Part shown: in pieces, positions 1 to 64,000 of the stretch
Layout: the number at the start of each line of letters is the position of its first letter
Position numbering within the stretch: the first letter of the stretch is position 1
From: Yoonia sp.
GTDB lineage: Bacteria > Pseudomonadota > Alphaproteobacteria > Rhodobacterales > Rhodobacteraceae
Direction: 5' to 3'
DNA length: 64,000 nucleotides
NCBI RefSeq assembly: GCF_042093035.1
Contig: NZ_JBELFI010000001.1
Location: 13,814-77,813, forward strand
The notes under the pieces: generated by a model
What the model saw: only the letters and a program-made list of their open reading frames with translations
Told to the model about the DNA's origin: nothing
The model's database searches: none
Translations under genes and position numbers: made by a program

Positions 1-1417
1 TGTCGAATGTGACTTCGATCTGTGGCAGGCCGCGTGGCGCTGGCGGGATTTCTTCAAGGTTGAACTGACCCAGCATCTTGTTGTCTGCCGCCATCTCACG
101 CTCACCCTGGAACACGCGCAACGTCACGGCGTTCTGGTTGTCTTCAGCGGTTGAGAACACCTGAGACTTTTTCGTCGGGATCGTTGTGTTCCGGTCGATC
201 AGGCGTGTGAAGACACCGCCAAGGGTTTCAATACCCAGGGACAATGGTGTGACGTCCAGCAGAACCACGTCTTTGACGTCGCCTTGCAGAACACCGGCCT
301 GAATAGCCGCACCCATTGCAACCACTTCGTCAGGGTTCACACCTTGGTGCGCTTCCTTGCCGAAAAACTTCGCGACTTCTTCCTTGACGCGCGGCATACG
401 TGTCATACCGCCAACCAACACGACTTCGTCGATGTCGGATGTGGACAGGCCTGCATCCTTGATCGCTTCCTTGCATGGTTTCAGCGATGCTTTGATAAGG
501 TCGCTCACAAGGCTTTCCAGCTTCGCACGTGTCAGCTTCATCACCATGTGCAATGGCTGGCCGTTCGCCCCCATAGAGATAAAAGGCTGGTTGATTTCCG
601 TGCTGGAAGAAGACGATAATTCGATCTTCGCCTTTTCCGCCGCTTCCTTCAAACGCTGCAAGGCCATTTTGTCTTTGGTCAGGTCGACTTGGTTTTCCTT
701 TTTGAACTCATCCGCGAGGTAGTTCACGATGCGCATGTCGAAGTCTTCACCACCAAGGAACGTGTCGCCGTTGGTGGATTTCACCTCAAACAGACCGTCG
801 TCGATCTCAAGGATGGTCACGTCGAAAGTACCGCCGCCAAGGTCATAGACTGCGATTGTCTTGGTTTCGGTTTTGTCGAGGCCGTAAGCAAGGGCCGCCG
901 CTGTCGGCTCGTTGATGATCCGCAACACTTCGAGGCCCGCGATCTTGCCGGCATCTTTGGTCGCCTGACGCTGTGCGTCGTTGAAGTATGCAGGTACGGT
1001 GATAACCGCCTGTGTCACATCTTCGCCAAGGTAAGTCTCAGCGGTTTCTTTCATTTTGCCGAGGATGAAAGCAGAGATCTGGCTCGGGGAGTATTTCTCA
1101 CCCTTGGCTTCGACCCATGCGTCACCATTGCCGCCATTGATGACTTCGAACGGCATGTTCTTTTTGTCCTTCGCAAGGTCCTTGTCGTCGAACCGACGAC
1201 CGATCAGACGCTTGACTGCGAAGATTGTGTTTTCAGGATTTGTCACAGCTTGACGTTTTGCCGGCTGGCCCACCAGACGTTCATCGTCGGTGAATGCGAC
1301 GATGGATGGTGTGGTGCGTGCCCCTTCAGCGTTTTCGACAACACGTGGCTTTGCGCCGTCCATGATCGCGATACAAGAGTTCGTCGTTCCCAGGTCGATA
1401 CCAATAACTTTGGCCAT
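1..1417 (-). CDS. dnaK: Chaperone DnaK (Hsp70), N-terminal ~472 codons; the C-terminus lies beyond the window start
   Basis: Absent from the ORF track because it is edge-truncated. The reverse complement from 1417 reads [21 protein letters not shown]...[46 protein letters not shown]...[43 protein letters not shown]. The frame stays open to position 1. Confidence 0.95.
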
Positions 1418-1530
1418 TTTTCAAATCCCTCTACTTTAGGCGGTTTGAGCAGCGCGAACCCACTTTCGGCACCCGCGCCAGTTTCATGTGTGAAGCAGGG
1501 CGCTACGTCCCAAAACTTCGATCTTGGCGT

Positions 1531-1559
1531 ATATAGGGTTGCCTCTTTGGGGCTGCAAG
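1531..1559 (-). promoter_or_regulatory. Sigma32 (RpoH)-type heat-shock promoter candidate for dnaK
   Basis: The minus strand reads CTTGCAG-N14-CCCTATAT. The known patterns are CTTGAAA-N13/14-CCCCATNT and the alphaproteobacterial CTTG-N17/18-CCTATNT. It lies about 113 nt upstream of the dnaK ATG. Confidence 0.5.
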
Positions 1560-1624
1560 CGGTGTGGGTGCTGCAAAACGGGGAAAAGGAGTCTAATTTT
1601 CAGGGCTTCGGTCGGATTTGCGCG

Positions 1625-2464
1625 TTATCGGCCCGCTGACCAACTTGCAGACACGTGTTTGCGGGTGAAAAACTCTGCCATCAACCCGATCATCATGATG
1701 ACGATACTGAGGTAAATTGGATACATCAGTGATGTCTGAAAGGGGTTGTAATGCAAAAAGATGAAGCCGCGCCCCTGGTCAATTGTATGAAAGAGCGGGT
1801 TCCATTCAAAAAACGGCATCATCGAGGCTGGCAGCGAGTTTGCCAAGAACATCTTTCCTGACGCGATCATGTTCAGCCGCCGGTAAAGCTGCGAGATCAC
1901 TCCCGTCAGATTTGGGAGCCACGGGCCCAAGGCAAGGAAAAGCAGCCCGACAACACATCCGCTGTACCACGCCATCAAGAACATAATCAGCGCACCACCC
2001 GGTTGATCGATTGTGATGGGCGTGACGATGATATGATACGCGGCCAAAACGATGACGATGGTCAAGAATTGCTGGTACAGGCTTGCCAGAGCCGCAGATA
2101 TGATCCCCACGATTGCATTCATCGGCGCGTGCTGCATCACCGAAGATGTCGCGTTTCCGCCGCTTTGGACCGCAGAGACAGCCGCGATATGCGTCATAAA
2201 CAGAAACACGCCGCTCATGATATAAAGCAGAAAATCCCCGCGCACCGGGGACCCGCGCACCCCGATCAGCATGAACATCCCGTAAAACACCACAACAAGG
2301 GTCAAACCCTGCGCCATCGCAAAGAGCAATCCAACGACGGCATTCCGGTGACCGCCACGCAGGTTGTGAACAATCGTGTGGTAGATCACGCCCATCATCG
2401 CAAACAAGCGGCGTGTCTTGCCTCTGGGGACGTGCGGTTGGAACATGCTGAATTTCAGCTCCAT
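1625..2464 (-). CDS. ABC-2 type polysaccharide-export permease (KpsM/CtrC-like)
   Basis: 279 aa with about 6 hydrophobic helices, and the size and layout of the ABC-2 family. It sits next to Kdo and sugar-nucleotide genes. No ATPase partner is adjacent. Confidence 0.75.
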   Translation of the reverse strand: MELKFSMFQPHVPRGKTRRLFAMMGVIYHTIVHNLRGGHRNAVVGLLFAMAQGLTLVVVFYGMFMLIGVRGSPVRGDFLLYIMSGVFLFMTHIAAVSAVQSGGNATSSVMQHAPMNAIVGIISAALASLYQQFLTIVIVLAAYHIIVTPITIDQPGGALIMFLMAWYSGCVVGLLFLALGPWLPNLTGVISQLYRRLNMIASGKMFLANSLPASMMPFFEWNPLFHTIDQGRGFIFLHYNPFQTSLMYPIYLSIVIMMIGLMAEFFTRKHVSASWSAGR

Positions 2465-2573
2465 TAGGTGAAGGTGGGCCTCGGGCGTACAGCCCTTCGC
2501 GCAAACCTTGCTGATTGCCTGAAGTCAAAGCATAAGCAATCTTGGCAAAGCGATCAATGATGGGGTGCTGTTC

Positions 2574-3371
2574 ATGGACTACGAAAAGCTAACGCAAGTC
2601 ATCCGGCGCTTGGCCCTTCAGGCGGGTGACAAGATCATGGAGATCTATGACAGCGCCGATTTTGACGTCCGGGCCAAAAGTGACGACAGCCCAGTTACCG
2701 CAGCCGATGAAGCGGCCGATGCCATTATCAGCACCGGGTTGCGTCAGGCATTTCCCGATGTGGCGCTCGTGACAGAGGAACAGGCGGCATCGCACGCGCA
2801 AACAGTTGAGACATTCCTGATCGTCGATCCCCTGGATGGCACCAAGGAATTCATCAAGCGGCGTGGCGATTTTACCGTCAATATAGCGTATGTGCTTGAA
2901 GGCCGTCCGGTGCGCGGTGTTGTCTACGCACCTGCGCGGGGACGGCTCTTCTTTACAGATGCGACCGGGCAAGCGGTTGAAGAAACCGGCGTTTTCGACA
3001 AAAACATTCTTGGGCCTGTGGCGCCGATAGCGGTTTCCAAACCCGATAACGCAGCCCTGCTCGTGGTCGCGTCGAAATCGCACCGTGATGCTGCGACTGA
3101 TGCCTATATCAGTAAATACAACACTAAGGACATGAAAAGCGCGGGGTCGTCTTTGAAGTTCTGTTTGGTCGCAACCGGTGAAGCTGATCTTTATCCCCGC
3201 GTGGGGCGCACAATGGAATGGGATACCGCAGCAGGCCACGCCGTACTTTCCGGGGCGGGCGGGCATGTCGTGCGCTTTGATGACCACACAGAGCTGCGCT
3301 ACGGCAAGCCGATATTCGAAAATCCGTTCTTCATCGCCTATGCCCCCGGCGTCAATCTGGAGCAGCCCTAA
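2574..3371 (+). CDS. cysQ: 3'(2'),5'-bisphosphate nucleotidase CysQ (inositol monophosphatase family)
   Basis: Carries the IMPase-family motifs LIVDPLDGTKEF and WDTAAGHAVL. ATG at 2574 is preferred over the GTG at 2565 used by the ORF track. Confidence 0.85.
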   Translation: MDYEKLTQVIRRLALQAGDKIMEIYDSADFDVRAKSDDSPVTAADEAADAIISTGLRQAFPDVALVTEEQAASHAQTVETFLIVDPLDGTKEFIKRRGDFTVNIAYVLEGRPVRGVVYAPARGRLFFTDATGQAVEETGVFDKNILGPVAPIAVSKPDNAALLVVASKSHRDAATDAYISKYNTKDMKSAGSSLKFCLVATGEADLYPRVGRTMEWDTAAGHAVLSGAGGHVVRFDDHTELRYGKPIFENPFFIAYAPGVNLEQP

Positions 3372-4171
3372 TGTCCGTCCTTATTGCAATTCCTGCGCGA
3401 TATGCCTCCACCCGCTATCCCGGCAAACCACTTGTCACTTTGCAAGGTGCCTCTGGAGAGGCAAAAAGCCTGATCCGGCGGTCATGGGATGCGGCATGTG
3501 CCGTGAAGGGCGTTGACCGTGTTGTCGTGGCGACTGACGATGATCGCATAGCAAAGGCGGCCGTGGCTTTCGGGGCAGATGTGGTGATGACGTCACCGGC
3601 ATGCGCAAACGGAACAGAGCGTTGCGCAGAGACCCTGGAAAACATCGCTGAGGACTTTGAAATCATCGTTAATCTTCAGGGTGATGCGCCGCTCACCCCT
3701 GCATGGTTTGTCGCGGATCTGGTGCAAGGGCTGCGCGACAATCCTGCGGCACAGGTTGCAACGCCTGTCTTGCGGACCGAAGGGAAGGCCTTGAACGGGC
3801 TGTTGCAGGACCGTCGCGCAGGGCGCGTGGGCGGCACGACGGCTGTCTTTGGCGCAGATCACAACGCGCTCTATTTCTCGAAAGAGGTAATCCCCTACAC
3901 AGGACAGTCATATGGCGACGGTGACGAAACGCCTGTTTTTCATCATGTCGGTGTCTACGCCTATCGGCCCGAAGCGCTTCTGGCCTATCCGCAATGGGCA
4001 ACTGGCCCGCTTGAAGCGCTCGAAGGACTTGAGCAGCTGCGATTCCTCGAACGTGGCGTGCCGATGCTTTGCGTGGAGGTAGACGCGCACGGGCGGCAGT
4101 TTTGGGAGCTTAACAATCCCGAAGATGTGCCACGGATCGAAGCGATGTTGGCGGAAATGGGCCACGCATAG
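3371..4171 (+). CDS. kdsB: 3-deoxy-manno-octulosonate cytidylyltransferase (CMP-Kdo synthetase)
   Basis: The N-terminus MSVLIAIPARYASTRYPGKPL and the internal NLQGDAPL motif are typical of KdsB/KpsU. Its start overlaps the cysQ stop (TAATG). Confidence 0.9.
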   Translation: MSVLIAIPARYASTRYPGKPLVTLQGASGEAKSLIRRSWDAACAVKGVDRVVVATDDDRIAKAAVAFGADVVMTSPACANGTERCAETLENIAEDFEIIVNLQGDAPLTPAWFVADLVQGLRDNPAAQVATPVLRTEGKALNGLLQDRRAGRVGGTTAVFGADHNALYFSKEVIPYTGQSYGDGDETPVFHHVGVYAYRPEALLAYPQWATGPLEALEGLEQLRFLERGVPMLCVEVDAHGRQFWELNNPEDVPRIEAMLAEMGHA

Positions 4172-4288
4172 GCAGAAAATGACCGCCGGGGATGGAAATA
4201 GGCGATATTTTGATGAAATGGCCTTAATATCGTGCTGTTAACCATCTAGGGGTTATGGTCGAGGAAATTGTTATTCGGTGGTGCAGTC

Positions 4289-5182
4289 ATGCAAAGAAAA
4301 GTGACAAAAGCGGTCTTTCCGGTTGCCGGTCTGGGCACGCGCTTTTTGCCTGCAACCAAGTCCGTGCCCAAAGAGATCATGACACTGGTGGACCGCCCTT
4401 TGATCCAATACGCCATTGATGAAGCACGCGCCGCCGGGATTGAGGATTTTATTTTCGTCACGGCACGCGGCAAATCTGCGTTGGAAGACTACTTTGATGT
4501 CTCGCCCGATCTGGAGGCATCGCTGGAGCAATCCGGCAAGACCGCGCTTCTTGAAATCCTGCGCAACACCAATATGGACAGCGGCACGATCGCCTATCTG
4601 CGCCAGCACAAAGCGCTGGGCCTTGGCCACGCTGTGTCTTGCGCGCGCAAGATGATTGGGGATGAACCTTTTGCTGTGATTTTGCCAGATGACGTCATCG
4701 CAGCGGAAAAACCCTGCCTGCAACAAATGGTCGAGGCCCATGCGGAAACCGGCGGCGCCATGGTCGCCACGATGGAGGTTTCGCCTGAGCAAGCATCGTC
4801 ATACGGTGTTTTGGATATCGCGGGCCAGGATGGGCGGATTGTGAAGGTCAGCGGGATGGTTGAAAAGCCGCCGATGGGCACCGCGCCCTCCAATCTGGCA
4901 GTGATCGGGCGTTATATCCTGACGCCACAGGTCTTGAAGAACTTCGATCATATCGGGCGCGGCGCCGGTGGGGAAATCTAGCTGACCGATGCCATCGCCG
5001 CTGAGATTAACGCCGGGCGCGATGTCTTTGGCTATCGGTTCGCTGGGGAACGCTATGACTGCGGTTCCAAAGCGGGCTTCTTGCAGGCAACTGTCGCTTT
5101 TGCCTTGGCACGCGACGATCTTCGCGATGAATTTGCGGAGTTTCTGGCGGAAATGCACGCAGTCCAAAAGGCTGCGCAATAG
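4289..5182 (+). pseudogene. galU: UTP-glucose-1-phosphate uridylyltransferase GalU, interrupted by an in-frame TAG at 4979-4981
   Basis: The N-terminal part has KAVFPVAGLGTRFLPATKSVPKEIM. The frame reads ...[53 protein letters not shown] and ends at TAG 5180-5182. The stop sits where GalU proteins carry Q in GGEIQLTDA. The 201 nt after the stop stay in frame. Confidence 0.85.
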
Positions 5183-5184
5183 GG

Positions 5185-6231
5185 TTGTCTGGCAGAGCCC
5201 TTTCATCCGAGAAGGGATTGCCTGGGCTTTGGGGGGCATATCGCCTGCGCTGGAAACGTCGCCGGTTTCTGTTTCGGATTTGGCGCAAGCGCAAGCAAAT
5301 CAAGCCACTTCAAAATCGCATCGCAGAGGTCGCGCAGGACGCGATCCTTGTTTTTGCGACCATGCGCAACGAAATGGTGCGGCTGCCTCATTTTTTGGCG
5401 CATTACCGTGCGTTGGGTGTCGATCACTTCCTGATCGTAGACAACGGCAGTGACGACGGGACGGTTGCCTATCTGGCGGACCAACCGGATGTCTCGGTTT
5501 GGCAGACGCAAAAGTCTTATCGGCTGGCGCGTTTTGGAATGGATTGGGTCGGGTGGCTTCAATGGCGATATGGCCACGACCATTGGTGCCTGACCGTCGA
5601 TGCGGATGAGCTGCTGATATATCCAGACCACGATGCAAAAGACCTCAAGGCGCTGACTGCCTGGCTTGACGGCAAGGGTATTTCGTCAATGGGTGCGCTG
5701 ATGCTGGAATTATACCCCGAAGGCCCCATTCAGGATGTCCAATACACGCCGGGAGACGACCCAACAGAGGCTCTGTGTTGGTATGATGCGGATAACTACA
5801 CGCAGCAGTATCACCCCTACTACGGCAATCTGTGGATTCAAGGCGGGGTCCGGCGGCGGGTGTTCTTTGACCGCGAACCGGCGCGCGCGCCAACGCTGAG
5901 CAAGACGCCTTTGGTACGGTGGAACAGGCGCTTCGCTTATGTCAGCTCAACCCATCAAATTTTGCCGCGCTATTTGCATGATGTCTTTGACCCTGAGGGA
6001 CAAACCAAAGTGACCGGCGTCTTATTGCACACAAAATTCCTGCCTGTCATTGCTGAGAAATCCGCAGAAGAGCTGACCCGCCAACAGCATTTTCAGAATT
6101 CCGAAGCCTATGTGACCTACCACCAGCAATTGACGGAAAACCCCGACCTTTGGCACAAGACTGCGCAACGCTACGAGGGGGCCGAAAAACTCATTGCGCA
6201 AGGGTTGATGTCAAAAGGCGATTGGGTCTGA
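5185..6231 (+). CDS. Glycosyltransferase-like protein (GT2_4/GT92-like fold), paralog 1
   Basis: Motifs ILVFATMRNE..LPHFLAHYRALGVDHFLIVDNGSDDGT and the DxD-like TVDADELL. About half of aligned residues match the next gene by eye. The only in-frame start codons upstream of the conserved region are TTG at 5185 or 5218. Confidence 0.6.
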   Translation: MSGRALSSEKGLPGLWGAYRLRWKRRRFLFRIWRKRKQIKPLQNRIAEVAQDAILVFATMRNEMVRLPHFLAHYRALGVDHFLIVDNGSDDGTVAYLADQPDVSVWQTQKSYRLARFGMDWVGWLQWRYGHDHWCLTVDADELLIYPDHDAKDLKALTAWLDGKGISSMGALMLELYPEGPIQDVQYTPGDDPTEALCWYDADNYTQQYHPYYGNLWIQGGVRRRVFFDREPARAPTLSKTPLVRWNRRFAYVSSTHQILPRYLHDVFDPEGQTKVTGVLLHTKFLPVIAEKSAEELTRQQHFQNSEAYVTYHQQLTENPDLWHKTAQRYEGAEKLIAQGLMSKGDWV

Positions 6232-6270
6232 TATGCCGGCGGAGGGGATGAAAAACAGGTCACGGCGCTC

Positions 6271-7281
6271 TTGGGGATTTTGACATCATATCGGTTGCGA
6301 TGGCAGCGTAAGTGGTTGCGTCTGCGGGCCTTGCGCAAAGCGGCCGTCGTGAAGCCTGTCGCAGATCGCACGGATGGGATCGGACCGGATGATATCCTGC
6401 TGTTCTGCGCGTTCCGCAATGAGGATGTGCGCCTGCCGTATTTTCTGGACTACTACCGCAAGCTGGGCATCGACCACTTCGTTATGGTCGATAATGACAG
6501 CAGTGATGCAGGTGCTGCCTTTCTTGCCAACCAGCCGGATGTTTCACTTTGGTCAACGCATGATGCCTACGGGGATGCGCGGTTTGGCATGGACTGGCTC
6601 ACCTATCTGCAAGGCCGATTTGCCCCCGGTCATTGGGCGCTCACCGTCGATGTGGATGAGTTTTTTGTCTATCCCTTCTGCGACACGCGCCCGATCCGTG
6701 CCCTGGCTGATTGGCTGGACGCATCCAACGTCCGCTCATTCGGCGCGATGTTGCTGGATATGTATCCAAAAGGCCCGGTCAGCGCGTCCCGCTACACCAA
6801 AGGCGCGGACCCGTTCGAGATCGCCAATTGGTTTGATCCCGGCAATTATACGATGACCATGAACAAACTTTTGCGGAATCTCTGGATACAAGGCGGCCCG
6901 CGCGCCCGGACGTTTTTTTCCAGCAAACCCAAGCAGGCACCTGCGCTCAACAAGGTCCCCTTCGTGAAATGGCGCAAGCCCTATGCCTATGTCAGCTCAA
7001 CCCATATGATTTTGCCGCGCGGGCTGAACCTCGTTTATGACCAGCAGGGCGGTGAAAAAACATCCGGGATATTGCTGCACGCGAAGTTCCTCGACACCTT
7101 CGCTGGGCGCGCGCAGGAGGAAGCGCAGCGCGGTGAGCATTATCAAGCGGGTCAGGAATACCAGTCATACGCGGACAGGCACGGCGCGGACCCGGATTTC
7201 TGGTGCCAGTGGAGCGAGCAATATATCAATTGGCGCCAGCTTGAAGTCCTGGGGCTGATGTCAAAGGGAAACTGGGCATGA
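6271..7281 (+). CDS. Glycosyltransferase-like protein (GT2_4/GT92-like fold), paralog 2
   Basis: Motifs ILLFCAFRNE..LPYFLDYYRKLGIDHFVMVDNDSSD and TVDVDEFF. It shares the N-terminal YRLRW(K/Q)R(R/K) motif and the C-terminal GLMSKG(D/N)W with paralog 1. TTG start; its stop overlaps the next gene's start (ATGA). Confidence 0.6.
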   Translation: MGILTSYRLRWQRKWLRLRALRKAAVVKPVADRTDGIGPDDILLFCAFRNEDVRLPYFLDYYRKLGIDHFVMVDNDSSDAGAAFLANQPDVSLWSTHDAYGDARFGMDWLTYLQGRFAPGHWALTVDVDEFFVYPFCDTRPIRALADWLDASNVRSFGAMLLDMYPKGPVSASRYTKGADPFEIANWFDPGNYTMTMNKLLRNLWIQGGPRARTFFSSKPKQAPALNKVPFVKWRKPYAYVSSTHMILPRGLNLVYDQQGGEKTSGILLHAKFLDTFAGRAQEEAQRGEHYQAGQEYQSYADRHGADPDFWCQWSEQYINWRQLEVLGLMSKGNWA

Positions 7282-8981
7282 GTTTGGGCATTGTCATGCT
7301 GGTGCATACCGCCTTTGACCGCGCCGAACAAATGGTGCGTGTCTGGGATGCCGCCGGTTGCCCCGTCGTGATCCATGTGGACAGCGAGGTCGGCCAGGAG
7401 ACCCATGATGCCTTCAAACATGCTTTGGCGGATCTTGCCAACGTGCGCTTTTGTGCGCGCAACCGCTGTGAATGGGGGACATGGGGCCTTGTTGCGGCTT
7501 CGCAAACGGCGGCGACAATGCTGCTTGAAGACTTCCCCGACGTTTCGCATGTCTATCTTGCATCGGGGGCTTGCCTGCCGCTGCGCCCCGTGGATGAGCT
7601 GATCGCGTTTCTGATCGATCATCCCGACACCGATTTTATCGAAAGCGCGACAACCGCCGATGTGCCTTGGACTGTTAGCGGGCTGGACCGGGAACGCTTC
7701 ACGCTGCGCTTTCCCTTCGCCTGGAAGAAGCGCCGCAAGCTGTTTGACAGCGCCGTCAAGCTGCAACAAATGTTAGGTTATACGCGGAAAACTCCGGACG
7801 GGCTGGTGCCGCATATGGGGTCGCAATGGTGGTGTCTGACGCGGCAAACGCTCGATGCGATTTTGCAGGATCCCAACAGGCCGGCCTACGACCATTATTT
7901 CCGGCAGGTCTGGATTCCTGACGAAAGCTATTATCAAAGCCTTGTCCGGATACATGCCCGCCGGGTGGAGAGCCGGTCCCTGACCTTGGCGAAGTTCGAT
8001 TTTCAGGGCAAGCCACATATCTTTTTTGATGACCATATGCAGTTATTGCGCCGGTCTGACTGTTTTGTTGCTCGCAAGATTTGGAAGGATGCAGAGCTGC
8101 TTTACCGCAGTTTTCCACGAAAGAATGACCCTGATTGCGCGAAGGCGGCGCCGAATACCGGGACGGTTGACCGGCTCTTTTCGCAGGCTGCGATGCGCCG
8201 CACTCTGGGTCGGCCGGGGCTATATATGCAAAGCCGGTTCCCCAGTATCGACCGGGAAAACGGCGTTGCGGCAGCGCGTTATACTGTGTTGCAGGGCTTT
8301 GATGATGTGTTTGAGCAGTTCCAGAATTGGCTGGCCCGGCGCACCGGGGCACAGGTGCATGGCCATCTCTATGCCAAGGACCGCGCGCATTTTGCCGGTG
8401 ATGGCAAGATCTACAAAGGCGGGTTGTCCGACCATCCGCGGTTGCGGGATTATAATGCCACGATGTTCCTGACCAATCTGGTCTGGAACGGGCGCGAGGA
8501 CTATCATTGCTTCCAATTCGGCCCCGCCGACAGCCAGGACATCCGCTGGACCATCGCGCGCGATACCAATGCCAGCATCTGGGTGATTTCGGGTGCTTGG
8601 GCGATCCCGCTTTTCAGGTCCGGTCGTGCCGCAAGCGACGTGCGGGCCGAAGCTGCGCGGTTGCAGCGGATTGAAAATGCATTCCTCAAGACGTTGCGCG
8701 GACCAAATGCGCATGCGCGCATCTCGATCATGTCATTGGCCGAATTCATTCAGGCGCCGACAGATGCCTTGCAAACGATCATCGACGATATTGCTGGCCA
8801 CAGGGGCAAGGCGGTGTCAGAGCCGCCCAAGATGGCGGATTTGGACGGTTTGGCCGATTTCCTGCAGGACTTGCGTAACCAGGGTATGCACCCGTTCCTG
8901 ACCGGCGATATCACCCAAGGTGATGCGCGGCAGGCCAAGCGCGATGCGCCGCCGAAGCCTTATATCGTGGCGCGGAAATGA
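7278..8981 (+). CDS. GT14 (core-2/I-branching 'Branch'-type) glycosyltransferase-like N-terminal domain, fused to a ~290 aa C-terminal domain of unknown function
   Basis: The N-terminal half has ...VIHVDSE..., ...CEWGTWGLVAA..., YLASGACLPLRP, GSQWWCLTRQTLDAI and WIPDESYYQSLV, which match the Branch-family pattern. I do not recognise any motif in the C-terminal half. Confidence 0.55.
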   Translation: MSLGIVMLVHTAFDRAEQMVRVWDAAGCPVVIHVDSEVGQETHDAFKHALADLANVRFCARNRCEWGTWGLVAASQTAATMLLEDFPDVSHVYLASGACLPLRPVDELIAFLIDHPDTDFIESATTADVPWTVSGLDRERFTLRFPFAWKKRRKLFDSAVKLQQMLGYTRKTPDGLVPHMGSQWWCLTRQTLDAILQDPNRPAYDHYFRQVWIPDESYYQSLVRIHARRVESRSLTLAKFDFQGKPHIFFDDHMQLLRRSDCFVARKIWKDAELLYRSFPRKNDPDCAKAAPNTGTVDRLFSQAAMRRTLGRPGLYMQSRFPSIDRENGVAAARYTVLQGFDDVFEQFQNWLARRTGAQVHGHLYAKDRAHFAGDGKIYKGGLSDHPRLRDYNATMFLTNLVWNGREDYHCFQFGPADSQDIRWTIARDTNASIWVISGAWAIPLFRSGRAASDVRAEAARLQRIENAFLKTLRGPNAHARISIMSLAEFIQAPTDALQTIIDDIAGHRGKAVSEPPKMADLDGLADFLQDLRNQGMHPFLTGDITQGDARQAKRDAPPKPYIVARK

Positions 8982-10411
8982 AGCCTTTTGACTATTTCAT
9001 CATACTGGCGGGTATGCGCACAGGCTCTAACCTGCTTGAAGTCAACCTGAACGCGCTTGCAGGTGTCAGTTGCCATGGCGAGGCGTTCAACCCTTCTTTT
9101 GTGGGCGGTCCCAAGACGGACATGCTGTTGGGAGTTGATCTGGCAACGCGTGAAAACGACCCCACGGCGCTGCTTGAAAAGATCAAACAGAGCGATACTC
9201 TCGCCGGGTTTCGTTTCTTTCACGATCACGATCCGCGTATTCTCGACATCTGCTTGAACGACCGGCGCTGCGCCAAGATCATCCTGAGCCGCAATCCCGT
9301 CGATAGTTTTGTCAGCTGGAAAATCGCGCAGGCAACGGGGCAATGGAAGCTGACCAACGCGACAAAGACGAAGTCGCAGGTTGTCACCTTTGATGGGAAC
9401 GCATTCCGCGATCACGTTGACGCGCTCGGAGAGTTCCATTCAAAGCTGCGCCACAGACTGCAAACCACGGGGCAAGCGGTGTTTCATCTGCGGTATGATG
9501 ATTTGCGCGATGTGGATGTTCTCAATGGGCTCGCCGCTTATCTGGGTACCGACGCGCGGCTGTCCAACGTTGATAAGAAACTCAAGAAGCAGAACCCCGA
9601 ACCATTGCAGGACAGGGTCGCAAACTACGATGAGATGCGGCAGGCGCTGCATGAGATTGACCCCTTCAATCTCGACCATCTGCCGCAATTTGAACCGATG
9701 CGTGGGCCGGCAATCCCGACCTATGTTGCCGCACCGCAGTCGGCGCTGATGTACATGCCGCTCAGGTCTGGTCCTGATCGGGCTGTGATGGCGTGGTTGG
9801 CTGAATTGGACGGGATGGCGGTGGAAGAGCTGCTCACCCAGTTCTCACAGAGAACATTGCGAGCATGGCAAAGCCTGCACGGGCCGCATCGGCGCTTTGC
9901 TGTTGTCAGGCATCCACTGGCGCGTGCGCATGTGGCCTATTGTGATCGGATCGTCGGGCAAGGTGCGGCGCAATTGCCGGAGATCAGGGCGAACCTGCGC
10001 CGTGTACATGATCTGCGCATTCCCGCTGACGGGACCGATTTCACAGGGCGGGACGGCTATGACGTGGCCGCGCACGCGCAAGGATTTGCGGGTTTCCTCA
10101 GGTTCCTGCGCCATAATTTGGCGGGGCAGACCAGCATTCGCGTTGATCCATCATGGGCCAGTCAGAACGTCTTGTTGCAAGGCATGGCGCAGGTCGCCGC
10201 GCCTGATGCGGTTCTTCGCGAAGATGCATTGGCAACAGGATTGCCACATCTGGCGGCGCAAATCGGAATAACGGATTGTCCGGTTTGGACGGGCGGCGCG
10301 CACAAAAGGCAAACATGGTTGCGCGAAATCTATTCGCCGGAACTTGAGCGTGCAGCGCGTGACGCCTACGCGCAGGACTACCGTGTGTTCGGGTTCGAAA
10401 ACTGGACCTAG
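8978..10411 (+). CDS. Two-domain sulfotransferase-like protein (NodH/Stf0-like N-domain plus Sulfotransfer_2-like C-domain)
   Basis: The N-domain has FIILAGMRTGSNLLE, which resembles a PAPS 5'-phosphosulfate-binding loop. The C-domain has FAVVRHPLARAHVAYCDRI and a C-terminal ..AYAQDYRVFGFENW, typical of bacterial family-2 sulfotransferases. Its start overlaps the upstream stop (ATGA). Confidence 0.55.
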   Translation: MKPFDYFIILAGMRTGSNLLEVNLNALAGVSCHGEAFNPSFVGGPKTDMLLGVDLATRENDPTALLEKIKQSDTLAGFRFFHDHDPRILDICLNDRRCAKIILSRNPVDSFVSWKIAQATGQWKLTNATKTKSQVVTFDGNAFRDHVDALGEFHSKLRHRLQTTGQAVFHLRYDDLRDVDVLNGLAAYLGTDARLSNVDKKLKKQNPEPLQDRVANYDEMRQALHEIDPFNLDHLPQFEPMRGPAIPTYVAAPQSALMYMPLRSGPDRAVMAWLAELDGMAVEELLTQFSQRTLRAWQSLHGPHRRFAVVRHPLARAHVAYCDRIVGQGAAQLPEIRANLRRVHDLRIPADGTDFTGRDGYDVAAHAQGFAGFLRFLRHNLAGQTSIRVDPSWASQNVLLQGMAQVAAPDAVLREDALATGLPHLAAQIGITDCPVWTGGAHKRQTWLREIYSPELERAARDAYAQDYRVFGFENWT

Positions 10412-10872
10412 GCGGCCTGTGACGCGTGAATTTCGGTCAGAATCGTGTGCAGCGTACCGGCGTCCGTATTCGCCCGCAGCTTTGAACAGATACCGTCATG
10501 GCGCAATGTGCGCGACACAAGTGCGAGCGCCTTGAGATGGTCAGCGCCGGCTTTTTCCGGCGCCAGCAGTGCAAAAACCAGATCGACGGGCTGGCGGTCA
10601 ACAGCCTCAAAGTTCAGTGGTTTTTCAAGTCGCAGGAACAAGCCAACGACATGGTCAAGCTCTGGCAGGCGTGCGTGGGGCAGCGCAATGCCCTGCCCAA
10701 CGCCTGTCGGTCCGAGATTTTCGCGCTCGATCAGCGCGTCAACGACAGAAGTCGCGTCCAAGCCATAAGCAGAACTGGCAAGTTCACCCAGATCGTGGAA
10801 AAGCCGCTTTTTGCTTGTGCATGATGAAATCGTCTTTACCGCATCCTGCTTCAAGATAGTGCCAAGCTGCAT
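10408..10872 (-). CDS. ptsN: PTS IIA-like nitrogen regulatory protein PtsN (EIIA-Ntr)
   Basis: Has the GQGIALPHARL phosphorylation-site motif and sits downstream of hpf. The internal ATG at 10872 (MQLGTILKQD...) is preferred over the longer ORF start. Confidence 0.85.
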   Translation of the reverse strand: MQLGTILKQDAVKTISSCTSKKRLFHDLGELASSAYGLDATSVVDALIERENLGPTGVGQGIALPHARLPELDHVVGLFLRLEKPLNFEAVDRQPVDLVFALLAPEKAGADHLKALALVSRTLRHDGICSKLRANTDAGTLHTILTEIHASQAA

Positions 10873-10900
10873 CAGATCTGTCTTTCTTAGGGGGCAGCGC

Positions 10901-11476
10901 CTAGCCCGAAGATTTCGGGTCGACCCAGCCAATATTTCCATCATCGCGCCGGTAAACGACGTTCAGCTCGCTGTTCTTTTCGTTCCTGAATACCAGAACA
11001 GGAGCACTCGCTAGTTCCATCTGCATGACGGCTTCGCCAACCGACAATGAAGGGATCTTTGCTTCCATCTCAGCGACAATGATCGGCGCGCCGTCGTCTT
11101 GCCCTGAGTCGTCAGTCTCATCCCTTGATTCAAGGATATATGAGCCTGCGTCCGAAAGTTCAACCGGTTGCGAGCGCTCTTTATGGTGGTCCTTCAAGCG
11201 ACGCTTATACCGTCTAAGTTGTTTATCCATCTTCTCGGAGCTGGCGTCAAAGGCGGCATAAATTTCCGTCGCCTTTCCAGTCGCTTGTGCGTTCAGTCCA
11301 GTGGAAAGATGCACAACGGACTCGCAGATATATTCATGAGCGGACTTGGAGAAAACCACATAGGCCTCGGTCGGTCGGCCTGCATACTTGCTTAGGATTT
11401 CTTCCAATTCGGTCTTCACATGCGTTTGCAGAGCTTCGCCAATATCGATCTGTTTTCCGCTGATTTGGTAACGCAT
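10901..11476 (-). CDS. hpf: Ribosome hibernation promoting factor (long HPF / sigma-54 modulation protein family)
   Basis: MRYQISGKQIDIGEALQTHV... followed by a C-terminal dimerisation extension; 191 aa. Confidence 0.9.
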   Translation of the reverse strand: MRYQISGKQIDIGEALQTHVKTELEEILSKYAGRPTEAYVVFSKSAHEYICESVVHLSTGLNAQATGKATEIYAAFDASSEKMDKQLRRYKRRLKDHHKERSQPVELSDAGSYILESRDETDDSGQDDGAPIIVAEMEAKIPSLSVGEAVMQMELASAPVLVFRNEKNSELNVVYRRDDGNIGWVDPKSSG

Positions 11477-11711
11477 CGTATCTCCTTTATTGGGTCATGG
11501 GACATCGTGACGGCACAGCCAAGGGCTGTTTGGCGTCAAAGTCTCAAAGTCGGTTATTTTGATAACGCGCTGAAATCATTTCTCTTATCCGATAGCTCTG
11601 GCGGGAGGCCAGCATAGCTGCGGGGAAAGAAGTCAGTTTCGTCATCAAGGGTATTTGGCGTCAGATTGCCAGCGCTTGTCAATGATCCTCGGGGCGCTCT
11701 GACCAAAAGAA

Positions 11712-12473
11712 TCAGTTCACGCGGAAATTATTTCCCAAATAGACGCGCCGCACATTGTCGTCGCGGATGACTTCCTGCGTTGTGCCGCTCATCAAGACTT
11801 TGCCATCATGCAGAATATAGGCCCGGTCCACAATTTGCAGGGTTTCCTGTACGTTGTGATCCGTGATGAGCACACCGATTCCGCGGTTTTTGAGGTCCGC
11901 AACGAGGTGACGGATCTCGCCCACGGCAATCGGGTCAACACCGGCAAAAGGTTCGTCCAGCAGGACATATTTCGGACCGGAAGCCAGACAGCGTGCGATC
12001 TCAACCCGCCGTCGTTCACCACCCGACAGCGCCATTGCAGACGCACGCCGCAGGTGTTCGATTGAAAACTCCGACAGCAGCTCTTCCAGCCGTTTGGCAC
12101 GTTCATGCCAGTCGGGGACTGCGATTTCGAGGATCGACATAATGTTGTCCTCGACACTCATGCCGCGGAAGATCGACATCTCTTGCGGCAGATAGCCAAT
12201 GCCCAACTGCGCCCGACGGTACATTGGCAAAGCCGTGACATCCCGCCCGTCAATCACGACCCGTCCCCCTTCCGGTGTCACCAACCCTGCAATCGCATAG
12301 AAGCACGTCGTTTTGCCTGATCCGTTCGGCCCGAGCAACGCAACAACTTCGCCGCGTCCAAGCTCAATGCTCACGTCCCGAATGACGGGCCGCTTGCGAT
12401 AGCTTTTGCGCAGGTTGACAATTTGCAGACCGGCATCGCCGTCTTGAATATGCAAGGTGGGCCTGGTGGTCAT
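11712..12473 (-). CDS. lptB: LPS export ABC transporter ATP-binding protein LptB
   Basis: Walker A GPNGSGKTT, signature LSGGERRRVEIAR, and the conserved lptC-lptA-lptB order. Confidence 0.9.
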   Translation of the reverse strand: MTTRPTLHIQDGDAGLQIVNLRKSYRKRPVIRDVSIELGRGEVVALLGPNGSGKTTCFYAIAGLVTPEGGRVVIDGRDVTALPMYRRAQLGIGYLPQEMSIFRGMSVEDNIMSILEIAVPDWHERAKRLEELLSEFSIEHLRRASAMALSGGERRRVEIARCLASGPKYVLLDEPFAGVDPIAVGEIRHLVADLKNRGIGVLITDHNVQETLQIVDRAYILHDGKVLMSGTTQEVIRDDNVRRVYLGNNFRVN

Positions 12474-12952
12474 TCGTCGCCACCTTGTTGCAACACAGTA
12501 CGCACGCGCCCTTGCATCGTGGCTGTGCCGTCGGTGACATTGATCCGCATTTCTTGCGCGGAAATGGCGCTGGCCCCTTGTGTCAGCAACACATCCCCCG
12601 ACAGCAAAAGCAGGCCAGTGGTGACATCATAATTCGCCTCTTGCGCTTCTGCGGCCTCGGTTGCGGTCACGAAGGTCACCCCGCCAGAGGCCAAAAGCCG
12701 TGCGATTTGTGCGGTGCTATCGCCATAGACGACCTCAACCCGCCCCGCGGTGATACGCAAGTCGCCCTGACCAATCGCCACGGATCCTTCGAAAACGGCC
12801 GTCCCGCTGTCCTGATCGACAACCAGATTATCGGCCACGACCTCGATCGCGGCGGCGGTGTCCACACTCAGCCCACCCAACGCGATGTTGCTTTGCGCGG
12901 CGGCTGCGGTGGCCATCAAAAGCCCAAAGCTGAAAACGATCAAACGGTGCAT
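12470..12952 (-). CDS. lptA: LPS transport periplasmic protein LptA (OstA-like)
   Basis: Signal peptide followed by a beta-rich OstA-like repeat pattern. Sits between lptC and lptB, and its stop overlaps the lptB start. Confidence 0.75.
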   Translation of the reverse strand: MHRLIVFSFGLLMATAAAAQSNIALGGLSVDTAAAIEVVADNLVVDQDSGTAVFEGSVAIGQGDLRITAGRVEVVYGDSTAQIARLLASGGVTFVTATEAAEAQEANYDVTTGLLLLSGDVLLTQGASAISAQEMRINVTDGTATMQGRVRTVLQQGGDE

Positions 12953-12969
12953 CGGTGGGCGTCCTTGGG

Positions 12970-13572
12970 TTACGGGTCTTGGGGGGTATATAGCAGGCGG
13001 ACGCCATTGGTGAATAGCATCTGTTGTCCGCGGGTCTCTGACGCGGGCTCAAACGTGACGCTGCCAGCGGTAAGTTGGCCAAAGGGCGCCCGAATTTCCA
13101 GCAGCCCTTCAGAGGTGATCCGGCCTGTTCCAAGCTCTGCTGTCAGGCCGTTCGTTTCCAATTCATAGCCGGTGGAGGTTTCCAATCGCGCAAGTCCAAG
13201 AAAGCTGGCGATCTGGGCGCGCCCGTCAACCTCTCCTTGCACGGCGGCGATATTCAGCACGCGCCCCTGCGGTGTGTTTAGCCGCAGACTGATATCGTCC
13301 ACCTGCACAGTATCGGGGCGCATATCGTCCGGCTGCGCGGATTTCGCGGCAATGACGATAATGCTGCCATCGTCGGTCACGCCTGAAAACTCCGGGGCCG
13401 TCACCTGCTGCGCGCGTGCGATTTCCTCTGCGCGCGCCAAGGCTTCGGTGTCGATGTCATTGGCGCCCCGCGCAAAAAGGAACAGCGTCGACAAAAGCGC
13501 CAGGGCGCAGAGCGGCAGAATGATCTTGGCCCAGCCGACCATTTGCGAATGCAGGTTGTCCGCACCGCCCAC
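12970..13572 (-). CDS. lptC: LPS export system protein LptC
   Basis: A single N-terminal transmembrane helix followed by a beta-rich domain. Positioned upstream of lptA and downstream of kdsD. Confidence 0.65.
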   Translation of the reverse strand: MGGADNLHSQMVGWAKIILPLCALALLSTLFLFARGANDIDTEALARAEEIARAQQVTAPEFSGVTDDGSIIVIAAKSAQPDDMRPDTVQVDDISLRLNTPQGRVLNIAAVQGEVDGRAQIASFLGLARLETSTGYELETNGLTAELGTGRITSEGLLEIRAPFGQLTAGSVTFEPASETRGQQMLFTNGVRLLYTPQDP

Positions 13573-13574
13573 CG

Positions 13575-14543
13575 CTAAACGATACCGGCACGCAGGCAGT
13601 CGTGAATATGCAGCACTCCAGCGACCCGACGGTCACCGTCTGGATCAACAGCAAAGAGGCAGGTGATTGTTCTTGCGTTCATCACGGCAAGTGCCTCCTC
13701 AGCCAGTGCGTTGGGGTTCACCGTTGCCGGCCCCTTTGTCATCACCTCTTGGGCGGTATGACCAAGAAGCCCGGCCATATGCCGCCGCAAGTCACCATCC
13801 GTCACAATTCCGACCAGCGCCTGCGTTTCGTCCACAACCCCGACAACTCCGAAGCCCTTTTGACTGATCGTCAGAAGCGTCTCGGTCATCGGGGTATCAA
13901 CTGCCACCAACGGGATCGCATCACCTGTATGCATCAGGTCCGACACTTTGGAGAGTTGTGCACCCAACTTGCCGCCCGGATGGAAATCGCGGAAATTTTC
14001 GGGCGTGAAAGAGCGGTGCTCCATCAACGCGACAGCAAGCGCATCACCCAAAGCCAATGTCATCGTGGTCGAGGTTGTGGGGACCACGCCTGTGCCACAG
14101 GCTTCACCCAGGCTGGGCAAAACGAGCGCCACATCCGCGCGCGTCAACAAGGTGCTATGCGGCTTGCTTGCTACCCCGATCATCGGGATCGAGAAGCGTC
14201 TGGTGTAGGCCACCAGATCAGCCAACTCAGGCGTTTCGCCGGAATTGGACAGCACAAGCACCACGTCACCGCGTGTCATCATACCCAAGTCGCCGTGGCT
14301 CGCCTCTGCGGGATGCACGAAATGCGCGGGCGTGCCGGTGCTGGCAAAAGTCGCGGCGATCTTGCGCGCGATGTGCCCTGACTTGCCCATGCCAGTGACG
14401 ATGACCCGTCCTTTGACATCAAGCAGCAATGCCACCGCCTGCGCAAAGCTGTCATTCAACCCGTCTGACAGCGTATGCAGCGCTTGCGCCTCTTGGGTGA
14501 TGACGCGCTTGGCCGAGGCCAGGAATTTTTGATGATCTGTCAT
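13575..14543 (-). CDS. kdsD: Arabinose-5-phosphate isomerase (KdsD/KpsF; SIS plus tandem CBS domains)
   Basis: SIS motif VIVTGMGKSGHIARKIAATFASTGTPA and C-terminal CBS-like repeats; 322 aa. Confidence 0.9.
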   Translation of the reverse strand: MTDHQKFLASAKRVITQEAQALHTLSDGLNDSFAQAVALLLDVKGRVIVTGMGKSGHIARKIAATFASTGTPAHFVHPAEASHGDLGMMTRGDVVLVLSNSGETPELADLVAYTRRFSIPMIGVASKPHSTLLTRADVALVLPSLGEACGTGVVPTTSTTMTLALGDALAVALMEHRSFTPENFRDFHPGGKLGAQLSKVSDLMHTGDAIPLVAVDTPMTETLLTISQKGFGVVGVVDETQALVGIVTDGDLRRHMAGLLGHTAQEVMTKGPATVNPNALAEEALAVMNARTITCLFAVDPDGDRRVAGVLHIHDCLRAGIV

Positions 14544-14546
14544 GGT

Positions 14547-15158
14547 TTAATGCGAAAAAATATCGGTTTCGGGCCAGCCCGCAAGATCAAGCTGCGCGCG
14601 CATGGGCAGGAAGTCAAAGCAGGCCTGCGCCATGTCTGTTCGCCCTTCACGGGCGAGGATGGCGTCGAACCTGTCCTTGAGTTGATGCAGATAAAGAACG
14701 TCAGATGCCGCATAATCAAGCTGTGCCGCGGTCAGGGTTTCAGCGCCCCAATCGCTTTGCTGCTGATGCTTTGAGATATCGACGCCAGCCATATCCTGCA
14801 GAAGTGTCTTCAAGCCGTGACGGTCTGTGAAGGTCCGCACCAATTTGGATGCGATCTTGGTGCAATAGACAGGCGCTGTGACTGCACCAAACGCATTCAA
14901 CAAAGCCGCGATATCAAAACGCCCGAAGTGAAACAGTTTTAGCACGTCAGGGTTTTCCAGCATCGCGCACAGGTTCGGCGCGCTGGTCTGACCCTTGCTG
15001 ACCTGCACAAGATGGCATTCGCCGTCACCGCCGGACATCTGGATCAGGCAAAGTCGGTCACGATGCGGGTTCAGGCCCATGGTTTCGCAATCAATCGCCA
15101 CAATCGGCCCAAGGTCCAACCCATCGGGGAGGTCGTTTTTATAAAGGTGGTTCGCCAT
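14547..15158 (-). CDS. 3'-5' exonuclease (RNase D-like DEDD domain protein)
   Basis: VAIDCETMGL and YAASDVLYLH match DEDDy exonuclease motifs. ATG at 15158 is preferred over the TTG at 15176. Confidence 0.75.
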   Translation of the reverse strand: MANHLYKNDLPDGLDLGPIVAIDCETMGLNPHRDRLCLIQMSGGDGECHLVQVSKGQTSAPNLCAMLENPDVLKLFHFGRFDIAALLNAFGAVTAPVYCTKIASKLVRTFTDRHGLKTLLQDMAGVDISKHQQQSDWGAETLTAAQLDYAASDVLYLHQLKDRFDAILAREGRTDMAQACFDFLPMRAQLDLAGWPETDIFSH

Positions 15159-15224
15159 GATGGGTCCTTTTTTCAAGCGGTTGAGGATCAGATACGGTGT
15201 GCGGGTACAATCCTCAAGGTTGGT

Positions 15225-15821
15225 TTACAATAAAGCGGTCAAGGCGTGGCAGCGCGCAGTATAGTCATCGCGGACCTCAACAGGTGGGCGCAGCTTGATA
15301 TGAAGCCGCTCTGCGAGGGTCGGGTCTTGCCTGCCGAAGAACTTGTTTGCCTCCGCCTCGGTGAAGCCCGCGATCTGCACGGCCTCAAGCCAAGCCGACA
15401 GCTTATCCGCCTTCTTGATCTGCTTTTTGATGGTTATGGGGATCTGCGCGGGAAGCCCGAACCGCAGATGGATCGCGGCGGTCAAACGGTCATCAAGCTC
15501 ACCATATCCGGGGCCAACGGCGGCTTTCACGGGGCTTATCATGTCGCCGATCACATATTCAGGTGCATCATGCAAAAGCGCCGCAAGCTGCCATTTGACC
15601 GGAGCATTCGGGTGCTGCTGCGCAAAAATATCTGTGACGAGCAGGGAATGTTCCGCAACGGAGTAGGCAAAATCACCCTTGGTCTGCCCGTTCCAGCGCG
15701 CCACAAATGCGAGCCCATGGGCGATGTCCTCGATCTCGATATCCATCGGGGTCGGGTCGAGCAGATCAAGCCTGCGTCCCGACAGCATCCGCTGCCATGC
15801 TCTTGGTTGGGGTTTGGTCAT
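15225..15821 (-). CDS. HD-domain phosphohydrolase (YfbR-like)
   Basis: Has VAEHSL and LLHDAPEYVIGD, which are HD-motif residues; 198 aa. Confidence 0.7.
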   Translation of the reverse strand: MTKPQPRAWQRMLSGRRLDLLDPTPMDIEIEDIAHGLAFVARWNGQTKGDFAYSVAEHSLLVTDIFAQQHPNAPVKWQLAALLHDAPEYVIGDMISPVKAAVGPGYGELDDRLTAAIHLRFGLPAQIPITIKKQIKKADKLSAWLEAVQIAGFTEAEANKFFGRQDPTLAERLHIKLRPPVEVRDDYTARCHALTALL

Positions 15822-16017
15822 TTATGAACCTGCTGTGTTTGGGCGTCCGGTTTGCATAAAACGCCCGCGCGCCTGCGTAAACCGTGAAGCGTTTTTGATG
15901 CGTTAGGGAATTGCCTTTACTGAGGTGGAAATCCCTGCGGCAATGCTCCCATTGTCGCGCGGCGTTGGCCCTGCTATGAGGCCGCAAACAAGGTTAACCG
16001 CGCCGCAGGAGGCCGCT

Positions 16018-17403
16018 ATGCAAGATTACATCGTCAAAGATATTAACCTCGCCGCCTATGGCCGCAAGGAACTCGACATAGCCGAAACCGAAATGCCGGG
16101 CCTGATGGCGCTGCGCGAAGAATATGGTGACAAACAGCCGTTGAAGGGCGCGCGGATTGTCGGCTCGCTGCATATGACGATCCAGACGGCGGTTTTGATC
16201 GAAACACTGAACGCGCTTGGTGCTGATGTGCGCTGGGCGTCATGCAACATCTTTTCCACACAAGACCACGCTGCTGCGGCGATTGCCAAAGGCGGCACGC
16301 CTGTTTTCGCGATCAAAGGCCAGACGCTGGAAGAGCATTGGGATTATCTTGATAAATCCTTCATGTTCGCCGACGGCCCGAACATGATTTTGGACGATGG
16401 TGGCGATGCCACGCTTTACGTCCTGCTGGGTGCCCGCGCTGAAGCTGGCGAAGACATCATTTCTGTCCCGCAATCTGAAGAAGAAGCGGTGATCAAGGAG
16501 CAGATCAAAAAGCGCATGGCGGCCAGCCCCGGTTGGTTCACCAAGACACGCGATGCGATCAAAGGCGTGTCTGAGGAAACGACAACAGGCGTGCATCGCC
16601 TTTATGATCTGCATAAGAACGGCCAATTGCCGTTCCCTGCGATCAATGTGAATGACAGCGTGACCAAGTCGAAGTTCGACAACAAATACGGCTGTAAGGA
16701 ATCGCTCGTGGACGGCATCCGCCGCGCGACCGACACGATGATGGCCGGTAAGGTCGCGGTTGTCTGTGGCTATGGCGATGTGGGCAAAGGCTCTGCGGCA
16801 TCTTTGGCAGGCGCTGGCGCGCGTGTGAAAGTCACGGAGGTCGACCCGATCTGCGCGCTTCAGGCCGCGATGGATGGTTTCGAAGTTGTGGTGCTGGAGG
16901 ACGTGCTCGACAGCGCAGATGTGTTTATCACAACAACCGGCAACAAAGACGTCATCCGGATTGAGCACATGCGCGAGATGAAGGATATGGCGATTGTTGG
17001 CAACATCGGCCACTTCGACAATGAAATTCAGGTCGCCGCACTCAAGAACCACAAGTGGACCAACATCAAAGAACAGGTCGACATGATCGAGATGCCATCT
17101 GGCAACCGTCTGATCCTGCTGTCTGAGGGGCGTTTGTTGAATCTCGGGAACGCGACCGGTCACCCGTCGTTTGTGATGTCCGCATCTTTCACCAATCAGG
17201 TGCTGGCGCAGATGGAGCTCTGGAATAACGCGGAAGCCTATGAAATCGGCGTGCATATCCTGCCCAAACATCTGGATGAAAAAGTGGCGCGTCTGCACCT
17301 TGCGCGGATTGGTGTCAAACTGACCGAGCTCAAGAAAGAGCAAGCGGATTATATCGGCGTGACCGTCGAAGGCCCTTTCAAGCCAGAGCATTACCGCTAC
17401 TAA
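16018..17403 (+). CDS. ahcY: Adenosylhomocysteinase
   Basis: [37 protein letters not shown]... plus the NAD-binding [15 protein letters not shown] at 16018 follows AGGAGG. The ORF track's upstream extension is not supported. Confidence 0.95.
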
Positions 17404-17468
17404 ACGCCGATGCGGCACAGCCAATTGTAAGCGACGCAGAATGCCGCGCGGCAAATGGACGAGAAATC

Positions 17469-17506
17469 AAAACGCAGTTGGGCTCATGGCCTAGCTGCGT
17501 TTTTTT
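17469..17506 (+). terminator. Rho-independent terminator downstream of ahcY
   Basis: aaaacgcag...ctgcgtttt stem with an extended inner helix, followed by a T-run (17500-17506). Confidence 0.7.
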
Positions 17507-17792
17507 ATGATGGCGCTTGGCAGGTGATGCGGTCTGCCACCGGAGCGACCATACTTTATCGCTGGAAAACAACAGACTGCACGCCAACCAAGTCAATCTG
17601 CAATCATCTGGTTGGAACTTATGCCGCTGATTTGAGGTGCCTTGCTGCTATTGAAAAACCGATCCCTTAGCGAAAGATCGCCGTGCCATCGGCTTTTTTC
17701 TTTACGTTTTGTCACCTCTCACTTTAACTTGCGCCCAACGCGGTGAAACTGACCGTGTCTTGAACAAGAAATCTAGCAACGGGGACAATCCA

Positions 17793-18134
17793 ATGGGTAA
17801 AAGAGACGATTTGATCGCGAAATATGCAGACGACCTGAAAAATAAATGCGGTATGACAGCAGATATGGACCTTTTGACAAAGGTCACGATTGGCTGTGGT
17901 CCGGCAATCTACAACGCGGATGCCGCGACCGTGGCTGGAAGCCAGCCTAGTGAATTGGAAACTGTCAAAAACAACTTCCTCATCAAGAAACTCGGCCTCA
18001 AGGACAGCCCGGAGCTTGATAGCGCGATTGCCTCCGCGCTGAACACATATGGCCAGTCGGAGCGGAACAAATATCGCGCTGTGGTCTACTACATGCTGAC
18101 AAAGCATTTCGGCAAGGAAGCCATCTACGGCTAA
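17793..18134 (+). CDS. Small conserved protein of unknown function (DUF2853-like)
   Basis: MGKRDDLIAKYADDLKNKCGMTADMDLLTKVTIGCGPAIYN... is recognised from memory as the DUF2853 family. ATG at 17793 is preferred. Confidence 0.55.
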   Translation: MGKRDDLIAKYADDLKNKCGMTADMDLLTKVTIGCGPAIYNADAATVAGSQPSELETVKNNFLIKKLGLKDSPELDSAIASALNTYGQSERNKYRAVVYYMLTKHFGKEAIYG

Positions 18135-18157
18135 AGCCTGACGATGACCTGTGTATG

Positions 18158-18182
18158 CGCCCGCCAAACCGGCGGGCGTTTT
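18158..18182. terminator. Bidirectional hairpin terminator between convergent genes
   Basis: cgcccgcc-aaacc-ggcgggcg followed by TTTT. Lies between the DUF2853-like gene (+) and the EVE-domain gene (-). Confidence 0.6.
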
Positions 18183-18187
18183 GCGTC

Positions 18188-18607
18188 TTAGGGCGCGGTG
18201 TCGCCCATTTGGCAAATCAACGCCCACTCCGCAGCGCTGACGGGCTGTACTGACAGGCGCGAGTTATTGACCAAAACCATGTCCGCCAAACGCGGCTCGG
18301 CTTTGATTGCCTCCAGCGTGACCGGGGTCGTGAAAGGACGCAAAGCCTTGATATCCACACACTCCCAGCGCGCATCATCCGTGGTGCTGTCGGGGTGGGC
18401 TTCAGCGCAGACTTCAACGATGCCGACAATTTCCAGTCCGCTGCGCGAGTGGTAGAAAAAGCCTTTGTCGCCGCGCTTCATTGCCCGCATGTTGTTGCGC
18501 GCCTGATAATTGCGCACGCCGTCCCATTCCTCGCCCGCGTCGCCTTTGGCGACTTGTGCGTCCCAGCCCCAGACATCGGGTTCGGATTTGAACAGCCAAT
18601 ACGCCAT
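18188..18607 (-). CDS. EVE (PUA-like) domain protein
   Basis: MAYWLFKSEPDVWGWD...WDGVRNYQARNNMRAMKRGDKGFFYHS is the EVE-domain signature. Its start shares one nucleotide with the upstream stop (TGATG). Confidence 0.75.
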   Translation of the reverse strand: MAYWLFKSEPDVWGWDAQVAKGDAGEEWDGVRNYQARNNMRAMKRGDKGFFYHSRSGLEIVGIVEVCAEAHPDSTTDDARWECVDIKALRPFTTPVTLEAIKAEPRLADMVLVNNSRLSVQPVSAAEWALICQMGDTAP

Positions 18608-18879
18608 CAGCCGATAACCTTTTTCCATGCGCGCAAGGTCACGCCGCTGAAAAGCCCGGCCTTGGCATAGGGGTCATTATCTGCCCAAGCCTGCGCCGCC
18701 TTGAGGTCATCGACCTCCAGCACAATCAGCGATCCGCACATTTGCCCGGCATCATCAAGAACCGGCCCTGCCATTTCGACTACACCGGTTTCCGCGATAT
18801 AGGAGAGATGCGCATCGCGGTTGTCCAAGCGCGTCTGCAAGGCGCCCGGCTTGTCTTTTGTCATCAGGGCAAAGCGCAT
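18607..18879 (-). CDS. YciI family protein
   Basis: 90 aa; ...RDAHLSYI...GPVLDD...DNDPYAKAGLF pattern of YciI-like proteins. Confidence 0.7.
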   Translation of the reverse strand: MRFALMTKDKPGALQTRLDNRDAHLSYIAETGVVEMAGPVLDDAGQMCGSLIVLEVDDLKAAQAWADNDPYAKAGLFSGVTLRAWKKVIG

Positions 18880-19842
18880 TTATTCTTCCTTCAGTGGGCG
18901 TGACAGCAGCGCATTCAGCGCGGTCGACACGTCTGTTTTTCCGGTGGTCAGGTCGGCGACCACGTTGCAAATAGGCATATCAAGCCCAAGCTTGGCTGCC
19001 AACAGCTGGACAGCGCGCGCGGTTGCGGCACCTTCGACAGTTGTCGATTGATCGAAGTCCGCACCGCGTCCAAGGGCAGAGCCGAAACGGTAGTTGCGTG
19101 ATTGCTCTGACGTACATGTCAGGACCAGATCGCCCAAACCTGACAGCCCAGAGAGCGTCTCTGGCTGCGCACCCAAGGCCAAAGCCAGCCGCTGCATTTC
19201 AGGGAAACCGCGGGTGATTAAGGCGGCGCGCGCGCTTTCGCCAAGCCGCGCACCCATGGCGATACCCGCGGCAATCGCCATCACATTCTTGAGGGCTCCG
19301 CCCAATTCCGCCCCCACAGTGTCTGTTGTCCGGTAGATGCGCAAAGTCGCGGTCGACAATGCGTTTTGCAGCGTTTCACCGTGTTCTTCATCCGCGCAGG
19401 CCAGCGTCAGAGCGGTTGGCAGTCCGCGCGCGATGTCGGCTGCGAAACTAGGGCCGGTCAGCATCGCCGGGGTAGCACTTGGCACCAGATCAGCGATGGT
19501 GCTGGCGGGGCCAGTCATCCGTTTGAGGTCAATGCCCTTACACGCTGCGATCAGGGTTTTGCCGGAAAGCGCCTCAGCATGTGTGCCCAGAAACTCTGGA
19601 AGCGTCTGAGCGGGGGTCGCGAGCAGAATGGTATCGCAGCCGAGCAGTGGCGCGATATCTGACGAAACAGAAACCCGATCCGGCAAGAGAACGTCTGGCA
19701 GCTTTCCGTTTTGTCGCGTTTCACACATCTGTTTGACTGCGGCCTCGCTGCGCGCCCAAAGCCGCACGTCGTTGCCGTCCAAAGCGAGCGCGACGCTGAG
19801 CGCGGTCCCGAATGCGCCACCTCCTGCGATCCCGATCTTCAT
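18880..19842 (-). CDS. gpsA: NAD(P)H-dependent glycerol-3-phosphate dehydrogenase
   Basis: [15 protein letters not shown] Rossmann start and a ...[13 protein letters not shown]... motif. Confidence 0.9.
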
Positions 19843-20921
19843 GCCTTTGCCCCCTTTTTGCCCGACCCCAGCATCGGCGCGGCCCGATCATCGAGCGGCC
19901 AACGCGGTCGCGCCGAAAGCGTCAGGTCGTCGATCCCGCCTGCCGCCATTTTTTCTGCGCCTGCATAGGCGATCATTGCCGCGTTGTCGGTGCAAAGGCG
20001 TAAAGGTGGTGCGATGAAATCTGTGCCCATCTCGGCGCACAGCCGCGTCAAGCCATCGCGTATCGATGAATTGGCGGCGACGCCTCCTGCGATTGCAAAG
20101 GTCGGTGTGGCGGGTGCCTGTGCAAGATAAAGCGCCAATGCCCGCCGGGTCTTTTCGATCAGCACATCAGTCACGGCGGCTTGGAAGCCCGCGCTGAGAT
20201 CGGCCTGGTCTTGCGTGGTCAGGCCGCCTTGTTCGGCCACAATCCCGTCGCGCGCCCGTAAAATCGCGGTCTTCAGGCCGGAAAACGACATGTCGCACTC
20301 TTCCTGACCAAGCAGCGGTCGCGGCAGTTTGAACCGCTTGGGATCGCCCGATTGCGCTGCCTTTTCAACCGACGGCCCGCCGGGTTGGGGCAAACCCAAT
20401 AGCCGTGCAGTCTTATCGAAAGCTTCGCCGGGCGCATCGTCGATTGTCCCGCCGATCCGGTCGAACCGGTCATGGGCGTGGGCAATCAGGAACTGGCAAT
20501 GCCCGCCCGATACCAGCAACATCAGATAGGGGTAGCTGACGTTATCCGTCAATCGCGGCGTCAGGGCGTGCCCTGCAAGATGGTTCACGCCGATCAACGG
20601 CAGACCCGTCGCCGCTGAAAGGCCTTTCGCGCACATGACGCCGGACAAGACCCCGCCGATCAGGCCCGGTCCTGCGGTCACGGCAATCCCGTCGAGGTCG
20701 GATAATGACATGCCAGCATCCGCCAGCGCCTCTTCGACGCAGTGGTCAATCTTTTCGGCATGGGCGCGGGCTGCGATCTCTGGCACGACGCCTCCGAAGG
20801 CGGCATGAAGTGCTGTTTGACCATAGACAACGGATGACAGGACCTTGCCGCCTTGCACCACAGCGGCGGCGGTGTCATCGCAGCTGCTTTCTATTCCAAG
20901 AAGGGTCAGGGGCTTGGTCAT
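19839..20921 (-). CDS. tsaD: tRNA N6-adenosine threonylcarbamoyltransferase TsaD
   Basis: [16 protein letters not shown] and VNHLAGHAL motifs. ATG at 20921 is preferred over the longer ORF. Confidence 0.9.
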
Positions 20922-20989
20922 TATGGTTCCGGTTGCTTGTCTGTCACTGCGAGGTAACATTGCATATGCGCGCAAACAATGGTGCCCCT

Positions 20990-21691
20990 ATGACGCCCAC
21001 CCTTATCGTGACCCGCCCCTTGGCCCAAAGCGCGCGTTTTACAGCCGACGTGACGGCGGCCTGGGGGCGTCCTTTGCATGTGTTGATATCACCTTTATTG
21101 CAGATTGAGCCGCTCCCCGTCACCATGCCAGAGGCAGATATCTTGATCTTCACCTCAGCAAACGGGGTGAAGGCCGCGACGACGCTGGGGCTGCCAAAGG
21201 GGCTGGATGCGTGGTGCGTTGGTGCAAAAACGACGGCTTTGGCGAAAGAGGCAGGTTTTGAGACACGGACTGGCCCCGGTGACGCCGATGGACTGGTCAA
21301 TGATATTATTGCTGCTCAGCCAACAGGCAGGATCGCCCATATTCGCGGCACACACACGCGCGGTGATGTCGTCATGCGCCTGAAGGCCGCTGGATTGGAC
21401 TGCGTTGATGTGGTGGCCTACGATCAGGTCGCCTGCGCCTTGACCCCAGAGGCGGTCGCGGCGCTCAATGGTTCAAAACCTGTCATTCTCCCCCTGTTTT
21501 CGCCGCGCTCATGCACCATATTGTCTAGGCAAGGGCCATTTGCAGCGCCGATTTCGGTTGTTGCCCTGAGTCAGGCGGTGAAGACTGCGATTGATCCGGA
21601 GCAGAACTGGCAGGTCTCGGTCGCGGCGCGGCCAGATGTCGATGCCATGATGGCTGCGCTAGTGAACACGTTGGCCCGCACCGCCGTTTAG
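20990..21691 (+). CDS. hemD: Uroporphyrinogen-III synthase
   Basis: MTPTLIVTRP...ILIFTSANGV is the HemD pattern. The start is ATG 20990 (alternative 20966). The long ORF-track extension overlaps tsaD in antisense. Confidence 0.7.
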   Translation: MTPTLIVTRPLAQSARFTADVTAAWGRPLHVLISPLLQIEPLPVTMPEADILIFTSANGVKAATTLGLPKGLDAWCVGAKTTALAKEAGFETRTGPGDADGLVNDIIAAQPTGRIAHIRGTHTRGDVVMRLKAAGLDCVDVVAYDQVACALTPEAVAALNGSKPVILPLFSPRSCTILSRQGPFAAPISVVALSQAVKTAIDPEQNWQVSVAARPDVDAMMAALVNTLARTAV

Positions 21692-21778
21692 GGCGATTGC
21701 TTGAGGGTCCAACCTAGTCGGGATAGGATTGCCGCTTACCTGTATTCATGCAGGACGCGGCGTTGAGAGGGTGAAAAC

Positions 21779-22930
21779 GTGGCAAAACAGCCAGCCAGAG
21801 GTCGAAAGACCGCGACGAAAGCAAAGAAACCAACCGCACCGGCGCAAAAGCCAGCCGAATCGGCACCGGCGCAGCCCGCAGTGATGGATGCCATTCCCCC
21901 TGAGGTGCATGTACAAAAAGAGACGCATGACGTGTCTGCCGCAAAAGCGGCGCCCGCGTCTGCGAAGCCAAAGGATGCCGTTGACGCAGCGGAACGAAAA
22001 TCAGCCGCGCCCATGCCAGCCCCGGCCCCCGCGCCCAAGTCCGGCTTTTTGCCTTTGGCATTGGGTGGTCTTGCCGCCGGTGTCATTGGGTTTGCTGTGG
22101 CGACGTTTACTGCGCCTGCGGCGGACACATCGCTGGCCACGCAGGTTGCTGCGCAATCAAACACAATCGCCGCTCTCTCTGATCGGATCGCAAACCAGCG
22201 GGGTCCTGACCTGAGCGGGATTGAGGCGTCAATTGCCGAATTGACTGCGCGGATCGCGGAGCTTGAAGCACGCCCTCAGGTGGTTGCGGCACCTGCGGGT
22301 GAGAATGTCGATGTGTCCGCAGACATGGATGCGCTGCGTGCGCAAATTGCTGAAATGACAAACGCGGCCCAAACCGAGCTGGAAGAAGCGCGCGCCGCTG
22401 CCGCATCGATCGAAGCGAATGCTGTTGCCGCTGCCCGCAATGCGGCCGGACGCGCCGCCCTTGCGCGTGTGCAAACGGCGCTTGAAAGTGGCGCGCCACT
22501 TGGCGCGACGCTGGCCGATCTGGAAGAAGCGATTGGCGTGACCGCCCCCGATGAACTGGTTGCCGCGCAAGACGGCATTCCGACCCTCGCCAGCTTGCAA
22601 GACAGTTTCCCCGATGCGGCCCGTGCTGCCTTGGCCACCGCGCGCAGTGAAGGCGTGGCCGGAGAAGAAACCACAGGTCTGGGCGCGTTTTTTCGGACCC
22701 AGTTTGATGTTCGCTCAACCGCGCCGCGCGAAGGTGACGGCGCAGACGCTGTTCTTTCACGCGCCGAAGCGGCAATCCGTATCGGGCGCTTGTCTGATGC
22801 ACTTGCGGAGCTGAGCGCGGTTCCGGAAATTGGGCGCGCCGAAATGTCTGACTGGCTGGCGCAGGCCGAATTGCGGGCCGGTGCAGTCGCCGCCGTCGAT
22901 ATTCTTTCATCCACACTTTCTGATAATTAA
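21779..22930 (+). CDS. Mitofilin/Mic60-family membrane protein (alphaproteobacterial Mic60 homolog)
   Basis: GTG start. A basic, Ala/Pro-rich N-terminus is followed by one transmembrane helix (LPLALGGLAAGVIGFAVATF), coiled-coil-like repeats and a C-terminal mitofilin-like segment (LSRAEAAIRIGRLSDALAELSAVPE...WLAQAELRA). It has the hemD/hemY neighbourhood typical of this family. Confidence 0.6.
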   Translation: MAKQPARGRKTATKAKKPTAPAQKPAESAPAQPAVMDAIPPEVHVQKETHDVSAAKAAPASAKPKDAVDAAERKSAAPMPAPAPAPKSGFLPLALGGLAAGVIGFAVATFTAPAADTSLATQVAAQSNTIAALSDRIANQRGPDLSGIEASIAELTARIAELEARPQVVAAPAGENVDVSADMDALRAQIAEMTNAAQTELEEARAAAASIEANAVAAARNAAGRAALARVQTALESGAPLGATLADLEEAIGVTAPDELVAAQDGIPTLASLQDSFPDAARAALATARSEGVAGEETTGLGAFFRTQFDVRSTAPREGDGADAVLSRAEAAIRIGRLSDALAELSAVPEIGRAEMSDWLAQAELRAGAVAAVDILSSTLSDN

Positions 22931-22941
22931 AGGCAACGCTG

Positions 22942-24384
22942 ATGCTCTGGTCCCTGATTAAAATTGTAGCGTTCGTTCTGGCGGTCACCGCGTTGACCTA
23001 TGGCGGCACGCAGCTGATGGAAGTGGATGGCGGTGCGACGATTGATGTCGCGGGTCAGGAAATCACGCTCAGCACGCTTGAGATGGTCTTTGCGCTGGCC
23101 GCACTCTGCGTTGCAGTCTGGCTTGGTCTGAAGCTGCTGGCATTTCTGGTGGCAACATTCAAATTCCTCAACGGCGACGAAACGGCGATTTCGCGCTACT
23201 TTGATCGCAATCGCGAACGCAAGGGTTATGAAGCCTTAAGCGAAGGCATGATGGCGCTGGCGTCCGGCGAAGGACATCTGGCGATGACCAAGGCCGCGCG
23301 TGCGGATAAATTGCTCAGGCAACCGCAGCTCACCAACCTTCTGACTGCGCAGGCGGCTGAAATGACAGGTGATCGCAAGAAAGCGGAAGACACCTATAAA
23401 AAGCTGCTGACCGATGGCAAGACCCGTTTTGTCGGGGTGCGCGGGATCATGAAGCAAAAGCTGTCCGAAGGTGATACAGACACGGCGATGGCCTTGGCGA
23501 AAAAGGCCTTTGCGCTGAAGCCAAAGCATGAAGAAACGCAGGATGTCTTGCTGCGTTTGCAGGCGGAGAAGTCCGATTGGACCGGTGCGCGTCAAACCTT
23601 GGGCGCAAAATTGAAGTCTGGCAATTTACCCCGTGACGTTCACAAACGCCGGGACGCTGTTTTGGCGCTGTCAGAGGCGCGCGATATTGCGGATGAAGGC
23701 AAGTCAATCGAGGCGCGCGAAACCGCGATTGAAGCAAACCGCTTGTCCCCGGATTTGATCCCGGCGGCAATCATGGCAGCTGATGGCTACATCGGCGATG
23801 GCAACGCCCGCTACGCCACGCGCGTCCTGACGAAGGCCTGGAACGCGCAGCCCCATCCGGATCTGGCAGCAGCCTTTGCCGCGATTGCACCCAATGAAAG
23901 TGCAGAGGACCGTTTGAAGCGGTTCCGCAAACTGACAAATGGCACAGCGGATCATCCCGAAACCAAGATGTTGATGGCAGAGCTTCACATCTCCGCAGAA
24001 GATTTCCCCTCCGCCAAACGCGCCCTGGGTGATTTGGTTGAAAAAGACCCGACCGCGCGTATCCTGACGCTGATGGCGGCGATTGAGCGGGGTGAGGGCG
24101 CTGACGATTCCGTCGTGCGCGGCTGGCTTGCAAAAGCGCTGACCGCACCGCGCGGGCCGCAATGGATCTGCGACAATTGCCAGCATATTCATGCCTCCTG
24201 GGGTGCCACGTGCAGGAATTGCGGGTCGTTTGATACGCTGTCCTGGAAGACCCCGCCAGCAAGCGATGTGGCAATGCCATCGGGCACGGAAATGCTGCCA
24301 TTGATCGTGGGGCAAAGCGCGGATGCACCCATGCCCGCCACCATAGAGGAAGCGGAAGTCGTAGACGCCGAAACCCCAAAATAA
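22942..24384 (+). CDS. HemY-like TPR membrane protein with a C-terminal zinc ribbon
   Basis: Two N-terminal transmembrane helices, TPR-like repeats, and a C-terminal CDNC...CRNC motif. Confidence 0.7.
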   Translation: MLWSLIKIVAFVLAVTALTYGGTQLMEVDGGATIDVAGQEITLSTLEMVFALAALCVAVWLGLKLLAFLVATFKFLNGDETAISRYFDRNRERKGYEALSEGMMALASGEGHLAMTKAARADKLLRQPQLTNLLTAQAAEMTGDRKKAEDTYKKLLTDGKTRFVGVRGIMKQKLSEGDTDTAMALAKKAFALKPKHEETQDVLLRLQAEKSDWTGARQTLGAKLKSGNLPRDVHKRRDAVLALSEARDIADEGKSIEARETAIEANRLSPDLIPAAIMAADGYIGDGNARYATRVLTKAWNAQPHPDLAAAFAAIAPNESAEDRLKRFRKLTNGTADHPETKMLMAELHISAEDFPSAKRALGDLVEKDPTARILTLMAAIERGEGADDSVVRGWLAKALTAPRGPQWICDNCQHIHASWGATCRNCGSFDTLSWKTPPASDVAMPSGTEMLPLIVGQSADAPMPATIEEAEVVDAETPK

Positions 24385-24426
24385 CGGTTTTCGCCGCCAA
24401 AAACGGATGCTAGAAGCGCGCAGGTT

Positions 24427-24502
24427 GCCTCAATAGCTCAGCTGGTAGAGCAGGTCCTTCGTAAGGACAAGGTCGGGGGTTCGAGTCCCTCTTGAGGCAC
24501 CA
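24427..24502 (+). tRNA. tRNA-Thr (anticodon CGT)
   Basis: Acceptor stem gcctcaa/ttgaggc, D-arm agctcagctggtagagc, anticodon loop ttCGTaa, T-arm ggttcgagtcc, and an encoded CCA. Confidence 0.9.
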
Positions 24503-24595
24503 TGCTTTTGTCGTCTGCGGTTGCGCGGTGAATACCTGAAACTGGATAAGTCAAAGGTTATCAGGCGCCCCGAGGTGACCGCTTTCAATGCCCGG

Positions 24596-25843
24596 TCAAG
24601 GTTCTGATAGAGTGGCGCCTGCCTTTTGCGTGATGCGCAAGCAAAGTTCTGTCGCTTTTGCCATATCCTGCACCGAGACCCATTCAAGAGGGCCGTGGAT
24701 GTTTTGCATCCCGGTAAACAGGTTCGGGCAAGGCACCCCAAGTTCTGTCAAGCGTGAGCCATCGGTTCCGCCTCTGATCGGGACAGAAAGCACATCCATG
24801 TCCAATGAGGCGAGCGCGTCCCGTGCAAGCTCTACTGGTGTCATGTCATTTTCCAGCCAGTATCTCATGTTGCGGTATTGTGTTGTGATCTTGCAGTCGA
24901 TTGTGGCGCGTGGCTCTGTCGCTGCGATGGTCTCACAGACCTGACGCAAGAGCGCGCCTTTGGCCGCCAAGCCATCCAATTCGAAGTCGCGCAGAATGAA
25001 GCGTACAACCATTTCGGCGGCACTGCCTTTCATGTCGATCGCATGAATGAACCCTTCATGGCCATCAGTTGTCTCCGGTGTCAGTGTGACCTGCGGAAGC
25101 GTATCGACGATTTTCGATGCAAGGTGAATCGCATTGACCAACTGGTCTTTCGCATTGCCGGGATGAATGGACACGCCTTTGACGGTGACAGCCGCGAAGT
25201 CCGCCGAGAATGTCTCATAGATGATCTCACCAAGGTCTTCGCCATCAAATGTATAGGCAAAGTTTACGCCAAGATCTGCTGGCAACCTGTCGTCCACACC
25301 CCGTCCAATTTCCTCATCGGGGGTAAAGGCTACACGAATGGTTGGTCGGGGCATTTCGGGATGTTCCAGCATATGCCGTGCGGCTGTCATAATAATCGCA
25401 ATTCCGGCCTTGTCATCTGCCCCCAGAAGCGTGCGCCCGGACGCTGTGACGATGTCCTGCCCGATCTTGTCTTTCAGATACGGAAAATCCTGTGGTCTCA
25501 GGATAAGTTCGGGGTCGTCAGGAAACGTGATCGCGCCTCCGTTGTAGCGCTCTATGACCCTTGGTTTGACGCCTGTCGCGTTGAATTGTGGTGCCGTATC
25601 GACATGTGCCAGAAATCCGATGCGCGGGCCTTCGACGGTGCCGGGAATTGTTGCAATCACGGTGCCATAGCTGGTTTTGACCACATCAACCGCGCCGATC
25701 TCGTGCAATTCCTCTTGCAAGAGATCGAGCATCACATGCTGGCAGTCAGTCGATGGGGCAGAGGTGCTGTCTTGGTCCGACTGACTGTCGATTGCGCAGT
25801 AGCGGATCAGGCGATCCCGTAATTCGGTGTCGAATGTGGGCAT
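24596..25843 (-). CDS. pepT: Peptidase T (tripeptide aminopeptidase, M20B)
   Basis: MPTFDTELRDRLIRYCAIDSQSD..., HVDT, LGADDKAGIA and TPDEEIGRG motifs. ATG at 25843 is preferred. Confidence 0.9.
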   Translation of the reverse strand: MPTFDTELRDRLIRYCAIDSQSDQDSTSAPSTDCQHVMLDLLQEELHEIGAVDVVKTSYGTVIATIPGTVEGPRIGFLAHVDTAPQFNATGVKPRVIERYNGGAITFPDDPELILRPQDFPYLKDKIGQDIVTASGRTLLGADDKAGIAIIMTAARHMLEHPEMPRPTIRVAFTPDEEIGRGVDDRLPADLGVNFAYTFDGEDLGEIIYETFSADFAAVTVKGVSIHPGNAKDQLVNAIHLASKIVDTLPQVTLTPETTDGHEGFIHAIDMKGSAAEMVVRFILRDFELDGLAAKGALLRQVCETIAATEPRATIDCKITTQYRNMRYWLENDMTPVELARDALASLDMDVLSVPIRGGTDGSRLTELGVPCPNLFTGMQNIHGPLEWVSVQDMAKATELCLRITQKAGATLSEP

Positions 25844-25924
25844 TTGGGCTCCTTGGTAGCGGTCCGGCAAGCCAGCATTATCCGCGCAGGCCTGTCAAGC
25901 CGGGCGCCATGCACGTCACGCAAT

Positions 25925-26137
25925 CTACCACCACCCGATGGGGGATTTTGCGGTCGTCAAACGCGCCCAAAACGCCCCGGCCTTGGCAAACACGGATGCT
26001 TTCCCCGACGTCTCATTGGTGTCCTTTGCGGCAAGGATTTGGGGCGGTGTGCGAAGCCTTTGCTTTGCGACCTGGCTTTCCAGATCACGTTGGTAATGAC
26101 GCATGTATTGAAGATCGTTGTTATGAGGGGTCCACAT
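25925..26137 (-). CDS. Hypothetical small protein (70 aa), weakly supported
   Basis: An ATG preceded by aaaggaaaaaaaca, lying in an A/T-richer 400 bp intergenic region. I recognise no family. Confidence 0.25.
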   Translation of the reverse strand: MWTPHNNDLQYMRHYQRDLESQVAKQRLRTPPQILAAKDTNETSGKASVFAKAGAFWARLTTAKSPIGWW

Positions 26138-26276
26138 TGTTTTTTTCCTTTCAAGTTTTCATTGTGCTTGGTCCTCATCGTGGCGATGCTGCGTTCAGGC
26201 GGTGTGAAATGGAGCGTTCCGAAGTCGTAAAATCGGAAGGCAGACATGAAAAAAGCGCCGGGATTGGTGTTAATAA

Positions 26277-28220
26277 TTGAAAAACAACAAGAAGTTTATC
26301 GCGCGATTTTTGGGGCATCCCCAAATAATCGGCAAAGACGGCAAGGTCGTTCAGTTTTCAACGCAGAAAGCCGTGGCCCTTCTGGCGATGCTCGCGACCG
26401 CGCCGAACAATAGCTTGCGACGTGAACAAGCGGCGGCGATGTTGTGGAGCAGAAGCCCCGAACAACAGGCGCGCACAAATTTGCGGCAAGCATTGTTCGC
26501 TATTCGCACTGCTGCGAGTGGCGATGCGCTTGTCGTGTCTGATGCAGGGATACTGTCACTGGATCGCTCACTTATTGCATTGGATATTGATGAACTGGCA
26601 ACAGGATCAGGCGACGCCCATGCAGTCCAATCAGGAATTTTTCTAGAGGGTATATCCGTCAATGAACCCCCCTTCGAGGAGTGGTTAATAACTGAGCGCG
26701 CCAGTCAATCACGCGCATTGCGGGATGCTTTGTTCGATCTTGGAACTGCGGCGCTAAAGCGTGGTGACACGCAAAAAGCCTTGCAGGCATCAGACCAGAT
26801 ATTGGCCCTTGATCCTTATGAAGAGACGGCGATGGCGCTTTGCCTGAAGGCCCATGCAGCAAAAGGTGAACGCAGTCGCGTACAAATCCGCTTTGAGGAA
26901 TTTGAGCGGCTTTTGCAAACCGATTTAGGGATCGAGATGAGCCCGGATCTCGTGGCGCTCAAGTCGAAATTGCTGACAGTTGTGGACCCCAAATCAACAA
27001 TTGCAAAGCCTGTCAGTGTGCCGACTGTGGTTGTCATGTCATTCAAGACGCTCAGCGACGCGCAAGAGCATCGGTATTTCGCTGAAGGTCTGGCCGAAGA
27101 CGTCATCACGCAGTTGTCGAAGTTTTCGACGCTCGCGGTGGTCTCGTTGCCCGCGCAAGCCGGGTCCAAAGTCCCAAGTGACCATTTGACCGATGCTGCT
27201 GATATCGGCTCGGATTATGTCCTGACAGGCAGCATACGTTGGCTGGCAGATCGGCTGCGGTTGTCGGTGGAACTGGTCGAAGTCGCAACCGGCGCAGTGA
27301 AATGGGCGGACAGGCTGGACCGTCAGACTTTGGATCTTTTTGATTTGCAGGATGAGCTGTCCCGCTATCTCGTCGGTGCGATCCCGTATCGGATTGAAGA
27401 TGAGATTGCTGACAAGGCCGCACGAAAACCAACAAACGAATTGCAGGCCTACGAAGTGATGATCCTTGGCAAGCGCATGCGGGATACGATCAGCCTTGAA
27501 GGAAATCTCGACGCGCGGGCCCTACTTGAGCGCGCGGTCGAGAAGGATCAGAGCCTTGCGCGCGCGCATATGTATCTTTCGGATACCTATGTCATTCAGA
27601 ATTGGTTTGACGTGTTGGATGACCGCGACAGGCAAAAGACGCTCTATCATGCGCGCCGCGCAGTGGCCTTGGACCCGCGTGATGTACATATTCAGGACCA
27701 TCTGGGTTTCGCACTGCATGTCATGGGGTATTGGGATGCGGCCGAGGCGCAGATCAAACACGCCTTGTCATTGGCGCAGAATGAAATCGAATCCATGTCG
27801 TGGTGTGGCTATGCATTGCTGATGCAGGGCAAGCATGACGAAGCGGCCGAAGTGATTGAAGCCGTCGCCACGCGAAGAACGAATTTGCCACCCACATTTG
27901 AATGGATCTTGGGCCAACTGCGGTCTTTCCAAGGGCGGGATGCTGATGTTGTGGGTTTGCTGAACGGGGCGTCATTGCTCAATTCAATCGGGCTTGCCTT
28001 CCGTGCTGGTGCGCAAGCGCGGCTGGGCATGGCACAGGATGCGGCATTCACGCTTGAAGAATTCATAGAGGCCCGCAGGCAAGATCAGCACAGAGCAGGT
28101 CTGCCGGTTAATGTGGAAACCGTCGAAAAAGCACTTGGTGGGCAGCGCGTCATGTGGCGGCGGCCCGAGGATTGGGAGCATATCGCGCAAGGACTGCGTT
28201 TGGCCGGTATGGCGGACTAA
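26277..28220 (+). CDS. SARP/BTAD-type transcriptional regulator with TolB-N-like and TPR domains
   Basis: An N-terminal winged-helix segment (..QKAVALLAMLA...LRREQAAAMLW....ARTNLRQALFAIR), a BTAD-like helical segment, a ..VVVMSFKTLSD...YFAEGLAEDVITQLSK.. module, and C-terminal TPRs. TTG start as called by the track; the true start is uncertain. Confidence 0.65.
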   Translation: MKNNKKFIARFLGHPQIIGKDGKVVQFSTQKAVALLAMLATAPNNSLRREQAAAMLWSRSPEQQARTNLRQALFAIRTAASGDALVVSDAGILSLDRSLIALDIDELATGSGDAHAVQSGIFLEGISVNEPPFEEWLITERASQSRALRDALFDLGTAALKRGDTQKALQASDQILALDPYEETAMALCLKAHAAKGERSRVQIRFEEFERLLQTDLGIEMSPDLVALKSKLLTVVDPKSTIAKPVSVPTVVVMSFKTLSDAQEHRYFAEGLAEDVITQLSKFSTLAVVSLPAQAGSKVPSDHLTDAADIGSDYVLTGSIRWLADRLRLSVELVEVATGAVKWADRLDRQTLDLFDLQDELSRYLVGAIPYRIEDEIADKAARKPTNELQAYEVMILGKRMRDTISLEGNLDARALLERAVEKDQSLARAHMYLSDTYVIQNWFDVLDDRDRQKTLYHARRAVALDPRDVHIQDHLGFALHVMGYWDAAEAQIKHALSLAQNEIESMSWCGYALLMQGKHDEAAEVIEAVATRRTNLPPTFEWILGQLRSFQGRDADVVGLLNGASLLNSIGLAFRAGAQARLGMAQDAAFTLEEFIEARRQDQHRAGLPVNVETVEKALGGQRVMWRRPEDWEHIAQGLRLAGMAD

Positions 28221-28228
28221 TCGTTGAC

Positions 28229-29263
28229 CTATTCTAACCCTTGCTCAAGCGCATTCCGCCAGCTTTCCAAAAACGCGCGCCTGTTCAGCGGGTCCAGATA
28301 AACCAGCAATGCCGGCCCTAACCGGATCGGGCCAAAGCTCAACTGCTCTTCGCGCGATGCAGCGAGCGGCGGCAAAACCCAATCGCCTTTATCCTCACGC
28401 ATGCCTTCTTCAAGAAGCGCATCCACAAAGGCGCCCGCTTCGTCTTTGGCAGTCACCGTTGCCGGGATCAGCGCTGTGCGCAACATCACATTGTCGAAGT
28501 CCTCAAAGGCGAGGATTTGCATGCCACTGCCTTCGGAGCCTTCGACGCGCTGAGCGGCATAGCTGCCCAGCACATTGTACGCGATCGCGAGCCGCCCTGC
28601 TGAGACATCGTCGATCATTTGTGCAGAGCAGCAGTAAAGCTGCGGGCCAAGCCGCCCCATGACTTCTGACAGCCGCCAATAGGCATCGGATATCCGTGCC
28701 TCTTGGGTTGCGAAAAGGTACCCCAAGCCGCTGCTGCGCACATCATACGTGCCGGTTGCACCCTCAAAACGCGCAGGGTTCGCCCGCAGGATCGATATCA
28801 GTTCCTGTCGTGTGCGCGGGATCGGCAGGCCTTCGAAACGCGCGGTCGAGATCACGGCAACCGCCGGTTCCGACGTGAAGGCAAAAATCAGGCTTCGCCA
28901 CTTCGCCCAGTTTGGAAGCGCCTCTGTCGCGTCAGAAGCGTAGCTTTCGGCAAATCCGTCGTTGGCCAGTTGGAATTGCAGGTCCATCGCGGACGATATG
29001 ACGACATCAAACACCGCACCCCCTTGAATGGCGCGGTAGACCTCTGCACTGGAGGAAACCGTGTAATCAATGCCGATCTGCGGGTACTGGTCCTGAAACC
29101 TGAGCAAGAACGGCTCAAATACATCCAGATCGGCGGTCGAGAGCACCCGCAACATCACAGGCCCCGCGCCGGGGTAGCTGCGTTGTTCTTCGATTTCCAG
29201 CGCAGCAGCGATCGTGGCGAAGCACCAGAATGCTAAGCCAATGGCAAAATGAGCGACACGCAT
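28229..29263 (-). CDS. Periplasmic solute-binding protein (Fe3+/molybdate-type class II fold) without adjacent ABC permease or ATPase
   Basis: Signal peptide MRVAHFAIGLAFWCFATIAAA followed by an SBP-like alternating pattern. Its start lies 31 nt inside the 3' end of the kinase gene. Confidence 0.65.
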   Translation of the reverse strand: MRVAHFAIGLAFWCFATIAAALEIEEQRSYPGAGPVMLRVLSTADLDVFEPFLLRFQDQYPQIGIDYTVSSSAEVYRAIQGGAVFDVVISSAMDLQFQLANDGFAESYASDATEALPNWAKWRSLIFAFTSEPAVAVISTARFEGLPIPRTRQELISILRANPARFEGATGTYDVRSSGLGYLFATQEARISDAYWRLSEVMGRLGPQLYCCSAQMIDDVSAGRLAIAYNVLGSYAAQRVEGSEGSGMQILAFEDFDNVMLRTALIPATVTAKDEAGAFVDALLEEGMREDKGDWVLPPLAASREEQLSFGPIRLGPALLVYLDPLNRRAFLESWRNALEQGLE

Positions 29264-30600
29264 GTCCCGTTTCTTTCGTTGTTGTTGAGTTTCAGTTGGC
29301 CCCTGTGGGCGACAAGCACATCGCGTGCAATCGTCAGGCCCAACCCTGATCCGACCGTTCCTTCGGCATTGTCGCCTCTGTGAAAGCGTTGGGTATAGCG
29401 TTGGAAGGGGCCGTCGCCCAAGCCCGGCCCAGCGTCTGATACGATGATTTCTGCGTGCGTGCCGGTGTTGCGGACGGCGACTGTCACAATGGTTTCGGGG
29501 GGCGAGTATTTCACCGCGTTATCTAGCACGTTCCGCAAGGCGCTTTCCATCAATACATAGTCGCCGCGCACTTTTGCTTCAGCGGTATCTATTTGAATTT
29601 CAATGTCTTTCATGTCGGCGGTGGGTTCCAGCGCCGCAGTTGCCGACCGCGCGATTTGTGCAAGGTCCATGACTTTGTCCGACAGGCTTTCGGACCGATA
29701 GGCCACCGTTGCATGATCCAGAAGCTGCCCCGCAGAGCGTGAGCTTTCATCGACGGCGCGGATAATCTGGCGCATGCGTTGTTTTTCGTCTGTATTGTCG
29801 GTCTTGCGCAGCGCCACCTCTGCTTGGGCGCGCACAGTGGCCAATGGCGTGCGTATGCGGTGTGCGGCCTCCGCAATGAAATCTTCCGACTGCCGCAAGG
29901 AGCGCGCCAACCGCCCGATCAGACGGTTGAGCGATTGCATGAGCGGGGCCAGTTCTTCCGGCGGATTTTGTTGCAAGGGGCGCAGGTCGGACGGCCCTCG
30001 GCGGGCGACCGCTTCTGCGATGGCGTTGAGTTGCCGCAATGAGGTGCGCGCGACGATTGCCGACAAGGCAACCGCGACGACAAAGAAGGCAACGCTCAGC
30101 AATGCGGCTGTGCGTGACAGGTCATTCGCAATCTGGCTGACCCCGTTGCGGGTTTGGCCGACAGACACAGTCACGGGCACCCGGTCAACCCCGGCGAGGA
30201 TCACGCGGGTGACAGAAACCAACCGCACTTCTTCGTCCTGAAAGGTCGAGGTGTTCAAAACGACTTGCCCAGGGGCAGGCGGCGGTATGGTGTCGTCAAT
30301 TACCGCGTTTCCCGTCAGCGTCACGCCATTGGCAGACACATGATAGAACACCCTGTCTTCGCTGATTGCACCCAGCATGGAAAATGCGGCGAAAGGCAAT
30401 TCAAGGCGTACCTCACCGTCTTCGCTGCGCAAGGCCTCTGCGATGATGCTGGCGGATGCAGACAGAATGTTGTCTTGCGTGCGCTCCGCCGCTTGGCGCG
30501 CGAAGCTGCTGACCATTGACCACGACAAAAGCGACAGCAGTGCAGCAACGACGGCCAGCAGCAGCGTAAGCCTGCGACTGATCGAACCCGTCGTCTTCAT
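29233..30600 (-). CDS. tctE: Sensor histidine kinase (TctE/QseC-like)
   Basis: Two transmembrane helices flank a periplasmic domain, followed by HAMP, an H-box FIAEAAHRIRTPL and an HATPase (DNAVKY..GLGLTI). It forms an ATGA overlap with the response-regulator gene. Confidence 0.75.
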   Translation of the reverse strand: MKTTGSISRRLTLLLAVVAALLSLLSWSMVSSFARQAAERTQDNILSASASIIAEALRSEDGEVRLELPFAAFSMLGAISEDRVFYHVSANGVTLTGNAVIDDTIPPPAPGQVVLNTSTFQDEEVRLVSVTRVILAGVDRVPVTVSVGQTRNGVSQIANDLSRTAALLSVAFFVVAVALSAIVARTSLRQLNAIAEAVARRGPSDLRPLQQNPPEELAPLMQSLNRLIGRLARSLRQSEDFIAEAAHRIRTPLATVRAQAEVALRKTDNTDEKQRMRQIIRAVDESSRSAGQLLDHATVAYRSESLSDKVMDLAQIARSATAALEPTADMKDIEIQIDTAEAKVRGDYVLMESALRNVLDNAVKYSPPETIVTVAVRNTGTHAEIIVSDAGPGLGDGPFQRYTQRFHRGDNAEGTVGSGLGLTIARDVLVAHRGQLKLNNNERNGTCVSLILPLA

Positions 30601-31283
30601 GTCGAATGCAGCCGATAGCCCAAGCCGCGCACCGTTTCGATTTTGGCGCCCGCGCGGTCAAGTTTTTTGCGCAATCGGCCCACGTAGACCTCAATTGCGT
30701 TCTCGGTAACTTCTGCATCATAGGAAAACATCCGGTCCACAAGCTGCGTCTTGGACAGGATCTGGCCTTTGTTGCGCACGAAGACCTCCAACAGGCGGAG
30801 TTCGCGGTTCCGCAATGGGATGATCTCGTCGCGCACTTGCAAGGTGCCGTTGGTCAGGTCAAAGACGCCTTGTCCAAGCGGCACTTCGTTTTTTGCGGCC
30901 CCACCACGGCGGCGCAGAACCGCCCGACATCGTGCTTCGAGTTCGGCAAAATCGAAAGGTTTGGTGATGTAATCATCAGCGCCCTGATCCAAGGCCCCAA
31001 CGCGGTCACTGATCTGGCTGCGGGCTGTCAGCACGATCACGGGGGTTTCCGACACATCGCGCCGTCTGGCAAGAAAGTCGCGCCCGTCACCATCAGGCAG
31101 CATCACATCCAACAGAATCAGATCATAGTCCGCAGCGGCCAGACAATCGCTCGCTTCTGCCAGTGACGCGGCATGATCGACCGCATGGCCATCCAATTCG
31201 ATACGGTTGACGACCGCTTCTGCGAGTTCCTGATTATCCTCAACTAAAAGATATCGCACGGTTTTCCCCCCAGCAGCGCCCAT
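30597..31283 (-). CDS. tctD: OmpR-family response regulator (TctD-like)
   Basis: A receiver domain (LLVEDN...DLILLDVMLPDGDG) plus a winged-helix output domain. It is divergent from tctCBA. Confidence 0.8.
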   Translation of the reverse strand: MGAAGGKTVRYLLVEDNQELAEAVVNRIELDGHAVDHAASLAEASDCLAAADYDLILLDVMLPDGDGRDFLARRRDVSETPVIVLTARSQISDRVGALDQGADDYITKPFDFAELEARCRAVLRRRGGAAKNEVPLGQGVFDLTNGTLQVRDEIIPLRNRELRLLEVFVRNKGQILSKTQLVDRMFSYDAEVTENAIEVYVGRLRKKLDRAGAKIETVRGLGYRLHST

Positions 31284-31294
31284 AGCATGACAAC

Positions 31295-31322
31295 GTGTTC
31301 GCGCGTGTCAGGCCGGTGTCAG
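31295..31322. promoter_or_regulatory. Three direct repeats GTGTTCG/GTGTCAG/GTGTCAG at 10-11 bp spacing; candidate TctD box
   Basis: Read directly in the 105 bp tctD-tctC divergent region, with repeats at 31295, 31305 and 31316. A helical-turn direct-repeat geometry is typical of OmpR/PhoB-family sites. Confidence 0.35.
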
Positions 31323-31388
31323 CTTATTATGTTTGGCTGTCGCAACATGGGCAGCGGGAGGCTGCCTTGTCAAATGGGAGGAAATCAC

Positions 31389-32375
31389 ATGAGCACCTAT
31401 GGGTGGACACGTCGCATGGCTATTGCCGCGACAACAGCAACTTTGGCTTTTGGTGGCATGGCGCAAGCTGGCGGCCATCAGGTCATGGAAGAAATCAACT
31501 TCTTGATCCCCGGCGGTGCCGGCGGTGGTTGGGATGGTACAGCACGCGGTACGGGCGAGGCGCTGACCGGTGCCGGGATCGTCGGCACAGCCAGCTATGA
31601 AAACATGTCCGGTGGCGGCGGCGGCGTCGCGATTGCACACCTGATCGAAAACGCGGATTCACTGCAGAACACGATGATGGTCAACTCGACCCCTATCGTG
31701 ATCCGTTCTCTGACTGGCGTGTTTCCACAAAGCTTCCGCGACCTGACATTGGTTGCAGGCACAATCGGCGACTATGCAGCGATTGTTGTGAACACAGATA
31801 GCCCGATCGGTTCCATGGATGATCTGCTTGCAGCTTACCGTGAGGACGGCATGAGCTTTGCTATTGGTGGCGGTTCTGTGCCGGGTGGTCTCGATCACCT
31901 TGTTGCAGCATCCGTGATGCAGGCGGCTGGCGAAGATCCAACAGCGTTCAACTACATCCCCTATGATGCAGGTGGTGCAGCGATGGCGGGCCTCTTGTCC
32001 GGCGAAATCGCAGCGCTTTCCACAGGCTTCTCTGAAGCTGTGACGCTTGCGCAGCAGGGTGAAGTCCGCATCCTTGGCGTGACATCACAAGAGCGCGTTG
32101 CCGCGTTTGAAGATGCCCCGACCATGATGGAGCAGGGCCTTGATACAACCTTCGTTAACTGGCGTGGGTTCTTTGCGGCCCCCGGTCTGTCTGATGACAA
32201 ACTGGCCAGCATGCAGTCCGCGATCATGAAGATGTACGACACGCCCGAGTGGGAAGAAGTGCGCGCACGCAACGGCTGGGTGAACATCTACAACAACGGT
32301 GACGACTTCCGTGCTTTCCTTGAAGAGCAAGAGCAAGTCATCGGTGATCTGATGAAAACGCTGGGCTTCCTGTAA
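31389..32375 (+). CDS. tctC: Tripartite tricarboxylate transporter substrate-binding protein TctC
   Basis: GGGAGG RBS, a signal peptide, and Bug/TctC-family length and pattern. It is followed by tctB and tctA. Confidence 0.85.
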   Translation: MSTYGWTRRMAIAATTATLAFGGMAQAGGHQVMEEINFLIPGGAGGGWDGTARGTGEALTGAGIVGTASYENMSGGGGGVAIAHLIENADSLQNTMMVNSTPIVIRSLTGVFPQSFRDLTLVAGTIGDYAAIVVNTDSPIGSMDDLLAAYREDGMSFAIGGGSVPGGLDHLVAASVMQAAGEDPTAFNYIPYDAGGAAMAGLLSGEIAALSTGFSEAVTLAQQGEVRILGVTSQERVAAFEDAPTMMEQGLDTTFVNWRGFFAAPGLSDDKLASMQSAIMKMYDTPEWEEVRARNGWVNIYNNGDDFRAFLEEQEQVIGDLMKTLGFL

Positions 32376-32451
32376 GTCTAACGACACGAGCCAGACCGCT
32401 CCGCCCAAGCGCGGGGCGGTCACACAACATATGTTTCGGGGAGGGAACACC

Positions 32452-32949
32452 ATGGCGCTCGATCGTTGGATCGCGCTGATCTTTGTCACATTTTGCGGCA
32501 TTTACGGATATGCAGCATTTTTCACGATGGATCAGCTTCTCCCCCCCTTCATGCAACGCAATCCCGTTTGGCCGTCGACCTTTCCGAAGGTGCTTGCCGT
32601 TCTGGGAATTATCGTTGGCTTGATCGTCCTGCTTGGTGTCGAAAAAGGCGCCGAGGAAAAGGATCCGGAAAGTGCGACCGGCATCAACTATCGCCGTTTG
32701 GGTGAGTATAAAATCGGTCAGGCGACGGCGCTGCTGGGTCTTATGGTACTTTACGCGCTGATGCTGCGTCCGGCTGGCTTTCTGATTTCGACGACTGTCT
32801 TTTTGTTTGCGGGCAGCGCGGTTTTGGGCGAACGCAAATTCCATATCATGCTGCTCGTGTCTGTCCTGGCCACGGGATTTGTCTGGTATCTGGTGCAAGA
32901 GGTGCTCGGCATCTTCCTGCGTCCTTTTCCGTTTTTCATGGGGATGTGA
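32452..32949 (+). CDS. tctB: Tripartite tricarboxylate transporter small membrane protein TctB
   Basis: About 165 aa with four hydrophobic helices, located between tctC and tctA. ATG at 32452 follows GGGGAGGGA. Confidence 0.75.
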   Translation: MALDRWIALIFVTFCGIYGYAAFFTMDQLLPPFMQRNPVWPSTFPKVLAVLGIIVGLIVLLGVEKGAEEKDPESATGINYRRLGEYKIGQATALLGLMVLYALMLRPAGFLISTTVFLFAGSAVLGERKFHIMLLVSVLATGFVWYLVQEVLGIFLRPFPFFMGM

Positions 32950-32952
32950 ACG

Positions 32953-34470
32953 ATGCTCGAAGGAATTATGATTGGCCTACAGGCCGCTTTTTCGATCCAG
33001 AACATTCTTATGGTTGTCGCGGGTTGCTTGATCGGGACATTTATCGGGATGTTGCCGGGTCTTGGTCCGATGTCCATCATCGCGATTATGATCCCTGTTG
33101 CGATTACGCTGGGTGATCCGGCGGCGGCGCTGATCCTGCTCGCGGGTGTTTACTATGGCGCGATCTTTGGGGGATCGACCTCATCAATCCTGCTGAACGC
33201 GCCCGGCGTGGCAGGCACGGTTGCCACCAGTTTTGACGGCTATCCGATGGCCCAAAAGGGACAGGCGGGTAAGGCGCTGACCATCGCTGCCGTGGCGAGT
33301 TTCGCTGGTGGTACAATCGGTGCCGTGCTGCTGATGATTTTCGCGCCCGCGCTGTCTAGCGTGGCTTTGCTTTTCCATTCAGCCGAGTATTTCGCGCTGA
33401 TGGTCGTGGGCCTAAGTGCGATTGCTGCCTTTGCTGGCACGGGCCAAGTGGCCAAAGCGCTGATGATGACGATCCTCGGTTTGATCCTTGCCACCGTTGG
33501 CGAAGGCGCGCTTTTCAACATGCCGCGCTTTACGATGGGTATGATGGACCTGCAATCAGGCATTTCGTTTATCACGCTGGCGATGGCCATGTTCGCCCTG
33601 CCAGAAGCCTTGTTTCTGGTGCTGAACCCGATGCGTGGGTCAGGCCAAGGGGCAAGCAATAAAATCGAAGGTCTGCGCTTTTCACGCGAAGAAGGCAAAG
33701 CGATGATCCCCGTCATTGGCCGTCAATCGATCCAAGGTTTCTTCATCGGTGTTCTGCCGGGTGCAGGTGCGACGATTGCGTCGTTCCTTGGTTATGCGGT
33801 CGAACGCAACATTGCCAAAGGCGATGAGCAGGCGGAATTCGGCAAAGGGTCTGTCAAAGGGCTGGCAGCACCTGAAACGGCGAATAACGCGGCCTGTACC
33901 GGATCTTTTGTGCCATTGCTGACGCTGGGCATTCCCGGTTCCGGCACGACAGCGATCCTGTTGGGCGCGCTGATTGCCTTGAACGTCACCCCCGGCCCAC
34001 GCCTGATGGTCGATACGCCAGAGATCTTCTGGGCCGTCATCATTTCGATGTTCATCGGCAACTTGGTTTTGCTGGTCCTGAACCTGCCGCTGATCCCGTA
34101 TATCGCCAAGATCCTCGCGATCCCGCGCAACTACCTGATCCCGTTTATCCTGTTTTTCACGCTGATGGGTGCCTACATCGGGCAGAACAACGCGACAGAG
34201 CTTCTTATGCTGGTCGGGCTTGGCGTGATGGCGACGATCTTCCGGTTTGCGGATTATCCGCTGGCACCACTGCTGATTGGTTTCATCCTTGGCACCATGC
34301 TTGAGGATAACTTTGCGCGGTCAATGCAGCTCTATCGCGGTCTGGATTTCATTCTTGAGCGGCCGATGACATTGGGCCTGCTGACCCTTGCGGCTGTGCT
34401 TGTTCTGCTTCCCAGCTATCGCAACCGTCGTGCGCGCAAACGCGCCGAGGGCGTGGCGGATGGCGACTAA
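32953..34470 (+). CDS. tctA: Tripartite tricarboxylate transporter large permease TctA
   Basis: 505 aa polytopic protein with GMLPGLGP and GVLPGAGATIASF motifs. Confidence 0.9.
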   Translation: MLEGIMIGLQAAFSIQNILMVVAGCLIGTFIGMLPGLGPMSIIAIMIPVAITLGDPAAALILLAGVYYGAIFGGSTSSILLNAPGVAGTVATSFDGYPMAQKGQAGKALTIAAVASFAGGTIGAVLLMIFAPALSSVALLFHSAEYFALMVVGLSAIAAFAGTGQVAKALMMTILGLILATVGEGALFNMPRFTMGMMDLQSGISFITLAMAMFALPEALFLVLNPMRGSGQGASNKIEGLRFSREEGKAMIPVIGRQSIQGFFIGVLPGAGATIASFLGYAVERNIAKGDEQAEFGKGSVKGLAAPETANNAACTGSFVPLLTLGIPGSGTTAILLGALIALNVTPGPRLMVDTPEIFWAVIISMFIGNLVLLVLNLPLIPYIAKILAIPRNYLIPFILFFTLMGAYIGQNNATELLMLVGLGVMATIFRFADYPLAPLLIGFILGTMLEDNFARSMQLYRGLDFILERPMTLGLLTLAAVLVLLPSYRNRRARKRAEGVADGD

Positions 34471-35659
34471 TCACCCGCTTTCGGGGATCACGGTCCTTGA
34501 TCTGACAAACGTGTTGGCAGGCCCTTTTGCCTGCCATCAACTTGCCCATCTGGGTGCTGAAGTCATCAAAGTCGAAGCTGTTGGGCGTGGTGATCTGGCG
34601 CGTGGGCTTGGGGCCTCTCCTGATTTGTCCGCAAAGGGCATGGGCATCAGCTTTCTGGCGCAGAACGCTGGCAAGAAATCCATGACGTTGAACCTGAAAT
34701 CGGCAGAGGGCAAAGCCGTTCTGAAGCGGCTGATCCAAAGCGCTGACGTGCTGGTTGAAAACTTTCGCCCCGGTGTGATGGACCGCCTCGGGCTTGGGCC
34801 AGAGACGCTCAGAGCGGAAAACCCCAAGCTGATTTACTGCGCGATTTCCGGATTCGGTCAGAGCGGGCCTTGGGCGGATCGCCCGGCCTATGACCAGATT
34901 ATCCAGGGCGCGGCAGGCGTCATGGCGGTGACAGGCACTGATGCGGGCGGACCGACGCGCGTCGGTTATCCCTTGGCCGATACAGTTGGCGGATTGACGG
35001 CAGCAATGGCGATTACGGCGGCTCTGAATGCGCCGGAACGCGGTTGTGTGATTGATGTCTCAATGCTGGATGCGGTGCTGGCGACGATGGGATGGGTGGT
35101 GTCCAATCACCTGATCGGCGGCGTTGCCCCCGTGCGCAACGGCAATGAAAACCCCACATCTGCCCCTTCGGGCGCATTTCAATGTGCCGATGGTCTGCTC
35201 AATATCGCGGCCAACAAAGATGAACAATGGAACGCATTGGCCAAGCATCTGGGGCGGGAAGACCTGCTGGAGGCGGCAATCTACGCCACCCGCGAAGACC
35301 GCAAGGCCAACAGGCTGCGGTTGAAGGCCGAGCTTGAGACCGTTCTGACGACACGCAACGCGCAAGATTGGGAAACGGAATTGAACCAGATCGGCGTTCC
35401 GGCAGGGGCGGTTCTGGCGCTTGAGGATGTGTTGGGACACCCGCAAGTCACAGACCGCGATTTCCTATCGCATTTCGCGGATGTGCCGGGCGCGGAAATG
35501 CCGATTGATGTGGCCCGGATCGGCGCCATGGTGGATGGCAAGCGTCCGGCTGTTACGACACCTCCGCCGGTCCTTGGTCAGCACACCGATCAAGTGCTTG
35601 AGGGGCTGGGTTACAGCACGACGGAAATCGCGGATTTCCGACAGGAGGGCGTCATATGA
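34460..35659 (+). CDS. Family III CoA-transferase (CaiB/BaiF type)
   Basis: LSGITVLDLTNVLAGPFACHQLAHLGAEVIKVE and ENFRPGVMDRLGLG. Overlaps the tctA 3' end by 11 nt. Confidence 0.85.
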   Translation: MATNHPLSGITVLDLTNVLAGPFACHQLAHLGAEVIKVEAVGRGDLARGLGASPDLSAKGMGISFLAQNAGKKSMTLNLKSAEGKAVLKRLIQSADVLVENFRPGVMDRLGLGPETLRAENPKLIYCAISGFGQSGPWADRPAYDQIIQGAAGVMAVTGTDAGGPTRVGYPLADTVGGLTAAMAITAALNAPERGCVIDVSMLDAVLATMGWVVSNHLIGGVAPVRNGNENPTSAPSGAFQCADGLLNIAANKDEQWNALAKHLGREDLLEAAIYATREDRKANRLRLKAELETVLTTRNAQDWETELNQIGVPAGAVLALEDVLGHPQVTDRDFLSHFADVPGAEMPIDVARIGAMVDGKRPAVTTPPPVLGQHTDQVLEGLGYSTTEIADFRQEGVI

Positions 35660-36426
35660 CCAGCGATGTTTCAGACTGGTGGCGCACCTCCATCATCGAT
35701 ATGGAGCCGGGTCGCATCGACATCAGAGGTCGCCCCATTCAGGATCTGATCGGCACGACCGGTTTTGCGCAAATGATCTGGCTGATGGTCATGGGGCAAG
35801 ACCTGTCCGGCCTGCGCGCGTCACTTTTTGAGGCAGCACTTGTGGCCGCTGTCGATCATGGGCCGCAGGCGCCGTCTATTGCGGCCGCTCGGATGGCCGC
35901 GACTTGTGGTATCGGCCTGCAATCGGCGATGGCGACGGGGCTGAATATGCTGGGCGACGTGCATGGCGGTGCGGGCGAACAGGCCGTCGCGCTTTATCAG
36001 CATGTTGCTGGTTTTGAAGGTGAAATTGGGCCCGCGCTTGATGCTTGGCGTGATGCGCATGGTCCCTATTTGCCCGGTTTCGGGCACCGCTTTCACAAAC
36101 CCATAGACCCGCGTGCCCCTCGGCTTCTCGCGCTTGTGGATGAGGCGGCAGAGGCGGGTGCGGTGTCCGGGCGGTTTGCGCAGATTGGGCGCGACATTGA
36201 GAACGGACTGGCCGCAGAGCGCGGCAAACCCGTGCCGATGAATATCGACGGCGCGACGGCTGTCATCTACGCCGAACTCGATTGTCCGCCTGCGTTGGCA
36301 AGGGGCTTCTTTGGTCTCTCGCGCAGCGTGGGTTTGTTGGCCCATGCGTGGGAGCAAACCGAACAAGGTGAGCGCATAAAAGGACCGACACCGCCACAGT
36401 ATCGCTGGACCTACGATCCGGATTGA
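35656..36426 (+). CDS. Citryl-CoA lyase-like protein (short citrate-synthase-family protein)
   Basis: Carries the citrate-synthase signature GFGHRFHKPIDPR and is about 256 aa, which is the short CCL-type length. Forms an ATGA overlap with the CoA-transferase gene. Confidence 0.7.
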   Translation: MTSDVSDWWRTSIIDMEPGRIDIRGRPIQDLIGTTGFAQMIWLMVMGQDLSGLRASLFEAALVAAVDHGPQAPSIAAARMAATCGIGLQSAMATGLNMLGDVHGGAGEQAVALYQHVAGFEGEIGPALDAWRDAHGPYLPGFGHRFHKPIDPRAPRLLALVDEAAEAGAVSGRFAQIGRDIENGLAAERGKPVPMNIDGATAVIYAELDCPPALARGFFGLSRSVGLLAHAWEQTEQGERIKGPTPPQYRWTYDPD

Positions 36427-36446
36427 TAGCGCCGGTTGCCGCTAAC

Positions 36447-36461
36447 TTAGAATAATTCTAA
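36447..36461. promoter_or_regulatory. ICE-like (Irr-binding iron control element) palindrome TTAGAA-TAA-TTCTAA
   Basis: A perfect 6-3-6 inverted repeat 90 nt upstream of the dps ATG. It matches the described TTTAGAA-N3-TTCTAAA ICE core. Confidence 0.5.
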
Positions 36462-36550
36462 AAAGGACTTGTCTGCTTCAATTCCTTGCTTATGTCATGT
36501 TACGTAGCCTAACGGCATGATGAAAATGAAGCACGAAGTGGAGACAGAAA

Positions 36551-37021
36551 ATGACACAGCCAGCAATCGCATTCAGCAATAGCGCACGCACCCAAATCGC
36601 TGACGCATTGAACCAGTCGGTGGCCGAAACTGCGGTGACAACGATGCTTGCGCAGAATTTTCATTGGAACGTCAAAGGCATGTCCTTTGCGCCGCTGCAT
36701 GACCTTTTTCAGAGAATCTACGAAGATCACTTTGTTGCGCAGGATGATTTGGCCGAACGGATCCGGTCGATTGATATGCATGCCGATGCGACGCTTGCAG
36801 GAATGCTGAAGCGGTCAAAGGTTAGTGAACATGACGGGCATGCCACCGACAAAGAAATGATTAAGATGATGCTGAGCGCGCAAGAGACTCTCGCCACTAC
36901 CTTGGGTGCCAGCGGTGCGCTGGCCGCTGAACATGGCGATACGCTAACAGAAGACCTTTGCATCGCGCGCGGTCAGGTCCATGAGAAATTCGCGTGGTTC
37001 CTTCGGGCGCATCTGGCCTAA
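36551..37021 (+). CDS. dps: DNA starvation/stationary-phase protection protein Dps
   Basis: 156 aa with NFHWNVKG..F..LH..F....E ferroxidase-site pattern. Confidence 0.9.
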   Translation: MTQPAIAFSNSARTQIADALNQSVAETAVTTMLAQNFHWNVKGMSFAPLHDLFQRIYEDHFVAQDDLAERIRSIDMHADATLAGMLKRSKVSEHDGHATDKEMIKMMLSAQETLATTLGASGALAAEHGDTLTEDLCIARGQVHEKFAWFLRAHLA

Positions 37022-37040
37022 ACGCAGAATAACCATGATG

Positions 37041-37070
37041 AAAGCGGACTGCATTGCGGTCCGCTTTTTT
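37041..37070 (+). terminator. Rho-independent terminator after dps
   Basis: aaagcggac...gtccgc stem followed by TTTTTT. Confidence 0.7.
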
Positions 37071-37109
37071 GTTGGCTGCAGTGGCCTCCGTAGGTTGTGA
37101 ATGTTTTTT

Positions 37110-37126
37110 CCGAGTATTTTACTCGG
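37110..37126. promoter_or_regulatory. Perfect 7-3-7 palindrome CCGAGTA-TTT-TACTCGG (IscR / Iron-Rhodo-box-like operator candidate)
   Basis: Read directly. A degenerate second copy, CCGAGTA-AAA-CACTCAA, lies at 37164-37180 just before the start of the Fe3+ binding-protein gene. The TACTCGG half-site resembles E. coli IscR type-1 sites (from memory). Confidence 0.45.
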
Positions 37127-37194
37127 ATATCTGGACAAGGCACGAATCCATGGTAAAACATACCCGAGTAAAACACTCAACTATGAAGGATTCG

Positions 37195-38223
37195 ATGATG
37201 AAATTCACAATGACGGCGCTCCTTGTGTGCGCGACGACGGCGACCGCTTTTGCATCTTCTGCCTTTGCGCAAGAAGAGTTGAACCTCTATTCCTCACGGC
37301 ATTATGACACCGATGAACGGCTCTATTCCGACTTCACCGAATTAACCGGCATCACCATCAACCGTATTGAGGCAAACGCAGATGAGCTGATCGCCCGGAT
37401 GCAGGCCGAAGGCGTGAACTCTCCCGCGGATATCCTGATGACAGTCGATACCTCCCGCCTTGAGCGCGCCAAGAATGCCGGCGTTCTGCAAGCGATCGAC
37501 AGTGATTTGCTTGAAGTCCGCATACCCCAGAGCCTGCAGGATGCCGACAACATGTGGTTTGGTTTCAGCCAGCGTGCGCGGATTATCTTTTACGATAAAA
37601 CCGACGTTACCAATCCGCCTTTGACATATCTTGACCTTGCCGACCCGGCATATGAAGGCATGGTCTGCCACCGCTCTTCCACCAACGTCTATTCCCAGAC
37701 CTTGCTGTCTGCCGTGATCGAAAACTACGGTACCGAAGTGGCCACCGACTGGGCGCAGGGTTTGGTCAACAACTTCGCACGCGATCCGCAGGGCGGTGAT
37801 ACCGATCAGCTTCGCGCTTTGGTATCGGGCGAATGTGATGTCGCAATCGCGAACACCTACTATTTCTCACGCGCGCTGCGCAAAGATGTCGATGGTCTGG
37901 ACGCAGAAGCCTTGGCAAACATTGGCTGGATATTCCCCTCTCAGAATGCAGAAGGTGCGCATATGAATCTCTCTGGTGGCGGCGTGGCGGCCAATGCACC
38001 GAACCGAGAAAACGCGATATTGTTCCTTGAGTACCTCGCCTCCGATCAGGCGCAGCAGTACTTCAGTGCCGGAAACGACGAATACCCTGCCGTTGCGGGT
38101 GTTGGGCTATCGCCGTCTGTTGCGGCTTTGGGTCTCTTTCGGGCCGATACGGTCGATCTTTCCGAAGTCGCCAAGAACGTACCGGAGGCACAGGTGATCT
38201 TCAATCAGGTTGGCTGGGAGTAA
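37195..38223 (+). CDS. Fe(3+) ABC transporter substrate-binding protein (FbpA/AfuA-like), no adjacent permease or ATPase
   Basis: Signal peptide MMKFTMTALLVCATTATAFASSAFA, then EELNLYSSRHYDTDERLY, typical of FbpA-type proteins. Confidence 0.8.
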   Translation: MMKFTMTALLVCATTATAFASSAFAQEELNLYSSRHYDTDERLYSDFTELTGITINRIEANADELIARMQAEGVNSPADILMTVDTSRLERAKNAGVLQAIDSDLLEVRIPQSLQDADNMWFGFSQRARIIFYDKTDVTNPPLTYLDLADPAYEGMVCHRSSTNVYSQTLLSAVIENYGTEVATDWAQGLVNNFARDPQGGDTDQLRALVSGECDVAIANTYYFSRALRKDVDGLDAEALANIGWIFPSQNAEGAHMNLSGGGVAANAPNRENAILFLEYLASDQAQQYFSAGNDEYPAVAGVGLSPSVAALGLFRADTVDLSEVAKNVPEAQVIFNQVGWE

Positions 38224-38250
38224 AGCCGCAAATACCTTCCTGCAAACACC

Positions 38251-38279
38251 AAAGGGCGCTTCGCAAGTGGCGTCCTTTC
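38251..38279. terminator. Hairpin between convergent genes (possible bidirectional terminator)
   Basis: aaagggcgc...ggcgtccttt stem with one G-T pair, flanked by A/T runs. Confidence 0.4.
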
Positions 38280-38288
38280 TCGTGTGGC

Positions 38289-39491
38289 CTACTCCTGAGC
38301 AGGCTTCAACAGCATCACCAAAGGTAAAATGGCGATGATTAAGGCACCCGCAATCAAGAACGGTGCGCCCGGCAGGTAGAGGCCAGTTTCGTCCACGAAG
38401 GCGCGAAACACGCCGGTCAGGGCCAGCGGCGCGGCGACCGCCGCCACCGACGACAATGATGCAATCACGCCTTGTACCAACCCTTGCTGGTCTTCGCCAA
38501 CACGATTGGCCGCAAATGCTGTCAGCAAAGGCGGCGCCATGTCTGACAGCGCCGCAATTGGCAAAAAGACAATCACAGCCCAGACAGCCGATGTCATGCC
38601 AAACCCGACCATGCCAATGACAGCGGCCCCCGCCGCAATCAACAGCGTCGGGTAATCCCCCAGCCGTCTCGTGAGCTGTGGCAATATCCCTGCCTGGACA
38701 ACCGCAATCAATATCCCGTAGGCCGACAAGGTCAGGCCGATTGTGAAGGCGTCCCACGCAAAGACCTCACGGCCCCAAAAGGCCCAGAGCGTCGGGTAGA
38801 CCATGTTTGCAAACTCAAAGACAAAAATACAGATCAGCGGAATTGCCAGCCCCGGAACGGCAAATGCGCGCGCGATGGTTCCGAACGGGTTCAGATCCCG
38901 CTTGCCAAAGGCCCTGCGGTTTTCGGGTTTGAGCGATTCAGGCAGAATGAAAAGTCCAAAGGCCACATTGATCGCCGACAACCCCGCCGCAATCCAGAAC
39001 GGCGCCGTGATATGCACGGTCGCTGCCAAACCACCAAGCGCGGGCCCAAGCACAAACCCGATCCCGAAGGCCGCACCGATCATTCCAAAGGCCGCACCGC
39101 GCTCCTCTGGTTTGGCGATATCGGCAATATAGGCCGTGGCCGTGATATAGGTCGCCCCCGCCATCCCCGCCAGAAACCGCCCCAGCAACAGCAACCAATA
39201 GGTTTCTGCCATTGCCATGATGATGTAATCAACCGTCAGCATCGCAAGTGCTGCAATCAGCACGGGCTTGCGCCCGAAGGCATCCGACAGGCTGCCGATG
39301 ATAGGGCCAAAAAGGAACATGGCACCAGCGTAGGCCGACAAGAGGATCCCACCCCAAAGCGCGCCTTGGGCCGTGTCTTGCGCCCCGACCCGGTCCATCA
39401 GATCCGGCAAGATCGGGAAGACAATGCCGACACCGATTGCGTCAACCAGCAACGTCGCCAGAATAAACAGGAATGGGCCATTCAACTTCAT
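38289..39491 (-). CDS. MFS transporter (TCR/Tet-family efflux-pump-like)
   Basis: 400 aa with 12 predicted helices and the MFS motif A GSLSDAFGRKPV. Confidence 0.85.
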   Translation of the reverse strand: MKLNGPFLFILATLLVDAIGVGIVFPILPDLMDRVGAQDTAQGALWGGILLSAYAGAMFLFGPIIGSLSDAFGRKPVLIAALAMLTVDYIIMAMAETYWLLLLGRFLAGMAGATYITATAYIADIAKPEERGAAFGMIGAAFGIGFVLGPALGGLAATVHITAPFWIAAGLSAINVAFGLFILPESLKPENRRAFGKRDLNPFGTIARAFAVPGLAIPLICIFVFEFANMVYPTLWAFWGREVFAWDAFTIGLTLSAYGILIAVVQAGILPQLTRRLGDYPTLLIAAGAAVIGMVGFGMTSAVWAVIVFLPIAALSDMAPPLLTAFAANRVGEDQQGLVQGVIASLSSVAAVAAPLALTGVFRAFVDETGLYLPGAPFLIAGALIIAILPLVMLLKPAQE

Positions 39492-39629
39492 TGGGCCACA
39501 CGATACGCTACCGCAGGTTGAAGCAAGCAGAATTTTGCACCAACATGTCTATCGGTTCAGTCTGTTGCAGGCAAAGCGCCCGCAATCTTCTGCCCCAGCC
39601 GCAACAGTCGCTTTGGGCTGGTCAATCCA

Positions 39630-41393
39630 ATGTGGCTTGGGGCAATGTGGCGGGCAATGGCGTTCGCGGGATTTTCATCAGCTGACCAATTTGCCGGAAG
39701 TGCATTCCGCCGGATCAGGCTGGCTGTGGCTATCTTGGCGCTGCTGGTGCTTTCCGCGGGGGGGTATTTGCTGCTCAATAGCAGCTTTCAGGCGGAAAAG
39801 ATCCGTGAAACGCCTGCGCGCGCGCAGTTCTTTGCAGATGCGATCGACAGCGCGCTCAGCCGACTTGCGCACTTGCCCTATGTGCTGTCGCTTGATCCCG
39901 GAACGGTGGCGGCCCTGCAAACAGAAGATGTGGCAGAGCTGAACCCGACCTTTGCGACCATCGCCGCGCGATCCGGAGCTGAGTTCGTCTTCCTGATGGA
40001 CACCAACGGGCGTACAATCGCATCCTCGAATTATCAGGATGCCAACAGCCTTGTTGGTCGCTACTACACATTCCGCCCTTATTTTCGCTCTGCCATGCAG
40101 GGTGAACAGGGCCGGTTCTATGCGGTTGGCGCGACGACCGGGCGCCCCGGCTACTTCATCGCTGAACCTGTGCGCGATGAGGCAGGGACGATCCTTGGCG
40201 TTATCGTTGTGAAGGTGCCGTTCCGTGATCTGAGCCGCGCCATCGTTGACAGTGGCGACCTGATCCTCGTGACGAATGCGCAAGGGGTCGTGCTGGCGGC
40301 GTCTGAGCCGGCGTTTCTTTACGGGTTGATTGCGCCGCTTTCCCAGCAGGACCGCGCGACATTGGAACAGCAACAGCAGTTTGGCAATCAAGTGCTTACG
40401 CCGCTTGACTGGCGCGAAAGTGACGGCACCCAAGCCCAGGTGTCGGGTGCGTATTATCTGCTCAGCCGCGCGTCTTTGACCCAGGAAGACTGGACACTGC
40501 ATCTGTTGTCCAATGTGGGCGAAATCCGGCGTCAGGCGTTGTTGTTTGTCGCAATCGGTTTGACCGCGTTGCTTTCGCTGATGATCGCGGCAGCACTCTA
40601 CCGTGCATCCCAGTTGCGGCAGGCACTTGCGATTTCAAATGCCGACCGCAAGCGGCTGGAGACAGAGATCCACGACCGTCACATCGCCGAGGAAAAACTT
40701 GAGAGCGCACGCTCTGAATTGGCCCGCAAGAACCAGCTCGCCGCACTCGGGCAACTGTCCGCGTCAATCACGCATGAGCTGGGGCAGCCGATATCAGCGA
40801 TGAAAAACTATCTCGTGGCAGAGGAAATCGCGCGCGCGGCGGTTCCGGGAAGCTATGCGCCTGAGCTGACAGGGTTGGTCGACCGGATGCAGCGGATCGT
40901 TGACCAGCTACGGCTCTTTGGCCGCAACGATCCAGCTCAAACCGGGCAGTTTGTGATCCAGCAGGCGATCAATGATGCTGTGGCTCTGGTCCGGCATACC
41001 GCCGCGCAGGCTGGCGCACAGATCACCGTCGCGCTCGCGCCGGATCCATTGCGCACCCAAGGTCAGGCCAACCGGTTTGAACAGGTGATCGTCAACCTAT
41101 TGCGCAATGCCGTTGATGCCGTCGCAGGCGCGCCGACCCGCGAAATCACGCTCCGTCTCACCGACGCTGATGATGTATTGATAGAGGTGGCAGACAGCGG
41201 CACGGGACTGGGTGGTCTGGACATGGATGACCTCAAAGAGCCGTTCTTCAGCACCAAGCCGTCCGGCGCGGGGATGGGTCTGGGGCTTGCGATTTCGGCG
41301 CAGATCATCAATGAAATGGGTGGAACGCTGGATGCCCGCACAGCCGCGACCGGCGGTGCGATCTTCTGTATCCGCCTGCCGAAGGTGCCTTGA
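39630..41393 (+). CDS. Sensor histidine kinase, DctB-like (periplasmic double-Cache-type sensor)
   Basis: Two transmembrane helices around a ~270 aa periplasmic domain, an H-box SASITHELGQPISAM and an HATPase GMGLGLAIS. It precedes a sigma54-dependent regulator. The exact start is uncertain. Confidence 0.8.
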   Translation: MWLGAMWRAMAFAGFSSADQFAGSAFRRIRLAVAILALLVLSAGGYLLLNSSFQAEKIRETPARAQFFADAIDSALSRLAHLPYVLSLDPGTVAALQTEDVAELNPTFATIAARSGAEFVFLMDTNGRTIASSNYQDANSLVGRYYTFRPYFRSAMQGEQGRFYAVGATTGRPGYFIAEPVRDEAGTILGVIVVKVPFRDLSRAIVDSGDLILVTNAQGVVLAASEPAFLYGLIAPLSQQDRATLEQQQQFGNQVLTPLDWRESDGTQAQVSGAYYLLSRASLTQEDWTLHLLSNVGEIRRQALLFVAIGLTALLSLMIAAALYRASQLRQALAISNADRKRLETEIHDRHIAEEKLESARSELARKNQLAALGQLSASITHELGQPISAMKNYLVAEEIARAAVPGSYAPELTGLVDRMQRIVDQLRLFGRNDPAQTGQFVIQQAINDAVALVRHTAAQAGAQITVALAPDPLRTQGQANRFEQVIVNLLRNAVDAVAGAPTREITLRLTDADDVLIEVADSGTGLGGLDMDDLKEPFFSTKPSGAGMGLGLAISAQIINEMGGTLDARTAATGGAIFCIRLPKVP

Positions 41394-41396
41394 GCC

Positions 41397-42734
41397 ATGT
41401 CCGAAACCTACGCTGCTTTCGTCATTGATGACGACAAAGAGATGCGCAATTCCCTTGCCGCTCTGCTCGAGCGCTCTGGTTGGCAGGTGACACGGTTTTC
41501 GGCAGCTCAGGCTGCCCTTGATCGGTTAGAGATTGAGAAACCCGACGTTGTCTTGTCAGACGTGCGGATGCCCGGCATGTCCGGTCTCGACTTGTTGGAC
41601 AGGCTGCAAAACGTTGACGCGCCGCCCTTGGTGCTGGTTTCGGCCCATGGCGATATTCCGATGGCCGTGGATGCGATCCAGAAGGGTGCCTATTCCTTCC
41701 TTGAAAAACCGTTTGAGCCGCGCCGATTGCTGACGATCATCCGTCATGCCGCAGAAAAGCACCGGCTGTTCATATCGGCGCAACGGATGCGTGCGCAGTT
41801 GGTGGCGCTCTCTGGTCTGGACCGTGTCTTGATCGGGGGCAGTCCGCGGGTCGCGCAACTCAAGTCCGATGCGGTTGATCTGGCGATGACGAACGGACCG
41901 GTGTTGATTACCGGTGAAACCGGCACTGGCAAGGAATTGGTGGCCCGCGCCCTGCACCGCCTTGGCCCGCGCAGTGACAACGCATTTGTCGCGATCAACT
42001 GCGCCACGCTGGACCCGGACCGATTGGAGGCGCAGGTCTTTGGCACTGCCGACGGTCAGCTTGGTGCATTCCGGCGCGCAGACGGGGGCACCCTGTTTCT
42101 CGATGAGGTCGGCACGGCGCCGCTTCCGGTGCAGGTTAAACTGCTGCGCGCATTGGAGACCGGGGACATTCTGCCCGTTGGTGCTGATGATGACATCAAG
42201 ACGGACGTGCGGATCGTTGCGGCCTCGAATGAGGATTTGGATGCGAAAGTCGCTGATGGCAGCTTTCGTGCGGATTTTCTGTTTCGATTGAATGCGTTTC
42301 AACTGCATTTGCCGCGTCTGGTTGAACGGGGTGATGACATCGTCATGCTATTCGCGCATTTCGTCGATCTTCTCGCTGAAACATATGAAATCTCCCCTCC
42401 CAAACTGACCGCTGATGATGCCGCCGCGCTGCTCGCGCATGATTGGCCCGGCAACGTGCGCGAGTTGCGTCATGTGGCCGAAAGGCGTGTCCTGGCGGCC
42501 CGGCGCGGGGATGGATCAGTTGCCGCGGCCTTGCGCAATGAAAACCCCGCTGACGATGTTCCTGCGACGCTACGCGAAGCCGTAGCCCGGTTCGAACGTA
42601 CCCTGATCGGGCAGGCGGTGCGCAGCCATAACGGGCGCATGGATGCCGTAGCGGAGGCGCTGGGTATCGGGCGGCGGACCTTGAATGAAAAGATCGTCAA
42701 ACTGGGTTTGGACAAGTCTGAATTGATCCAATAA
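41397..42734 (+). CDS. Sigma-54-dependent two-component response regulator, DctD/NtrC-like
   Basis: A receiver domain, an AAA+ domain (GETGTGKELVARALH, plus a GAFRRADGGTLFLDEV segment at the position of the sigma54-contact GAFTGA loop) and a C-terminal HTH. Confidence 0.9.
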   Translation: MSETYAAFVIDDDKEMRNSLAALLERSGWQVTRFSAAQAALDRLEIEKPDVVLSDVRMPGMSGLDLLDRLQNVDAPPLVLVSAHGDIPMAVDAIQKGAYSFLEKPFEPRRLLTIIRHAAEKHRLFISAQRMRAQLVALSGLDRVLIGGSPRVAQLKSDAVDLAMTNGPVLITGETGTGKELVARALHRLGPRSDNAFVAINCATLDPDRLEAQVFGTADGQLGAFRRADGGTLFLDEVGTAPLPVQVKLLRALETGDILPVGADDDIKTDVRIVAASNEDLDAKVADGSFRADFLFRLNAFQLHLPRLVERGDDIVMLFAHFVDLLAETYEISPPKLTADDAAALLAHDWPGNVRELRHVAERRVLAARRGDGSVAAALRNENPADDVPATLREAVARFERTLIGQAVRSHNGRMDAVAEALGIGRRTLNEKIVKLGLDKSELIQ

Positions 42735-42741
42735 CGCGCCT

Positions 42742-42755
42742 TGCGGAAATCCGCA
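42742..42755. promoter_or_regulatory. Inverted repeat TGCGGA-AA-TCCGCA, plus an extra TGCGGA half-site at 42775-42780
   Basis: Read directly in the 124 bp between the dctD-like gene and the TAXI receptor gene. Candidate activator-binding site. Confidence 0.3.
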
Positions 42756-42858
42756 GGCATGTTTGCGCGCACACTGCGGATTGCTTCATATCGAGACCAG
42801 ACAGCGCAGCGTACTACTCTCTTTATTATCCTTAACGGATCATTTTTGGGAGGAAACC

Positions 42859-43863
42859 ATGAAACAGTTCAAGACAGCAATAGTCGCGGCATCGATTGCG
42901 ATGACAGGCGTGAGCGCGCAAGCGCAGGATGCAAACTACATTCTGGCAACCGCATCTACCGGCGGCACATATTATCCGGTGGGCGTGGCGCTGGCCACTT
43001 TGGCAAAGGTGCGCCTTGAGCCAAGCGAAGGCATCGGCATGTCCGCGATCAGCTCTGCCGGGTCAGGCGAAAACGTGCGCTTGATCCGCGAAGGCGAAGC
43101 ACAGTTCGGCATCATGCAGGGTTTGTTCGGCTACTATGCCGCGAGCGGCACTGGCCCATTGGCAGAAGTTGGCCCACAGGAAAACCTGCGCTCGGTCACG
43201 ATGCTTTGGCAAAACGTGGAGCACTTCCTGGTGTCCTCTGACGTTGCCGGCGACGGGACCGTCGGCGTGTTGGCTGGCCTCAAGGGCGAAGCCATGGCGA
43301 TGGGTCGCCAGAACTCCGGCACGATCGGGTCCAATCGCACAATTCTCAGCGGTTTTGGCGTTGATCTGGATACTGATTACGAGCTGGTCTTTGGCGGCTA
43401 CGGCCCATCGGCTGAAGCACTTCAGAACGGTCAGGTCAAAGGCATTGGTACACCTGCCGGTGTGCCGGTCGGTGCGGTCAGCCAGTTGATGGCATCTGCC
43501 GGTGACAATGTGACGCTGCTCAACTTCACCGATGAGCAGATGGCAATCGCGGATGGCGGTCGTGGCCTTTGGACGCCGTACACAATCGCTGCGGGCACCT
43601 ATCCCGGTCAGGATGAAGATGTGCAGACAATCGCACAGCCGAACTTTCTTGCCACAAGTGCGGATCTGCCAGAAGAGCATGTCTATCTTCTGACAAAGAC
43701 GATCTATGAAAACCTGCCATTCCTGCAGGCAATCCATCCTGCAACCAAGGCGATGTCCATCGAAAGCGCTATTGCGGGTCTGCCGCTGCCACTGCACCCC
43801 GGTGCCGCACGCTACTACCAAGAGATCGGTATCGAGATCCCTGAGCGTCTGATCGCCCAGTAA
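42859..43863 (+). CDS. TAXI-family TRAP transporter solute receptor
   Basis: GGGAGG RBS, signal peptide, and TASTGGTYYPVGVALA, which is the TAXI hallmark. Confidence 0.85.
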   Translation: MKQFKTAIVAASIAMTGVSAQAQDANYILATASTGGTYYPVGVALATLAKVRLEPSEGIGMSAISSAGSGENVRLIREGEAQFGIMQGLFGYYAASGTGPLAEVGPQENLRSVTMLWQNVEHFLVSSDVAGDGTVGVLAGLKGEAMAMGRQNSGTIGSNRTILSGFGVDLDTDYELVFGGYGPSAEALQNGQVKGIGTPAGVPVGAVSQLMASAGDNVTLLNFTDEQMAIADGGRGLWTPYTIAAGTYPGQDEDVQTIAQPNFLATSADLPEEHVYLLTKTIYENLPFLQAIHPATKAMSIESAIAGLPLPLHPGAARYYQEIGIEIPERLIAQ

Positions 43864-43931
43864 TCCAGACCAACATGACCGGCCCCCGCATCTGCGTGGG
43901 GCCGGTTTCGCATCTTGGGAGGGGTGGAGCA

Positions 43932-46040
43932 ATGTCAGACACAGAGCAACAAGACACAGGGCGGTTGCGCAGCTTTACCGGCACGCCTGATATCATCCTG
44001 TCAATTGCCTGCTTTCTTGTGGCGATCAGCCATCTCTACGTGGCGTTCGACCCCGGACTGCTGTCCGAGCTTGAACGCAATGCCTTCCACTTTGCCAGCT
44101 TTGCAGCACTTGCTGCCGTCATCTATCCGATGTGGCAGACGCCGTCCGGCAAACGGACGCCAATCGTGATTGATCTGGCCTTTGGTGCGCTTGTTGCGGC
44201 ATCTGCTGTCTGGCTCGCGCTTGCAGAGAATGCGATTTATGATCGGGGGGTCAAATTCGCACCTGCTGACTGGATCGCTGCCATCACAGTGATCGTCGGC
44301 GCGATTGAGCTGACCCGCCGGGTCGCCGGTCTGATTATCCCCGGATTAATCATCCTTGCCCTGACCTATATTGCATTCTGGGGACAATTCATCGGCGGTA
44401 TATTCGCCTTTCCGGGCCTGAGCGTTGAAACCGTTGCGTTTCGGTCGATCTACGGAGATGACGCGATTTTTGGCACAATCGCGCGGATATCTTCGACCTT
44501 CGTCTTTCTATTTATTATCTTTGGGGCCTTCCTTCTGCGTTCGGGCGCAGGGGAATTCGTGATTAACCTGGCGCGCGCAGTTGCGGGCAAACTGGTTGGT
44601 GGCCCCGGTATCGTGGCGGTAATTGCATCTGGCCTGACCGGCACGATTTCCGGCTCTGCGGTTGCGAATACGGCCTCCACCGGCGTCATTACCATCCCAC
44701 TCATGAAACGCGCCGGTTTCGCCCCGAAGTTTGCTGGCGGGGTAGAGGCTGCAGCCTCTACCGGCGGCCAGCTTATGCCGCCGATCATGGGGGCAGGCGC
44801 CTTTGTCATGGCGAGCTTCACACAGATCCCATACGAACATATCGTCGCGGTCGCAGCACTCCCAGCCCTGCTGTACTTCCTGTCGGTTGCGTTCTTCGTG
44901 CGGATCGAAGCGCGTCGTCACAATTTGGCGCCGATGCCGGATGAAGGGCAGACGCTGACCTCTGCATTCAAAGAAGGCGGGGCGAGCTTCTTTATCCCGA
45001 TTACCTTGCTGATCGGGCTTTTGGTGTCGGGTTTCACGCCCACCTATGCGGCTGTTTTCGGGATTATCGCTGTGATCGCCTCCAGTTGGTTGACCAAGAA
45101 CCCGATGGGCCCACGCGCCGTTTTCGAGGCCTTCGTGATGGGCACCAAGGGGATGGTCCTGACGGCCATTCTGCTGTGTTCGGTTGGATTGATCGTCAGC
45201 GTGATTGCGACAGCGGGCATTGGCAACACATTCAGCTTGATGATCGCGCAATGGTCCGGCGGCAACGTCTTGATTGCCCTTGCGCTGATCGCACTGGCGA
45301 GCCTTGTGCTTGGTATGGGTCTGCCTGTGACGGCGGCCTATATCGTGCTGGCCACGCTGTCGGCGCCAGCGCTGTCCGGCATGATCTCGGACCAATTCGT
45401 GATTGAGCAACTTGCGATGGGCGCATTGTCGGAACCCGCCAGAGCGGTGTTGATGTTTGGTGTGCCGGAACAGGCCGCCCTGCTTTCGGGTGACGTCACC
45501 CGTGCGGAAGCGAGCGAATTGATCCGCGGCCTGCCGCTGGAGATCGCAGCACCTTTGCGTGATCTGGTCGTACCAGCGCCGGTGGCGATGTCAGCGCTTC
45601 TGTCGGCGCATATGATTATTTTCTGGTTGTCGCAGGACAGTAACGTGACCCCACCCGTGGCCCTTGCCGCCTTTACCGCTGCCGCCATCGCCAAGGCCCC
45701 GGCCATGGCCACAGGCGTCGCGAGCTGGAAGCTGGCCAAGGGTCTTTATATCGTGCCTATCCTGTTTGCCTATACGCCTTTCCTGTCGGGAAACTGGTCC
45801 GAGATGCTCACCGTGTTCGCCTTCGCCGTTGTCGGCGTCTACGCGATCGCAGCGGCTTTGCAGGGTTGTATGGAAAAGCGGTTCGGGCCGGTGATGCGCG
45901 TGCTGTCGCTGGCTGCGGGGCTTGCGGCACTTTGGCCGGGGGTTTTGGTGCTGAACATCGCCGGAGTGCTGGGCACCGTGGCGCTACTGATGTGGAATAT
46001 CAACTCATCGCCCGACGAGGCCCCGGCGCAAGCCACCTGA
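43932..46040 (+). CDS. TRAP transporter fused permease (TAXI-type)
   Basis: About 700 aa polytopic protein immediately downstream of the TAXI receptor. ATG at 43932 follows GGGAGGGG. Confidence 0.85.
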   Translation: MSDTEQQDTGRLRSFTGTPDIILSIACFLVAISHLYVAFDPGLLSELERNAFHFASFAALAAVIYPMWQTPSGKRTPIVIDLAFGALVAASAVWLALAENAIYDRGVKFAPADWIAAITVIVGAIELTRRVAGLIIPGLIILALTYIAFWGQFIGGIFAFPGLSVETVAFRSIYGDDAIFGTIARISSTFVFLFIIFGAFLLRSGAGEFVINLARAVAGKLVGGPGIVAVIASGLTGTISGSAVANTASTGVITIPLMKRAGFAPKFAGGVEAAASTGGQLMPPIMGAGAFVMASFTQIPYEHIVAVAALPALLYFLSVAFFVRIEARRHNLAPMPDEGQTLTSAFKEGGASFFIPITLLIGLLVSGFTPTYAAVFGIIAVIASSWLTKNPMGPRAVFEAFVMGTKGMVLTAILLCSVGLIVSVIATAGIGNTFSLMIAQWSGGNVLIALALIALASLVLGMGLPVTAAYIVLATLSAPALSGMISDQFVIEQLAMGALSEPARAVLMFGVPEQAALLSGDVTRAEASELIRGLPLEIAAPLRDLVVPAPVAMSALLSAHMIIFWLSQDSNVTPPVALAAFTAAAIAKAPAMATGVASWKLAKGLYIVPILFAYTPFLSGNWSEMLTVFAFAVVGVYAIAAALQGCMEKRFGPVMRVLSLAAGLAALWPGVLVLNIAGVLGTVALLMWNINSSPDEAPAQAT

Positions 46041-46080
46041 GGCAAAGCTGCGCGTCGCGCCTCGAAAGACTTGCAGAAGA

Positions 46081-46100
46081 TTGTATGCCATTGTATGCCA
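46081..46100. repeat. Perfect tandem duplication of the 10-mer TTGTATGCCA
   Basis: Read directly in the icd upstream region. Confidence 0.9.
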
Positions 46101-46171
46101 TACCCGAACACGACGCGAGGAATCGCGCCTATTTGCCGTGAAATGACGATCCCAGCACGAGGACAAAACCC

Positions 46172-48397
46172 ATGTCAGACCAGACACTACCCGATATCAT
46201 CTACACAAAAACAGATGAGGCACCGCAGTTGGCATCTGAATCGTTGCTGCCGATCCTGCGCAAATTTCTTTCGGAGGCCGACATCAGCATTGGCACCAAG
46301 GATATCTCACTTGCCGGGCGTATCCTTGCGGTCTTTCCTGAGAAGCTGACCGACGAACAGCGCGTGAATGATGATCTTGCCCTGCTCGGCAGCGTCGTGA
46401 AAGAAGCCGGCGCAAATGTTGTCAAACTGCCAAACGTGTCCGCCTCTGTGCCGCAGTTGGTCGCAGCGGTGAAAGAGCTTCAGTCGCAGGGCTACGACAT
46501 TCCCGATTATCCGGATGCCCCGCAAACAGCAGACGACATCGAAGCACGCAAGCGCTATGACGCGATCAAAGGTTCCGCGGTGAACCCGGTGCTGCGCGAA
46601 GGCAACTCTGACCGCCGCGCGCCGTCTTCGGTGAAGGCCTATGCGCGGGCGAACCCGCACCGGATGGGCAAGTGGTCCCCGGACAGCAAGACCGGTGTGT
46701 CCATGATGGGTGCCAACGATTTCTTCTCCAACGAGACATCCGTGACTTTGACCGAAGGCCAGGCCGAAGGCGCGCTGCGCATCGAATTGACCGGTGCGGA
46801 TGGGTCTGTGACCACTCTGAAGGACGGGATCGCAATGCCTGCGGGCACGATTGTGGATGCGACGTTTATGTCTGCCAAGGCGCTCAAGGCGTTCTTTCAC
46901 GAACAAATCGCGGCCACGAAGGAGCAAGGCACGCTGTTTTCACTGCATATGAAGGCGACGATGATGAAGGTCTCTGATCCGATCATCTTCGGCCATGCGG
47001 TGGTTGCCTATCTGCAACCTGTTTTTGACAAATATGCCGATGATTTTGCCGCTGCCGGGATCAGCCCCAATGGTGGCTTCGGGACGCTCTTTGATGCCAT
47101 CGCTGCGATGCCAAACGGCACCGAAATTCGCGCTGAAATCGACGCGCTGCTGGCACAGCGTCCGCCGCTCTACATGGTGAATTCTGACCGTGGGATTACC
47201 AACCTGCATGTGCCGTCCGATGTCATTATCGACGCGTCCATGCCTGCCGTGATCCGCGCAGGTGGCAAGGGCTGGGGCCCTGACGGACAAGAGGATGATA
47301 CCAATTGCGTGATCCCCGATAGCTCCTACGCGCCTGTCTATGATGCCTCTGTTGCGTTTTGCAAAGCCAATGGCGCGCTTGATCCCGTCACGGCGGGGAC
47401 GGTGCAAAACGTCGGTCTGATGGCGCAGAAAGCTGAGGAATACGGCTCTCATCCGACCACATTCGAGATCGCGCAGAACGGCACTGTGCACGTGATTGCG
47501 CCGAATGGGGACGTGTTGCACAGCCATGACGTTGAGGCTGGCGACATCTGGCGCATGGCCTCTGCCCGCAAGGCGCCGATTGAAAACTGGATCCAGCTTG
47601 CGCTTGACCGGATGGCCACGACAGGCTTCGAGACGATCTTCTGGCTTGACCGTAACCGCGCCCATGACGCCCAACTTCTGCAATACGTCGCACCAGCACT
47701 TGCGGCGGCGGGCGTGGCCGACAAGGTCAAGATCATGGCCCCCCGTGAGGCGACAACACGGTCGTTTGAGCTGATCTATCAAGGTGAAAACACGATTGCT
47801 GTCACCGGCAACGTGCTGCGTGACTACCTGACTGATCTGTTCCCGATCCTGGAAGTCGGCACATCGGCCAAGATGCTTTCGGTTGTAGGATTGATGAATG
47901 GCGGCGGCCTGTTTGAAACAGGCGCGGGCGGCTCTGCGCCAAAACATGTTGAGCAGTTGGTCGAAGAAAACCACCTGCGCTGGGATTCCTTGGGTGAATT
48001 CTGTGCCATGGGGGAAAGCCTGCGTTTTCTTGCAACGTCCCAGTCCAAGCCGGTCGCGGCCCTGATGGGTGACGCGGTTGATGCGGCGACCGAAAAACTG
48101 CTGGCAGAGGGGCATTCGCCGCAACGCAAAGTTGGGCAGCCCGACAACCGCAACAGCCACTATTGGTTTGCCCGCTTCTGGGCGGAGGCTCTGGCCGCCC
48201 AAACTCAGGACACAGATCTAGCCGCAAAGTTTGCGCCATTGGCCGAAGCGCTTGCAGCAAACGAGGCGGCGATTTTGGCAGAGCTTTCGGCAACCCGTGG
48301 TCAGGCGGTGGAATTGGGCGGTTACTACCATCCATCGCAGGCGCAAGCCGCCGCGGCAATGCGCCCGTCGCCGACATTGAACGCCTTGATTGGTTAG
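46172..48397 (+). CDS. icd: NADP-dependent isocitrate dehydrogenase, monomeric type
   Basis: 741 aa; the N-terminus [20 protein letters not shown] and the overall length are characteristic of monomeric IDH. Confidence 0.95.
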
Positions 48398-48405
48398 AAA
48401 AGAAC

Positions 48406-48437
48406 GACGCGGCAGGCAGCTACCTGCCGCGTCTTTG
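48406..48437 (+). terminator. Hairpin terminator after icd
   Basis: An 11 bp stem gacgcggcagg/cctgccgcgtc with loop cagcta, followed by TTTG. Confidence 0.6.
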
Positions 48438-48527
48438 CCATTGCATGATGCGGCCCGCACAGGTCAGAGTGAATGGCGCGCACCACATTGTGACGCGCGC
48501 TGCTTGGCTCACAAGGTGGAGGACAAC

Positions 48528-49619
48528 GTGTCAGATCAGTCTGTGTTTACGCCAAGCCTCAGCGGGTTGCGCCTGCCAGAAGAGGCAACCGCGCGCCGCG
48601 AAATGCCGCTCTCTACGGACAAGCGGAGTGAGACCTACGTCGCGAATTTCGACCATCATACGTTGGTCTATGATGCGTTGCGCACGCCTGAGCGGATCAG
48701 CCTCTTTTGCCCTCGCCTGTTGAATCTATGGCCTTTGCTGCGCGATGGTCTACGGCTGGACGGGCGGCCAGTGAAACTGCGACGACACAAATCCTTGCGG
48801 TTCGAGCGGCTGGATCTGCCGCGTGGCGCGTCTGGCGATCTGACTGTCACGATTGAGGGGCAGATGCTGCCCCTGGTGCAGCACGACGCCGAACCTGAAC
48901 GGTTTGCAGGCCGCAATGTGCTGATCGCCATGGTCAAGGACACGCCCGCAGACTGGATTATCGACTGGGTGAATTACCACATGTCAGCCCATGGCGCCGA
49001 CGGGCTTGTCCTGCTCGACAATGGTTCGGAGCGCCATTTCAGGGATGATCTGCAAAACCGTCTTTTGCCGGAAACGGGACTTGCCGCTGTGGCTTTGGTC
49101 AGCAGTCCTTTCCCTTATGGTGCAAATGCTGGCGGGCGGTTTCTGACGCCTGCCAAATTTTTGCAGGTCGCGATGCTCAACCTGATGCGGGCCCGGTTTT
49201 TGGGCAAGGCGCGGGCGATCCTGTCGGTGGATGTGGATGAGTTTGTCCAACCGATTGCACAGACAAACGTATTTGATCTGGCGCGGCAGTCGCGGTTGGG
49301 ATGCGTCAGCTTTACCGGTGTGTGGGCCTTCGCACCAGAGGCAACAGGCCCCACCTTGCAAGCTGAACACACGCACACTGATCCCGACAGCATATGCAAA
49401 AATCCAAAATGGTGCCTGGTGCCGGGCCGCATCGCGGACCGCTTTGCGCTCGCGGTACACCGTCCGGCCGGGCCGCTTTTTCCGCTCACCCACAATGAAG
49501 AAATCAAATATTGGCATTTTCGCGCGACGACGACCGGCTGGAAATCGATGCGCTACCAGACCGGGGGCTCCGGTCAAGCGGACGATGTATTGCGTGAAAC
49601 GCTCTCGGCGCATTTCTAG
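48528..49619 (+). CDS. Glycosyltransferase-like protein (same GT2_4/GT92-like fold as 5185 and 6271)
   Basis: NVLIAMVKDTPADWIIDWVNYHMSAHGADGLVLLDNGS and the DxD-like SVDVDEFV. GTG at 48528 follows GGAGG. The ORF-track extension overlaps the icd terminator. Confidence 0.5.
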   Translation: MSDQSVFTPSLSGLRLPEEATARREMPLSTDKRSETYVANFDHHTLVYDALRTPERISLFCPRLLNLWPLLRDGLRLDGRPVKLRRHKSLRFERLDLPRGASGDLTVTIEGQMLPLVQHDAEPERFAGRNVLIAMVKDTPADWIIDWVNYHMSAHGADGLVLLDNGSERHFRDDLQNRLLPETGLAAVALVSSPFPYGANAGGRFLTPAKFLQVAMLNLMRARFLGKARAILSVDVDEFVQPIAQTNVFDLARQSRLGCVSFTGVWAFAPEATGPTLQAEHTHTDPDSICKNPKWCLVPGRIADRFALAVHRPAGPLFPLTHNEEIKYWHFRATTTGWKSMRYQTGGSGQADDVLRETLSAHF

Positions 49620-49759
49620 TTGCCCCCGAAACCTGCCGACCGTACCATCCATCACGCCGCAGCACCTTGGCCGAAACCGCACCTGCCACATGAGCAGCAA
49701 GATGCGCTGGCAAGGCCCTGACAGCGGCCCCGTGTCAAGCCCGGTCTTGTTCGCAATCC

Positions 49760-49981
49760 CTATGCCGTTTCAGTGACATCAGTGACGTCGTCGGTTTCCA
49801 CGGGCGCTACCTGCGCCATGGCAACGAGAGGCGCGGCCAGAATTGCGATACCAACTGCCGCAAATGCAAACAGGGCAAGCAGGCTCATCGTGGCGAGGCC
49901 CAAACCGACCATAAGGCCGCCAAAGGCAAAGAGGACGACGCCGGACAGGGCCGTTGTAGCTTTGTTGATAAGGGTCTTCAT
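49760..49981 (-). CDS. Small membrane protein (73 aa, two hydrophobic helices, acidic tail)
   Basis: GGAGA RBS 7 nt upstream. The sequence MKTLINKATTALSGVVLFAFGGLMVGLGLATMSLLALFAFAAVGIAILAAPLVAMA is followed by ETDDVTDVTETA. Confidence 0.45.
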   Translation of the reverse strand: MKTLINKATTALSGVVLFAFGGLMVGLGLATMSLLALFAFAAVGIAILAAPLVAMAQVAPVETDDVTDVTETA

Positions 49982-50058
49982 TTTGTTGTCTCCAGTTTCA
50001 TCAATGTTGCGATGACACCGATATGGAGGCTGGGATTTACGGGCGCCTGACCGGAACC

Positions 50059-51354
50059 TTACAAATCTGCAAAGTTCAGCATAACGCGCAGACCCTGCGG
50101 CTTTTGTCCCGGCTGCATTGGGCCAAGATCAAGTTTTGCCCCATGCCGATCCGCGACAGCGCGCACCAAGGCAAGCCCCAACCCGGAGCCGATGCTGGAC
50201 CGCGCCGCATCGAGCCGCACCATCGGTTTGACGATCTCGTCATAGTCCGCAGTCTTAACGCCGTCGCCATTATCGGCAACGCCAAGCGATTGCCCATTGG
50301 CGATCAACGCGATCTCTGATCCGCCATGCACCAAGGCGTTCTGGATCAGATTTGCCATCGCCTGCACAAGCATCTGCCTATCCGCGAACACTGATTTGGC
50401 CCCCGACACATCCAGCTTGAGCTGCCTTCCTGCGTCCTCCACGACGGGGCCGAATGTTTCGGCCAACGCGTCGATGAATGACGCCAGCGGGATGTCCTCA
50501 AAGCCGGTTTTGCCTTGACCCGCCTCGATCCGGGCGACCCGCATGATGGTATCGAAAATATCTGAAAGCTGCCCTGCCTCTTCCAATGCCTCGGCGCGCT
50601 CTTCGCTATCTGGCAACATCTCCAGCCGCGCCCTCAATCGGGCGAGTGGGGTCCGTAGATCATGTGCGATACTGGCACCAAGATGTCGGGTTTGGGCAAC
50701 AATCCGTTCCAGTTCAGACGCGGTGCGGTCCAGTTGCCGCGCGATATCATCAAGATCATCCTTGGAGCGTCCAAGTCCCGTGCGCGCCGTCAAATCGCCT
50801 GCTGCCAACTGCCCCAATGTGGTGTTGATTCCGCTCAGCCTGCGCTGGGCAAAAAACCCTGCTCCCACGCCAATCGCGATGGTAGATCCAATCACAAGTG
50901 CCGCAGTGGTCCACAAGATACCTGACAGAAGCTCCAGCGCGTCTTCGCTTTCTTCCAGTGGCACAGCGACTATCACTGGTGTTCCGCGACTGTCTTGGGT
51001 TACCAGAATGCGCCAGACTTCGGAGCGCAGGAAATTGCCATCAAGCTCGACTGTTCGGCGGCGTTCCTGAACGGCGCGACGAAACGGGCGGGGCAGGTCT
51101 TCGAGGTCATCCAGTGGTCGCAGTATAAGTGACGGGCTTTGCCCTTCTGCGTCTTCCAAGATCGCGGATCTCGCGAAGGCTTCAAGTGTGGTATCGGCGC
51201 GCTGGGCGATTGCATCTCTGCCAAGCGACAAAGCCACAAAAAGCGCAACGGCCATCCCGACCGCAAAGATTGCCGAAAGCAGCAGCGACAGGCGCAGCAT
51301 GGAAGAGCGCCGCAGCCACGCAAATTTGCGGATCAGGTTACTGACCAAAAACAT
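50059..51354 (-). CDS. Sensor histidine kinase (OmpR-partner type)
   Basis: Two transmembrane helices, HAMP, an H-box GASIAHDLRTPLARL and an HATPase GSGLGLALV. ATG at 51354 overlaps the 3' end of the response-regulator gene. Confidence 0.8.
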   Translation of the reverse strand: MFLVSNLIRKFAWLRRSSMLRLSLLLSAIFAVGMAVALFVALSLGRDAIAQRADTTLEAFARSAILEDAEGQSPSLILRPLDDLEDLPRPFRRAVQERRRTVELDGNFLRSEVWRILVTQDSRGTPVIVAVPLEESEDALELLSGILWTTAALVIGSTIAIGVGAGFFAQRRLSGINTTLGQLAAGDLTARTGLGRSKDDLDDIARQLDRTASELERIVAQTRHLGASIAHDLRTPLARLRARLEMLPDSEERAEALEEAGQLSDIFDTIMRVARIEAGQGKTGFEDIPLASFIDALAETFGPVVEDAGRQLKLDVSGAKSVFADRQMLVQAMANLIQNALVHGGSEIALIANGQSLGVADNGDGVKTADYDEIVKPMVRLDAARSSIGSGLGLALVRAVADRHGAKLDLGPMQPGQKPQGLRVMLNFADL

Positions 51355-52021
51355 ACCCCTCGCCGCGTCGGGTGCGTAGCAAGGCCGTATCAAACGGCTT
51401 GTCGATCTTGGATCGCAACCGGCTGATATGCGTTTCAACCACACTCGTGGTTGGATCGAAGCTCATGTCCCAGACCTGCTCCAGCAGCATGGTTCGGGTA
51501 ACAAGGCGGCCGGGGCGGCGCATGAAATACTCCAACAGTTTGAATTCCTTGGCCATCAGGTCAATCGGCGTACCTTGCCGTTTGCAGCGGCGCGCCAGCA
51601 GATCAAGCGTCAGGTCGCCGTATCGCAATGTCGTTTGTGCAGCTTCGGTCAAGGCGCCCGGATCGCGCCGCCTGCTCAATGCCTGAACACGCGCCGAAAG
51701 CTCGGCAAAGGCAAATGGCTTTGTCAGATAGTCATCCCCTCCGGCCTCAAACCCTTCGACACGGGCATCAACTTCGCCAAGTGCCGTCAGAAAAAGGGCA
51801 GGTGTCGTGTCTTTTGAGGCGCGCAGGGATTTCAACACGGCGAGCCCGTCAAGACGAGGCACCATCCGATCCAGGATGAGCAGATCGTAATCCTGACCCA
51901 TCGCTGCCATCAACGCATCTTTGCCATCTGCGAAGTGGTCAACAACATGCCCTTCCTCACGCAGCCCACCGGCGACCCAAGGGCCAAGATGTGCATCGTC
52001 TTCTAGGAGCAGAATGCGCAT
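51338..52021 (-). CDS. OmpR-family response regulator
   Basis: MRILLLEDD...DLLILDRMVPRLDG receiver domain plus a winged-helix C-terminus. Confidence 0.9.
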   Translation of the reverse strand: MRILLLEDDAHLGPWVAGGLREEGHVVDHFADGKDALMAAMGQDYDLLILDRMVPRLDGLAVLKSLRASKDTTPALFLTALGEVDARVEGFEAGGDDYLTKPFAFAELSARVQALSRRRDPGALTEAAQTTLRYGDLTLDLLARRCKRQGTPIDLMAKEFKLLEYFMRRPGRLVTRTMLLEQVWDMSFDPTTSVVETHISRLRSKIDKPFDTALLRTRRGEGYVFGQ

Positions 52022-52113
52022 GGAAACCTCAATTTGTCACGGCAGGTGGAAAGAGGCTGCCGGGAACGGCAACCTCTGTGCTTTTGGGAAAGCTCTGCAA
52101 GGGGCGCTTGGGA

Positions 52114-52440
52114 TCAAGCGTCGTTGTCGTCATCCTTTTCGCATCCTTCGTCGCCGTCTGCGGACACCTTCAGAACATCGCCTGTCTCTGCGTTGATCTC
52201 AACCTCCATCTCGGTGCCATCCTCTGCAATGATCTCGACTTCGTAGATCTGTTTGCCGTGCTCGCGTTCCAGTTCAACTTCATTGACTTCGCCGGGCACT
52301 TCAAGCAGCGCAATCGCGATGACCTGTTCTTCGCTCAGGCCGGTTTGCGCAGCCGCTGTCTGCGCAGAGACCGCGCTGGCAATACCACCGGCCAGAACCA
52401 GGCCAGCCAATGCGCCGCCAGTCAGAATTTTCTTATCCAT
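52114..52440 (-). CDS. PepSY-domain periplasmic protein
   Basis: Signal peptide followed by a PepSY-like core (..EEQVIAIALLEVPGEV.EVELERE.GKQIYEVEI...G.E.EVEINAETGDVLK) and an acidic tail. Confidence 0.7.
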   Translation of the reverse strand: MDKKILTGGALAGLVLAGGIASAVSAQTAAAQTGLSEEQVIAIALLEVPGEVNEVELEREHGKQIYEVEIIAEDGTEMEVEINAETGDVLKVSADGDEGCEKDDDNDA

Positions 52441-52531
52441 GTCGTTTCTCCTTGGGTTTCTTGTGGAATGGCCTTGTGCCTTCCGATGAAACCTATCTGG
52501 GGTCCAAACTTTACAGACGCTGATTGCGAGG

Positions 52532-52547
52532 CTTACAATTTTGTAAG
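52532..52547. promoter_or_regulatory. Palindrome CTTACA-ATTT-TGTAAG, with a related CTTTACA 23 nt upstream
   Basis: Read directly in the divergent region between the PepSY operon and the Tup-like operon. Confidence 0.25.
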
Positions 52548-52647
52548 ATTGGCCACCCTGAGATTATCTGCCGATTGATACAGCTCCGCTATGGCTTCGG
52601 CAGAGGAAAATTGGCACTTTCCCGCATCAAGTAGAAGGATTCGGCAG

Positions 52648-53352
52648 ATGGTCGATCTGTGGGATGGTCTGACCCAAGCGTTTTGGCTTGTGGTGACCTT
52701 GGACGCGGAACTGGCAGAGATCGCGTTGCGCTCGCTTTATGTCACGCTCACAGCGCTTGTGATTGCTTGCGTGGTCGCTTTTCCGTTGGCCGCACTTCTT
52801 GCCGTGCGCAGGTTCCGGTTTCGCCGGTTTGTCATTGCGGTTCTGAATGCCTTGATGGGGTTGCCGCCGGTTGTTGTTGGCCTGATCGTATATGTCCTGC
52901 TGTCGCGGTCCGGCCCGTTCGGGGTGCTGGGTCTTCTGTTCACGCCGACTGCCATGATTATCGCGCAGGTCATTATCATCGTCCCGTTGATTGCCAGCAT
53001 CGCGCATCAGTCCCTGCGTGATCTTTGGCAGGAATATCACGACCTTCTCATTTCGATGAATGTGACCCAGAGCCAAAAAATGCGAACGCTGATCTGGGAT
53101 GCGCGCAGGGCGCTTCTGACAGCAGCACTGGCCGGCTTCGGGCGCGGGATCGGCGAGGTGGGCGCGATCATGATTGTCGGTGGCAACATAGACAACGTGA
53201 CGCGCGTGCTGACCACAGCGATTGCGCTGGAAACCGGCAAGGGGGCGTTTGCGCTCGCTCTGGCGCTTGGCTTTGTGCTGATTGCCCTGACGATCGCGGT
53301 GAACCTTATGACCCATTGGCTCAGCCAGACGGAACGTGAGGGGCGATGGTGA
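52648..53352 (+). CDS. ABC transporter permease (TupB/sulfate-molybdate-type)
   Basis: About 234 aa with 5-6 helices and an EAA-like loop. GAAGGA RBS before the ATG at 52648. Confidence 0.7.
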   Translation: MVDLWDGLTQAFWLVVTLDAELAEIALRSLYVTLTALVIACVVAFPLAALLAVRRFRFRRFVIAVLNALMGLPPVVVGLIVYVLLSRSGPFGVLGLLFTPTAMIIAQVIIIVPLIASIAHQSLRDLWQEYHDLLISMNVTQSQKMRTLIWDARRALLTAALAGFGRGIGEVGAIMIVGGNIDNVTRVLTTAIALETGKGAFALALALGFVLIALTIAVNLMTHWLSQTEREGRW

Positions 53353-54062
53353 TGAGCTTGTTCCCCCTCAAAGTCACTGGCGCAGAGACCCGCCGTCGCG
53401 GCAAGGTGATTGTCGGACCGGTTTTCCTTGATCTTAATGGTGATGGCACCACGGTGATTGTTGGCCCGAACGGATCCGGCAAGACGACGCTTCTGCGTCT
53501 GCTTCACGGGACCGCACGATTGAACGCTGGGACGATTGACTGGCATCAACCTATTGAGACGGTGCGTGAGGCGCAGTCTTTCGTGTTCCAGCGTCCGGTC
53601 ATGCTGCGCCGCAGTGTCATCGAAAACATAGCCTACCCGCAGCTCATCCGCGGCGTCACAAAGCCGAAGGCATTGGCATTGGCCCGCACTTGGGCCGCGC
53701 ATGTCGGCCTGGGCGACATGCTCAAACGCGCCGCGACGAGCCTTTCGGGGGGGGAGCAACAAAAGCTGGCCCTTGCGCGTGCGTTCATCACCGATCCGCA
53801 GGTCGTGTTTCTGGACGAACCCTGCGCCTCACTTGACGGGCGCGCAACGGCTGAGATCGAGGCAATTTTGCGGGATCAAAAGGCACGCGGCACACGGTTT
53901 ATCATGTCTACCCACGACATGGGGCAGGCGCGCCGATTGGCAGATGCGGTTGTTTTTCTACGCGGCGGTCAAGTCCATGAGACGGCCCCAGCGCCCGGTT
54001 TCTTTGATGCCCCCCAGACTGACGCAGCACGCGCCTTTCTGAACGGAGATATCGTGGAATGA
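53346..54062 (+). CDS. ABC transporter ATP-binding protein (TupC-like)
   Basis: Walker A GPNGSGKTT, signature LSGGEQQKLALAR, Walker B VVFLDEP. Confidence 0.8.
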   Translation: MVMSLFPLKVTGAETRRRGKVIVGPVFLDLNGDGTTVIVGPNGSGKTTLLRLLHGTARLNAGTIDWHQPIETVREAQSFVFQRPVMLRRSVIENIAYPQLIRGVTKPKALALARTWAAHVGLGDMLKRAATSLSGGEQQKLALARAFITDPQVVFLDEPCASLDGRATAEIEAILRDQKARGTRFIMSTHDMGQARRLADAVVFLRGGQVHETAPAPGFFDAPQTDAARAFLNGDIVE

Positions 54063-54862
54063 AGCGGCTTTTGTTCATCGCGGCCCTGATCGGCGCCACA
54101 TCCGCATCGGCGCAGGACAGCATGCGCATGGCGGTCACGACGTCTTTTCACAACTCCGGCCTTGCCGATGTTCTCTTGCCGGAAATTCAGACCGATTTGG
54201 GGCTTGAGGTTCAATTGTTGATCGTCGGTACCGGGCAAGCCTTGCGTTTGGGTGAGGCGGGCGACGTGGATGCGATCCTTGTCCATTCCCGCACGGCAGA
54301 GGAAGCTTTCGTCGCCGCAGGCCACGGCACGCATCGGCGCGAGATAATGTATAGTGATTTTGTCCTGATCGGCCCGTCCGATGACCCCGCTGATGTAGGA
54401 TCTGCAATCGATGCCGCCACTGGTTTGCAACGCATTGCCACCTCTGGTGCCCAGTTTGTCAGCCGTGGTGATGACAGTGGTACGCACAAAAAGGAACTGC
54501 GCCTTTGGTCTGATGCGGGCCTCAATGTTGAGGGGTTTGGCGACGGGTATCTTTCCGTCGGTGCAGGCATGGGGGCTGCCCTGAACACCGCGTCGGGCAT
54601 GAATGCCTACATCCTGTCAGACCGTGCCAGTTGGCTGAATTTCGCGAACAAAGGGGATCTGGCACTGCTTTTCTCGGGCGATCCGGCGCTTTTCAATCAA
54701 TATGCCTTTCTTCCGGTGAACCCCGAATTGCACCCCTATGTGAAGGCCGAACAGGCGCGCCAGCTTGAGGAATGGTTGACCTCTGCGCGCGCCGCAAAGC
54801 TGATAAATGATTTCACCATCGGCGATGAAAACCCCTTCGTCTTTAATGCTGAAGCAAGGTAG
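54059..54862 (+). CDS. Tungstate/molybdate-type periplasmic binding protein (TupA-like)
   Basis: Signal peptide followed by MAVTTSFHNSGL, which resembles the TupA TT(T)S anion-binding motif. Confidence 0.6.
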   Translation: MKRLLFIAALIGATSASAQDSMRMAVTTSFHNSGLADVLLPEIQTDLGLEVQLLIVGTGQALRLGEAGDVDAILVHSRTAEEAFVAAGHGTHRREIMYSDFVLIGPSDDPADVGSAIDAATGLQRIATSGAQFVSRGDDSGTHKKELRLWSDAGLNVEGFGDGYLSVGAGMGAALNTASGMNAYILSDRASWLNFANKGDLALLFSGDPALFNQYAFLPVNPELHPYVKAEQARQLEEWLTSARAAKLINDFTIGDENPFVFNAEAR

Positions 54863-54894
54863 ACCGTCGCGCGCGAAGTGTTCGCTGCGCGTTT

Positions 54895-56778
54895 TCAGAA
54901 GATCACATTCAACACCACAAGAGAGACCACCAAGAACAGGACCGTCATGATGCCGCCGCTCTTGACGAAGTCGATCACCTTATAGCCGGCCGGACCCATA
55001 ATCAGCGCATTCACCTGATGGGTGGGGATCAAGAAGGAATTCGACGTTGATATCGCAACCGTCAGCGCAAAGACCGCCGGATCGCCGCCAGCCGCAACCG
55101 CAATGGAAATCGCAAGCGGCACAAGCAGAACAGTCGCGCCGACGTTGGACATGATGAGCGTGAATACGGTCGCCAAGATAGCCATGCCGGCCTGAAGCGA
55201 CCAAATGGGCCAGCCATCAAGCAAAACAAGCACCTGTTGCGCAATCCATGCTGCCGTCCCCGACGTTTGCACTGCCTGACCAAGCGGTATCAGGCTGGCC
55301 AGCAAAAAGACCGTACTCCAGCTGACGGCTTCATAGGCGTCATCAATATCAAGAACACCCGTCAGGATCATGCCGACCGCGCCGGTCAGCAGCGCCAGCG
55401 ACAGACGCAGGTCAGTGAACAGGATCAAAAAGATGGACACAAAAAAGAAAAACAGCGCCCAGCCGACCTTTTTGGGGCGCAATTCCTCTTGTGGGAAGTC
55501 GGTTGTTACGACGACGAAATCCCTGTCGCGGGTCAGTCGCGTCAGCGCGTCCCATGTACTGAGAATGACAAGCGTATCGCCCGCGCGGAATGGTACTTCG
55601 CCGATTTGGGTTGGCTCGTGATCCTCGGTCGCAACGAGGCTGAGCGTTTCTTCACCTCGGTGAATGGCCAGCATGCTCGCGCCATAGGTTTTGCGAAACA
55701 CCACGTCATGCGCGCATTTGCCGATCAGCGATGAGCCGGGCGGGATGACCACCTCTGCCACACCCGAACGGGTGGGTGCATAGTCTTCGGCAAAGACGTC
55801 GAGCTTGTCATGAAGAACGAAACCCTCAGCCTTGACCATTTGCACGACTTCTTTACGTCTGCCAAGGATGGCAAGACGACAAGGTGCCGTGATCTCGGTC
55901 TGAATAACTGGCGCGAACCATGTCTTGCCCTGATATGCGCTGCCGATGATGTAGACATGGTAATGCTTGATAAGGTCATCGAAGGTATTCCCGACGCAGA
56001 GGCTTCCTTCGGGCACAGAGATTTCAAAGATATCCGTTTTGAGGCCGTACAGCTCTTTGAGGTAGGATTTCATCGACCGGCCACTGGTTGCGTCACCGCC
56101 CTTTTGCGCGCCCGGCAATATCCAGCGTCCGAAAATCATGAAGTAGAGAATGCCCGTCGCGATCAGTGCAAGCCCAATAGGTGTCACCGAAAACAGGCCG
56201 AATGGTGTCATTTGCCGGTCTGCGGGCAACGATTGGTTAGCCGTCAGGATCAGATCATTCAGCAGGATCAGCGGCGATGACCCAACCATCGTCATCGTGC
56301 CGCCCAAAATCGCGCAGAAACCCATTGGCATCAGCAAGCGGCTGAGCGACAGGCCCGTGCGCACCGAAATCCGGCTCACTACCGGCAGGAACAACGCCGC
56401 AGCGCCGACGTTTTGCATGAACGATGAAATGATCCCGACCGTGCCAGAGATGATGGGCACAACCCGCGCTTCGGTGTTGCCGCCATATCTCAGGATCAGT
56501 GCGGCAACCTTGCCCATAAGTCCGGTCTTATCCAGACCCGCCCCGATAATCATCACCGCGATAATCGACACCACCGCATTCGACGCCAATCCGTTAAAGA
56601 GCTGACTGATATTCGCAAGCGATCCAAGACCCGGAAGCTGACTGAGCAACCCCAGCAGAACCATCACAAGGATGGCTGCAAAGTCGATCCGCACCACCTC
56701 CGAAACAAAGAGAACGACCGTAAAGGCCAGCAGTCCCAAAACCACCGACATCTCGAATGTTAGGGTGATCGCATCCAC
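54895..56778 (-). CDS. SLC13/DASS-family permease with central TrkA-C domains
   Basis: 627 aa. Hydrophobic N- and C-terminal halves are separated by a ~200 aa soluble insert, as in bacterial SLC13 permeases. GTG start. Confidence 0.8.
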   Translation of the reverse strand: MDAITLTFEMSVVLGLLAFTVVLFVSEVVRIDFAAILVMVLLGLLSQLPGLGSLANISQLFNGLASNAVVSIIAVMIIGAGLDKTGLMGKVAALILRYGGNTEARVVPIISGTVGIISSFMQNVGAAALFLPVVSRISVRTGLSLSRLLMPMGFCAILGGTMTMVGSSPLILLNDLILTANQSLPADRQMTPFGLFSVTPIGLALIATGILYFMIFGRWILPGAQKGGDATSGRSMKSYLKELYGLKTDIFEISVPEGSLCVGNTFDDLIKHYHVYIIGSAYQGKTWFAPVIQTEITAPCRLAILGRRKEVVQMVKAEGFVLHDKLDVFAEDYAPTRSGVAEVVIPPGSSLIGKCAHDVVFRKTYGASMLAIHRGEETLSLVATEDHEPTQIGEVPFRAGDTLVILSTWDALTRLTRDRDFVVVTTDFPQEELRPKKVGWALFFFFVSIFLILFTDLRLSLALLTGAVGMILTGVLDIDDAYEAVSWSTVFLLASLIPLGQAVQTSGTAAWIAQQVLVLLDGWPIWSLQAGMAILATVFTLIMSNVGATVLLVPLAISIAVAAGGDPAVFALTVAISTSNSFLIPTHQVNALIMGPAGYKVIDFVKSGGIMTVLFLVVSLVVLNVIF

Positions 56779-56800
56779 TTACTTCACGCTCCCGTTGACC

Positions 56801-56814
56801 AATCGTACACGATT
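56801..56814. promoter_or_regulatory. Perfect palindrome AATCGT-AC-ACGATT upstream of the SLC13 gene
   Basis: Read directly; 23 nt upstream of the GTG start. Confidence 0.2.
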
Positions 56815-56870
56815 AGCGCGCTGAGCCAACAAACGAATTGCAAAGGATTTTCAGTGGCGGGATCGTTCCC

Positions 56871-57335
56871 CTAGATTGCCAGATCAAGCCGTGGCTTCCA
56901 GAACGGCCGGAACAGCTCAATCTTGGGGCAACGGTCCATGACGACTTTCAATCCGGCGTCCTCTGCCAGTTTGGCAGCGGCTTCATCATAAACGCCAATC
57001 TGACCCCAAAGCACCTTTGCGCCGATCGCAATCGCTTGTTTGGTGATATCATAGAGTTCTTCTTTCGGCCGAAAGACCTCAACCATATCCACAGGGCGGT
57101 CAATGTCCTGCAGTGAGCGATAGACCTTGATCCCGCGGATTTCTGTGACATTCGGGTTTGGATTGACCGGGATCATGTCATAGCCGGTTTCATGCAACAC
57201 CCGCAGAACCCCGTAGCTGAACTTGGTTTTATCGGCACTTGCACCGACCATTGCGATGGTTTTGACAGACCGCAAAATGCCGGACAGGTAATCCTGCGTA
57301 TAGTCGTAACGACGATCAACATCAGCTTCGGGCAT
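56871..57335 (-). CDS. CoA-binding domain protein (YccU/YneT-like)
   Basis: Matches the CoA_binding_2 pattern: KTIAMVGASADKTKFSYGV...GYDMIPVNP...VDMVEVFRP...GAKVLWGQIG. Confidence 0.8.
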   Translation of the reverse strand: MPEADVDRRYDYTQDYLSGILRSVKTIAMVGASADKTKFSYGVLRVLHETGYDMIPVNPNPNVTEIRGIKVYRSLQDIDRPVDMVEVFRPKEELYDITKQAIAIGAKVLWGQIGVYDEAAAKLAEDAGLKVVMDRCPKIELFRPFWKPRLDLAI

Positions 57336-57704
57336 TCAGCTCTCCTTTGGGGTTGCGATATCCGCTTTCAGCTCGTGGCTTTGCAGCGGATCAAGGAAGG
57401 GGTTGCGGTACAGGGTGTCGTGGCTTTCGACACCGATATCGAGGGTGCAATCGGTCACGGGCCGGGCCACGCAAAGCAGCACATAGCCGTTCGCGATTTG
57501 CCGATTGTTCAGCGCCACCTGCCGCCGTTGGTCAACTTCGCCGCGCGTTAGCTTGGCCGCACAGGTGATACAGCCCCCGTATTTGCAGCCGTAAGGCAGA
57601 TCGACGCCCTGTTCGCGCAACGTATCCAGCAAGGGACGCCGTGCATCGACTTCAAGCGTTTGGCAGTCGCGATTGCCGATGGTGATGGACCGTGTGCCGG
57701 TCAC
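57336..57704 (-). CDS. Plant-type [2Fe-2S] ferredoxin
   Basis: C-x4-C-x2-C...C motif (YGCKYGGCITCAAKL...LLCVARP). GTG at 57704 overlaps the SBP56 stop as GTGA. The ORF track's TTG at 57725 is less likely. Confidence 0.8.
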   Translation of the reverse strand: MTGTRSITIGNRDCQTLEVDARRPLLDTLREQGVDLPYGCKYGGCITCAAKLTRGEVDQRRQVALNNRQIANGYVLLCVARPVTDCTLDIGVESHDTLYRNPFLDPLQSHELKADIATPKES

Positions 57705-59056
57705 AGCCAGATGTCGCTTGTGCAATCGCCACCGGGGTAGCGGGTTTCGTGGCAGCGACTGGGGCCGTTGGGTTCTTTGCCGAAATCAACCACGAAGTCT
57801 TCGTTGATCTTCATGCCGCCGTTTTCCACATCGCAGTCGACCATCAACATCACCCCGCCTTGGGTGCGGATGTCGGGGTAGAACTGGTTGTCCCATGTCG
57901 AAAACAGCGACGTCGTCACATAAAGGCGCTTGCCGTCCAGCGACAGTTGGAACATCTGCGGGCCGCCCGCGACTTTGACGCCATTCACCTCTGGCGCTTT
58001 GCCCAGAAGCCCACCCATCCAGACCTGCCCGGTCAGCTTCGGGTTATGCGGGTCGGATATGTCGTACTGGCGCATGTCCCCATGCAGCCAGTTGTTGAGA
58101 TAGAGATACTTGTCATCCATCGACACAAGGATCGCCGACATCACACCGGGCACTGGTATGGGCCATTCCGGATGCGGTTCATTGGGGACGTCGATGACCT
58201 TTTCCCATTCCCATTTGCCCGCATCGCTTTTCCAGAAATGGATGACATTGGTCGAAAGTGCAGCGCCGCAAAAACCGTGCGTGCTGTCTGGGTCATGCAG
58301 GAACTTCACCTCAAGCGGGATCAGACCGTCTTCACCCAGATACATGGTCTCGACAGGTTCACGTTTCTGGAAATCCCAGATGTGGAGTCTACGCCCGTAT
58401 TTCAGATAGCCCACCTCTTCGAGGTCAAAGCCCGGCATGAAGGTATTGGGTGCCGCCCATTCGGAGCTGACCATCACGTTGTGGCGGGGCTGGTACCAGA
58501 AGTCATAGCCGAAGGGGATGTCCCCCATGGAGTTTTCCCAACGGCCCATGATCTCGAAGTCTTGGTCCAGATGCAGATAGCCGCCCGGCGCTTCGCCCTT
58601 GGCGTCGCCAAGAAATGAGATGATGATCTCTGATCCCAGGCAATGGACCGTATGCGGGCCGGACAGGTCTGTCTTCGATTTGATCTCGGCGCCATCAATG
58701 ATCTTGTGCAAACGCGGCGCACGCGGGTCGGTCGCGGTATCGACGATATGAATGTTGTTGGAGCGCACACCGGGCACCAGCAGGTATTTGCGCGACATAG
58801 AGCTGTCATCGTTGCACGACGAACAGGCATTCCAACCCATATGGTGCAATTCATCGCCGATGCCGGGCATTTCAAGCCGGTGAATGACCTGACTATAGGT
58901 CGGGCTATCTGGGTCGGCGTCTACTGTTGCAAGGTAATCCGGCTTCTGGATGCCCGTGCCTGTGTAGATCGCAATCGTATACAGAAGCTTCTCTCGTGGC
59001 GCTTTGATTGCCTCAGCGGGGCTAGCGTAGCCCGGTCCGCAGCATACTCCATCCAT
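57701..59056 (-). CDS. Selenium-binding protein 56 family protein (methanethiol oxidase family), cytoplasmic form
   Basis: MDGVCCGPGYASPAEAIKAPREKLLYTIAIY...IGDELHHMGWNACSSC closely resembles the SELENBP1 N-terminus. AAGGAGG RBS. No signal peptide. The upstream ORF-track extension is unsupported. Confidence 0.9.
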   Translation of the reverse strand: MDGVCCGPGYASPAEAIKAPREKLLYTIAIYTGTGIQKPDYLATVDADPDSPTYSQVIHRLEMPGIGDELHHMGWNACSSCNDDSSMSRKYLLVPGVRSNNIHIVDTATDPRAPRLHKIIDGAEIKSKTDLSGPHTVHCLGSEIIISFLGDAKGEAPGGYLHLDQDFEIMGRWENSMGDIPFGYDFWYQPRHNVMVSSEWAAPNTFMPGFDLEEVGYLKYGRRLHIWDFQKREPVETMYLGEDGLIPLEVKFLHDPDSTHGFCGAALSTNVIHFWKSDAGKWEWEKVIDVPNEPHPEWPIPVPGVMSAILVSMDDKYLYLNNWLHGDMRQYDISDPHNPKLTGQVWMGGLLGKAPEVNGVKVAGGPQMFQLSLDGKRLYVTTSLFSTWDNQFYPDIRTQGGVMLMVDCDVENGGMKINEDFVVDFGKEPNGPSRCHETRYPGGDCTSDIWL

Positions 59057-59090
59057 GATTGACGCTCCTCCTTGATTCCCTGTTGTTTCC

Positions 59091-59121
59091 CGTATATCGA
59101 AAAGATAGTTATCAAGATACG
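59091..59121. promoter_or_regulatory. Cluster of TATC/GATA inverted repeats (cgTATATCgaaaaGATAgtTATCaaGATAcg); candidate IclR operator
   Basis: Read directly in the 70 bp divergent region between the SBP56 operon and the iclR-family gene. Confidence 0.3.
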
Positions 59122-59126
59122 AGAAA

Positions 59127-59891
59127 ATGATGCACCTCGAACGTTTAGCAGTGGTTCTGGAAATCGCAGGGCAAAAGGGTGAGGCCACGGTCGCAGACAT
59201 TTGTGCCCATTCCGACTTACCGAAGCCAACGGCGTACCGTTTGGTGCATGATCTGGTGAGTGTTGGCCTGCTAGAGCCCGTCGCAAGAGGCCGCTTTTCC
59301 ATTGGCATGCGCCTCAAACAGATCACGCAGGCGGATCAGTCGGACGCTGCCTTGATCGCGCTTGTCGGCCCGACGCTGCGGCAAGCCGCCACCAAACATG
59401 GTGCGGCGTTCTTTCTGTCACGGCTGCGCGGCCGCAACGTAGAGATTATTCAAGTTGAAACCCCCGACACTGGTGTGTCCTTCCTGCACCCGGGGCTGGG
59501 AAAACGCCCCCTGCACGCTTGTTCGTGCTCAAAGGCAGTCGCGGCATTTTCGCCCGATCTGATTGCGGGGCAAGGTCTCGAAGGGCGTCTGAAAGCCTAT
59601 ACGGAGTTCACCCTGACACGCGTCGCTGATCTGGAGCTTGAGCTTGAGGCGATCAGGCGGCGTGGCTACGCCGAATGCGTGGAAGAAATTGAACGCGGCA
59701 TGTGCTCTGTTGCGACGACATTGGGGCGTGAAGGGCCGGGGGCGAGCATGTCGATTGGGGCGACCGGGTCAACGCGGGTCTTTACCGACGCCTATCGTGC
59801 AGAGATTGGGCGCGTGATCTCCGATATGGCGCGCACGCTTTCGTCTGAAATGAAATGGGACACGCCAGCGCGCGCCCCGCAATCAGCTTAA
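59127..59891 (+). CDS. IclR-family transcriptional regulator
   Basis: N-terminal wHTH (..ATVADICAHSDLPKPTAYRLVHDLVSVGLLE) plus a C-terminal IclR effector domain; 254 aa. Confidence 0.85.
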   Translation: MMHLERLAVVLEIAGQKGEATVADICAHSDLPKPTAYRLVHDLVSVGLLEPVARGRFSIGMRLKQITQADQSDAALIALVGPTLRQAATKHGAAFFLSRLRGRNVEIIQVETPDTGVSFLHPGLGKRPLHACSCSKAVAAFSPDLIAGQGLEGRLKAYTEFTLTRVADLELELEAIRRRGYAECVEEIERGMCSVATTLGREGPGASMSIGATGSTRVFTDAYRAEIGRVISDMARTLSSEMKWDTPARAPQSA

Positions 59892-59897
59892 GATGTC

Positions 59898-61052
59898 TCA
59901 AGCGACCTTTGGAGTTGATGGAAGCTCTTTCTTGGGATCGAAAAACGGGCGATCGACGATTTCGGCCGACGTTGTTTGACCGTCAAGATCCACGTCAACA
60001 TATTCGCCAAGCACCGCATGTTCCGCCGAAATCAAGGCAAGTGCGATGTTTTGCTGAAGCCTTGGTGAGTAAACGGCCGAGGTCACTTTCCCGATGCGTT
60101 CGCCGTCTTTGCCGACATCCCAAAACACAGTATTCGGTCCGGTCAAAGGCGCACCGCCGATAATCAAGCCAATTTGCTTGCGGCTGACGCCTGTCTCCTT
60201 GATCCGCGCGAGGGCCTCTTTGCCGACAAATTTCGCATCGGTATCAAGGTTTACCAGACGGCCCAGACCAAGCTCATAGGGGTTTGTCCCGGCATCCATA
60301 TCGGCGTGATAGGACAACATGCCAGCTTCAACCCGGCGGATGGATGATGTGTGACCGGGTTGCAGACCATATGGCGCACCCGCTGCCATGATCTTTTCCC
60401 AAAGCACATCGCCAAGGTTTCCGTCGCGCAGGTAGAGCTCATAGCCAAGTTCACTGGACCAACCGGTCCGCGAAACGACCAGCGGAATACCGTCCAGTTC
60501 TACTTCACGCAGCCAAAAATAACGCAGGTCGAGAATGTCATCGCCAAAAAGGGCCTGCATTATCATGCCAGAGTTCGGCCCCTGCAATTGCAACGGAGAA
60601 ACATCAGGTTCGCGAATTGTCACATCCAGTCCGGAATACACCGCCAGCCCCTGCGCCCAGAGCAGAATGTCGCTGTCAGCAAGCGACAGCCAGAAATGGT
60701 TCTCGGCAAGGCGCAACACGATCGGGTCGTTCAGGATGCCGCCATCTGCATTTGTAATCAGAACGTATTTGCATTGCCCGACAGCCATCTTCGACAGATC
60801 ACGCGGGGTCAGCATTTGCGTGAATATGGCGGCGTCAGGGCCGGTAATTTCCACCTGGCGCTCGACCGCGACGTCGCACAGGATCGCCGTGTTCACAAGG
60901 TTCCAGAAATTCTGTACCGGATCGCCAAAGTCACGCGGGATATACATGTGGTTGTAGACAGAAAAACCCTGCGCGCCCCAGCGCACAGTTGCGTCGAAGT
61001 AGGGTGACTTGCGGATCTGAGTGCCGAAGCCAAAATTCTTTGCGGTCATCAT
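59898..61052 (-). CDS. GcvT-family aminomethyltransferase, DmdA-like (substrate unknown)
   Basis: IRKSPYFDATV..GFSVYNHMYIPRDF...CDVAVERQVEITGPDA parallels the DmdA/GcvT N-terminal pattern; 384 aa; GGGGAGGA RBS. Confidence 0.8.
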   Translation of the reverse strand: MMTAKNFGFGTQIRKSPYFDATVRWGAQGFSVYNHMYIPRDFGDPVQNFWNLVNTAILCDVAVERQVEITGPDAAIFTQMLTPRDLSKMAVGQCKYVLITNADGGILNDPIVLRLAENHFWLSLADSDILLWAQGLAVYSGLDVTIREPDVSPLQLQGPNSGMIMQALFGDDILDLRYFWLREVELDGIPLVVSRTGWSSELGYELYLRDGNLGDVLWEKIMAAGAPYGLQPGHTSSIRRVEAGMLSYHADMDAGTNPYELGLGRLVNLDTDAKFVGKEALARIKETGVSRKQIGLIIGGAPLTGPNTVFWDVGKDGERIGKVTSAVYSPRLQQNIALALISAEHAVLGEYVDVDLDGQTTSAEIVDRPFFDPKKELPSTPKVA

Positions 61053-61517
61053 GCCGGAAGTCCTCCCCGGGCTGCCTGAAACAAGTCGTCGGTATCGCGT
61101 TTGATCGCTTCATGCGTGAAACACCTGTTCCGTGCTTGCATGAAATCGACATAACAGATGAGGCATACGGCAGGAGTGATTCCGACCCAGAGGCGTTGCC
61201 TGCCGCCGATTCTGCCAAATCCGTAATCGGTTTGTCGGGATTACAGGCGAAAGCGAAAAAAACGCCACTTTTTTGAGCAGACCGGAAGCGACAAGTCGGG
61301 CCGCCCAGTTTTCACTGGCGTCCTTCTGCACCGCAGCATCATGTTAAGGCGTTCGAAAGAGCATCAGCGTCGCGCGAAGGGCCATCCTGGCAGATTAATC
61401 CCCTCACGCGACTACAACATCACTGTTGCGGGTCCTACCTATGTGGTTGGTCTTCTGTTTGAAAGGGCGCTTACGTCCGGTCGACGACCCGCAGCGACAA
61501 ACGGGGACCTATGACCT

Positions 61518-62804
61518 ATGACTTTTAAAATTCCTGCTCTTGCAGTGACCGCCCTGCTGGGCACCACCGTAATGGCTGCCGCCGCTTCCGACTGCGTTGA
61601 TCCGATCAAAGTGGGCGTTCTGCACTCGCTTTCCGGCACCATGGCGATTTCCGAGACAACATTGAAAGACACAATGGAGCTGCTGATCGAAAATCAGAAT
61701 GCTGCCGGTGGTCTGTTGGGCTGTGAAATCGAAGCTGTGGTTGTTGATCCGGCCTCCGACTGGCCGCTTTTCGCCGAAAAAGCACGTGAGCTGCTGACCG
61801 TCAGCGAAGTTGACGTGATCTTTGGCAGCTGGACATCAGTGAGCCGCAAATCGGCTTTGCCTGTCTTGGAAGAACTCAACGGTCTGATGTTTTACCCGGT
61901 GCAATATGAGGGTGAGGAAAGCTCCAGAAATGTGTTCTACACCGGGGCCGCGCCAAACCAGCAGGCTATTCCGGCCACAGATTACTTTCTTGAAGAGCTC
62001 GGCGTTGAGAAATTCGCGTTGCTTGGCACTGACTATGTTTATCCGCGCACGACCAACAACATCCTTGAAGCGTACCTGATCGACAAGGGCATCGCGCCTG
62101 AGGACATCTTTGTGAACTATACGCCGTTTGGACAGTCAGACTGGGCGACAATTGTGGCCGATGTCGTCGCACTCGGTGCGGATGGCAAGCAGGTTGGCGT
62201 GATTTCGACCATCAACGGTGATGCGAACATCGGTTTCTACAAAGAGCTTGCCGCTGCCGGCATCTCTGCGGATGATATTCCGGTTGTCGCTTTCTCCGTG
62301 GGTGAGGAAGAGCTTTCGGGCCTCGATACATCTAACCTTGTGGGCCACCTGGCTGCCTGGAACTACTTTCAATCCGCTGAATCGGAGTTGAACGACGAAT
62401 GGGTCGCAGCCTGGAAAGCCAAAATGGGCGAAGATCGTGTCACCAACGACCCGATGGAAGCGCACTATATTGGCTTTAACATGTGGGTGAATGCCGTGAC
62501 AGACGCTGGCACGACAGATGTTGATGCCGTGCGTGAGGCGATGTACGGGCAGGAATTCCCGAACTTGACGGGTGGCACGGCGGTCATGTTGCCAAACAAC
62601 CACCTCGCCAAGCCTGTTCTGATCGGTGAGATCACAGCCGACGGCCAGTTCGACATCATCAGCCAGACCACGGAAGTGCCGGGCGATGCATGGACGGACT
62701 ACCTACCGGAATCTGCGGCTCTCGTGTCTGATTGGCAGACCTTGGGTTGCGGCATGTACAACACCGAAACCGAGACCTGCGTTCAGCTGACCTCAAACTA
62801 CTAA
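61518..62804 (+). CDS. urtA: Urea ABC transporter substrate-binding protein UrtA
   Basis: Signal peptide followed by PIKVGVLHSLSGTMAISETTLKD..., typical of UrtA; 428 aa. Followed by urtB. Confidence 0.9.
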   Translation: MTFKIPALAVTALLGTTVMAAAASDCVDPIKVGVLHSLSGTMAISETTLKDTMELLIENQNAAGGLLGCEIEAVVVDPASDWPLFAEKARELLTVSEVDVIFGSWTSVSRKSALPVLEELNGLMFYPVQYEGEESSRNVFYTGAAPNQQAIPATDYFLEELGVEKFALLGTDYVYPRTTNNILEAYLIDKGIAPEDIFVNYTPFGQSDWATIVADVVALGADGKQVGVISTINGDANIGFYKELAAAGISADDIPVVAFSVGEEELSGLDTSNLVGHLAAWNYFQSAESELNDEWVAAWKAKMGEDRVTNDPMEAHYIGFNMWVNAVTDAGTTDVDAVREAMYGQEFPNLTGGTAVMLPNNHLAKPVLIGEITADGQFDIISQTTEVPGDAWTDYLPESAALVSDWQTLGCGMYNTETETCVQLTSNY

Positions 62805-62818
62805 GACGTCAAAGGGGG

Positions 62819-62847
62819 CGGGGCGTGCCGTATTGCGCGCCCCGTTT
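62819..62847 (+). terminator. Intercistronic hairpin between urtA and urtB (partial terminator or mRNA stabiliser)
   Basis: cggggcg-N12-cgccccg followed by TTT. Confidence 0.45.
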
Positions 62848-62880
62848 CACGAATACCTGACAGATTGGCCTGAATTCCCC

Positions 62881-64000
62881 ATGTCCCGACTGCTTTCACT
62901 GGCCCTCGCGCTGTGGCTGACCGTGCCCGTCGCAGTTGCCGCACAGTCCTTGCAAGACATTCTGCAAATCCACCAAGAAGAAGTGCTCAAGCCCGGGCGC
63001 CGCAGTGTCGGCGTGGTGTTGGACGATCTGGTGGCCAGCGGATTGCCGCAAGCCTTGCCGTTTCTTGAGGCATGGCGCGACCGCGAAATCGTGAAGCGCG
63101 ACAGTGACGGGTTGTTCTTTCGCGCCAGCGAGGACGGCGACATGGTCACCCTGATGGATCTTGATACAGGCGAGAATCTAGGCCCAGCCAATGCAGCAGG
63201 CCTGACAGAATCCCGCCCCAACGGCGGCGTGCGCCGCGCAATTGGTGATGCGCTGGTGCAGTTTCAGCTCTCGGACCCTGACATTGAAAAGCGCCTGACT
63301 GCCGTCCAAGCAATCGCCCGCAGCATGGACGCCAGCCAATTGGCACCGCTTTCCGCGTCCATCGAAGGCGAATCTGACCGGGACCTGAAGGCCACGAAAA
63401 CGCGGCTGGCCGGGATGCTCGGCGCTTTGTTCGCGGACACGCAAGAGGCGCGCATTGCCGCGATTGAGGCGCTTGCGGGCGATCTATCAGTCGATGTGCG
63501 CGCAGTGTTGAGCACGGTGCTTTCGACCTCGTCCAGTGTTGCACCGACGGTACCTGATGGCACCAATCTGGCGCAAACGCTCGATGTTGGCACCGATATC
63601 AGCGCGGTGGAGGCTTATCAGCAGCTTGTTGATGCGGACCTTGCGCCCGCGCTGATTACGAAGGCGGCGATCAGGGAGGCGCTTGTCGCGAACATCCAAG
63701 GCGGGCTTGTCGCCGGTATCCCAGTGGCCACGCTCGATACCGATGAAGCGCGCGCCGGTGCCTATGATGCGCTTGCGGCGGGCGGCATCGCGGCACCCCG
63801 CGTTACCGATGCGCAACAGGCAGAGGCTATCGCTGCGCATACGTTCTTTTTGGCCTATGACGAAACGGATGTGGCGATAACAGATGCCGCGCGCGCAGCG
63901 CAGCGCGCCATCGAGACCAGCGTCGCCGTCAGCCAAGGGATTGACCTTGGGCTTGATGCGCTGTCGCTTGCATCGATCTATTTCCTTGCGGCGATCGGTC
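62881..64000 (+). CDS. urtB: Urea ABC transporter permease UrtB, N-terminal part (runs off the window end)
   Basis: Absent from the ORF track because it is edge-truncated. It reads MSRLLSLALALWLTVPVAVAAQS..., then ~350 aa of a helical Ala-rich periplasmic extension, and the first permease helix LSLASIYFLAAIG falls at the window end. Confidence 0.75.
   Translation, partial: MSRLLSLALALWLTVPVAVAAQSLQDILQIHQEEVLKPGRRSVGVVLDDLVASGLPQALPFLEAWRDREIVKRDSDGLFFRASEDGDMVTLMDLDTGENLGPANAAGLTESRPNGGVRRAIGDALVQFQLSDPDIEKRLTAVQAIARSMDASQLAPLSASIEGESDRDLKATKTRLAGMLGALFADTQEARIAAIEALAGDLSVDVRAVLSTVLSTSSSVAPTVPDGTNLAQTLDVGTDISAVEAYQQLVDADLAPALITKAAIREALVANIQGGLVAGIPVATLDTDEARAGAYDALAAGGIAAPRVTDAQQAEAIAAHTFFLAYDETDVAITDAARAAQRAIETSVAVSQGIDLGLDALSLASIYFLAAIG

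Follow-up and report, generated by a model that had tools for sequence, protein, structure and literature searches.

A conserved Rhodobacterales gene cluster that may direct synthesis of a sulfated glycoconjugate in the cytoplasm

Gene content and boundaries of the locus

The window analyzed here is a 64-kb stretch of DNA (64,000 nucleotides) from Yoonia sp., and ORF calls on it place seven co-directional ORFs on the forward strand at positions 2574-10411. The first, cysQ (2574..3371, +), encodes a 3'(2'),5'-bisphosphate nucleotidase (PAP phosphatase) that scores above the TIGR01331 equivalog cut-off (261.8 bits versus 228.8) and matches Pfam Inositol_P (E=5.7e-49). It is followed by kdsB (3371..4171, +), whose start overlaps the cysQ stop and whose product, a CMP-Kdo synthetase, exceeds the curated NCBIfam cut-off for NF003950 (344.8 bits versus 234). 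Translation of the third gene, galU (4289..5182, +; UTP-glucose-1-phosphate uridylyltransferase), reveals an in-frame TAG at 4979-4981 (Q231*) that takes the place of Gln in the conserved GGEIQLTD motif. All five overlapping conspecific contigs (99.7-99.99% identical) carry CAG at this codon, and GalU with Gln restored reaches 328.2 bits against the TIGR01099 cut-off of 326.8. Thus, Pfam and NCBIfam back the CysQ, KdsB, and GalU assignments made in a first-pass annotation (GalU with Gln restored), but the galU reading frame is broken, which that annotation had overlooked. Because of this nonsense codon, the pathway considered below is probably crippled in this strain, and the allele could represent a naturally occurring product-deficient variant. 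Among the conspecific contigs, a hand tally across the seven genes gave about 21 synonymous versus 12 non-synonymous sites, which suggests purifying selection.

The same annotation described the seven genes as translationally coupled. They do share a strand, but coupling throughout is not seen, since overlaps occur at three of the six junctions. The cysQ stop and kdsB start share TAATG at 3369-3373, and ATGA overlaps join GTb to GT14 at 7278-7281 and GT14 to the sulfotransferase gene (ST) at 8978-8981, each as had been claimed. The remaining gaps are 117 nt (kdsB-galU), about 35 nt (galU-GTa), and 39 nt (GTa-GTb). A 2-nt gap between galU and GTa, as originally proposed, needs an unlikely TTG start at 5185; we place the gap at about 35 nt because gene callers put the GTa start at the equivalent of 5218, in line with a gapless alignment with GTb. 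A partly conserved element is present upstream of galU. When counted across loci with the six near-identical contigs left out, the cysQ-kdsB overlap appears in 42 of 49, the 4-nt GTb-GT14 overlap in 46 of 72, and a GT14-ST spacing of at most 12 nt in 74 of 76. This tight gene arrangement is far beyond chance.

Upstream of cysQ lies a conserved promoter-like element, TTGCTG-17 nt-CATAAG (2508..2536, +), which forms part of a pattern, CTTGC[CT]G ... CATAAG[GC], that is kept across genera in an alignment of the kpsM-cysQ intergenic regions. A simple sigma-70 scan made no call at 2508-2536, and we infer from the conserved letters that the element may act as a promoter. The 3' boundary of the cluster is formed by CTAG at 10408..10411 (unstranded), where, judging from the sequence and the ORF ends, the ST stop overlaps the stop of the convergent ptsN gene, the first of a ptsN-hpf-lptB-lptA-lptC-kdsD block.

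Divergent from cysQ is a gene for a KpsM-like ABC-2 permease (1625..2464, -), present as had been noted earlier, with no ATPase gene adjacent to it. The polytopic product has no Pfam match and scores 43 bits against NCBIfam KpsM (E=4.5e-11), far under the equivalog cut-off of 300, and it matches the KpsM chain of PDB 8tsh over its full length (E=4.5e-5). In all 46 loci with sufficient flanking sequence, the gene occupies this divergent position beside cysQ. Hydrophobic segments are absent from all seven products encoded at 2574-10411, so there is no Wzx/Wzy-type protein among them, in agreement with the first reading of the locus. Furthermore, neither an initiating phosphoglycosyltransferase nor a polymerase was found in the cluster, and the neighboring genes in the window are housekeeping genes. 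KpsT, KpsE, KpsD, KpsC, and KpsS were not found within the 64-kb window, whose only ABC ATPases are lptB and ORF 53346-54062. Export through an ABC-2 system, as had been predicted, is therefore represented here by a permease alone. No PAPS-synthesis gene was recognized in the window by a profile scan that covered ORFs up to ~29 kb.

Glycosyltransferases and a two-domain sulfotransferase

Three soluble GT-A glycosyltransferases are encoded, of which two (GTa and GTb) are PF13704 paralogues and the third is a GT14 protein fused to DUF5927. GTa (5218..6231, +) likely starts at TTG 5218 rather than 5185. Gene callers chose the equivalent of 5218 on near-identical contigs, and from this start GTa aligns with GTb without gaps (residue 3 against residue 2; 47% identity). 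Both proteins are well above the PF13704 cut-off of 27.5 bits (GTa, 116.7 bits, E=7e-34; GTb, 106.7 bits, E=8.8e-31). GTa is the variable paralogue, whereas GTb (6271..7281, +) is a universal core gene found in every locus that covers its region. The DxD-type motif of GTb (D127-x-D129-E130) is invariant among 31 sequences, and its sole PDB profile match is a weak one (E=0.03) to GmaR, a protein O-GlcNAc transferase, in the GT-A domain of that enzyme.

The GT14 (Branch) protein (7278..8981, +) scores 64.9 bits against Pfam PF02485 (gathering cut-off 23.4; E=1e-17) and matches DUF5927 with E=4.4e-130. When its AF2 model was compared by Foldseek, the top matches were human XT1 (E=4.8e-13), a protein O-xylosyltransferase, and C2GnT-L (E=1.5e-10), and this predicted structure confirms a GT14-type GT-A fold over residues 1 to ~260. 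When DUF5927 was modeled by itself, sulfotransferases and P-loop kinases were no more than weakly similar to it. The domain is dispensable in at least one lineage, because locus L087 carries a 283-aa version of the GT14 protein.

ST (8978..10411, +) combines a NodH-like N-domain (~residues 1-235) with a Sulfotransfer_2-like C-domain (~residues 255-477), and the two domains are unrelated to each other. The N-domain matches PDB 9vki, named "LPS sulfotransferase NodH" (E=9.5e-7), and shares 26% identity with the sulfotransferase of a rhizobial nod cluster in an alignment of 216 aa. Its Pfam scores are sub-threshold (20.2, 17.7, and 17.0 bits), and MRTGSN, the 5'-phosphosulfate loop, and RNPxDSxxS, the 3'-phosphate motif, are invariant across homologues. 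By these alignments, the N-domain is a full-length NodH homologue.

The C-domain exceeds the PF03567 cut-off of 22 bits (29-30.7 bits) over profile positions 59-251 only, a region that we take to fall after the 5'-PSB loop of the family. Canonical sulfotransferases carry a PKxGxT 5'-PSB loop and an RxPxxRxxS 3'-PB motif. The candidate PAPS motifs of the C-domain, PLRSGPD and RHPxARAHxA, are invariant across homologues and presumably atypical in that they are without the usual Thr/Ser positions, including the Ser of the 3'-phosphate motif. A PDB sequence search found no relative of this domain. Of the double sulfotransferase described earlier, the second domain is a candidate only: it is Pfam-positive, but as a partial match with atypical PAPS motifs.

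Distribution of the cluster and the pathway it may encode

ST is encoded in the genomes of at least 596 species, and all named Yoonia and Loktanella genomes of the scan carry the cluster. The order kpsM-like(-) / cysQ ... GTb-GT14-ST / ptsN-hpf-lptBAC recurs in 80 loci from many Rhodobacterales genera, and the synteny holds down to 32-34% ST identity. As far as gene content across these loci indicates, the kpsM-like gene, cysQ, GTb, GT14, and ST are the invariant core, and kdsB, galU, galE, GTa, and a GT2+GT4 pair are variable members. Only two architecture types are seen: type I, to which this window belongs and to which GTa is confined, and type II, with GT2 and GT4. Of the last four genes, whose co-conservation had been put forward as a test, GTb, GT14, and ST occur together in every sufficiently covered locus, but GTa is not universal. 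Profile searches, which had been suggested as a check, support every domain assignment through Pfam and NCBIfam. We found no paper on this gene cluster in the literature.

A sulfated-glycoconjugate pathway in the cytoplasm is the most likely reading of these sequences, with a putative acceptor and export route. Working at the membrane's inner face, GTb and GT14, together with a lineage-specific module (GTa here, GT2+GT4 elsewhere), would build an oligosaccharide or short repeat on a lipid-linked acceptor. Sulfate would come from PAPS through the action of the NodH-like domain and perhaps of the second ST domain as well, and CysQ would clear the inhibitory PAP. The exporter would most likely be the KpsM-like permease, which is always adjacent and divergent, working with an ATPase encoded elsewhere. 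In this strain, Q231* in galU should stop the supply of UDP-glucose, so that the product would be incomplete or missing. With moderate confidence, we favor this full sequence of events, in which an order-wide Rhodobacterales cluster directs cytoplasmic assembly of a short glycan, its sulfation from PAPS, and then its export to the envelope.

The flanking genes bring a second explanation into view, in which the cluster makes and sulfates the outer LPS core. Lipid A-Kdo on the cytoplasmic side would then be the substrate of the glycosyltransferases, core sulfation by the NodH-like enzyme would parallel that by Sinorhizobium meliloti LpsS, export would proceed through MsbA/Lpt, and the KpsM-like protein would be unrelated. 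Sulfated LPS is known in alpha-proteobacteria, with S. meliloti LpsS as the example. The cluster always abuts ptsN-hpf-lptB-lptA-lptC-kdsD and usually holds kdsB coupled to cysQ, and the neighborhood of the most distant locus runs on into lpxL-like, waaA (PF04413), GT4, and GT25 genes. Likewise, three to four non-processive-looking glycosyltransferases without a polymerase or flippase suit a core oligosaccharide, and the type II GT2 and GT4 enzymes are of a kind common in core synthesis. The JGI and NCBI family name, "LPS sulfotransferase NodH," points the same way, but it is an automatic label and not a function from an assay. Moreover, the lpt block is convergent and therefore not co-transcribed with the cluster, and the universal divergent kpsM-like gene is left unexplained. 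For this clade a single LOS structure has been published, that of Loktanella rosea (Neu-Kdo2-GlcN2-GalA), and it is without hexose or sulfate (PMC3210612), yet the cluster is carried by all the named genomes of that genus and of Yoonia in the scan. We consider an LPS-core product rather unlikely.

Variation in gene content bears on whether the cluster encodes one pathway at all. Housekeeping genes might instead lie beside an unrelated GTb-GT14-ST module, with cysQ serving sulfur metabolism, kdsB activating Kdo for LPS, and galU supplying UDP-glucose, and what the module makes might be, rather than a surface polymer, a modified protein or a small sulfated oligosaccharide that is either soluble or anchored to lipid. 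Among 58 loci with both cluster ends, kdsB is missing from nine, and galU is missing in one locus. The 117-nt and ~35-39-nt gaps between blocks, together with the element upstream of galU, make several transcription units possible. Also consistent with this arrangement, NodH, the closest characterized relative of the sulfotransferase, sulfates an oligosaccharide signal and not a polymer, and the protein that the GT14 domain matches best in structure and the one that GTb weakly matches by profile are both enzymes that glycosylate proteins. However, cysQ stays beside the glycosyltransferase and ST genes in every locus, even those without kdsB, and a sulfotransferase needs just such removal of PAP. 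In addition, almost every locus keeps galU and many also have galE, as expected of a dedicated precursor supply. We give this separation into unrelated parts little credence.

The favored glycoconjugate pathway retains part of what had first been proposed for this locus. The enzyme set and its co-conservation support a sulfated glycan pathway, but the Kdo link is doubtful and ABC-2 export is putative. A "Kdo-linked" glycan fits poorly with the genera whose clusters do not include kdsB, which is most simply a housekeeping LPS gene beside kdsD and lptCAB. Given that hexose and sulfate are missing from the L. rosea LOS, the product, if surface-exposed, would have escaped that analysis.

Roseobacters are among the most abundant algae- and surface-associated marine bacteria, and their susceptibility to phages, attachment, and recognition by hosts depend on envelope glycans. 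If the reading is true, a sulfated glycoconjugate would be an apparently undescribed trait conserved in at least 596 species. We know of no characterized bacterial member of either the GT14-DUF5927 or the NodH::Sulfotransfer_2 fusion family, and the small invariant set (kpsM-like, cysQ, GTb, GT14, and ST) puts the question within direct experimental reach. In a bolder version, which we regard as quite improbable, marine roseobacters as a group would make a previously unrecognized sulfated surface glycan by way of an enzyme with the animal XT1/C2GnT-L fold fused to a degenerate sulfotransferase-like DUF5927, two-position sulfation by NodH::Sulfotransfer_2, and ABC-2 export with an ATPase encoded elsewhere. 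Such a product would be a bacterial counterpart of sulfated mucin-like or glycosaminoglycan-like matrices and might imitate sulfated polysaccharides of the algae that host these bacteria.

Comparison with known systems

The eukaryotic GT14 enzymes xylosyltransferase 1 and core-2 beta-1,6-GlcNAc transferase share the GT-A fold of the protein described here at only 12-18% sequence identity. Unlike them, the bacterial enzyme carries DUF5927 and has no signal anchor, and is therefore cytoplasmic.

Among alpha-proteobacterial systems, S. meliloti LpsS and M. loti KpsS reportedly carry out PAPS-dependent sulfation of envelope glycans, yielding sulfated LPS and a sulfated K-antigen capsule, respectively. 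They resemble the present cluster, as read here, in acting on a cytoplasm-made envelope glycan and in depending on a PAPS supply. LpsS and KpsS are single-domain enzymes, unlike the two-domain ST, and to our knowledge they are neither embedded with GT14 or PF13704 glycosyltransferases nor maintained throughout an entire order.

Group 2 Kps capsule loci are similar in having a KpsM permease, for which the KpsM-like protein here is a candidate homologue, KpsU-like (KdsB) and KpsF-like (KdsD) functions nearby, and wholly cytoplasmic assembly without Wzx/Wzy. In Vibrio sp. KMM 8419, the locus for a sulfated CPS combines glycosyltransferases and sulfotransferases with PAPS genes and an ABC exporter of the Kps type, with kpsT located apart from kpsDME (PMC11641403), and the cluster described here likewise pairs glycosyltransferases with a sulfotransferase. 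It differs in having no KpsT/E/D/C/S within 64 kb and no PAPS-synthesis genes in the cluster. Kps loci are hypervariable, whereas this cluster is order-wide with its two architecture types.

Chemical proof that Rhodobacteraceae make sulfated envelope polysaccharides comes, as far as the citing articles report, from the sulfated O-polysaccharides of Poseidonocella pacifica and P. sedimentorum (Kokoulin et al., Carbohydr Polym 2017, 2018, cited in PMC7281560, PMC11826415, and PMC9912281). In the literature, as represented by these accounts, no link from the structures to genes was found.

Another parallel is with NodH, the Nod-factor sulfotransferase of rhizobia, which is accompanied by NodPQ and NodIJ. 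The protein from the nodC-nodU-nodI-nodJ...nodQ cluster of Rhizobium sp. NXC24 aligns over its whole length with ST residues 1-235 (26% identity; pairwise E=5e-16), and the alignment takes in the RTG(S/T) 5'-phosphosulfate loop, the (T/S)RNxxxS 3'-phosphate motif, and TGQW. The cluster, as read here, shares with the nod system a cytoplasmic glycan as substrate and an ABC-2 permease nearby. In contrast to NodH, however, the domain here has an unrelated Sulfotransfer_2-like domain as its fusion partner. The NodABC machinery for chitin oligomers is absent, and the KpsM-like permease has no detectable similarity to NodJ. Finally, whereas the nod system resides on a symbiosis plasmid, the cluster described here is part of the chromosomal backbone that a whole order has conserved.

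Gene content, junctions, and a nonsense codon in galU

Seven open reading frames occupy the forward strand between positions 2574 and 10411, and the domain assignments proposed for them in the first-pass annotation were all matched by profile searches. CysQ (TIGR01331, 261.8 bits against a cut-off of 228.8), KdsB (NF003950, 344.8 bits against 234), and GalU (TIGR01099, 328.2 bits against 326.8) are followed by two proteins that each carry a PF13704 GT-A domain, here called GTa (5218-6231) and GTb (6271-7281). Next come a 567-residue protein in which a Branch/GT14 domain precedes a DUF5927 domain (7278-8981) and a 477-residue sulfotransferase (8978-10411) whose C-terminal half exceeds the Sulfotransfer_2 threshold and whose N-terminal half matches Sulfotransfer_1 below threshold. 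Judged by these domains, the genes most likely form a glycan biosynthesis cluster with PAPS-dependent sulfation. None of the seven proteins contains a hydrophobic segment, and therefore all of the chemistry is cytoplasmic.

The upstream flank consists of a polytopic, divergently transcribed kpsM-like permease gene (1625-2464, reverse strand), then dnaK and dnaJ. The dnaK gene lies on the reverse strand and continues beyond the window's left edge, and a long forward-strand reading frame (689-1639) was rejected as a gene because it is an antisense shadow of dnaK. The downstream genes ptsN, hpf, lptB, lptA, lptC, kdsD, and rnd are convergent with the cluster. The stop codons of the sulfotransferase gene and ptsN overlap in CTAG (10408-10411), leaving no intergenic room for terminators. 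The enterobacterial order is kdsD-lptCAB-rpoN-hpf-ptsN, with rpoN separating lptB from hpf-ptsN; in the window, lptB is followed by a 235-nt gap (11477-11711) and then directly by hpf and ptsN, and rpoN is missing from this position in all related loci as well.

The seven genes had also been described as translationally coupled, which holds for part of the cluster. Three junctions overlap exactly as reported (TAATG at 3369-3373 and ATGA at both 7278-7281 and 8978-8981), but the other three are not tight, and galU is broken, which leaves six intact genes. The kdsB-galU gap (4172-4288) is 117 nt and the GTa-GTb gap is 39 nt. The 2-nt gap originally placed after galU requires a TTG start codon at 5185, and a better start lies at 5218. 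Gene callers chose the equivalent of this position on near-identical contigs, and GTa read from 5218 aligns with GTb from residue 2 at 47% identity with zero gaps. Therefore, the real galU-GTa gap is approximately 35 nt. Tight junctions are kept across related loci: cysQ and kdsB overlap in 42 of 49, the 4-nt overlap between GTb and the GT14 gene recurs in 46 of 72, and the GT14 and sulfotransferase genes are spaced by 12 nt or less in 74 of 76.

The intergenic region between the kpsM-like gene and cysQ holds a −35/−10-like element, TTGCTG-17 nt-CATAAG (2508-2536), that is conserved across many genera and is not recognized by a generic sigma-70 scan. The gap between kdsB and galU contains a second motif, GCCTTAATATCG...GTTAAC (4225-4250), which shows partial conservation within the Yoonia/Loktanella clade and may be an internal galU promoter. 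Promoter-like and terminator-like sites occur in the cluster no more often than in shuffled sequence, and an Rfam search found no RNA elements inside it. A Ruegeria cis8 sRNA match elsewhere in the window (33994-34121, reverse strand; 103 bits against a gathering score of 58) is unrelated to the cluster.

Codon 231 of galU is an in-frame TAG (Q231*, 4979-4981) within the conserved GGEI-Q-LTDA motif. Six metagenome contigs match the window at 99.7-99.99% identity, and all five that span this codon carry CAG; the closest contig differs from the window by one further base across 14.4 kb. Thus, the TAG codon is a private nonsense mutation of this strain or a sequencing error. A recoding event or other normal feature was rejected because the codon occurs only in the window among the near-identical contigs and replaces a conserved Gln. 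If it is not an error, it may be a loss-of-function allele that arose in the laboratory or under phage selection. The resulting GalU would lack its last 67 residues, which should abolish the supply of UDP-glucose in this strain, and polar effects on GTa may follow. A hand tally of the seven genes among the conspecific contigs gave approximately 21 synonymous and 12 non-synonymous variable sites, which suggests purifying selection.

Conservation and architecture of the locus

The two-domain sulfotransferase is widespread. It has more than 3,700 matches in a set of protein clusters built at 90% identity, and a search of 50%-identity representatives gave 1,541 matches at E≤1e-3 and 291 at E≤1e-30, with the two-domain length maintained down to 32% identity. 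In a survey with one genome per species, at least 596 genomes encoded it. Among the matches listed, the closest relative in the species genome collection is approximately 65% identical, and the named organisms closest to the window are Yoonia, Loktanella, and Roseobacter sp. CCS2.

The first-pass annotation had raised the question of co-conservation for the last genes of the cluster, and these genes are strikingly co-conserved. In the 80 loci compared, the order is the kpsM-like gene (reverse strand), cysQ, a variable segment, GTb, GT14-DUF5927, and the sulfotransferase, followed by the convergent block ptsN-hpf-lptBAC-kdsD. Genera with this order include Yoonia, Loktanella, Cognatiyoonia, Roseovarius, Sulfitobacter, Shimia, Planktotalea, Pseudooceanicola, Marivivens, Octadecabacter, Salibaculum, and Primorskyibacter, and the synteny still holds where the sulfotransferase is only 32-34% identical. 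The kpsM-like gene is divergent from cysQ in every locus with enough flanking sequence (46 of 46). A plasmid origin was rejected, as plasmid records hold only partial, NodH-level matches.

Such permanent adjacency to lptCAB and kdsD fits a cluster that makes a sulfated LPS core, as do the coupling of cysQ with kdsB, the small number of glycosyltransferases, and one distant locus that runs on into lpxL, waaA, and GT25 genes. However, the lpt block is convergent, and the one lipooligosaccharide structure published for the clade, that of Loktanella rosea, contains Neu, Kdo2, GlcN2, and GalA only and is free of hexose and sulfate (PMC3210612).

Two architectures were distinguished. Type I, found in the window, is cysQ-kdsB-galU-[galE]-GTa-GTb-GT14-sulfotransferase, and type II is cysQ-[kdsB]-GT2-galU-[galE]-GT4-GTb-GT14-sulfotransferase, with brackets marking genes that vary in presence. 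Intact clusters are carried by Yoonia vestfoldensis DSM 16212 and Roseobacter sp. CCS2 (type I) and by Sulfitobacter dubius and Roseovarius sp. 217 (type II). In many genera, a GT2 protein of approximately 417 residues after kdsB and a GT4 protein of approximately 410-421 residues before GTb replace GTa, so that GTa and the GT2-GT4 pair are mutually exclusive modules. The latter pair occurs among loci L024-L085 of our set (for example, L052:2730-3983 and L052:5966-7231), and many loci of either type have a galE-like epimerase gene after galU. Among 58 loci with both ends present, kdsB is missing from the cluster in nine and galU in one. Because kdsB, galU, and DUF5927 are each missing somewhere and the glycosyltransferase modules alternate, the invariant core comprises the kpsM-like gene, cysQ, GTb, GT14, and the sulfotransferase.

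The absence of kdsB from some loci and the gaps within the cluster are also consistent with there being no single pathway: housekeeping cysQ, kdsB, and galU genes may lie beside a three-gene module for a small sulfated oligosaccharide or a protein modification. This explanation is opposed by the presence of cysQ in every locus and of galU in nearly all, and we continue to prefer a dedicated glycan cluster.

Two loci differ in other ways. The kpsM-like gene of a Planktotalea metagenome-assembled genome (L076:271-1070) is split over two frames by a frameshift or an assembly error. In Paracoccus (L088:10001-12481), an extended 826-residue relative of the sulfotransferase is set instead among replicon-associated genes (Rep3, ParA-like, integrase), near another sulfotransferase, an H-type lectin, a methyltransferase, and a GT61 protein. 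This region is a different sulfated-glycan locus.

Sulfotransferase and glycosyltransferase domains

By sequence, the N-terminal domain of the sulfotransferase is truly related to NodH. Its alignment with a Rhizobium nod sulfotransferase, encoded between nodIJ and nodQ on a symbiosis plasmid, spans 216 residues at 26% identity (pairwise E=5e-16), and the domain also matches PDB entry 9vki, “LPS sulfotransferase NodH.” Furthermore, its RTGS loop and RNPxDSxxS motif are invariant in 14 homologues. The C-terminal domain passes the Pfam Sulfotransfer_2 threshold only across profile positions 59-251, found no relative in sequence searches of the PDB, and carries candidate PAPS motifs (PLRSGPD and RHPxARAHxA) that are invariant and atypical. 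It is a putative second catalytic sulfotransferase. Tandem duplication was rejected because the two halves share no similarity.

The GT14 protein was modeled with AlphaFold2 (pLDDT 73.8; most of the N-terminal domain exceeds 85), and the model matched human xylosyltransferase 1 at E=4.8e-13 and murine core-2 beta-1,6-GlcNAc transferase at E=1.5e-10 over approximately 325 columns. Structure and sequence therefore both support the GT14 assignment. Sequence and profile searches of the PDB gave no match for GT14-DUF5927 or for DUF5927 alone. When DUF5927 was modeled alone, the low-confidence model (pLDDT 63.9) found no Foldseek match in the PDB at E≤1e-3; the sub-threshold list is headed by the sulfotransferases Teg14, Teg12, and StaL and P-loop kinases. 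Profile-profile comparison with the two sulfotransferase domains (hhalign) gave non-significant probabilities of 1.5% and 0.5%. A degenerate sulfotransferase-like domain, or a third sulfotransferase, is thus a lead only. In a locus whose sulfotransferase is 34% identical (L087:9110-9961), the GT14 protein has 283 residues and no DUF5927, and therefore DUF5927 is an accessory addition.

GTa and GTb share an invariant DxDE motif. Their sole PDB profile match is a weak one to the GmaR GT-A domain (E=0.03), and sequence and profile searches of the PDB with GTb otherwise returned noise.

A proposed route and related systems

Sulfotransferases consume PAPS and release PAP, which CysQ hydrolyzes. GalU, with GalE where present, supplies UDP-hexose, and KdsB supplies CMP-Kdo. 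Sulfation of PAPS-sulfated glycans necessarily precedes exit from the cytoplasm. In our proposed route, GTb, GT14, and the lineage-specific module (GTa, or GT2 and GT4) would extend a lipid-linked acceptor with a short glycan or repeat, which the NodH-like domain would then sulfate, possibly at a hexosamine 6-OH by analogy with NodH. CysQ would hold PAP low. The sulfated product would be exported by the kpsM-like permease and an ATPase encoded elsewhere.

Export is the weakest step. The kpsM-like protein has a full-length but distant match to KpsM (PDB 8tsh, E=4.5e-5), scores 43 bits against an NCBIfam KpsM equivalog cut-off of 300, and was rejected as NodJ because it shows no similarity. No KpsT, KpsE, KpsD, KpsC, or KpsS is encoded within the 64-kb window, and with a distant KpsM as its sole Kps component, the cluster cannot be assigned to the Kps family. 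In a sulfated Vibrio capsule locus, kpsT likewise lies apart from kpsDME (PMC11641403). We favor export via this permease because the cluster has no other membrane component and the permease gene is always paired divergently with cysQ.

A sulfated bacterial glycan alone would not surprise a specialist. Regardless, a conserved, unstudied sulfated glycan in an ecologically dominant lineage, with a minimal and testable gene set, merits experiment. Sulfated O-polysaccharides of Poseidonocella (Rhodobacteraceae) are known by structure, and the reports found assign no genes to them. Our literature searches found no paper on the cluster or DUF5927 and nothing tying sulfotransferases to roseobacter LPS, capsule, or other envelope glycans. 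The closest systems are rhizobial envelope sulfation by LpsS and KpsS and Kps-type capsule loci with sulfotransferases, and the closest characterized enzyme to the cluster sulfotransferase is NodH. Compared with these, the cluster is unusual in being conserved across a whole order, in having a GT14-DUF5927 enzyme, and in encoding a sulfotransferase with two domains.

Follow-up and report, generated by a model that had tools for sequence, protein, structure and literature searches.

The SBP56 family owes its original name to selenium binding. Methanethiol oxidase (MTO) activity is now documented in four orthologs that range from bacterial to human. The periplasmic MtoX works at 16 µmol/min/mg in its native form, and the mtoX operon of Ruegeria pomeroyi is induced by methanethiol (MeSH), MMPA and DMSP. 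The original prediction took MtoX to be the only characterised bacterial enzyme, which is wrong, as two cytoplasmic-type (cluster 1) enzymes, RdMTO (Roseobacter denitrificans) and RlMTO (Ruegeria lacuscaerulensis), have already been purified. RdMTO shares 53% identity with human SELENBP1 and is strictly copper-dependent, and both proteins, when loaded with copper, oxidise methanethiol in vitro without ferredoxin and release H2O2. RdMTO is also reported to accept other alkyl thiols. Reports on the product differ: Cao et al. described a sulfane sulfur, bound as Cys-S-S-CH3 or Cys-SSH, with no H2O2 detected, while a later study of Cu-loaded RdMTO found H2S, not S0. His-tagged RdMTO and RlMTO assayed alone completed, by our own calculation (0.3 mg/ml enzyme, 44 or 111 µM MeSH), ~7–18 turnovers per 30 min. 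Given these few turnovers compared with native MtoX, it is plausible that a component was missing from the assays; the low activity in Cao et al. may simply be due to missing copper.

Here, we describe a cluster 1 gene in the window, by which we mean the whole 64,000-nt stretch of DNA that was analysed from Yoonia sp., a marine bacterium. On the minus strand at 56871–59056, three closely packed genes probably form one operon. The sbp56 gene (57701–59056) encodes a 451-aa protein that matches Pfam PF05694 over its full length (E 1e-207). It is followed by fdx (57336–57704), which starts at a GTG and encodes a 122-aa ferredoxin (Fdx; Pfam Fer2, E 1e-15), and by a coaB-like gene (56871–57335), whose 154-aa product, CoAb, is a single-domain protein of the YccU/2DUW type (CoA_binding_2, PF13380, E 5e-38; PDB 2DUW, E 4e-33). 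The sbp56 stop (TGA, 57701–57703) overlaps the fdx start (GTG, 57702–57704) in a 4-nt GTGA, and the fdx stop abuts the CoAb ATG (TGAATG). Across a 70-bp spacer (59057–59126), an IclR-family regulator gene (59127–59891, plus strand; HTH_IclR and IclR_C domains) diverges from sbp56, and a GcvT-family, DmdA-like gene (59898–61052, minus strand; GCV_T and GCV_T_C domains) converges on it, the two ends lying 6 nt apart. ORF and Pfam analysis found all of these features, including the overlap, the TGAATG junction and the divergent and convergent neighbours, exactly where the original prediction had placed them. Upstream of the sbp56 ATG, the sequence AAGGAGGAG at 59065–59073 provides a ribosome-binding site; the 541-aa frame that the mechanical ORF list opens at GTG 59326 is an over-extension and not a real start.

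The SBP56 N-terminus, MDGVCCGPGYASP, has neither a hydrophobic nor a twin-arginine leader and no signal peptide, in contrast to that of R. pomeroyi MtoX (MKRREFGALAAGALAMGLPFRAFA). The protein matches PDB 2ECE (E 2e-125), scores 157 with the NCBIfam MtoX model against a cut-off of 650, and carries the motifs diagnostic of cluster 1 MTOs (GWNACS, HTVHC and GGDCT). It retains the full set of six proposed copper ligands (H71/72, H135/138, D185, E249), and in an alignment of 10 sequences, MtoX among them, H71, H72, H135, H436 and W388 do not vary. Also conserved are the N-terminal CC and CSSC motifs, which have been linked to selenium binding. Judged by its sequence, the protein is a cytoplasmic SELENBP1-type (cluster 1) enzyme and not an MtoX, as had been proposed from its start. 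It is most likely a copper-dependent oxidase of methanethiol, or of short alkyl thiols, an activity known with copper from its orthologs.

Fdx has the C-x4-C-x2-C...C motif of plant-type [2Fe-2S] ferredoxins. In the PDB it comes closest to cyanobacterial and plant ferredoxins (~1e-21), and it scores 79.6 with TIGR02008 (fdx_plant; cut-off 81.15). Weak NCBIfam matches include oxygenase reductase modules and YfaE (33 bits, where the cut-off is 75). RefSeq calls the same overlapping fdx start in Phaeobacter inhibens.

The proposed co-conservation of the three genes was followed by a neighbourhood survey, which revealed strong linkage across related loci. Among the 80 closest SBP56 loci, spanning Roseobacters, SAR11, SAR116, Gammaproteobacteria and Acidimicrobiia, and thus at least five major lineages, the SBP56–Fdx pair is kept in 80/80, and CoAb is kept on every contig that reaches far enough. 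Chance falls far short of explaining the arrangement, which is repeated in all 80 related genome loci. Farther afield, Fdx follows SBP56 in 7 of 8 bacterial contexts and adjoins it in three of five haloarchaeal plasmids, with one further remnant, and two Chloroflexi loci have the order of Fdx and CoAb swapped with the linkage to SBP56 intact. The stop/start overlap of sbp56 and fdx recurs in 75 of 82 loci. Pairwise-distance matrices correlate at r=0.88 for SBP56/Fdx and 0.74 for SBP56/CoAb (Mantel p=0.001). The cluster table (86 entries, L001–L085 plus the window) lists CoAb in 82 cases. It accompanies the cassette versions of marine proteobacteria, Acidimicrobiia and Chloroflexi, but is absent from Actinomycetota (Marmoricola), several Gammaproteobacteria and haloarchaea. 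It is therefore an accessory outside the universal core. Across SBP56 clades, the partner set changes (SCO1 plus MauG, Fdx with or without CoAb, or a membrane protein), which suggests that the partners serve the metal site.

Co-transcription of the three genes, also part of the original prediction, is supported in SAR11, where the cassette is expressed: contigs from four marine metatranscriptomes bridge the junctions of ECH (enoyl-CoA hydratase)/SBP56, SBP56/Fdx, Fdx/CoAb and CoAb/CoAb2. In NAC11-7 roseobacters in situ, three consecutive genes (CoA-binding, ferredoxin and selenium-binding protein) have been reported to shift together. RNA evidence for the window organism itself consists of only five short contigs, which counts against the operon reading. 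A metatranscriptome contig covering 56707–56906 crosses the gap between CoAb and the next gene on the same strand, 92 bp downstream of the cassette, which Pfam identifies as a CitMHS/DASS-type anion transporter with a TrkA_C domain (54895–56778). This transporter adjoins the cassette in no other locus of the cluster table, and its standing as a lineage-specific operon member is uncertain.

An alignment of 31 orthologous sbp56/IclR spacers contains a conserved block of ~30 bp, for example GAGAAT-N3-ATTCTC with a third GAGAA half-site, whose version in the window, TTGATAACTATCTTTTCGATATACGGGAAA, is the candidate IclR operator (59086–59116). IclR is divergent from sbp56 in 38 of 86 cluster-table entries, and the window protein is 37% identical to the IclR beside R. 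pomeroyi mtoX (E 4e-42). By this homology, IclR probably turns the sbp56 operon on via the spacer operator, with methanethiol as the presumed inducer.

The surroundings of the cassette point in a similar direction. The best PDB match of the GcvT-like protein is Pelagibacter DmdA (3TFH; 7e-77, 36% identity), and the W/E/Y of the DMSP/THF site are kept. The predicted likeness to DmdA holds, at a score below the NCBIfam equivalog cut-off (361.5 against 410 bits). It is a putative DmdA-like, THF-dependent methyltransferase. Orthologs with 64–83% identity neighbour the cassette at 16 of the 80 loci, as well as on P. inhibens pP30_b, where RefSeq names the protein only as a GcvT-domain protein. The gene is a recurrent neighbour, probably with a separate transcript. 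On pP30_b, a conjugative plasmid, the order is IclR | SBP56-Fdx-CoAb-rhodanese-MBL(persulfide dioxygenase)-ECH-acyl-CoA synthetase-GcvT-like, and in SAR11 an ECH gene lies directly upstream of the cassette. Rhodanese, persulfide dioxygenase (PDO), enoyl-CoA hydratase, acyl-CoA synthetase and the DmdA-like gene are its recurrent neighbours, and the MBL protein of related loci matches the dioxygenase half of Blh (3e-106). Within the window, no rhodanese, PDO, ECH or ligase gene was found, which counts against the pathway reading here. The predicted methanethiol module is partly supported, its link to methanethiol resting on the biochemistry of RdMTO, an ortholog that shares its motifs, and on neighbouring genes.

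We favour, at a probability of about 60%, a methanethiol-oxidising operon under IclR control in which a cytoplasmic copper SBP56 has a dedicated ferredoxin serving its copper site and CoAb as an accessory; which way the electrons flow, what Fdx and CoAb do, and which compound induces the operon are what we infer. When methanethiol appears, IclR would switch the operon on via the conserved operator in the 70-bp spacer, and Fdx would be made in step with SBP56 through the overlapping codons. Fdx would exchange single electrons with the copper site, most probably as a donor, which could re-reduce or prime Cu(II) or give two extra electrons to take O2 to water; in the latter case, no H2O2 would be released in the cell's own cytoplasm. 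CoAb may handle the thiol or sulfane-sulfur side, e.g. with CoA-SH as an acceptor yielding CoA persulfide. The unit would remove intracellular methanethiol released by demethylation-type catabolism of DMSP-like compounds. Catalysis as such does not depend on Fdx, because Cu-loaded RdMTO and SELENBP1 work without ferredoxin. Several observations count against a role for Fdx: eukaryotic SBP56 orthologs have no dedicated ferredoxin, an adjacent Fdx is absent in Rubrobacter, one large bacterial genome (P0093) and Natrinema salinisoli, and no ferredoxin reductase gene is co-located in the cluster-table neighbourhoods. We know of no described ferredoxin dependence of a copper beta-propeller enzyme. 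The R. pomeroyi mtoX mutant, which loses >90% of MTO activity despite further SBP56 paralogs, possibly of other clades, also counts against the proposal.

The original prediction had methanethiol electrons possibly flow into Fdx, instead of or besides O2; from there they would enter metabolism. Translational coupling and universal linkage would suit any direct redox partnership, but ferredoxins of the plant and cyanobacterial type are usually low-potential, near -400 mV, and poor acceptors for methanethiol oxidation. Because of this, and because the carriers seen are all aerobes (SAR11, roseobacters, haloarchaea, Acidimicrobiia) and the enzyme uses O2, Fdx is less likely an acceptor than a donor. 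The lack of H2O2 in Cao et al. would fit such a dehydrogenase, whereas the Cu-loaded ortholog uses O2 on methanethiol and yields H2O2, and we consider this mode improbable. The sulfane sulfur product of Cao et al. would suit partners that act outside the catalytic cycle, with CoA-SH on CoAb taking the sulfur off the enzyme as CoA persulfide and Fdx either reducing the persulfide to sulfide for assimilation or handing it on to rhodanese and PDO. In P. inhibens, several roseobacters and one Chloroflexota genome, the cassette is indeed followed by a rhodanese and a Blh-type sulfur dioxygenase, yet CoAb, rhodanese and PDO are facultative where Fdx is universal, and Cu-loaded RdMTO gives H2S rather than S0. 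This leaves such product handling an unlikely option. To our knowledge, there is no precedent for a plant-type ferredoxin reducing persulfides.

Methanethiol activity could also be a side reaction of an enzyme whose true substrate is a different small thiol or a selenol (methaneselenol, for instance), or of a protein for redox or selenium handling. The family's name, the retained CC and CSSC motifs and the reported acceptance of other alkyl thiols by RdMTO are compatible with this, as are the methyltransferase, ligase and hydratase beside the cassette, all of which fall below DmdA/DmdB cut-offs. It is an unlikely reading given MTO activity in four orthologs, a neighbourhood that parallels the methanethiol-releasing DMSP route, and an IclR homologous to the regulator beside a methanethiol-induced operon. 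Finally, the block might have spread only by horizontal transfer, its linkage being without functional meaning: P. inhibens carries it on a conjugative plasmid, it is 86–94% identical across phyla (best aligned segment), and it has taken IclR and the GcvT-like gene along in Acidimicrobiia. This is very improbable, as the linkage outlasts the Fdx/CoAb swap and complete turnover of flanking genes, holds at 52–56% identity in archaea, and comes with overlapping codons in most loci.

Compared with known systems, the GcvT-like protein shares with DmdA (Pelagibacter 3TFH; R. pomeroyi SPO1913) the GcvT fold and the Trp/Glu/Tyr residues, at a similarity short of equivalog level. By analogy and as general knowledge, Fdx resembles the ferredoxins that serve metallo-oxygenases and 'maintenance' ferredoxins such as YfaE of class I ribonucleotide reductase, in that a small [2Fe-2S] ferredoxin is encoded beside one metalloenzyme and dedicated to it, but differs in lacking sequence-level membership and a linked reductase. 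The modules of rhodanese plus Blh-type PDO in related loci are absent from the window. The mtoX-SCO1/senC-mauG operon (Hyphomicrobium sp. VS; R. pomeroyi SPOA0268-0272) likewise combines an SBP56 copper methanethiol oxidase, an adjoining IclR (37%) and downstream accessory genes. However, MtoX is only 28% identical to the window SBP56 and is periplasmic with a twin-arginine leader, its partners are a copper chaperone and a MauG-like peroxidase instead of Fdx and CoAb, and its IclR gene is co-directional rather than divergent. Closest are RdMTO, RlMTO and human SELENBP1, of the same clade (GWNACS, HTVHC, GGDC(T/S), N-terminal CCGPGY); RdMTO has the same six proposed ligands at a constant numbering offset of 3–4, and none has a signal peptide. 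Eukaryotic SELENBP1 lacks Fdx and CoAb partners, unlike the window SBP56, and RdMTO and RlMTO were studied as isolated recombinant proteins in papers that mention neither a ferredoxin nor a CoA-binding gene. In line with the original prediction, no published description of the SBP56–Fdx–CoAb linkage was found in the searchable literature, where the partners go unmentioned. The enzyme class, cluster 1 MTO, is already known; new here is the SBP56–Fdx(–CoAb) linkage, whose ferredoxin pairing turns up in lineages as far apart as SAR11 and salt-loving archaea and could explain how toxic methanethiol is really oxidised in cells.

Three genes on the minus strand make up the cassette: the SBP56 gene (57701-59056), fdx, encoding a 122-aa Fer2 protein (Fdx) from a GTG start inside the GTGA at 57704-57701 that overlaps the SBP56 TGA, and a gene for a 154-aa CoA_binding_2 protein (CoAb), whose ATG abuts the fdx TGA (TGAATG). 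The SBP56 ATG is preceded by AAGGAGGAG and its product begins MDGVCCGPGYASP. An IclR gene (59127-59891, plus strand) is divergent from SBP56 across 70 bp, and a GcvT-family gene (61052->59898, minus strand) ends 6 nt from the IclR stop. The original prediction gave this same arrangement, and the ORF listing, Pfam matches and direct reading of the minus strand reproduce it to the base. A longer, 541-aa SBP56 ORF, which an in-frame upstream GTG extends across 59057-59326 on the minus strand and over part of the opposite-strand IclR gene, is spurious, since homologs align from the ATG and the database relative P0001 (604 aa) is similarly over-extended.

The window is chromosomal, and its organism, an uncultured marine relative of Rhodobacteraceae type, is recorded in marine metagenomes. 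Scans for promoters and terminators gave nothing exceeding the shuffled background. The cassette is flanked on one side by an ABC importer (permease, ATPase and PBP_like_2 binding protein, 52591-54862) and on the other by a urea-type UrtA binding protein (61518-62804; TIGR03407, 526 bits). Positions 51338-52440 encode a PepSY protein and a response regulator. The downstream CitMHS transporter was considered as an operon member and set aside, as it is linked to the cassette in no other locus. RNA from the window organism is represented by only five short contigs of one metatranscriptome, too few to support expression of the cassette; one of these (56707-56906) crosses the 92-bp gap between the CoAb gene and the CitMHS/TrkA_C transporter gene, which hints at read-through.

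The SBP56 protein matches its domain over the full length (PF05694, 690 bits, residues 5-451) and also matches PDB 2ECE (E 2e-125). Residues C78, C139 and C445 fall in the three cysteine motifs by which Cao et al. define "cluster 1" Rhodobacteraceae methanethiol oxidases (MTOs). All six proposed copper ligands are present (H71/72, H135/138, D185 and E249), aligning with His75/76, His139/142, Asp189 and Glu253 of the Roseobacter denitrificans enzyme RdMTO, which shares the motifs at a constant numbering offset of 3-4. These motifs and ligands place the protein in the SELENBP1-like clade, and by analogy with its orthologs it would carry out copper-dependent methanethiol oxidation. As originally predicted, it appears to have no signal peptide: inspection of the N-terminus (MDGVCCGPGY) and alignment against MtoX, the periplasmic enzyme of the family, reveal neither a hydrophobic nor an RR leader, and on these grounds the protein is judged to be cytoplasmic. 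An assignment as MtoX itself was rejected, with 157.3 bits against NCBIfam NF052453 (equivalog cut-off 650) and 27.7% identity to R. pomeroyi mtoX.

Fdx belongs to the Fer2 family (PF00111, E 1e-15), with cluster ligands C40, C45, C48 and C77 in the plant-type C-x4-C-x2-C...C pattern and plant and cyanobacterial ferredoxins as its best PDB matches. It scores just under the TIGR02008 cut-off (79.6 versus 81.15 bits) and carries a C-terminal extension of ~30 aa that lies outside this model. CoAb can be assigned as a single-domain CoA_binding_2 protein of the YccU/2DUW type (PF13380, 130.5 bits; PDB 2DUW, E 4e-33), with predicted CoA binding. The IclR protein contains N-terminal HTH_IclR and C-terminal IclR_C domains, each above cut-off, and shares 37% identity (E 4e-42) with SPOA0268, the regulator beside mtoX of R. 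pomeroyi, where methanethiol induces the operon ~14-fold and MMPA and DMSP act as inducers too. In 31 orthologous IclR-SBP56 spacers (mostly 66-71 bp) we found a shared block of ~30 bp, consisting of a palindrome and a third half-site (59086-59116 in the window), a candidate regulatory element whose function is inferred.

The original prediction proposed surveying bacterial SBP56 neighbourhoods for the two partners, and such a survey was made here. When one genome per GTDB species was scanned, at least 594 relatives came up, and among the 80 closest, which were retained, Fdx lies directly downstream of SBP56 in every case (tblastn). CoAb then follows in 79 of them, the sole exception being a contig that ends inside fdx. 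The hosts of these 80 loci span Rhodobacteraceae, Pelagibacteraceae (SAR11), SAR116/Puniceispirillales, Granulosicoccaceae, Spiribacter, Geminicoccaceae and Acidimicrobiia, and their remaining flanking genes vary from lineage to lineage. The SBP56 stop overlaps the Fdx start in 75 of 82 loci, and pairwise identities co-vary among the three proteins, the SBP56 matrix correlating with that of Fdx at r=0.88 and with that of CoAb at 0.74 (Mantel p=0.001). In a ferredoxin protein search, made to see whether Fdx relatives in turn sit beside SBP56, the best 120 matches were all at least 79% identical and so sample close relatives only.

Among more distant relatives, SBP56-Fer2 pairs occur without CoAb in Marmoricola, Thioalkalivibrio HK1, Granulosicoccus and a Stappiaceae MAG, and two Chloroflexi loci reverse the partner order (IclR / SBP56-CoAb-Fer2). 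Plasmids carry the arrangement as well, in full on pP30_b of P. inhibens and as SBP56-Fdx on plasmids of Haloferax, Natronococcus and Haladaptatus (52-54% identity), where the two Natronococcus genes overlap by 4 nt. Among the distant contexts examined, one 7.8-Mb genome has no partner at its SBP56, and Fdx is absent beside SBP56 at the loci of Rubrobacter and a second Natrinema. On a plasmid of Natrinema gelatinilyticum, all that directly follows SBP56 is a pair of short ferredoxin-like fragments, each in another frame (L095:4335-4467), apparently a decayed fdx. From this pattern in Bacteria and Archaea, we conclude that SBP56 plus Fdx is the core common to both domains and that CoAb is a frequent addition. 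No natural SBP56-Fdx fusions were found among the protein relatives; of two candidates, P0001 owes its length to N-terminal over-extension and P0107 is chimeric.

Some lineages elaborate on the theme. One SAR11 subgroup (L025:8718-9601 and 13 other loci) carries a tandem second CoA_binding_2 gene whose product is ~46% identical to the first, while in another its place downstream is taken by genes for a membrane protein and a Flavodoxin_2 (NAD(P)H quinone reductase-like) protein. Rhizobia, Azospirillum and Phaeobacter piscinae carry a third, "SBP56-related" clade that shares 37-43% identity with the window protein. No ferredoxin follows SBP56 at the loci examined in this clade; the next gene encodes a conserved polytopic, His-containing membrane protein of 214-222 aa without a Pfam match, which may be a metal-supply partner. 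The copies of this membrane protein on P. piscinae pP36_a (L089:6393-7037) and Rhizobium leguminosarum p1 (L091:5399-6067) are 61% identical between genera. P0067, a sea spider (Nymphon striatum) protein named "methanethiol oxidase", shares 78% identity with the window protein, a figure that is 82% in the alignment. Its N-terminus is incomplete, its gene lies on a contig of 1.5 Mb, and it represents either bacterial contamination of a eukaryotic assembly or a recent transfer into it.

Expression data come mainly from a homologous SAR11 locus (L025), used in place of the window, where enoyl-CoA hydratase (ECH, 6167-6940), SBP56 (7001-8353), Fdx (to 8715), CoAb (8718-9167) and a second CoAb (9176-9601) are covered by contigs of four independent ocean metatranscriptomes that bridge every junction (for example 6718-7285, 8198-8489, 8657-8928 and 8972-9333). 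These contigs are strandless and may include DNA carry-over, so they are consistent with co-transcription, short of proof. In a field study of NAC11-7 roseobacters, a CoA-binding protein, a ferredoxin and a selenium-binding protein are three consecutive IMG genes with similar expression ratios (0.42, 0.34 and 0.47), which the authors placed in three unrelated categories.

The wider neighbourhood points to a demethylation-like set in which a DmdA-like gene is joined by genes for a ligase, a hydratase, a rhodanese and a persulfide dioxygenase (PDO). Plasmid pP30_b, a conjugative plasmid of P. inhibens P30, carries an eight-gene same-strand cluster (L086:6167-14197) in the order SBP56-Fdx-CoAb-rhodanese-MBL/persulfide dioxygenase-enoyl-CoA hydratase-acyl-CoA synthetase-GcvT-like. 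Its MBL-fold protein matches the dioxygenase half of the sulfurtransferase/dioxygenase Blh (3e-106), its GcvT-like gene is 66% identical to that of the window, and no acyl-CoA dehydrogenase is present among the eight genes. The cluster looks like a demethylation-type pathway. Many loci from roseobacters, SAR116 and Gammaproteobacteria contain some of the additional genes, and in SAR11 the hydratase lies directly upstream of the cassette on the same strand; no rhodanese, PDO, ECH or ligase was found within the window.

The methyltransferase beside the cassette, originally described as DmdA-like, keeps the DMSP-site Trp and the THF-site Glu and Tyr of DmdA (W197, E204 and Y206 in 3TFH), with GWSSELGYELY aligning with GWSKQGGYEVY, but misses the DmdA cut-off (361.5 bits against NCBIfam NF009133, equivalog cut-off 410). 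Other cassette-linked orthologs reach 370-375 bits. Because some clades other than DmdA share the Trp, site conservation is insufficient for a DmdA call, and because overall identity to Pelagibacter DmdA is only 36%, we call the protein DmdA-like, with DMSP-dependent methyl transfer to THF as an unproven reaction. Cassette-near GcvT homologs of SAR11 were likewise rejected as true dmdA, being only 30-32% identical to Pelagibacter DmdA.

What the partners do bears on an existing dispute. Enzymes of the SELENBP1/cluster 1 class oxidise methanethiol using O2 and copper. RdMTO, 53% identical to human SELENBP1, was shown in a September 2026 paper to be strictly Cu-dependent, with H2S, H2O2 and HCHO as products, while an earlier paper (Cao et al.) reported sulfane sulfur from these enzymes and an absence of H2O2; the products of the SELENBP1-type bacterial enzymes are thus disputed. 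This work also means that cytoplasmic bacterial enzymes of the type are already characterised, whereas the original prediction named periplasmic MtoX as the characterised bacterial enzyme. From published figures we calculate ~7-18 turnovers in 30 min for isolated His-tagged RdMTO and RlMTO (from Ruegeria lacuscaerulensis); native MtoX reaches 16 µmol/min/mg. The low turnover of the isolated enzymes fits a missing component, but may equally reflect missing copper.

We infer that Fdx would be a dedicated redox partner of the SBP56 copper site, with electron donation as the favoured direction, because Fdx is of the plant/cyanobacterial type, all hosts are aerobes, copper oxygenases require electrons from outside, and cytoplasmic H2O2 production would be costly. 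In its full form, which we give roughly a one-in-five chance, SBP56 and Fdx would constitute a two-component copper-dependent methanethiol monooxygenase (CH3SH + O2 + 2e- + 2H+ -> HCHO + H2S or persulfide + H2O), with CoAb channelling sulfur as CoA persulfide, and would be the actual methanethiol sink of SAR11, SAR116 and roseobacters. The H2O2-forming oxidase reaction observed with SBP56 alone would then be an uncoupled side activity, and the monooxygenase would reconcile the conflicting product reports. The handling of a thiol or persulfide by CoAb, suggested by its association with rhodanese and PDO and by the sulfane-sulfur report, is the weakest part of the proposal. Cu-loaded RdMTO and SELENBP1 are active alone, a few genomes lack an adjacent fdx, and no reductase gene is linked to the cassette, all of which count against an obligatory role for Fdx. 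In a close variant, Fdx would serve maintenance, re-reducing an inactivated copper site, which agrees with the distinct metal-site helpers that accompany each SBP56 clade (SCO1/MauG, Fdx or a membrane protein).

Overall, the observation behind the original prediction is confirmed, and its interpretation is supported in part. It knew of no described role for the three-gene set, and full-text literature searches likewise found no description of the SBP56-ferredoxin/CoAb partnership; the words "ferredoxin" and "operon" are both absent from the most relevant papers, the mBio paper included. The enzyme itself is known; the extended neighbourhood and the near-universal set of partners in prokaryotes are undescribed. 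In marine DMSP turnover methanethiol is a key intermediate, and its oxidation decides whether its sulfur and carbon stay in the cell or escape as gas. Human SELENBP1 has its prokaryotic counterpart in this enzyme class. Product studies to date have all used the enzyme alone, and adding the partners could settle the mechanism. A dedicated ferredoxin is nearly always beside the gene, including in SAR11, SAR116 and ocean metatranscriptomes, and could explain how cells avoid cytoplasmic peroxide. SBP56 plus Fdx, with or without CoAb, is also a better annotation marker for cytoplasmic methanethiol oxidation than SBP56 alone.

Two known systems offer comparisons. The cassette neighbours parallel the methanethiol-releasing logic of the DmdA/DmdB/DmdD route, followed by sulfane sulfur handling, although the cassette-linked ligase and methyltransferase score under the DmdB and DmdA cut-offs. 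MtoX carries a twin-arginine leader and is accompanied by SCO1/MauG genes, whereas the window SBP56 is leaderless and is accompanied by Fdx and CoAb.
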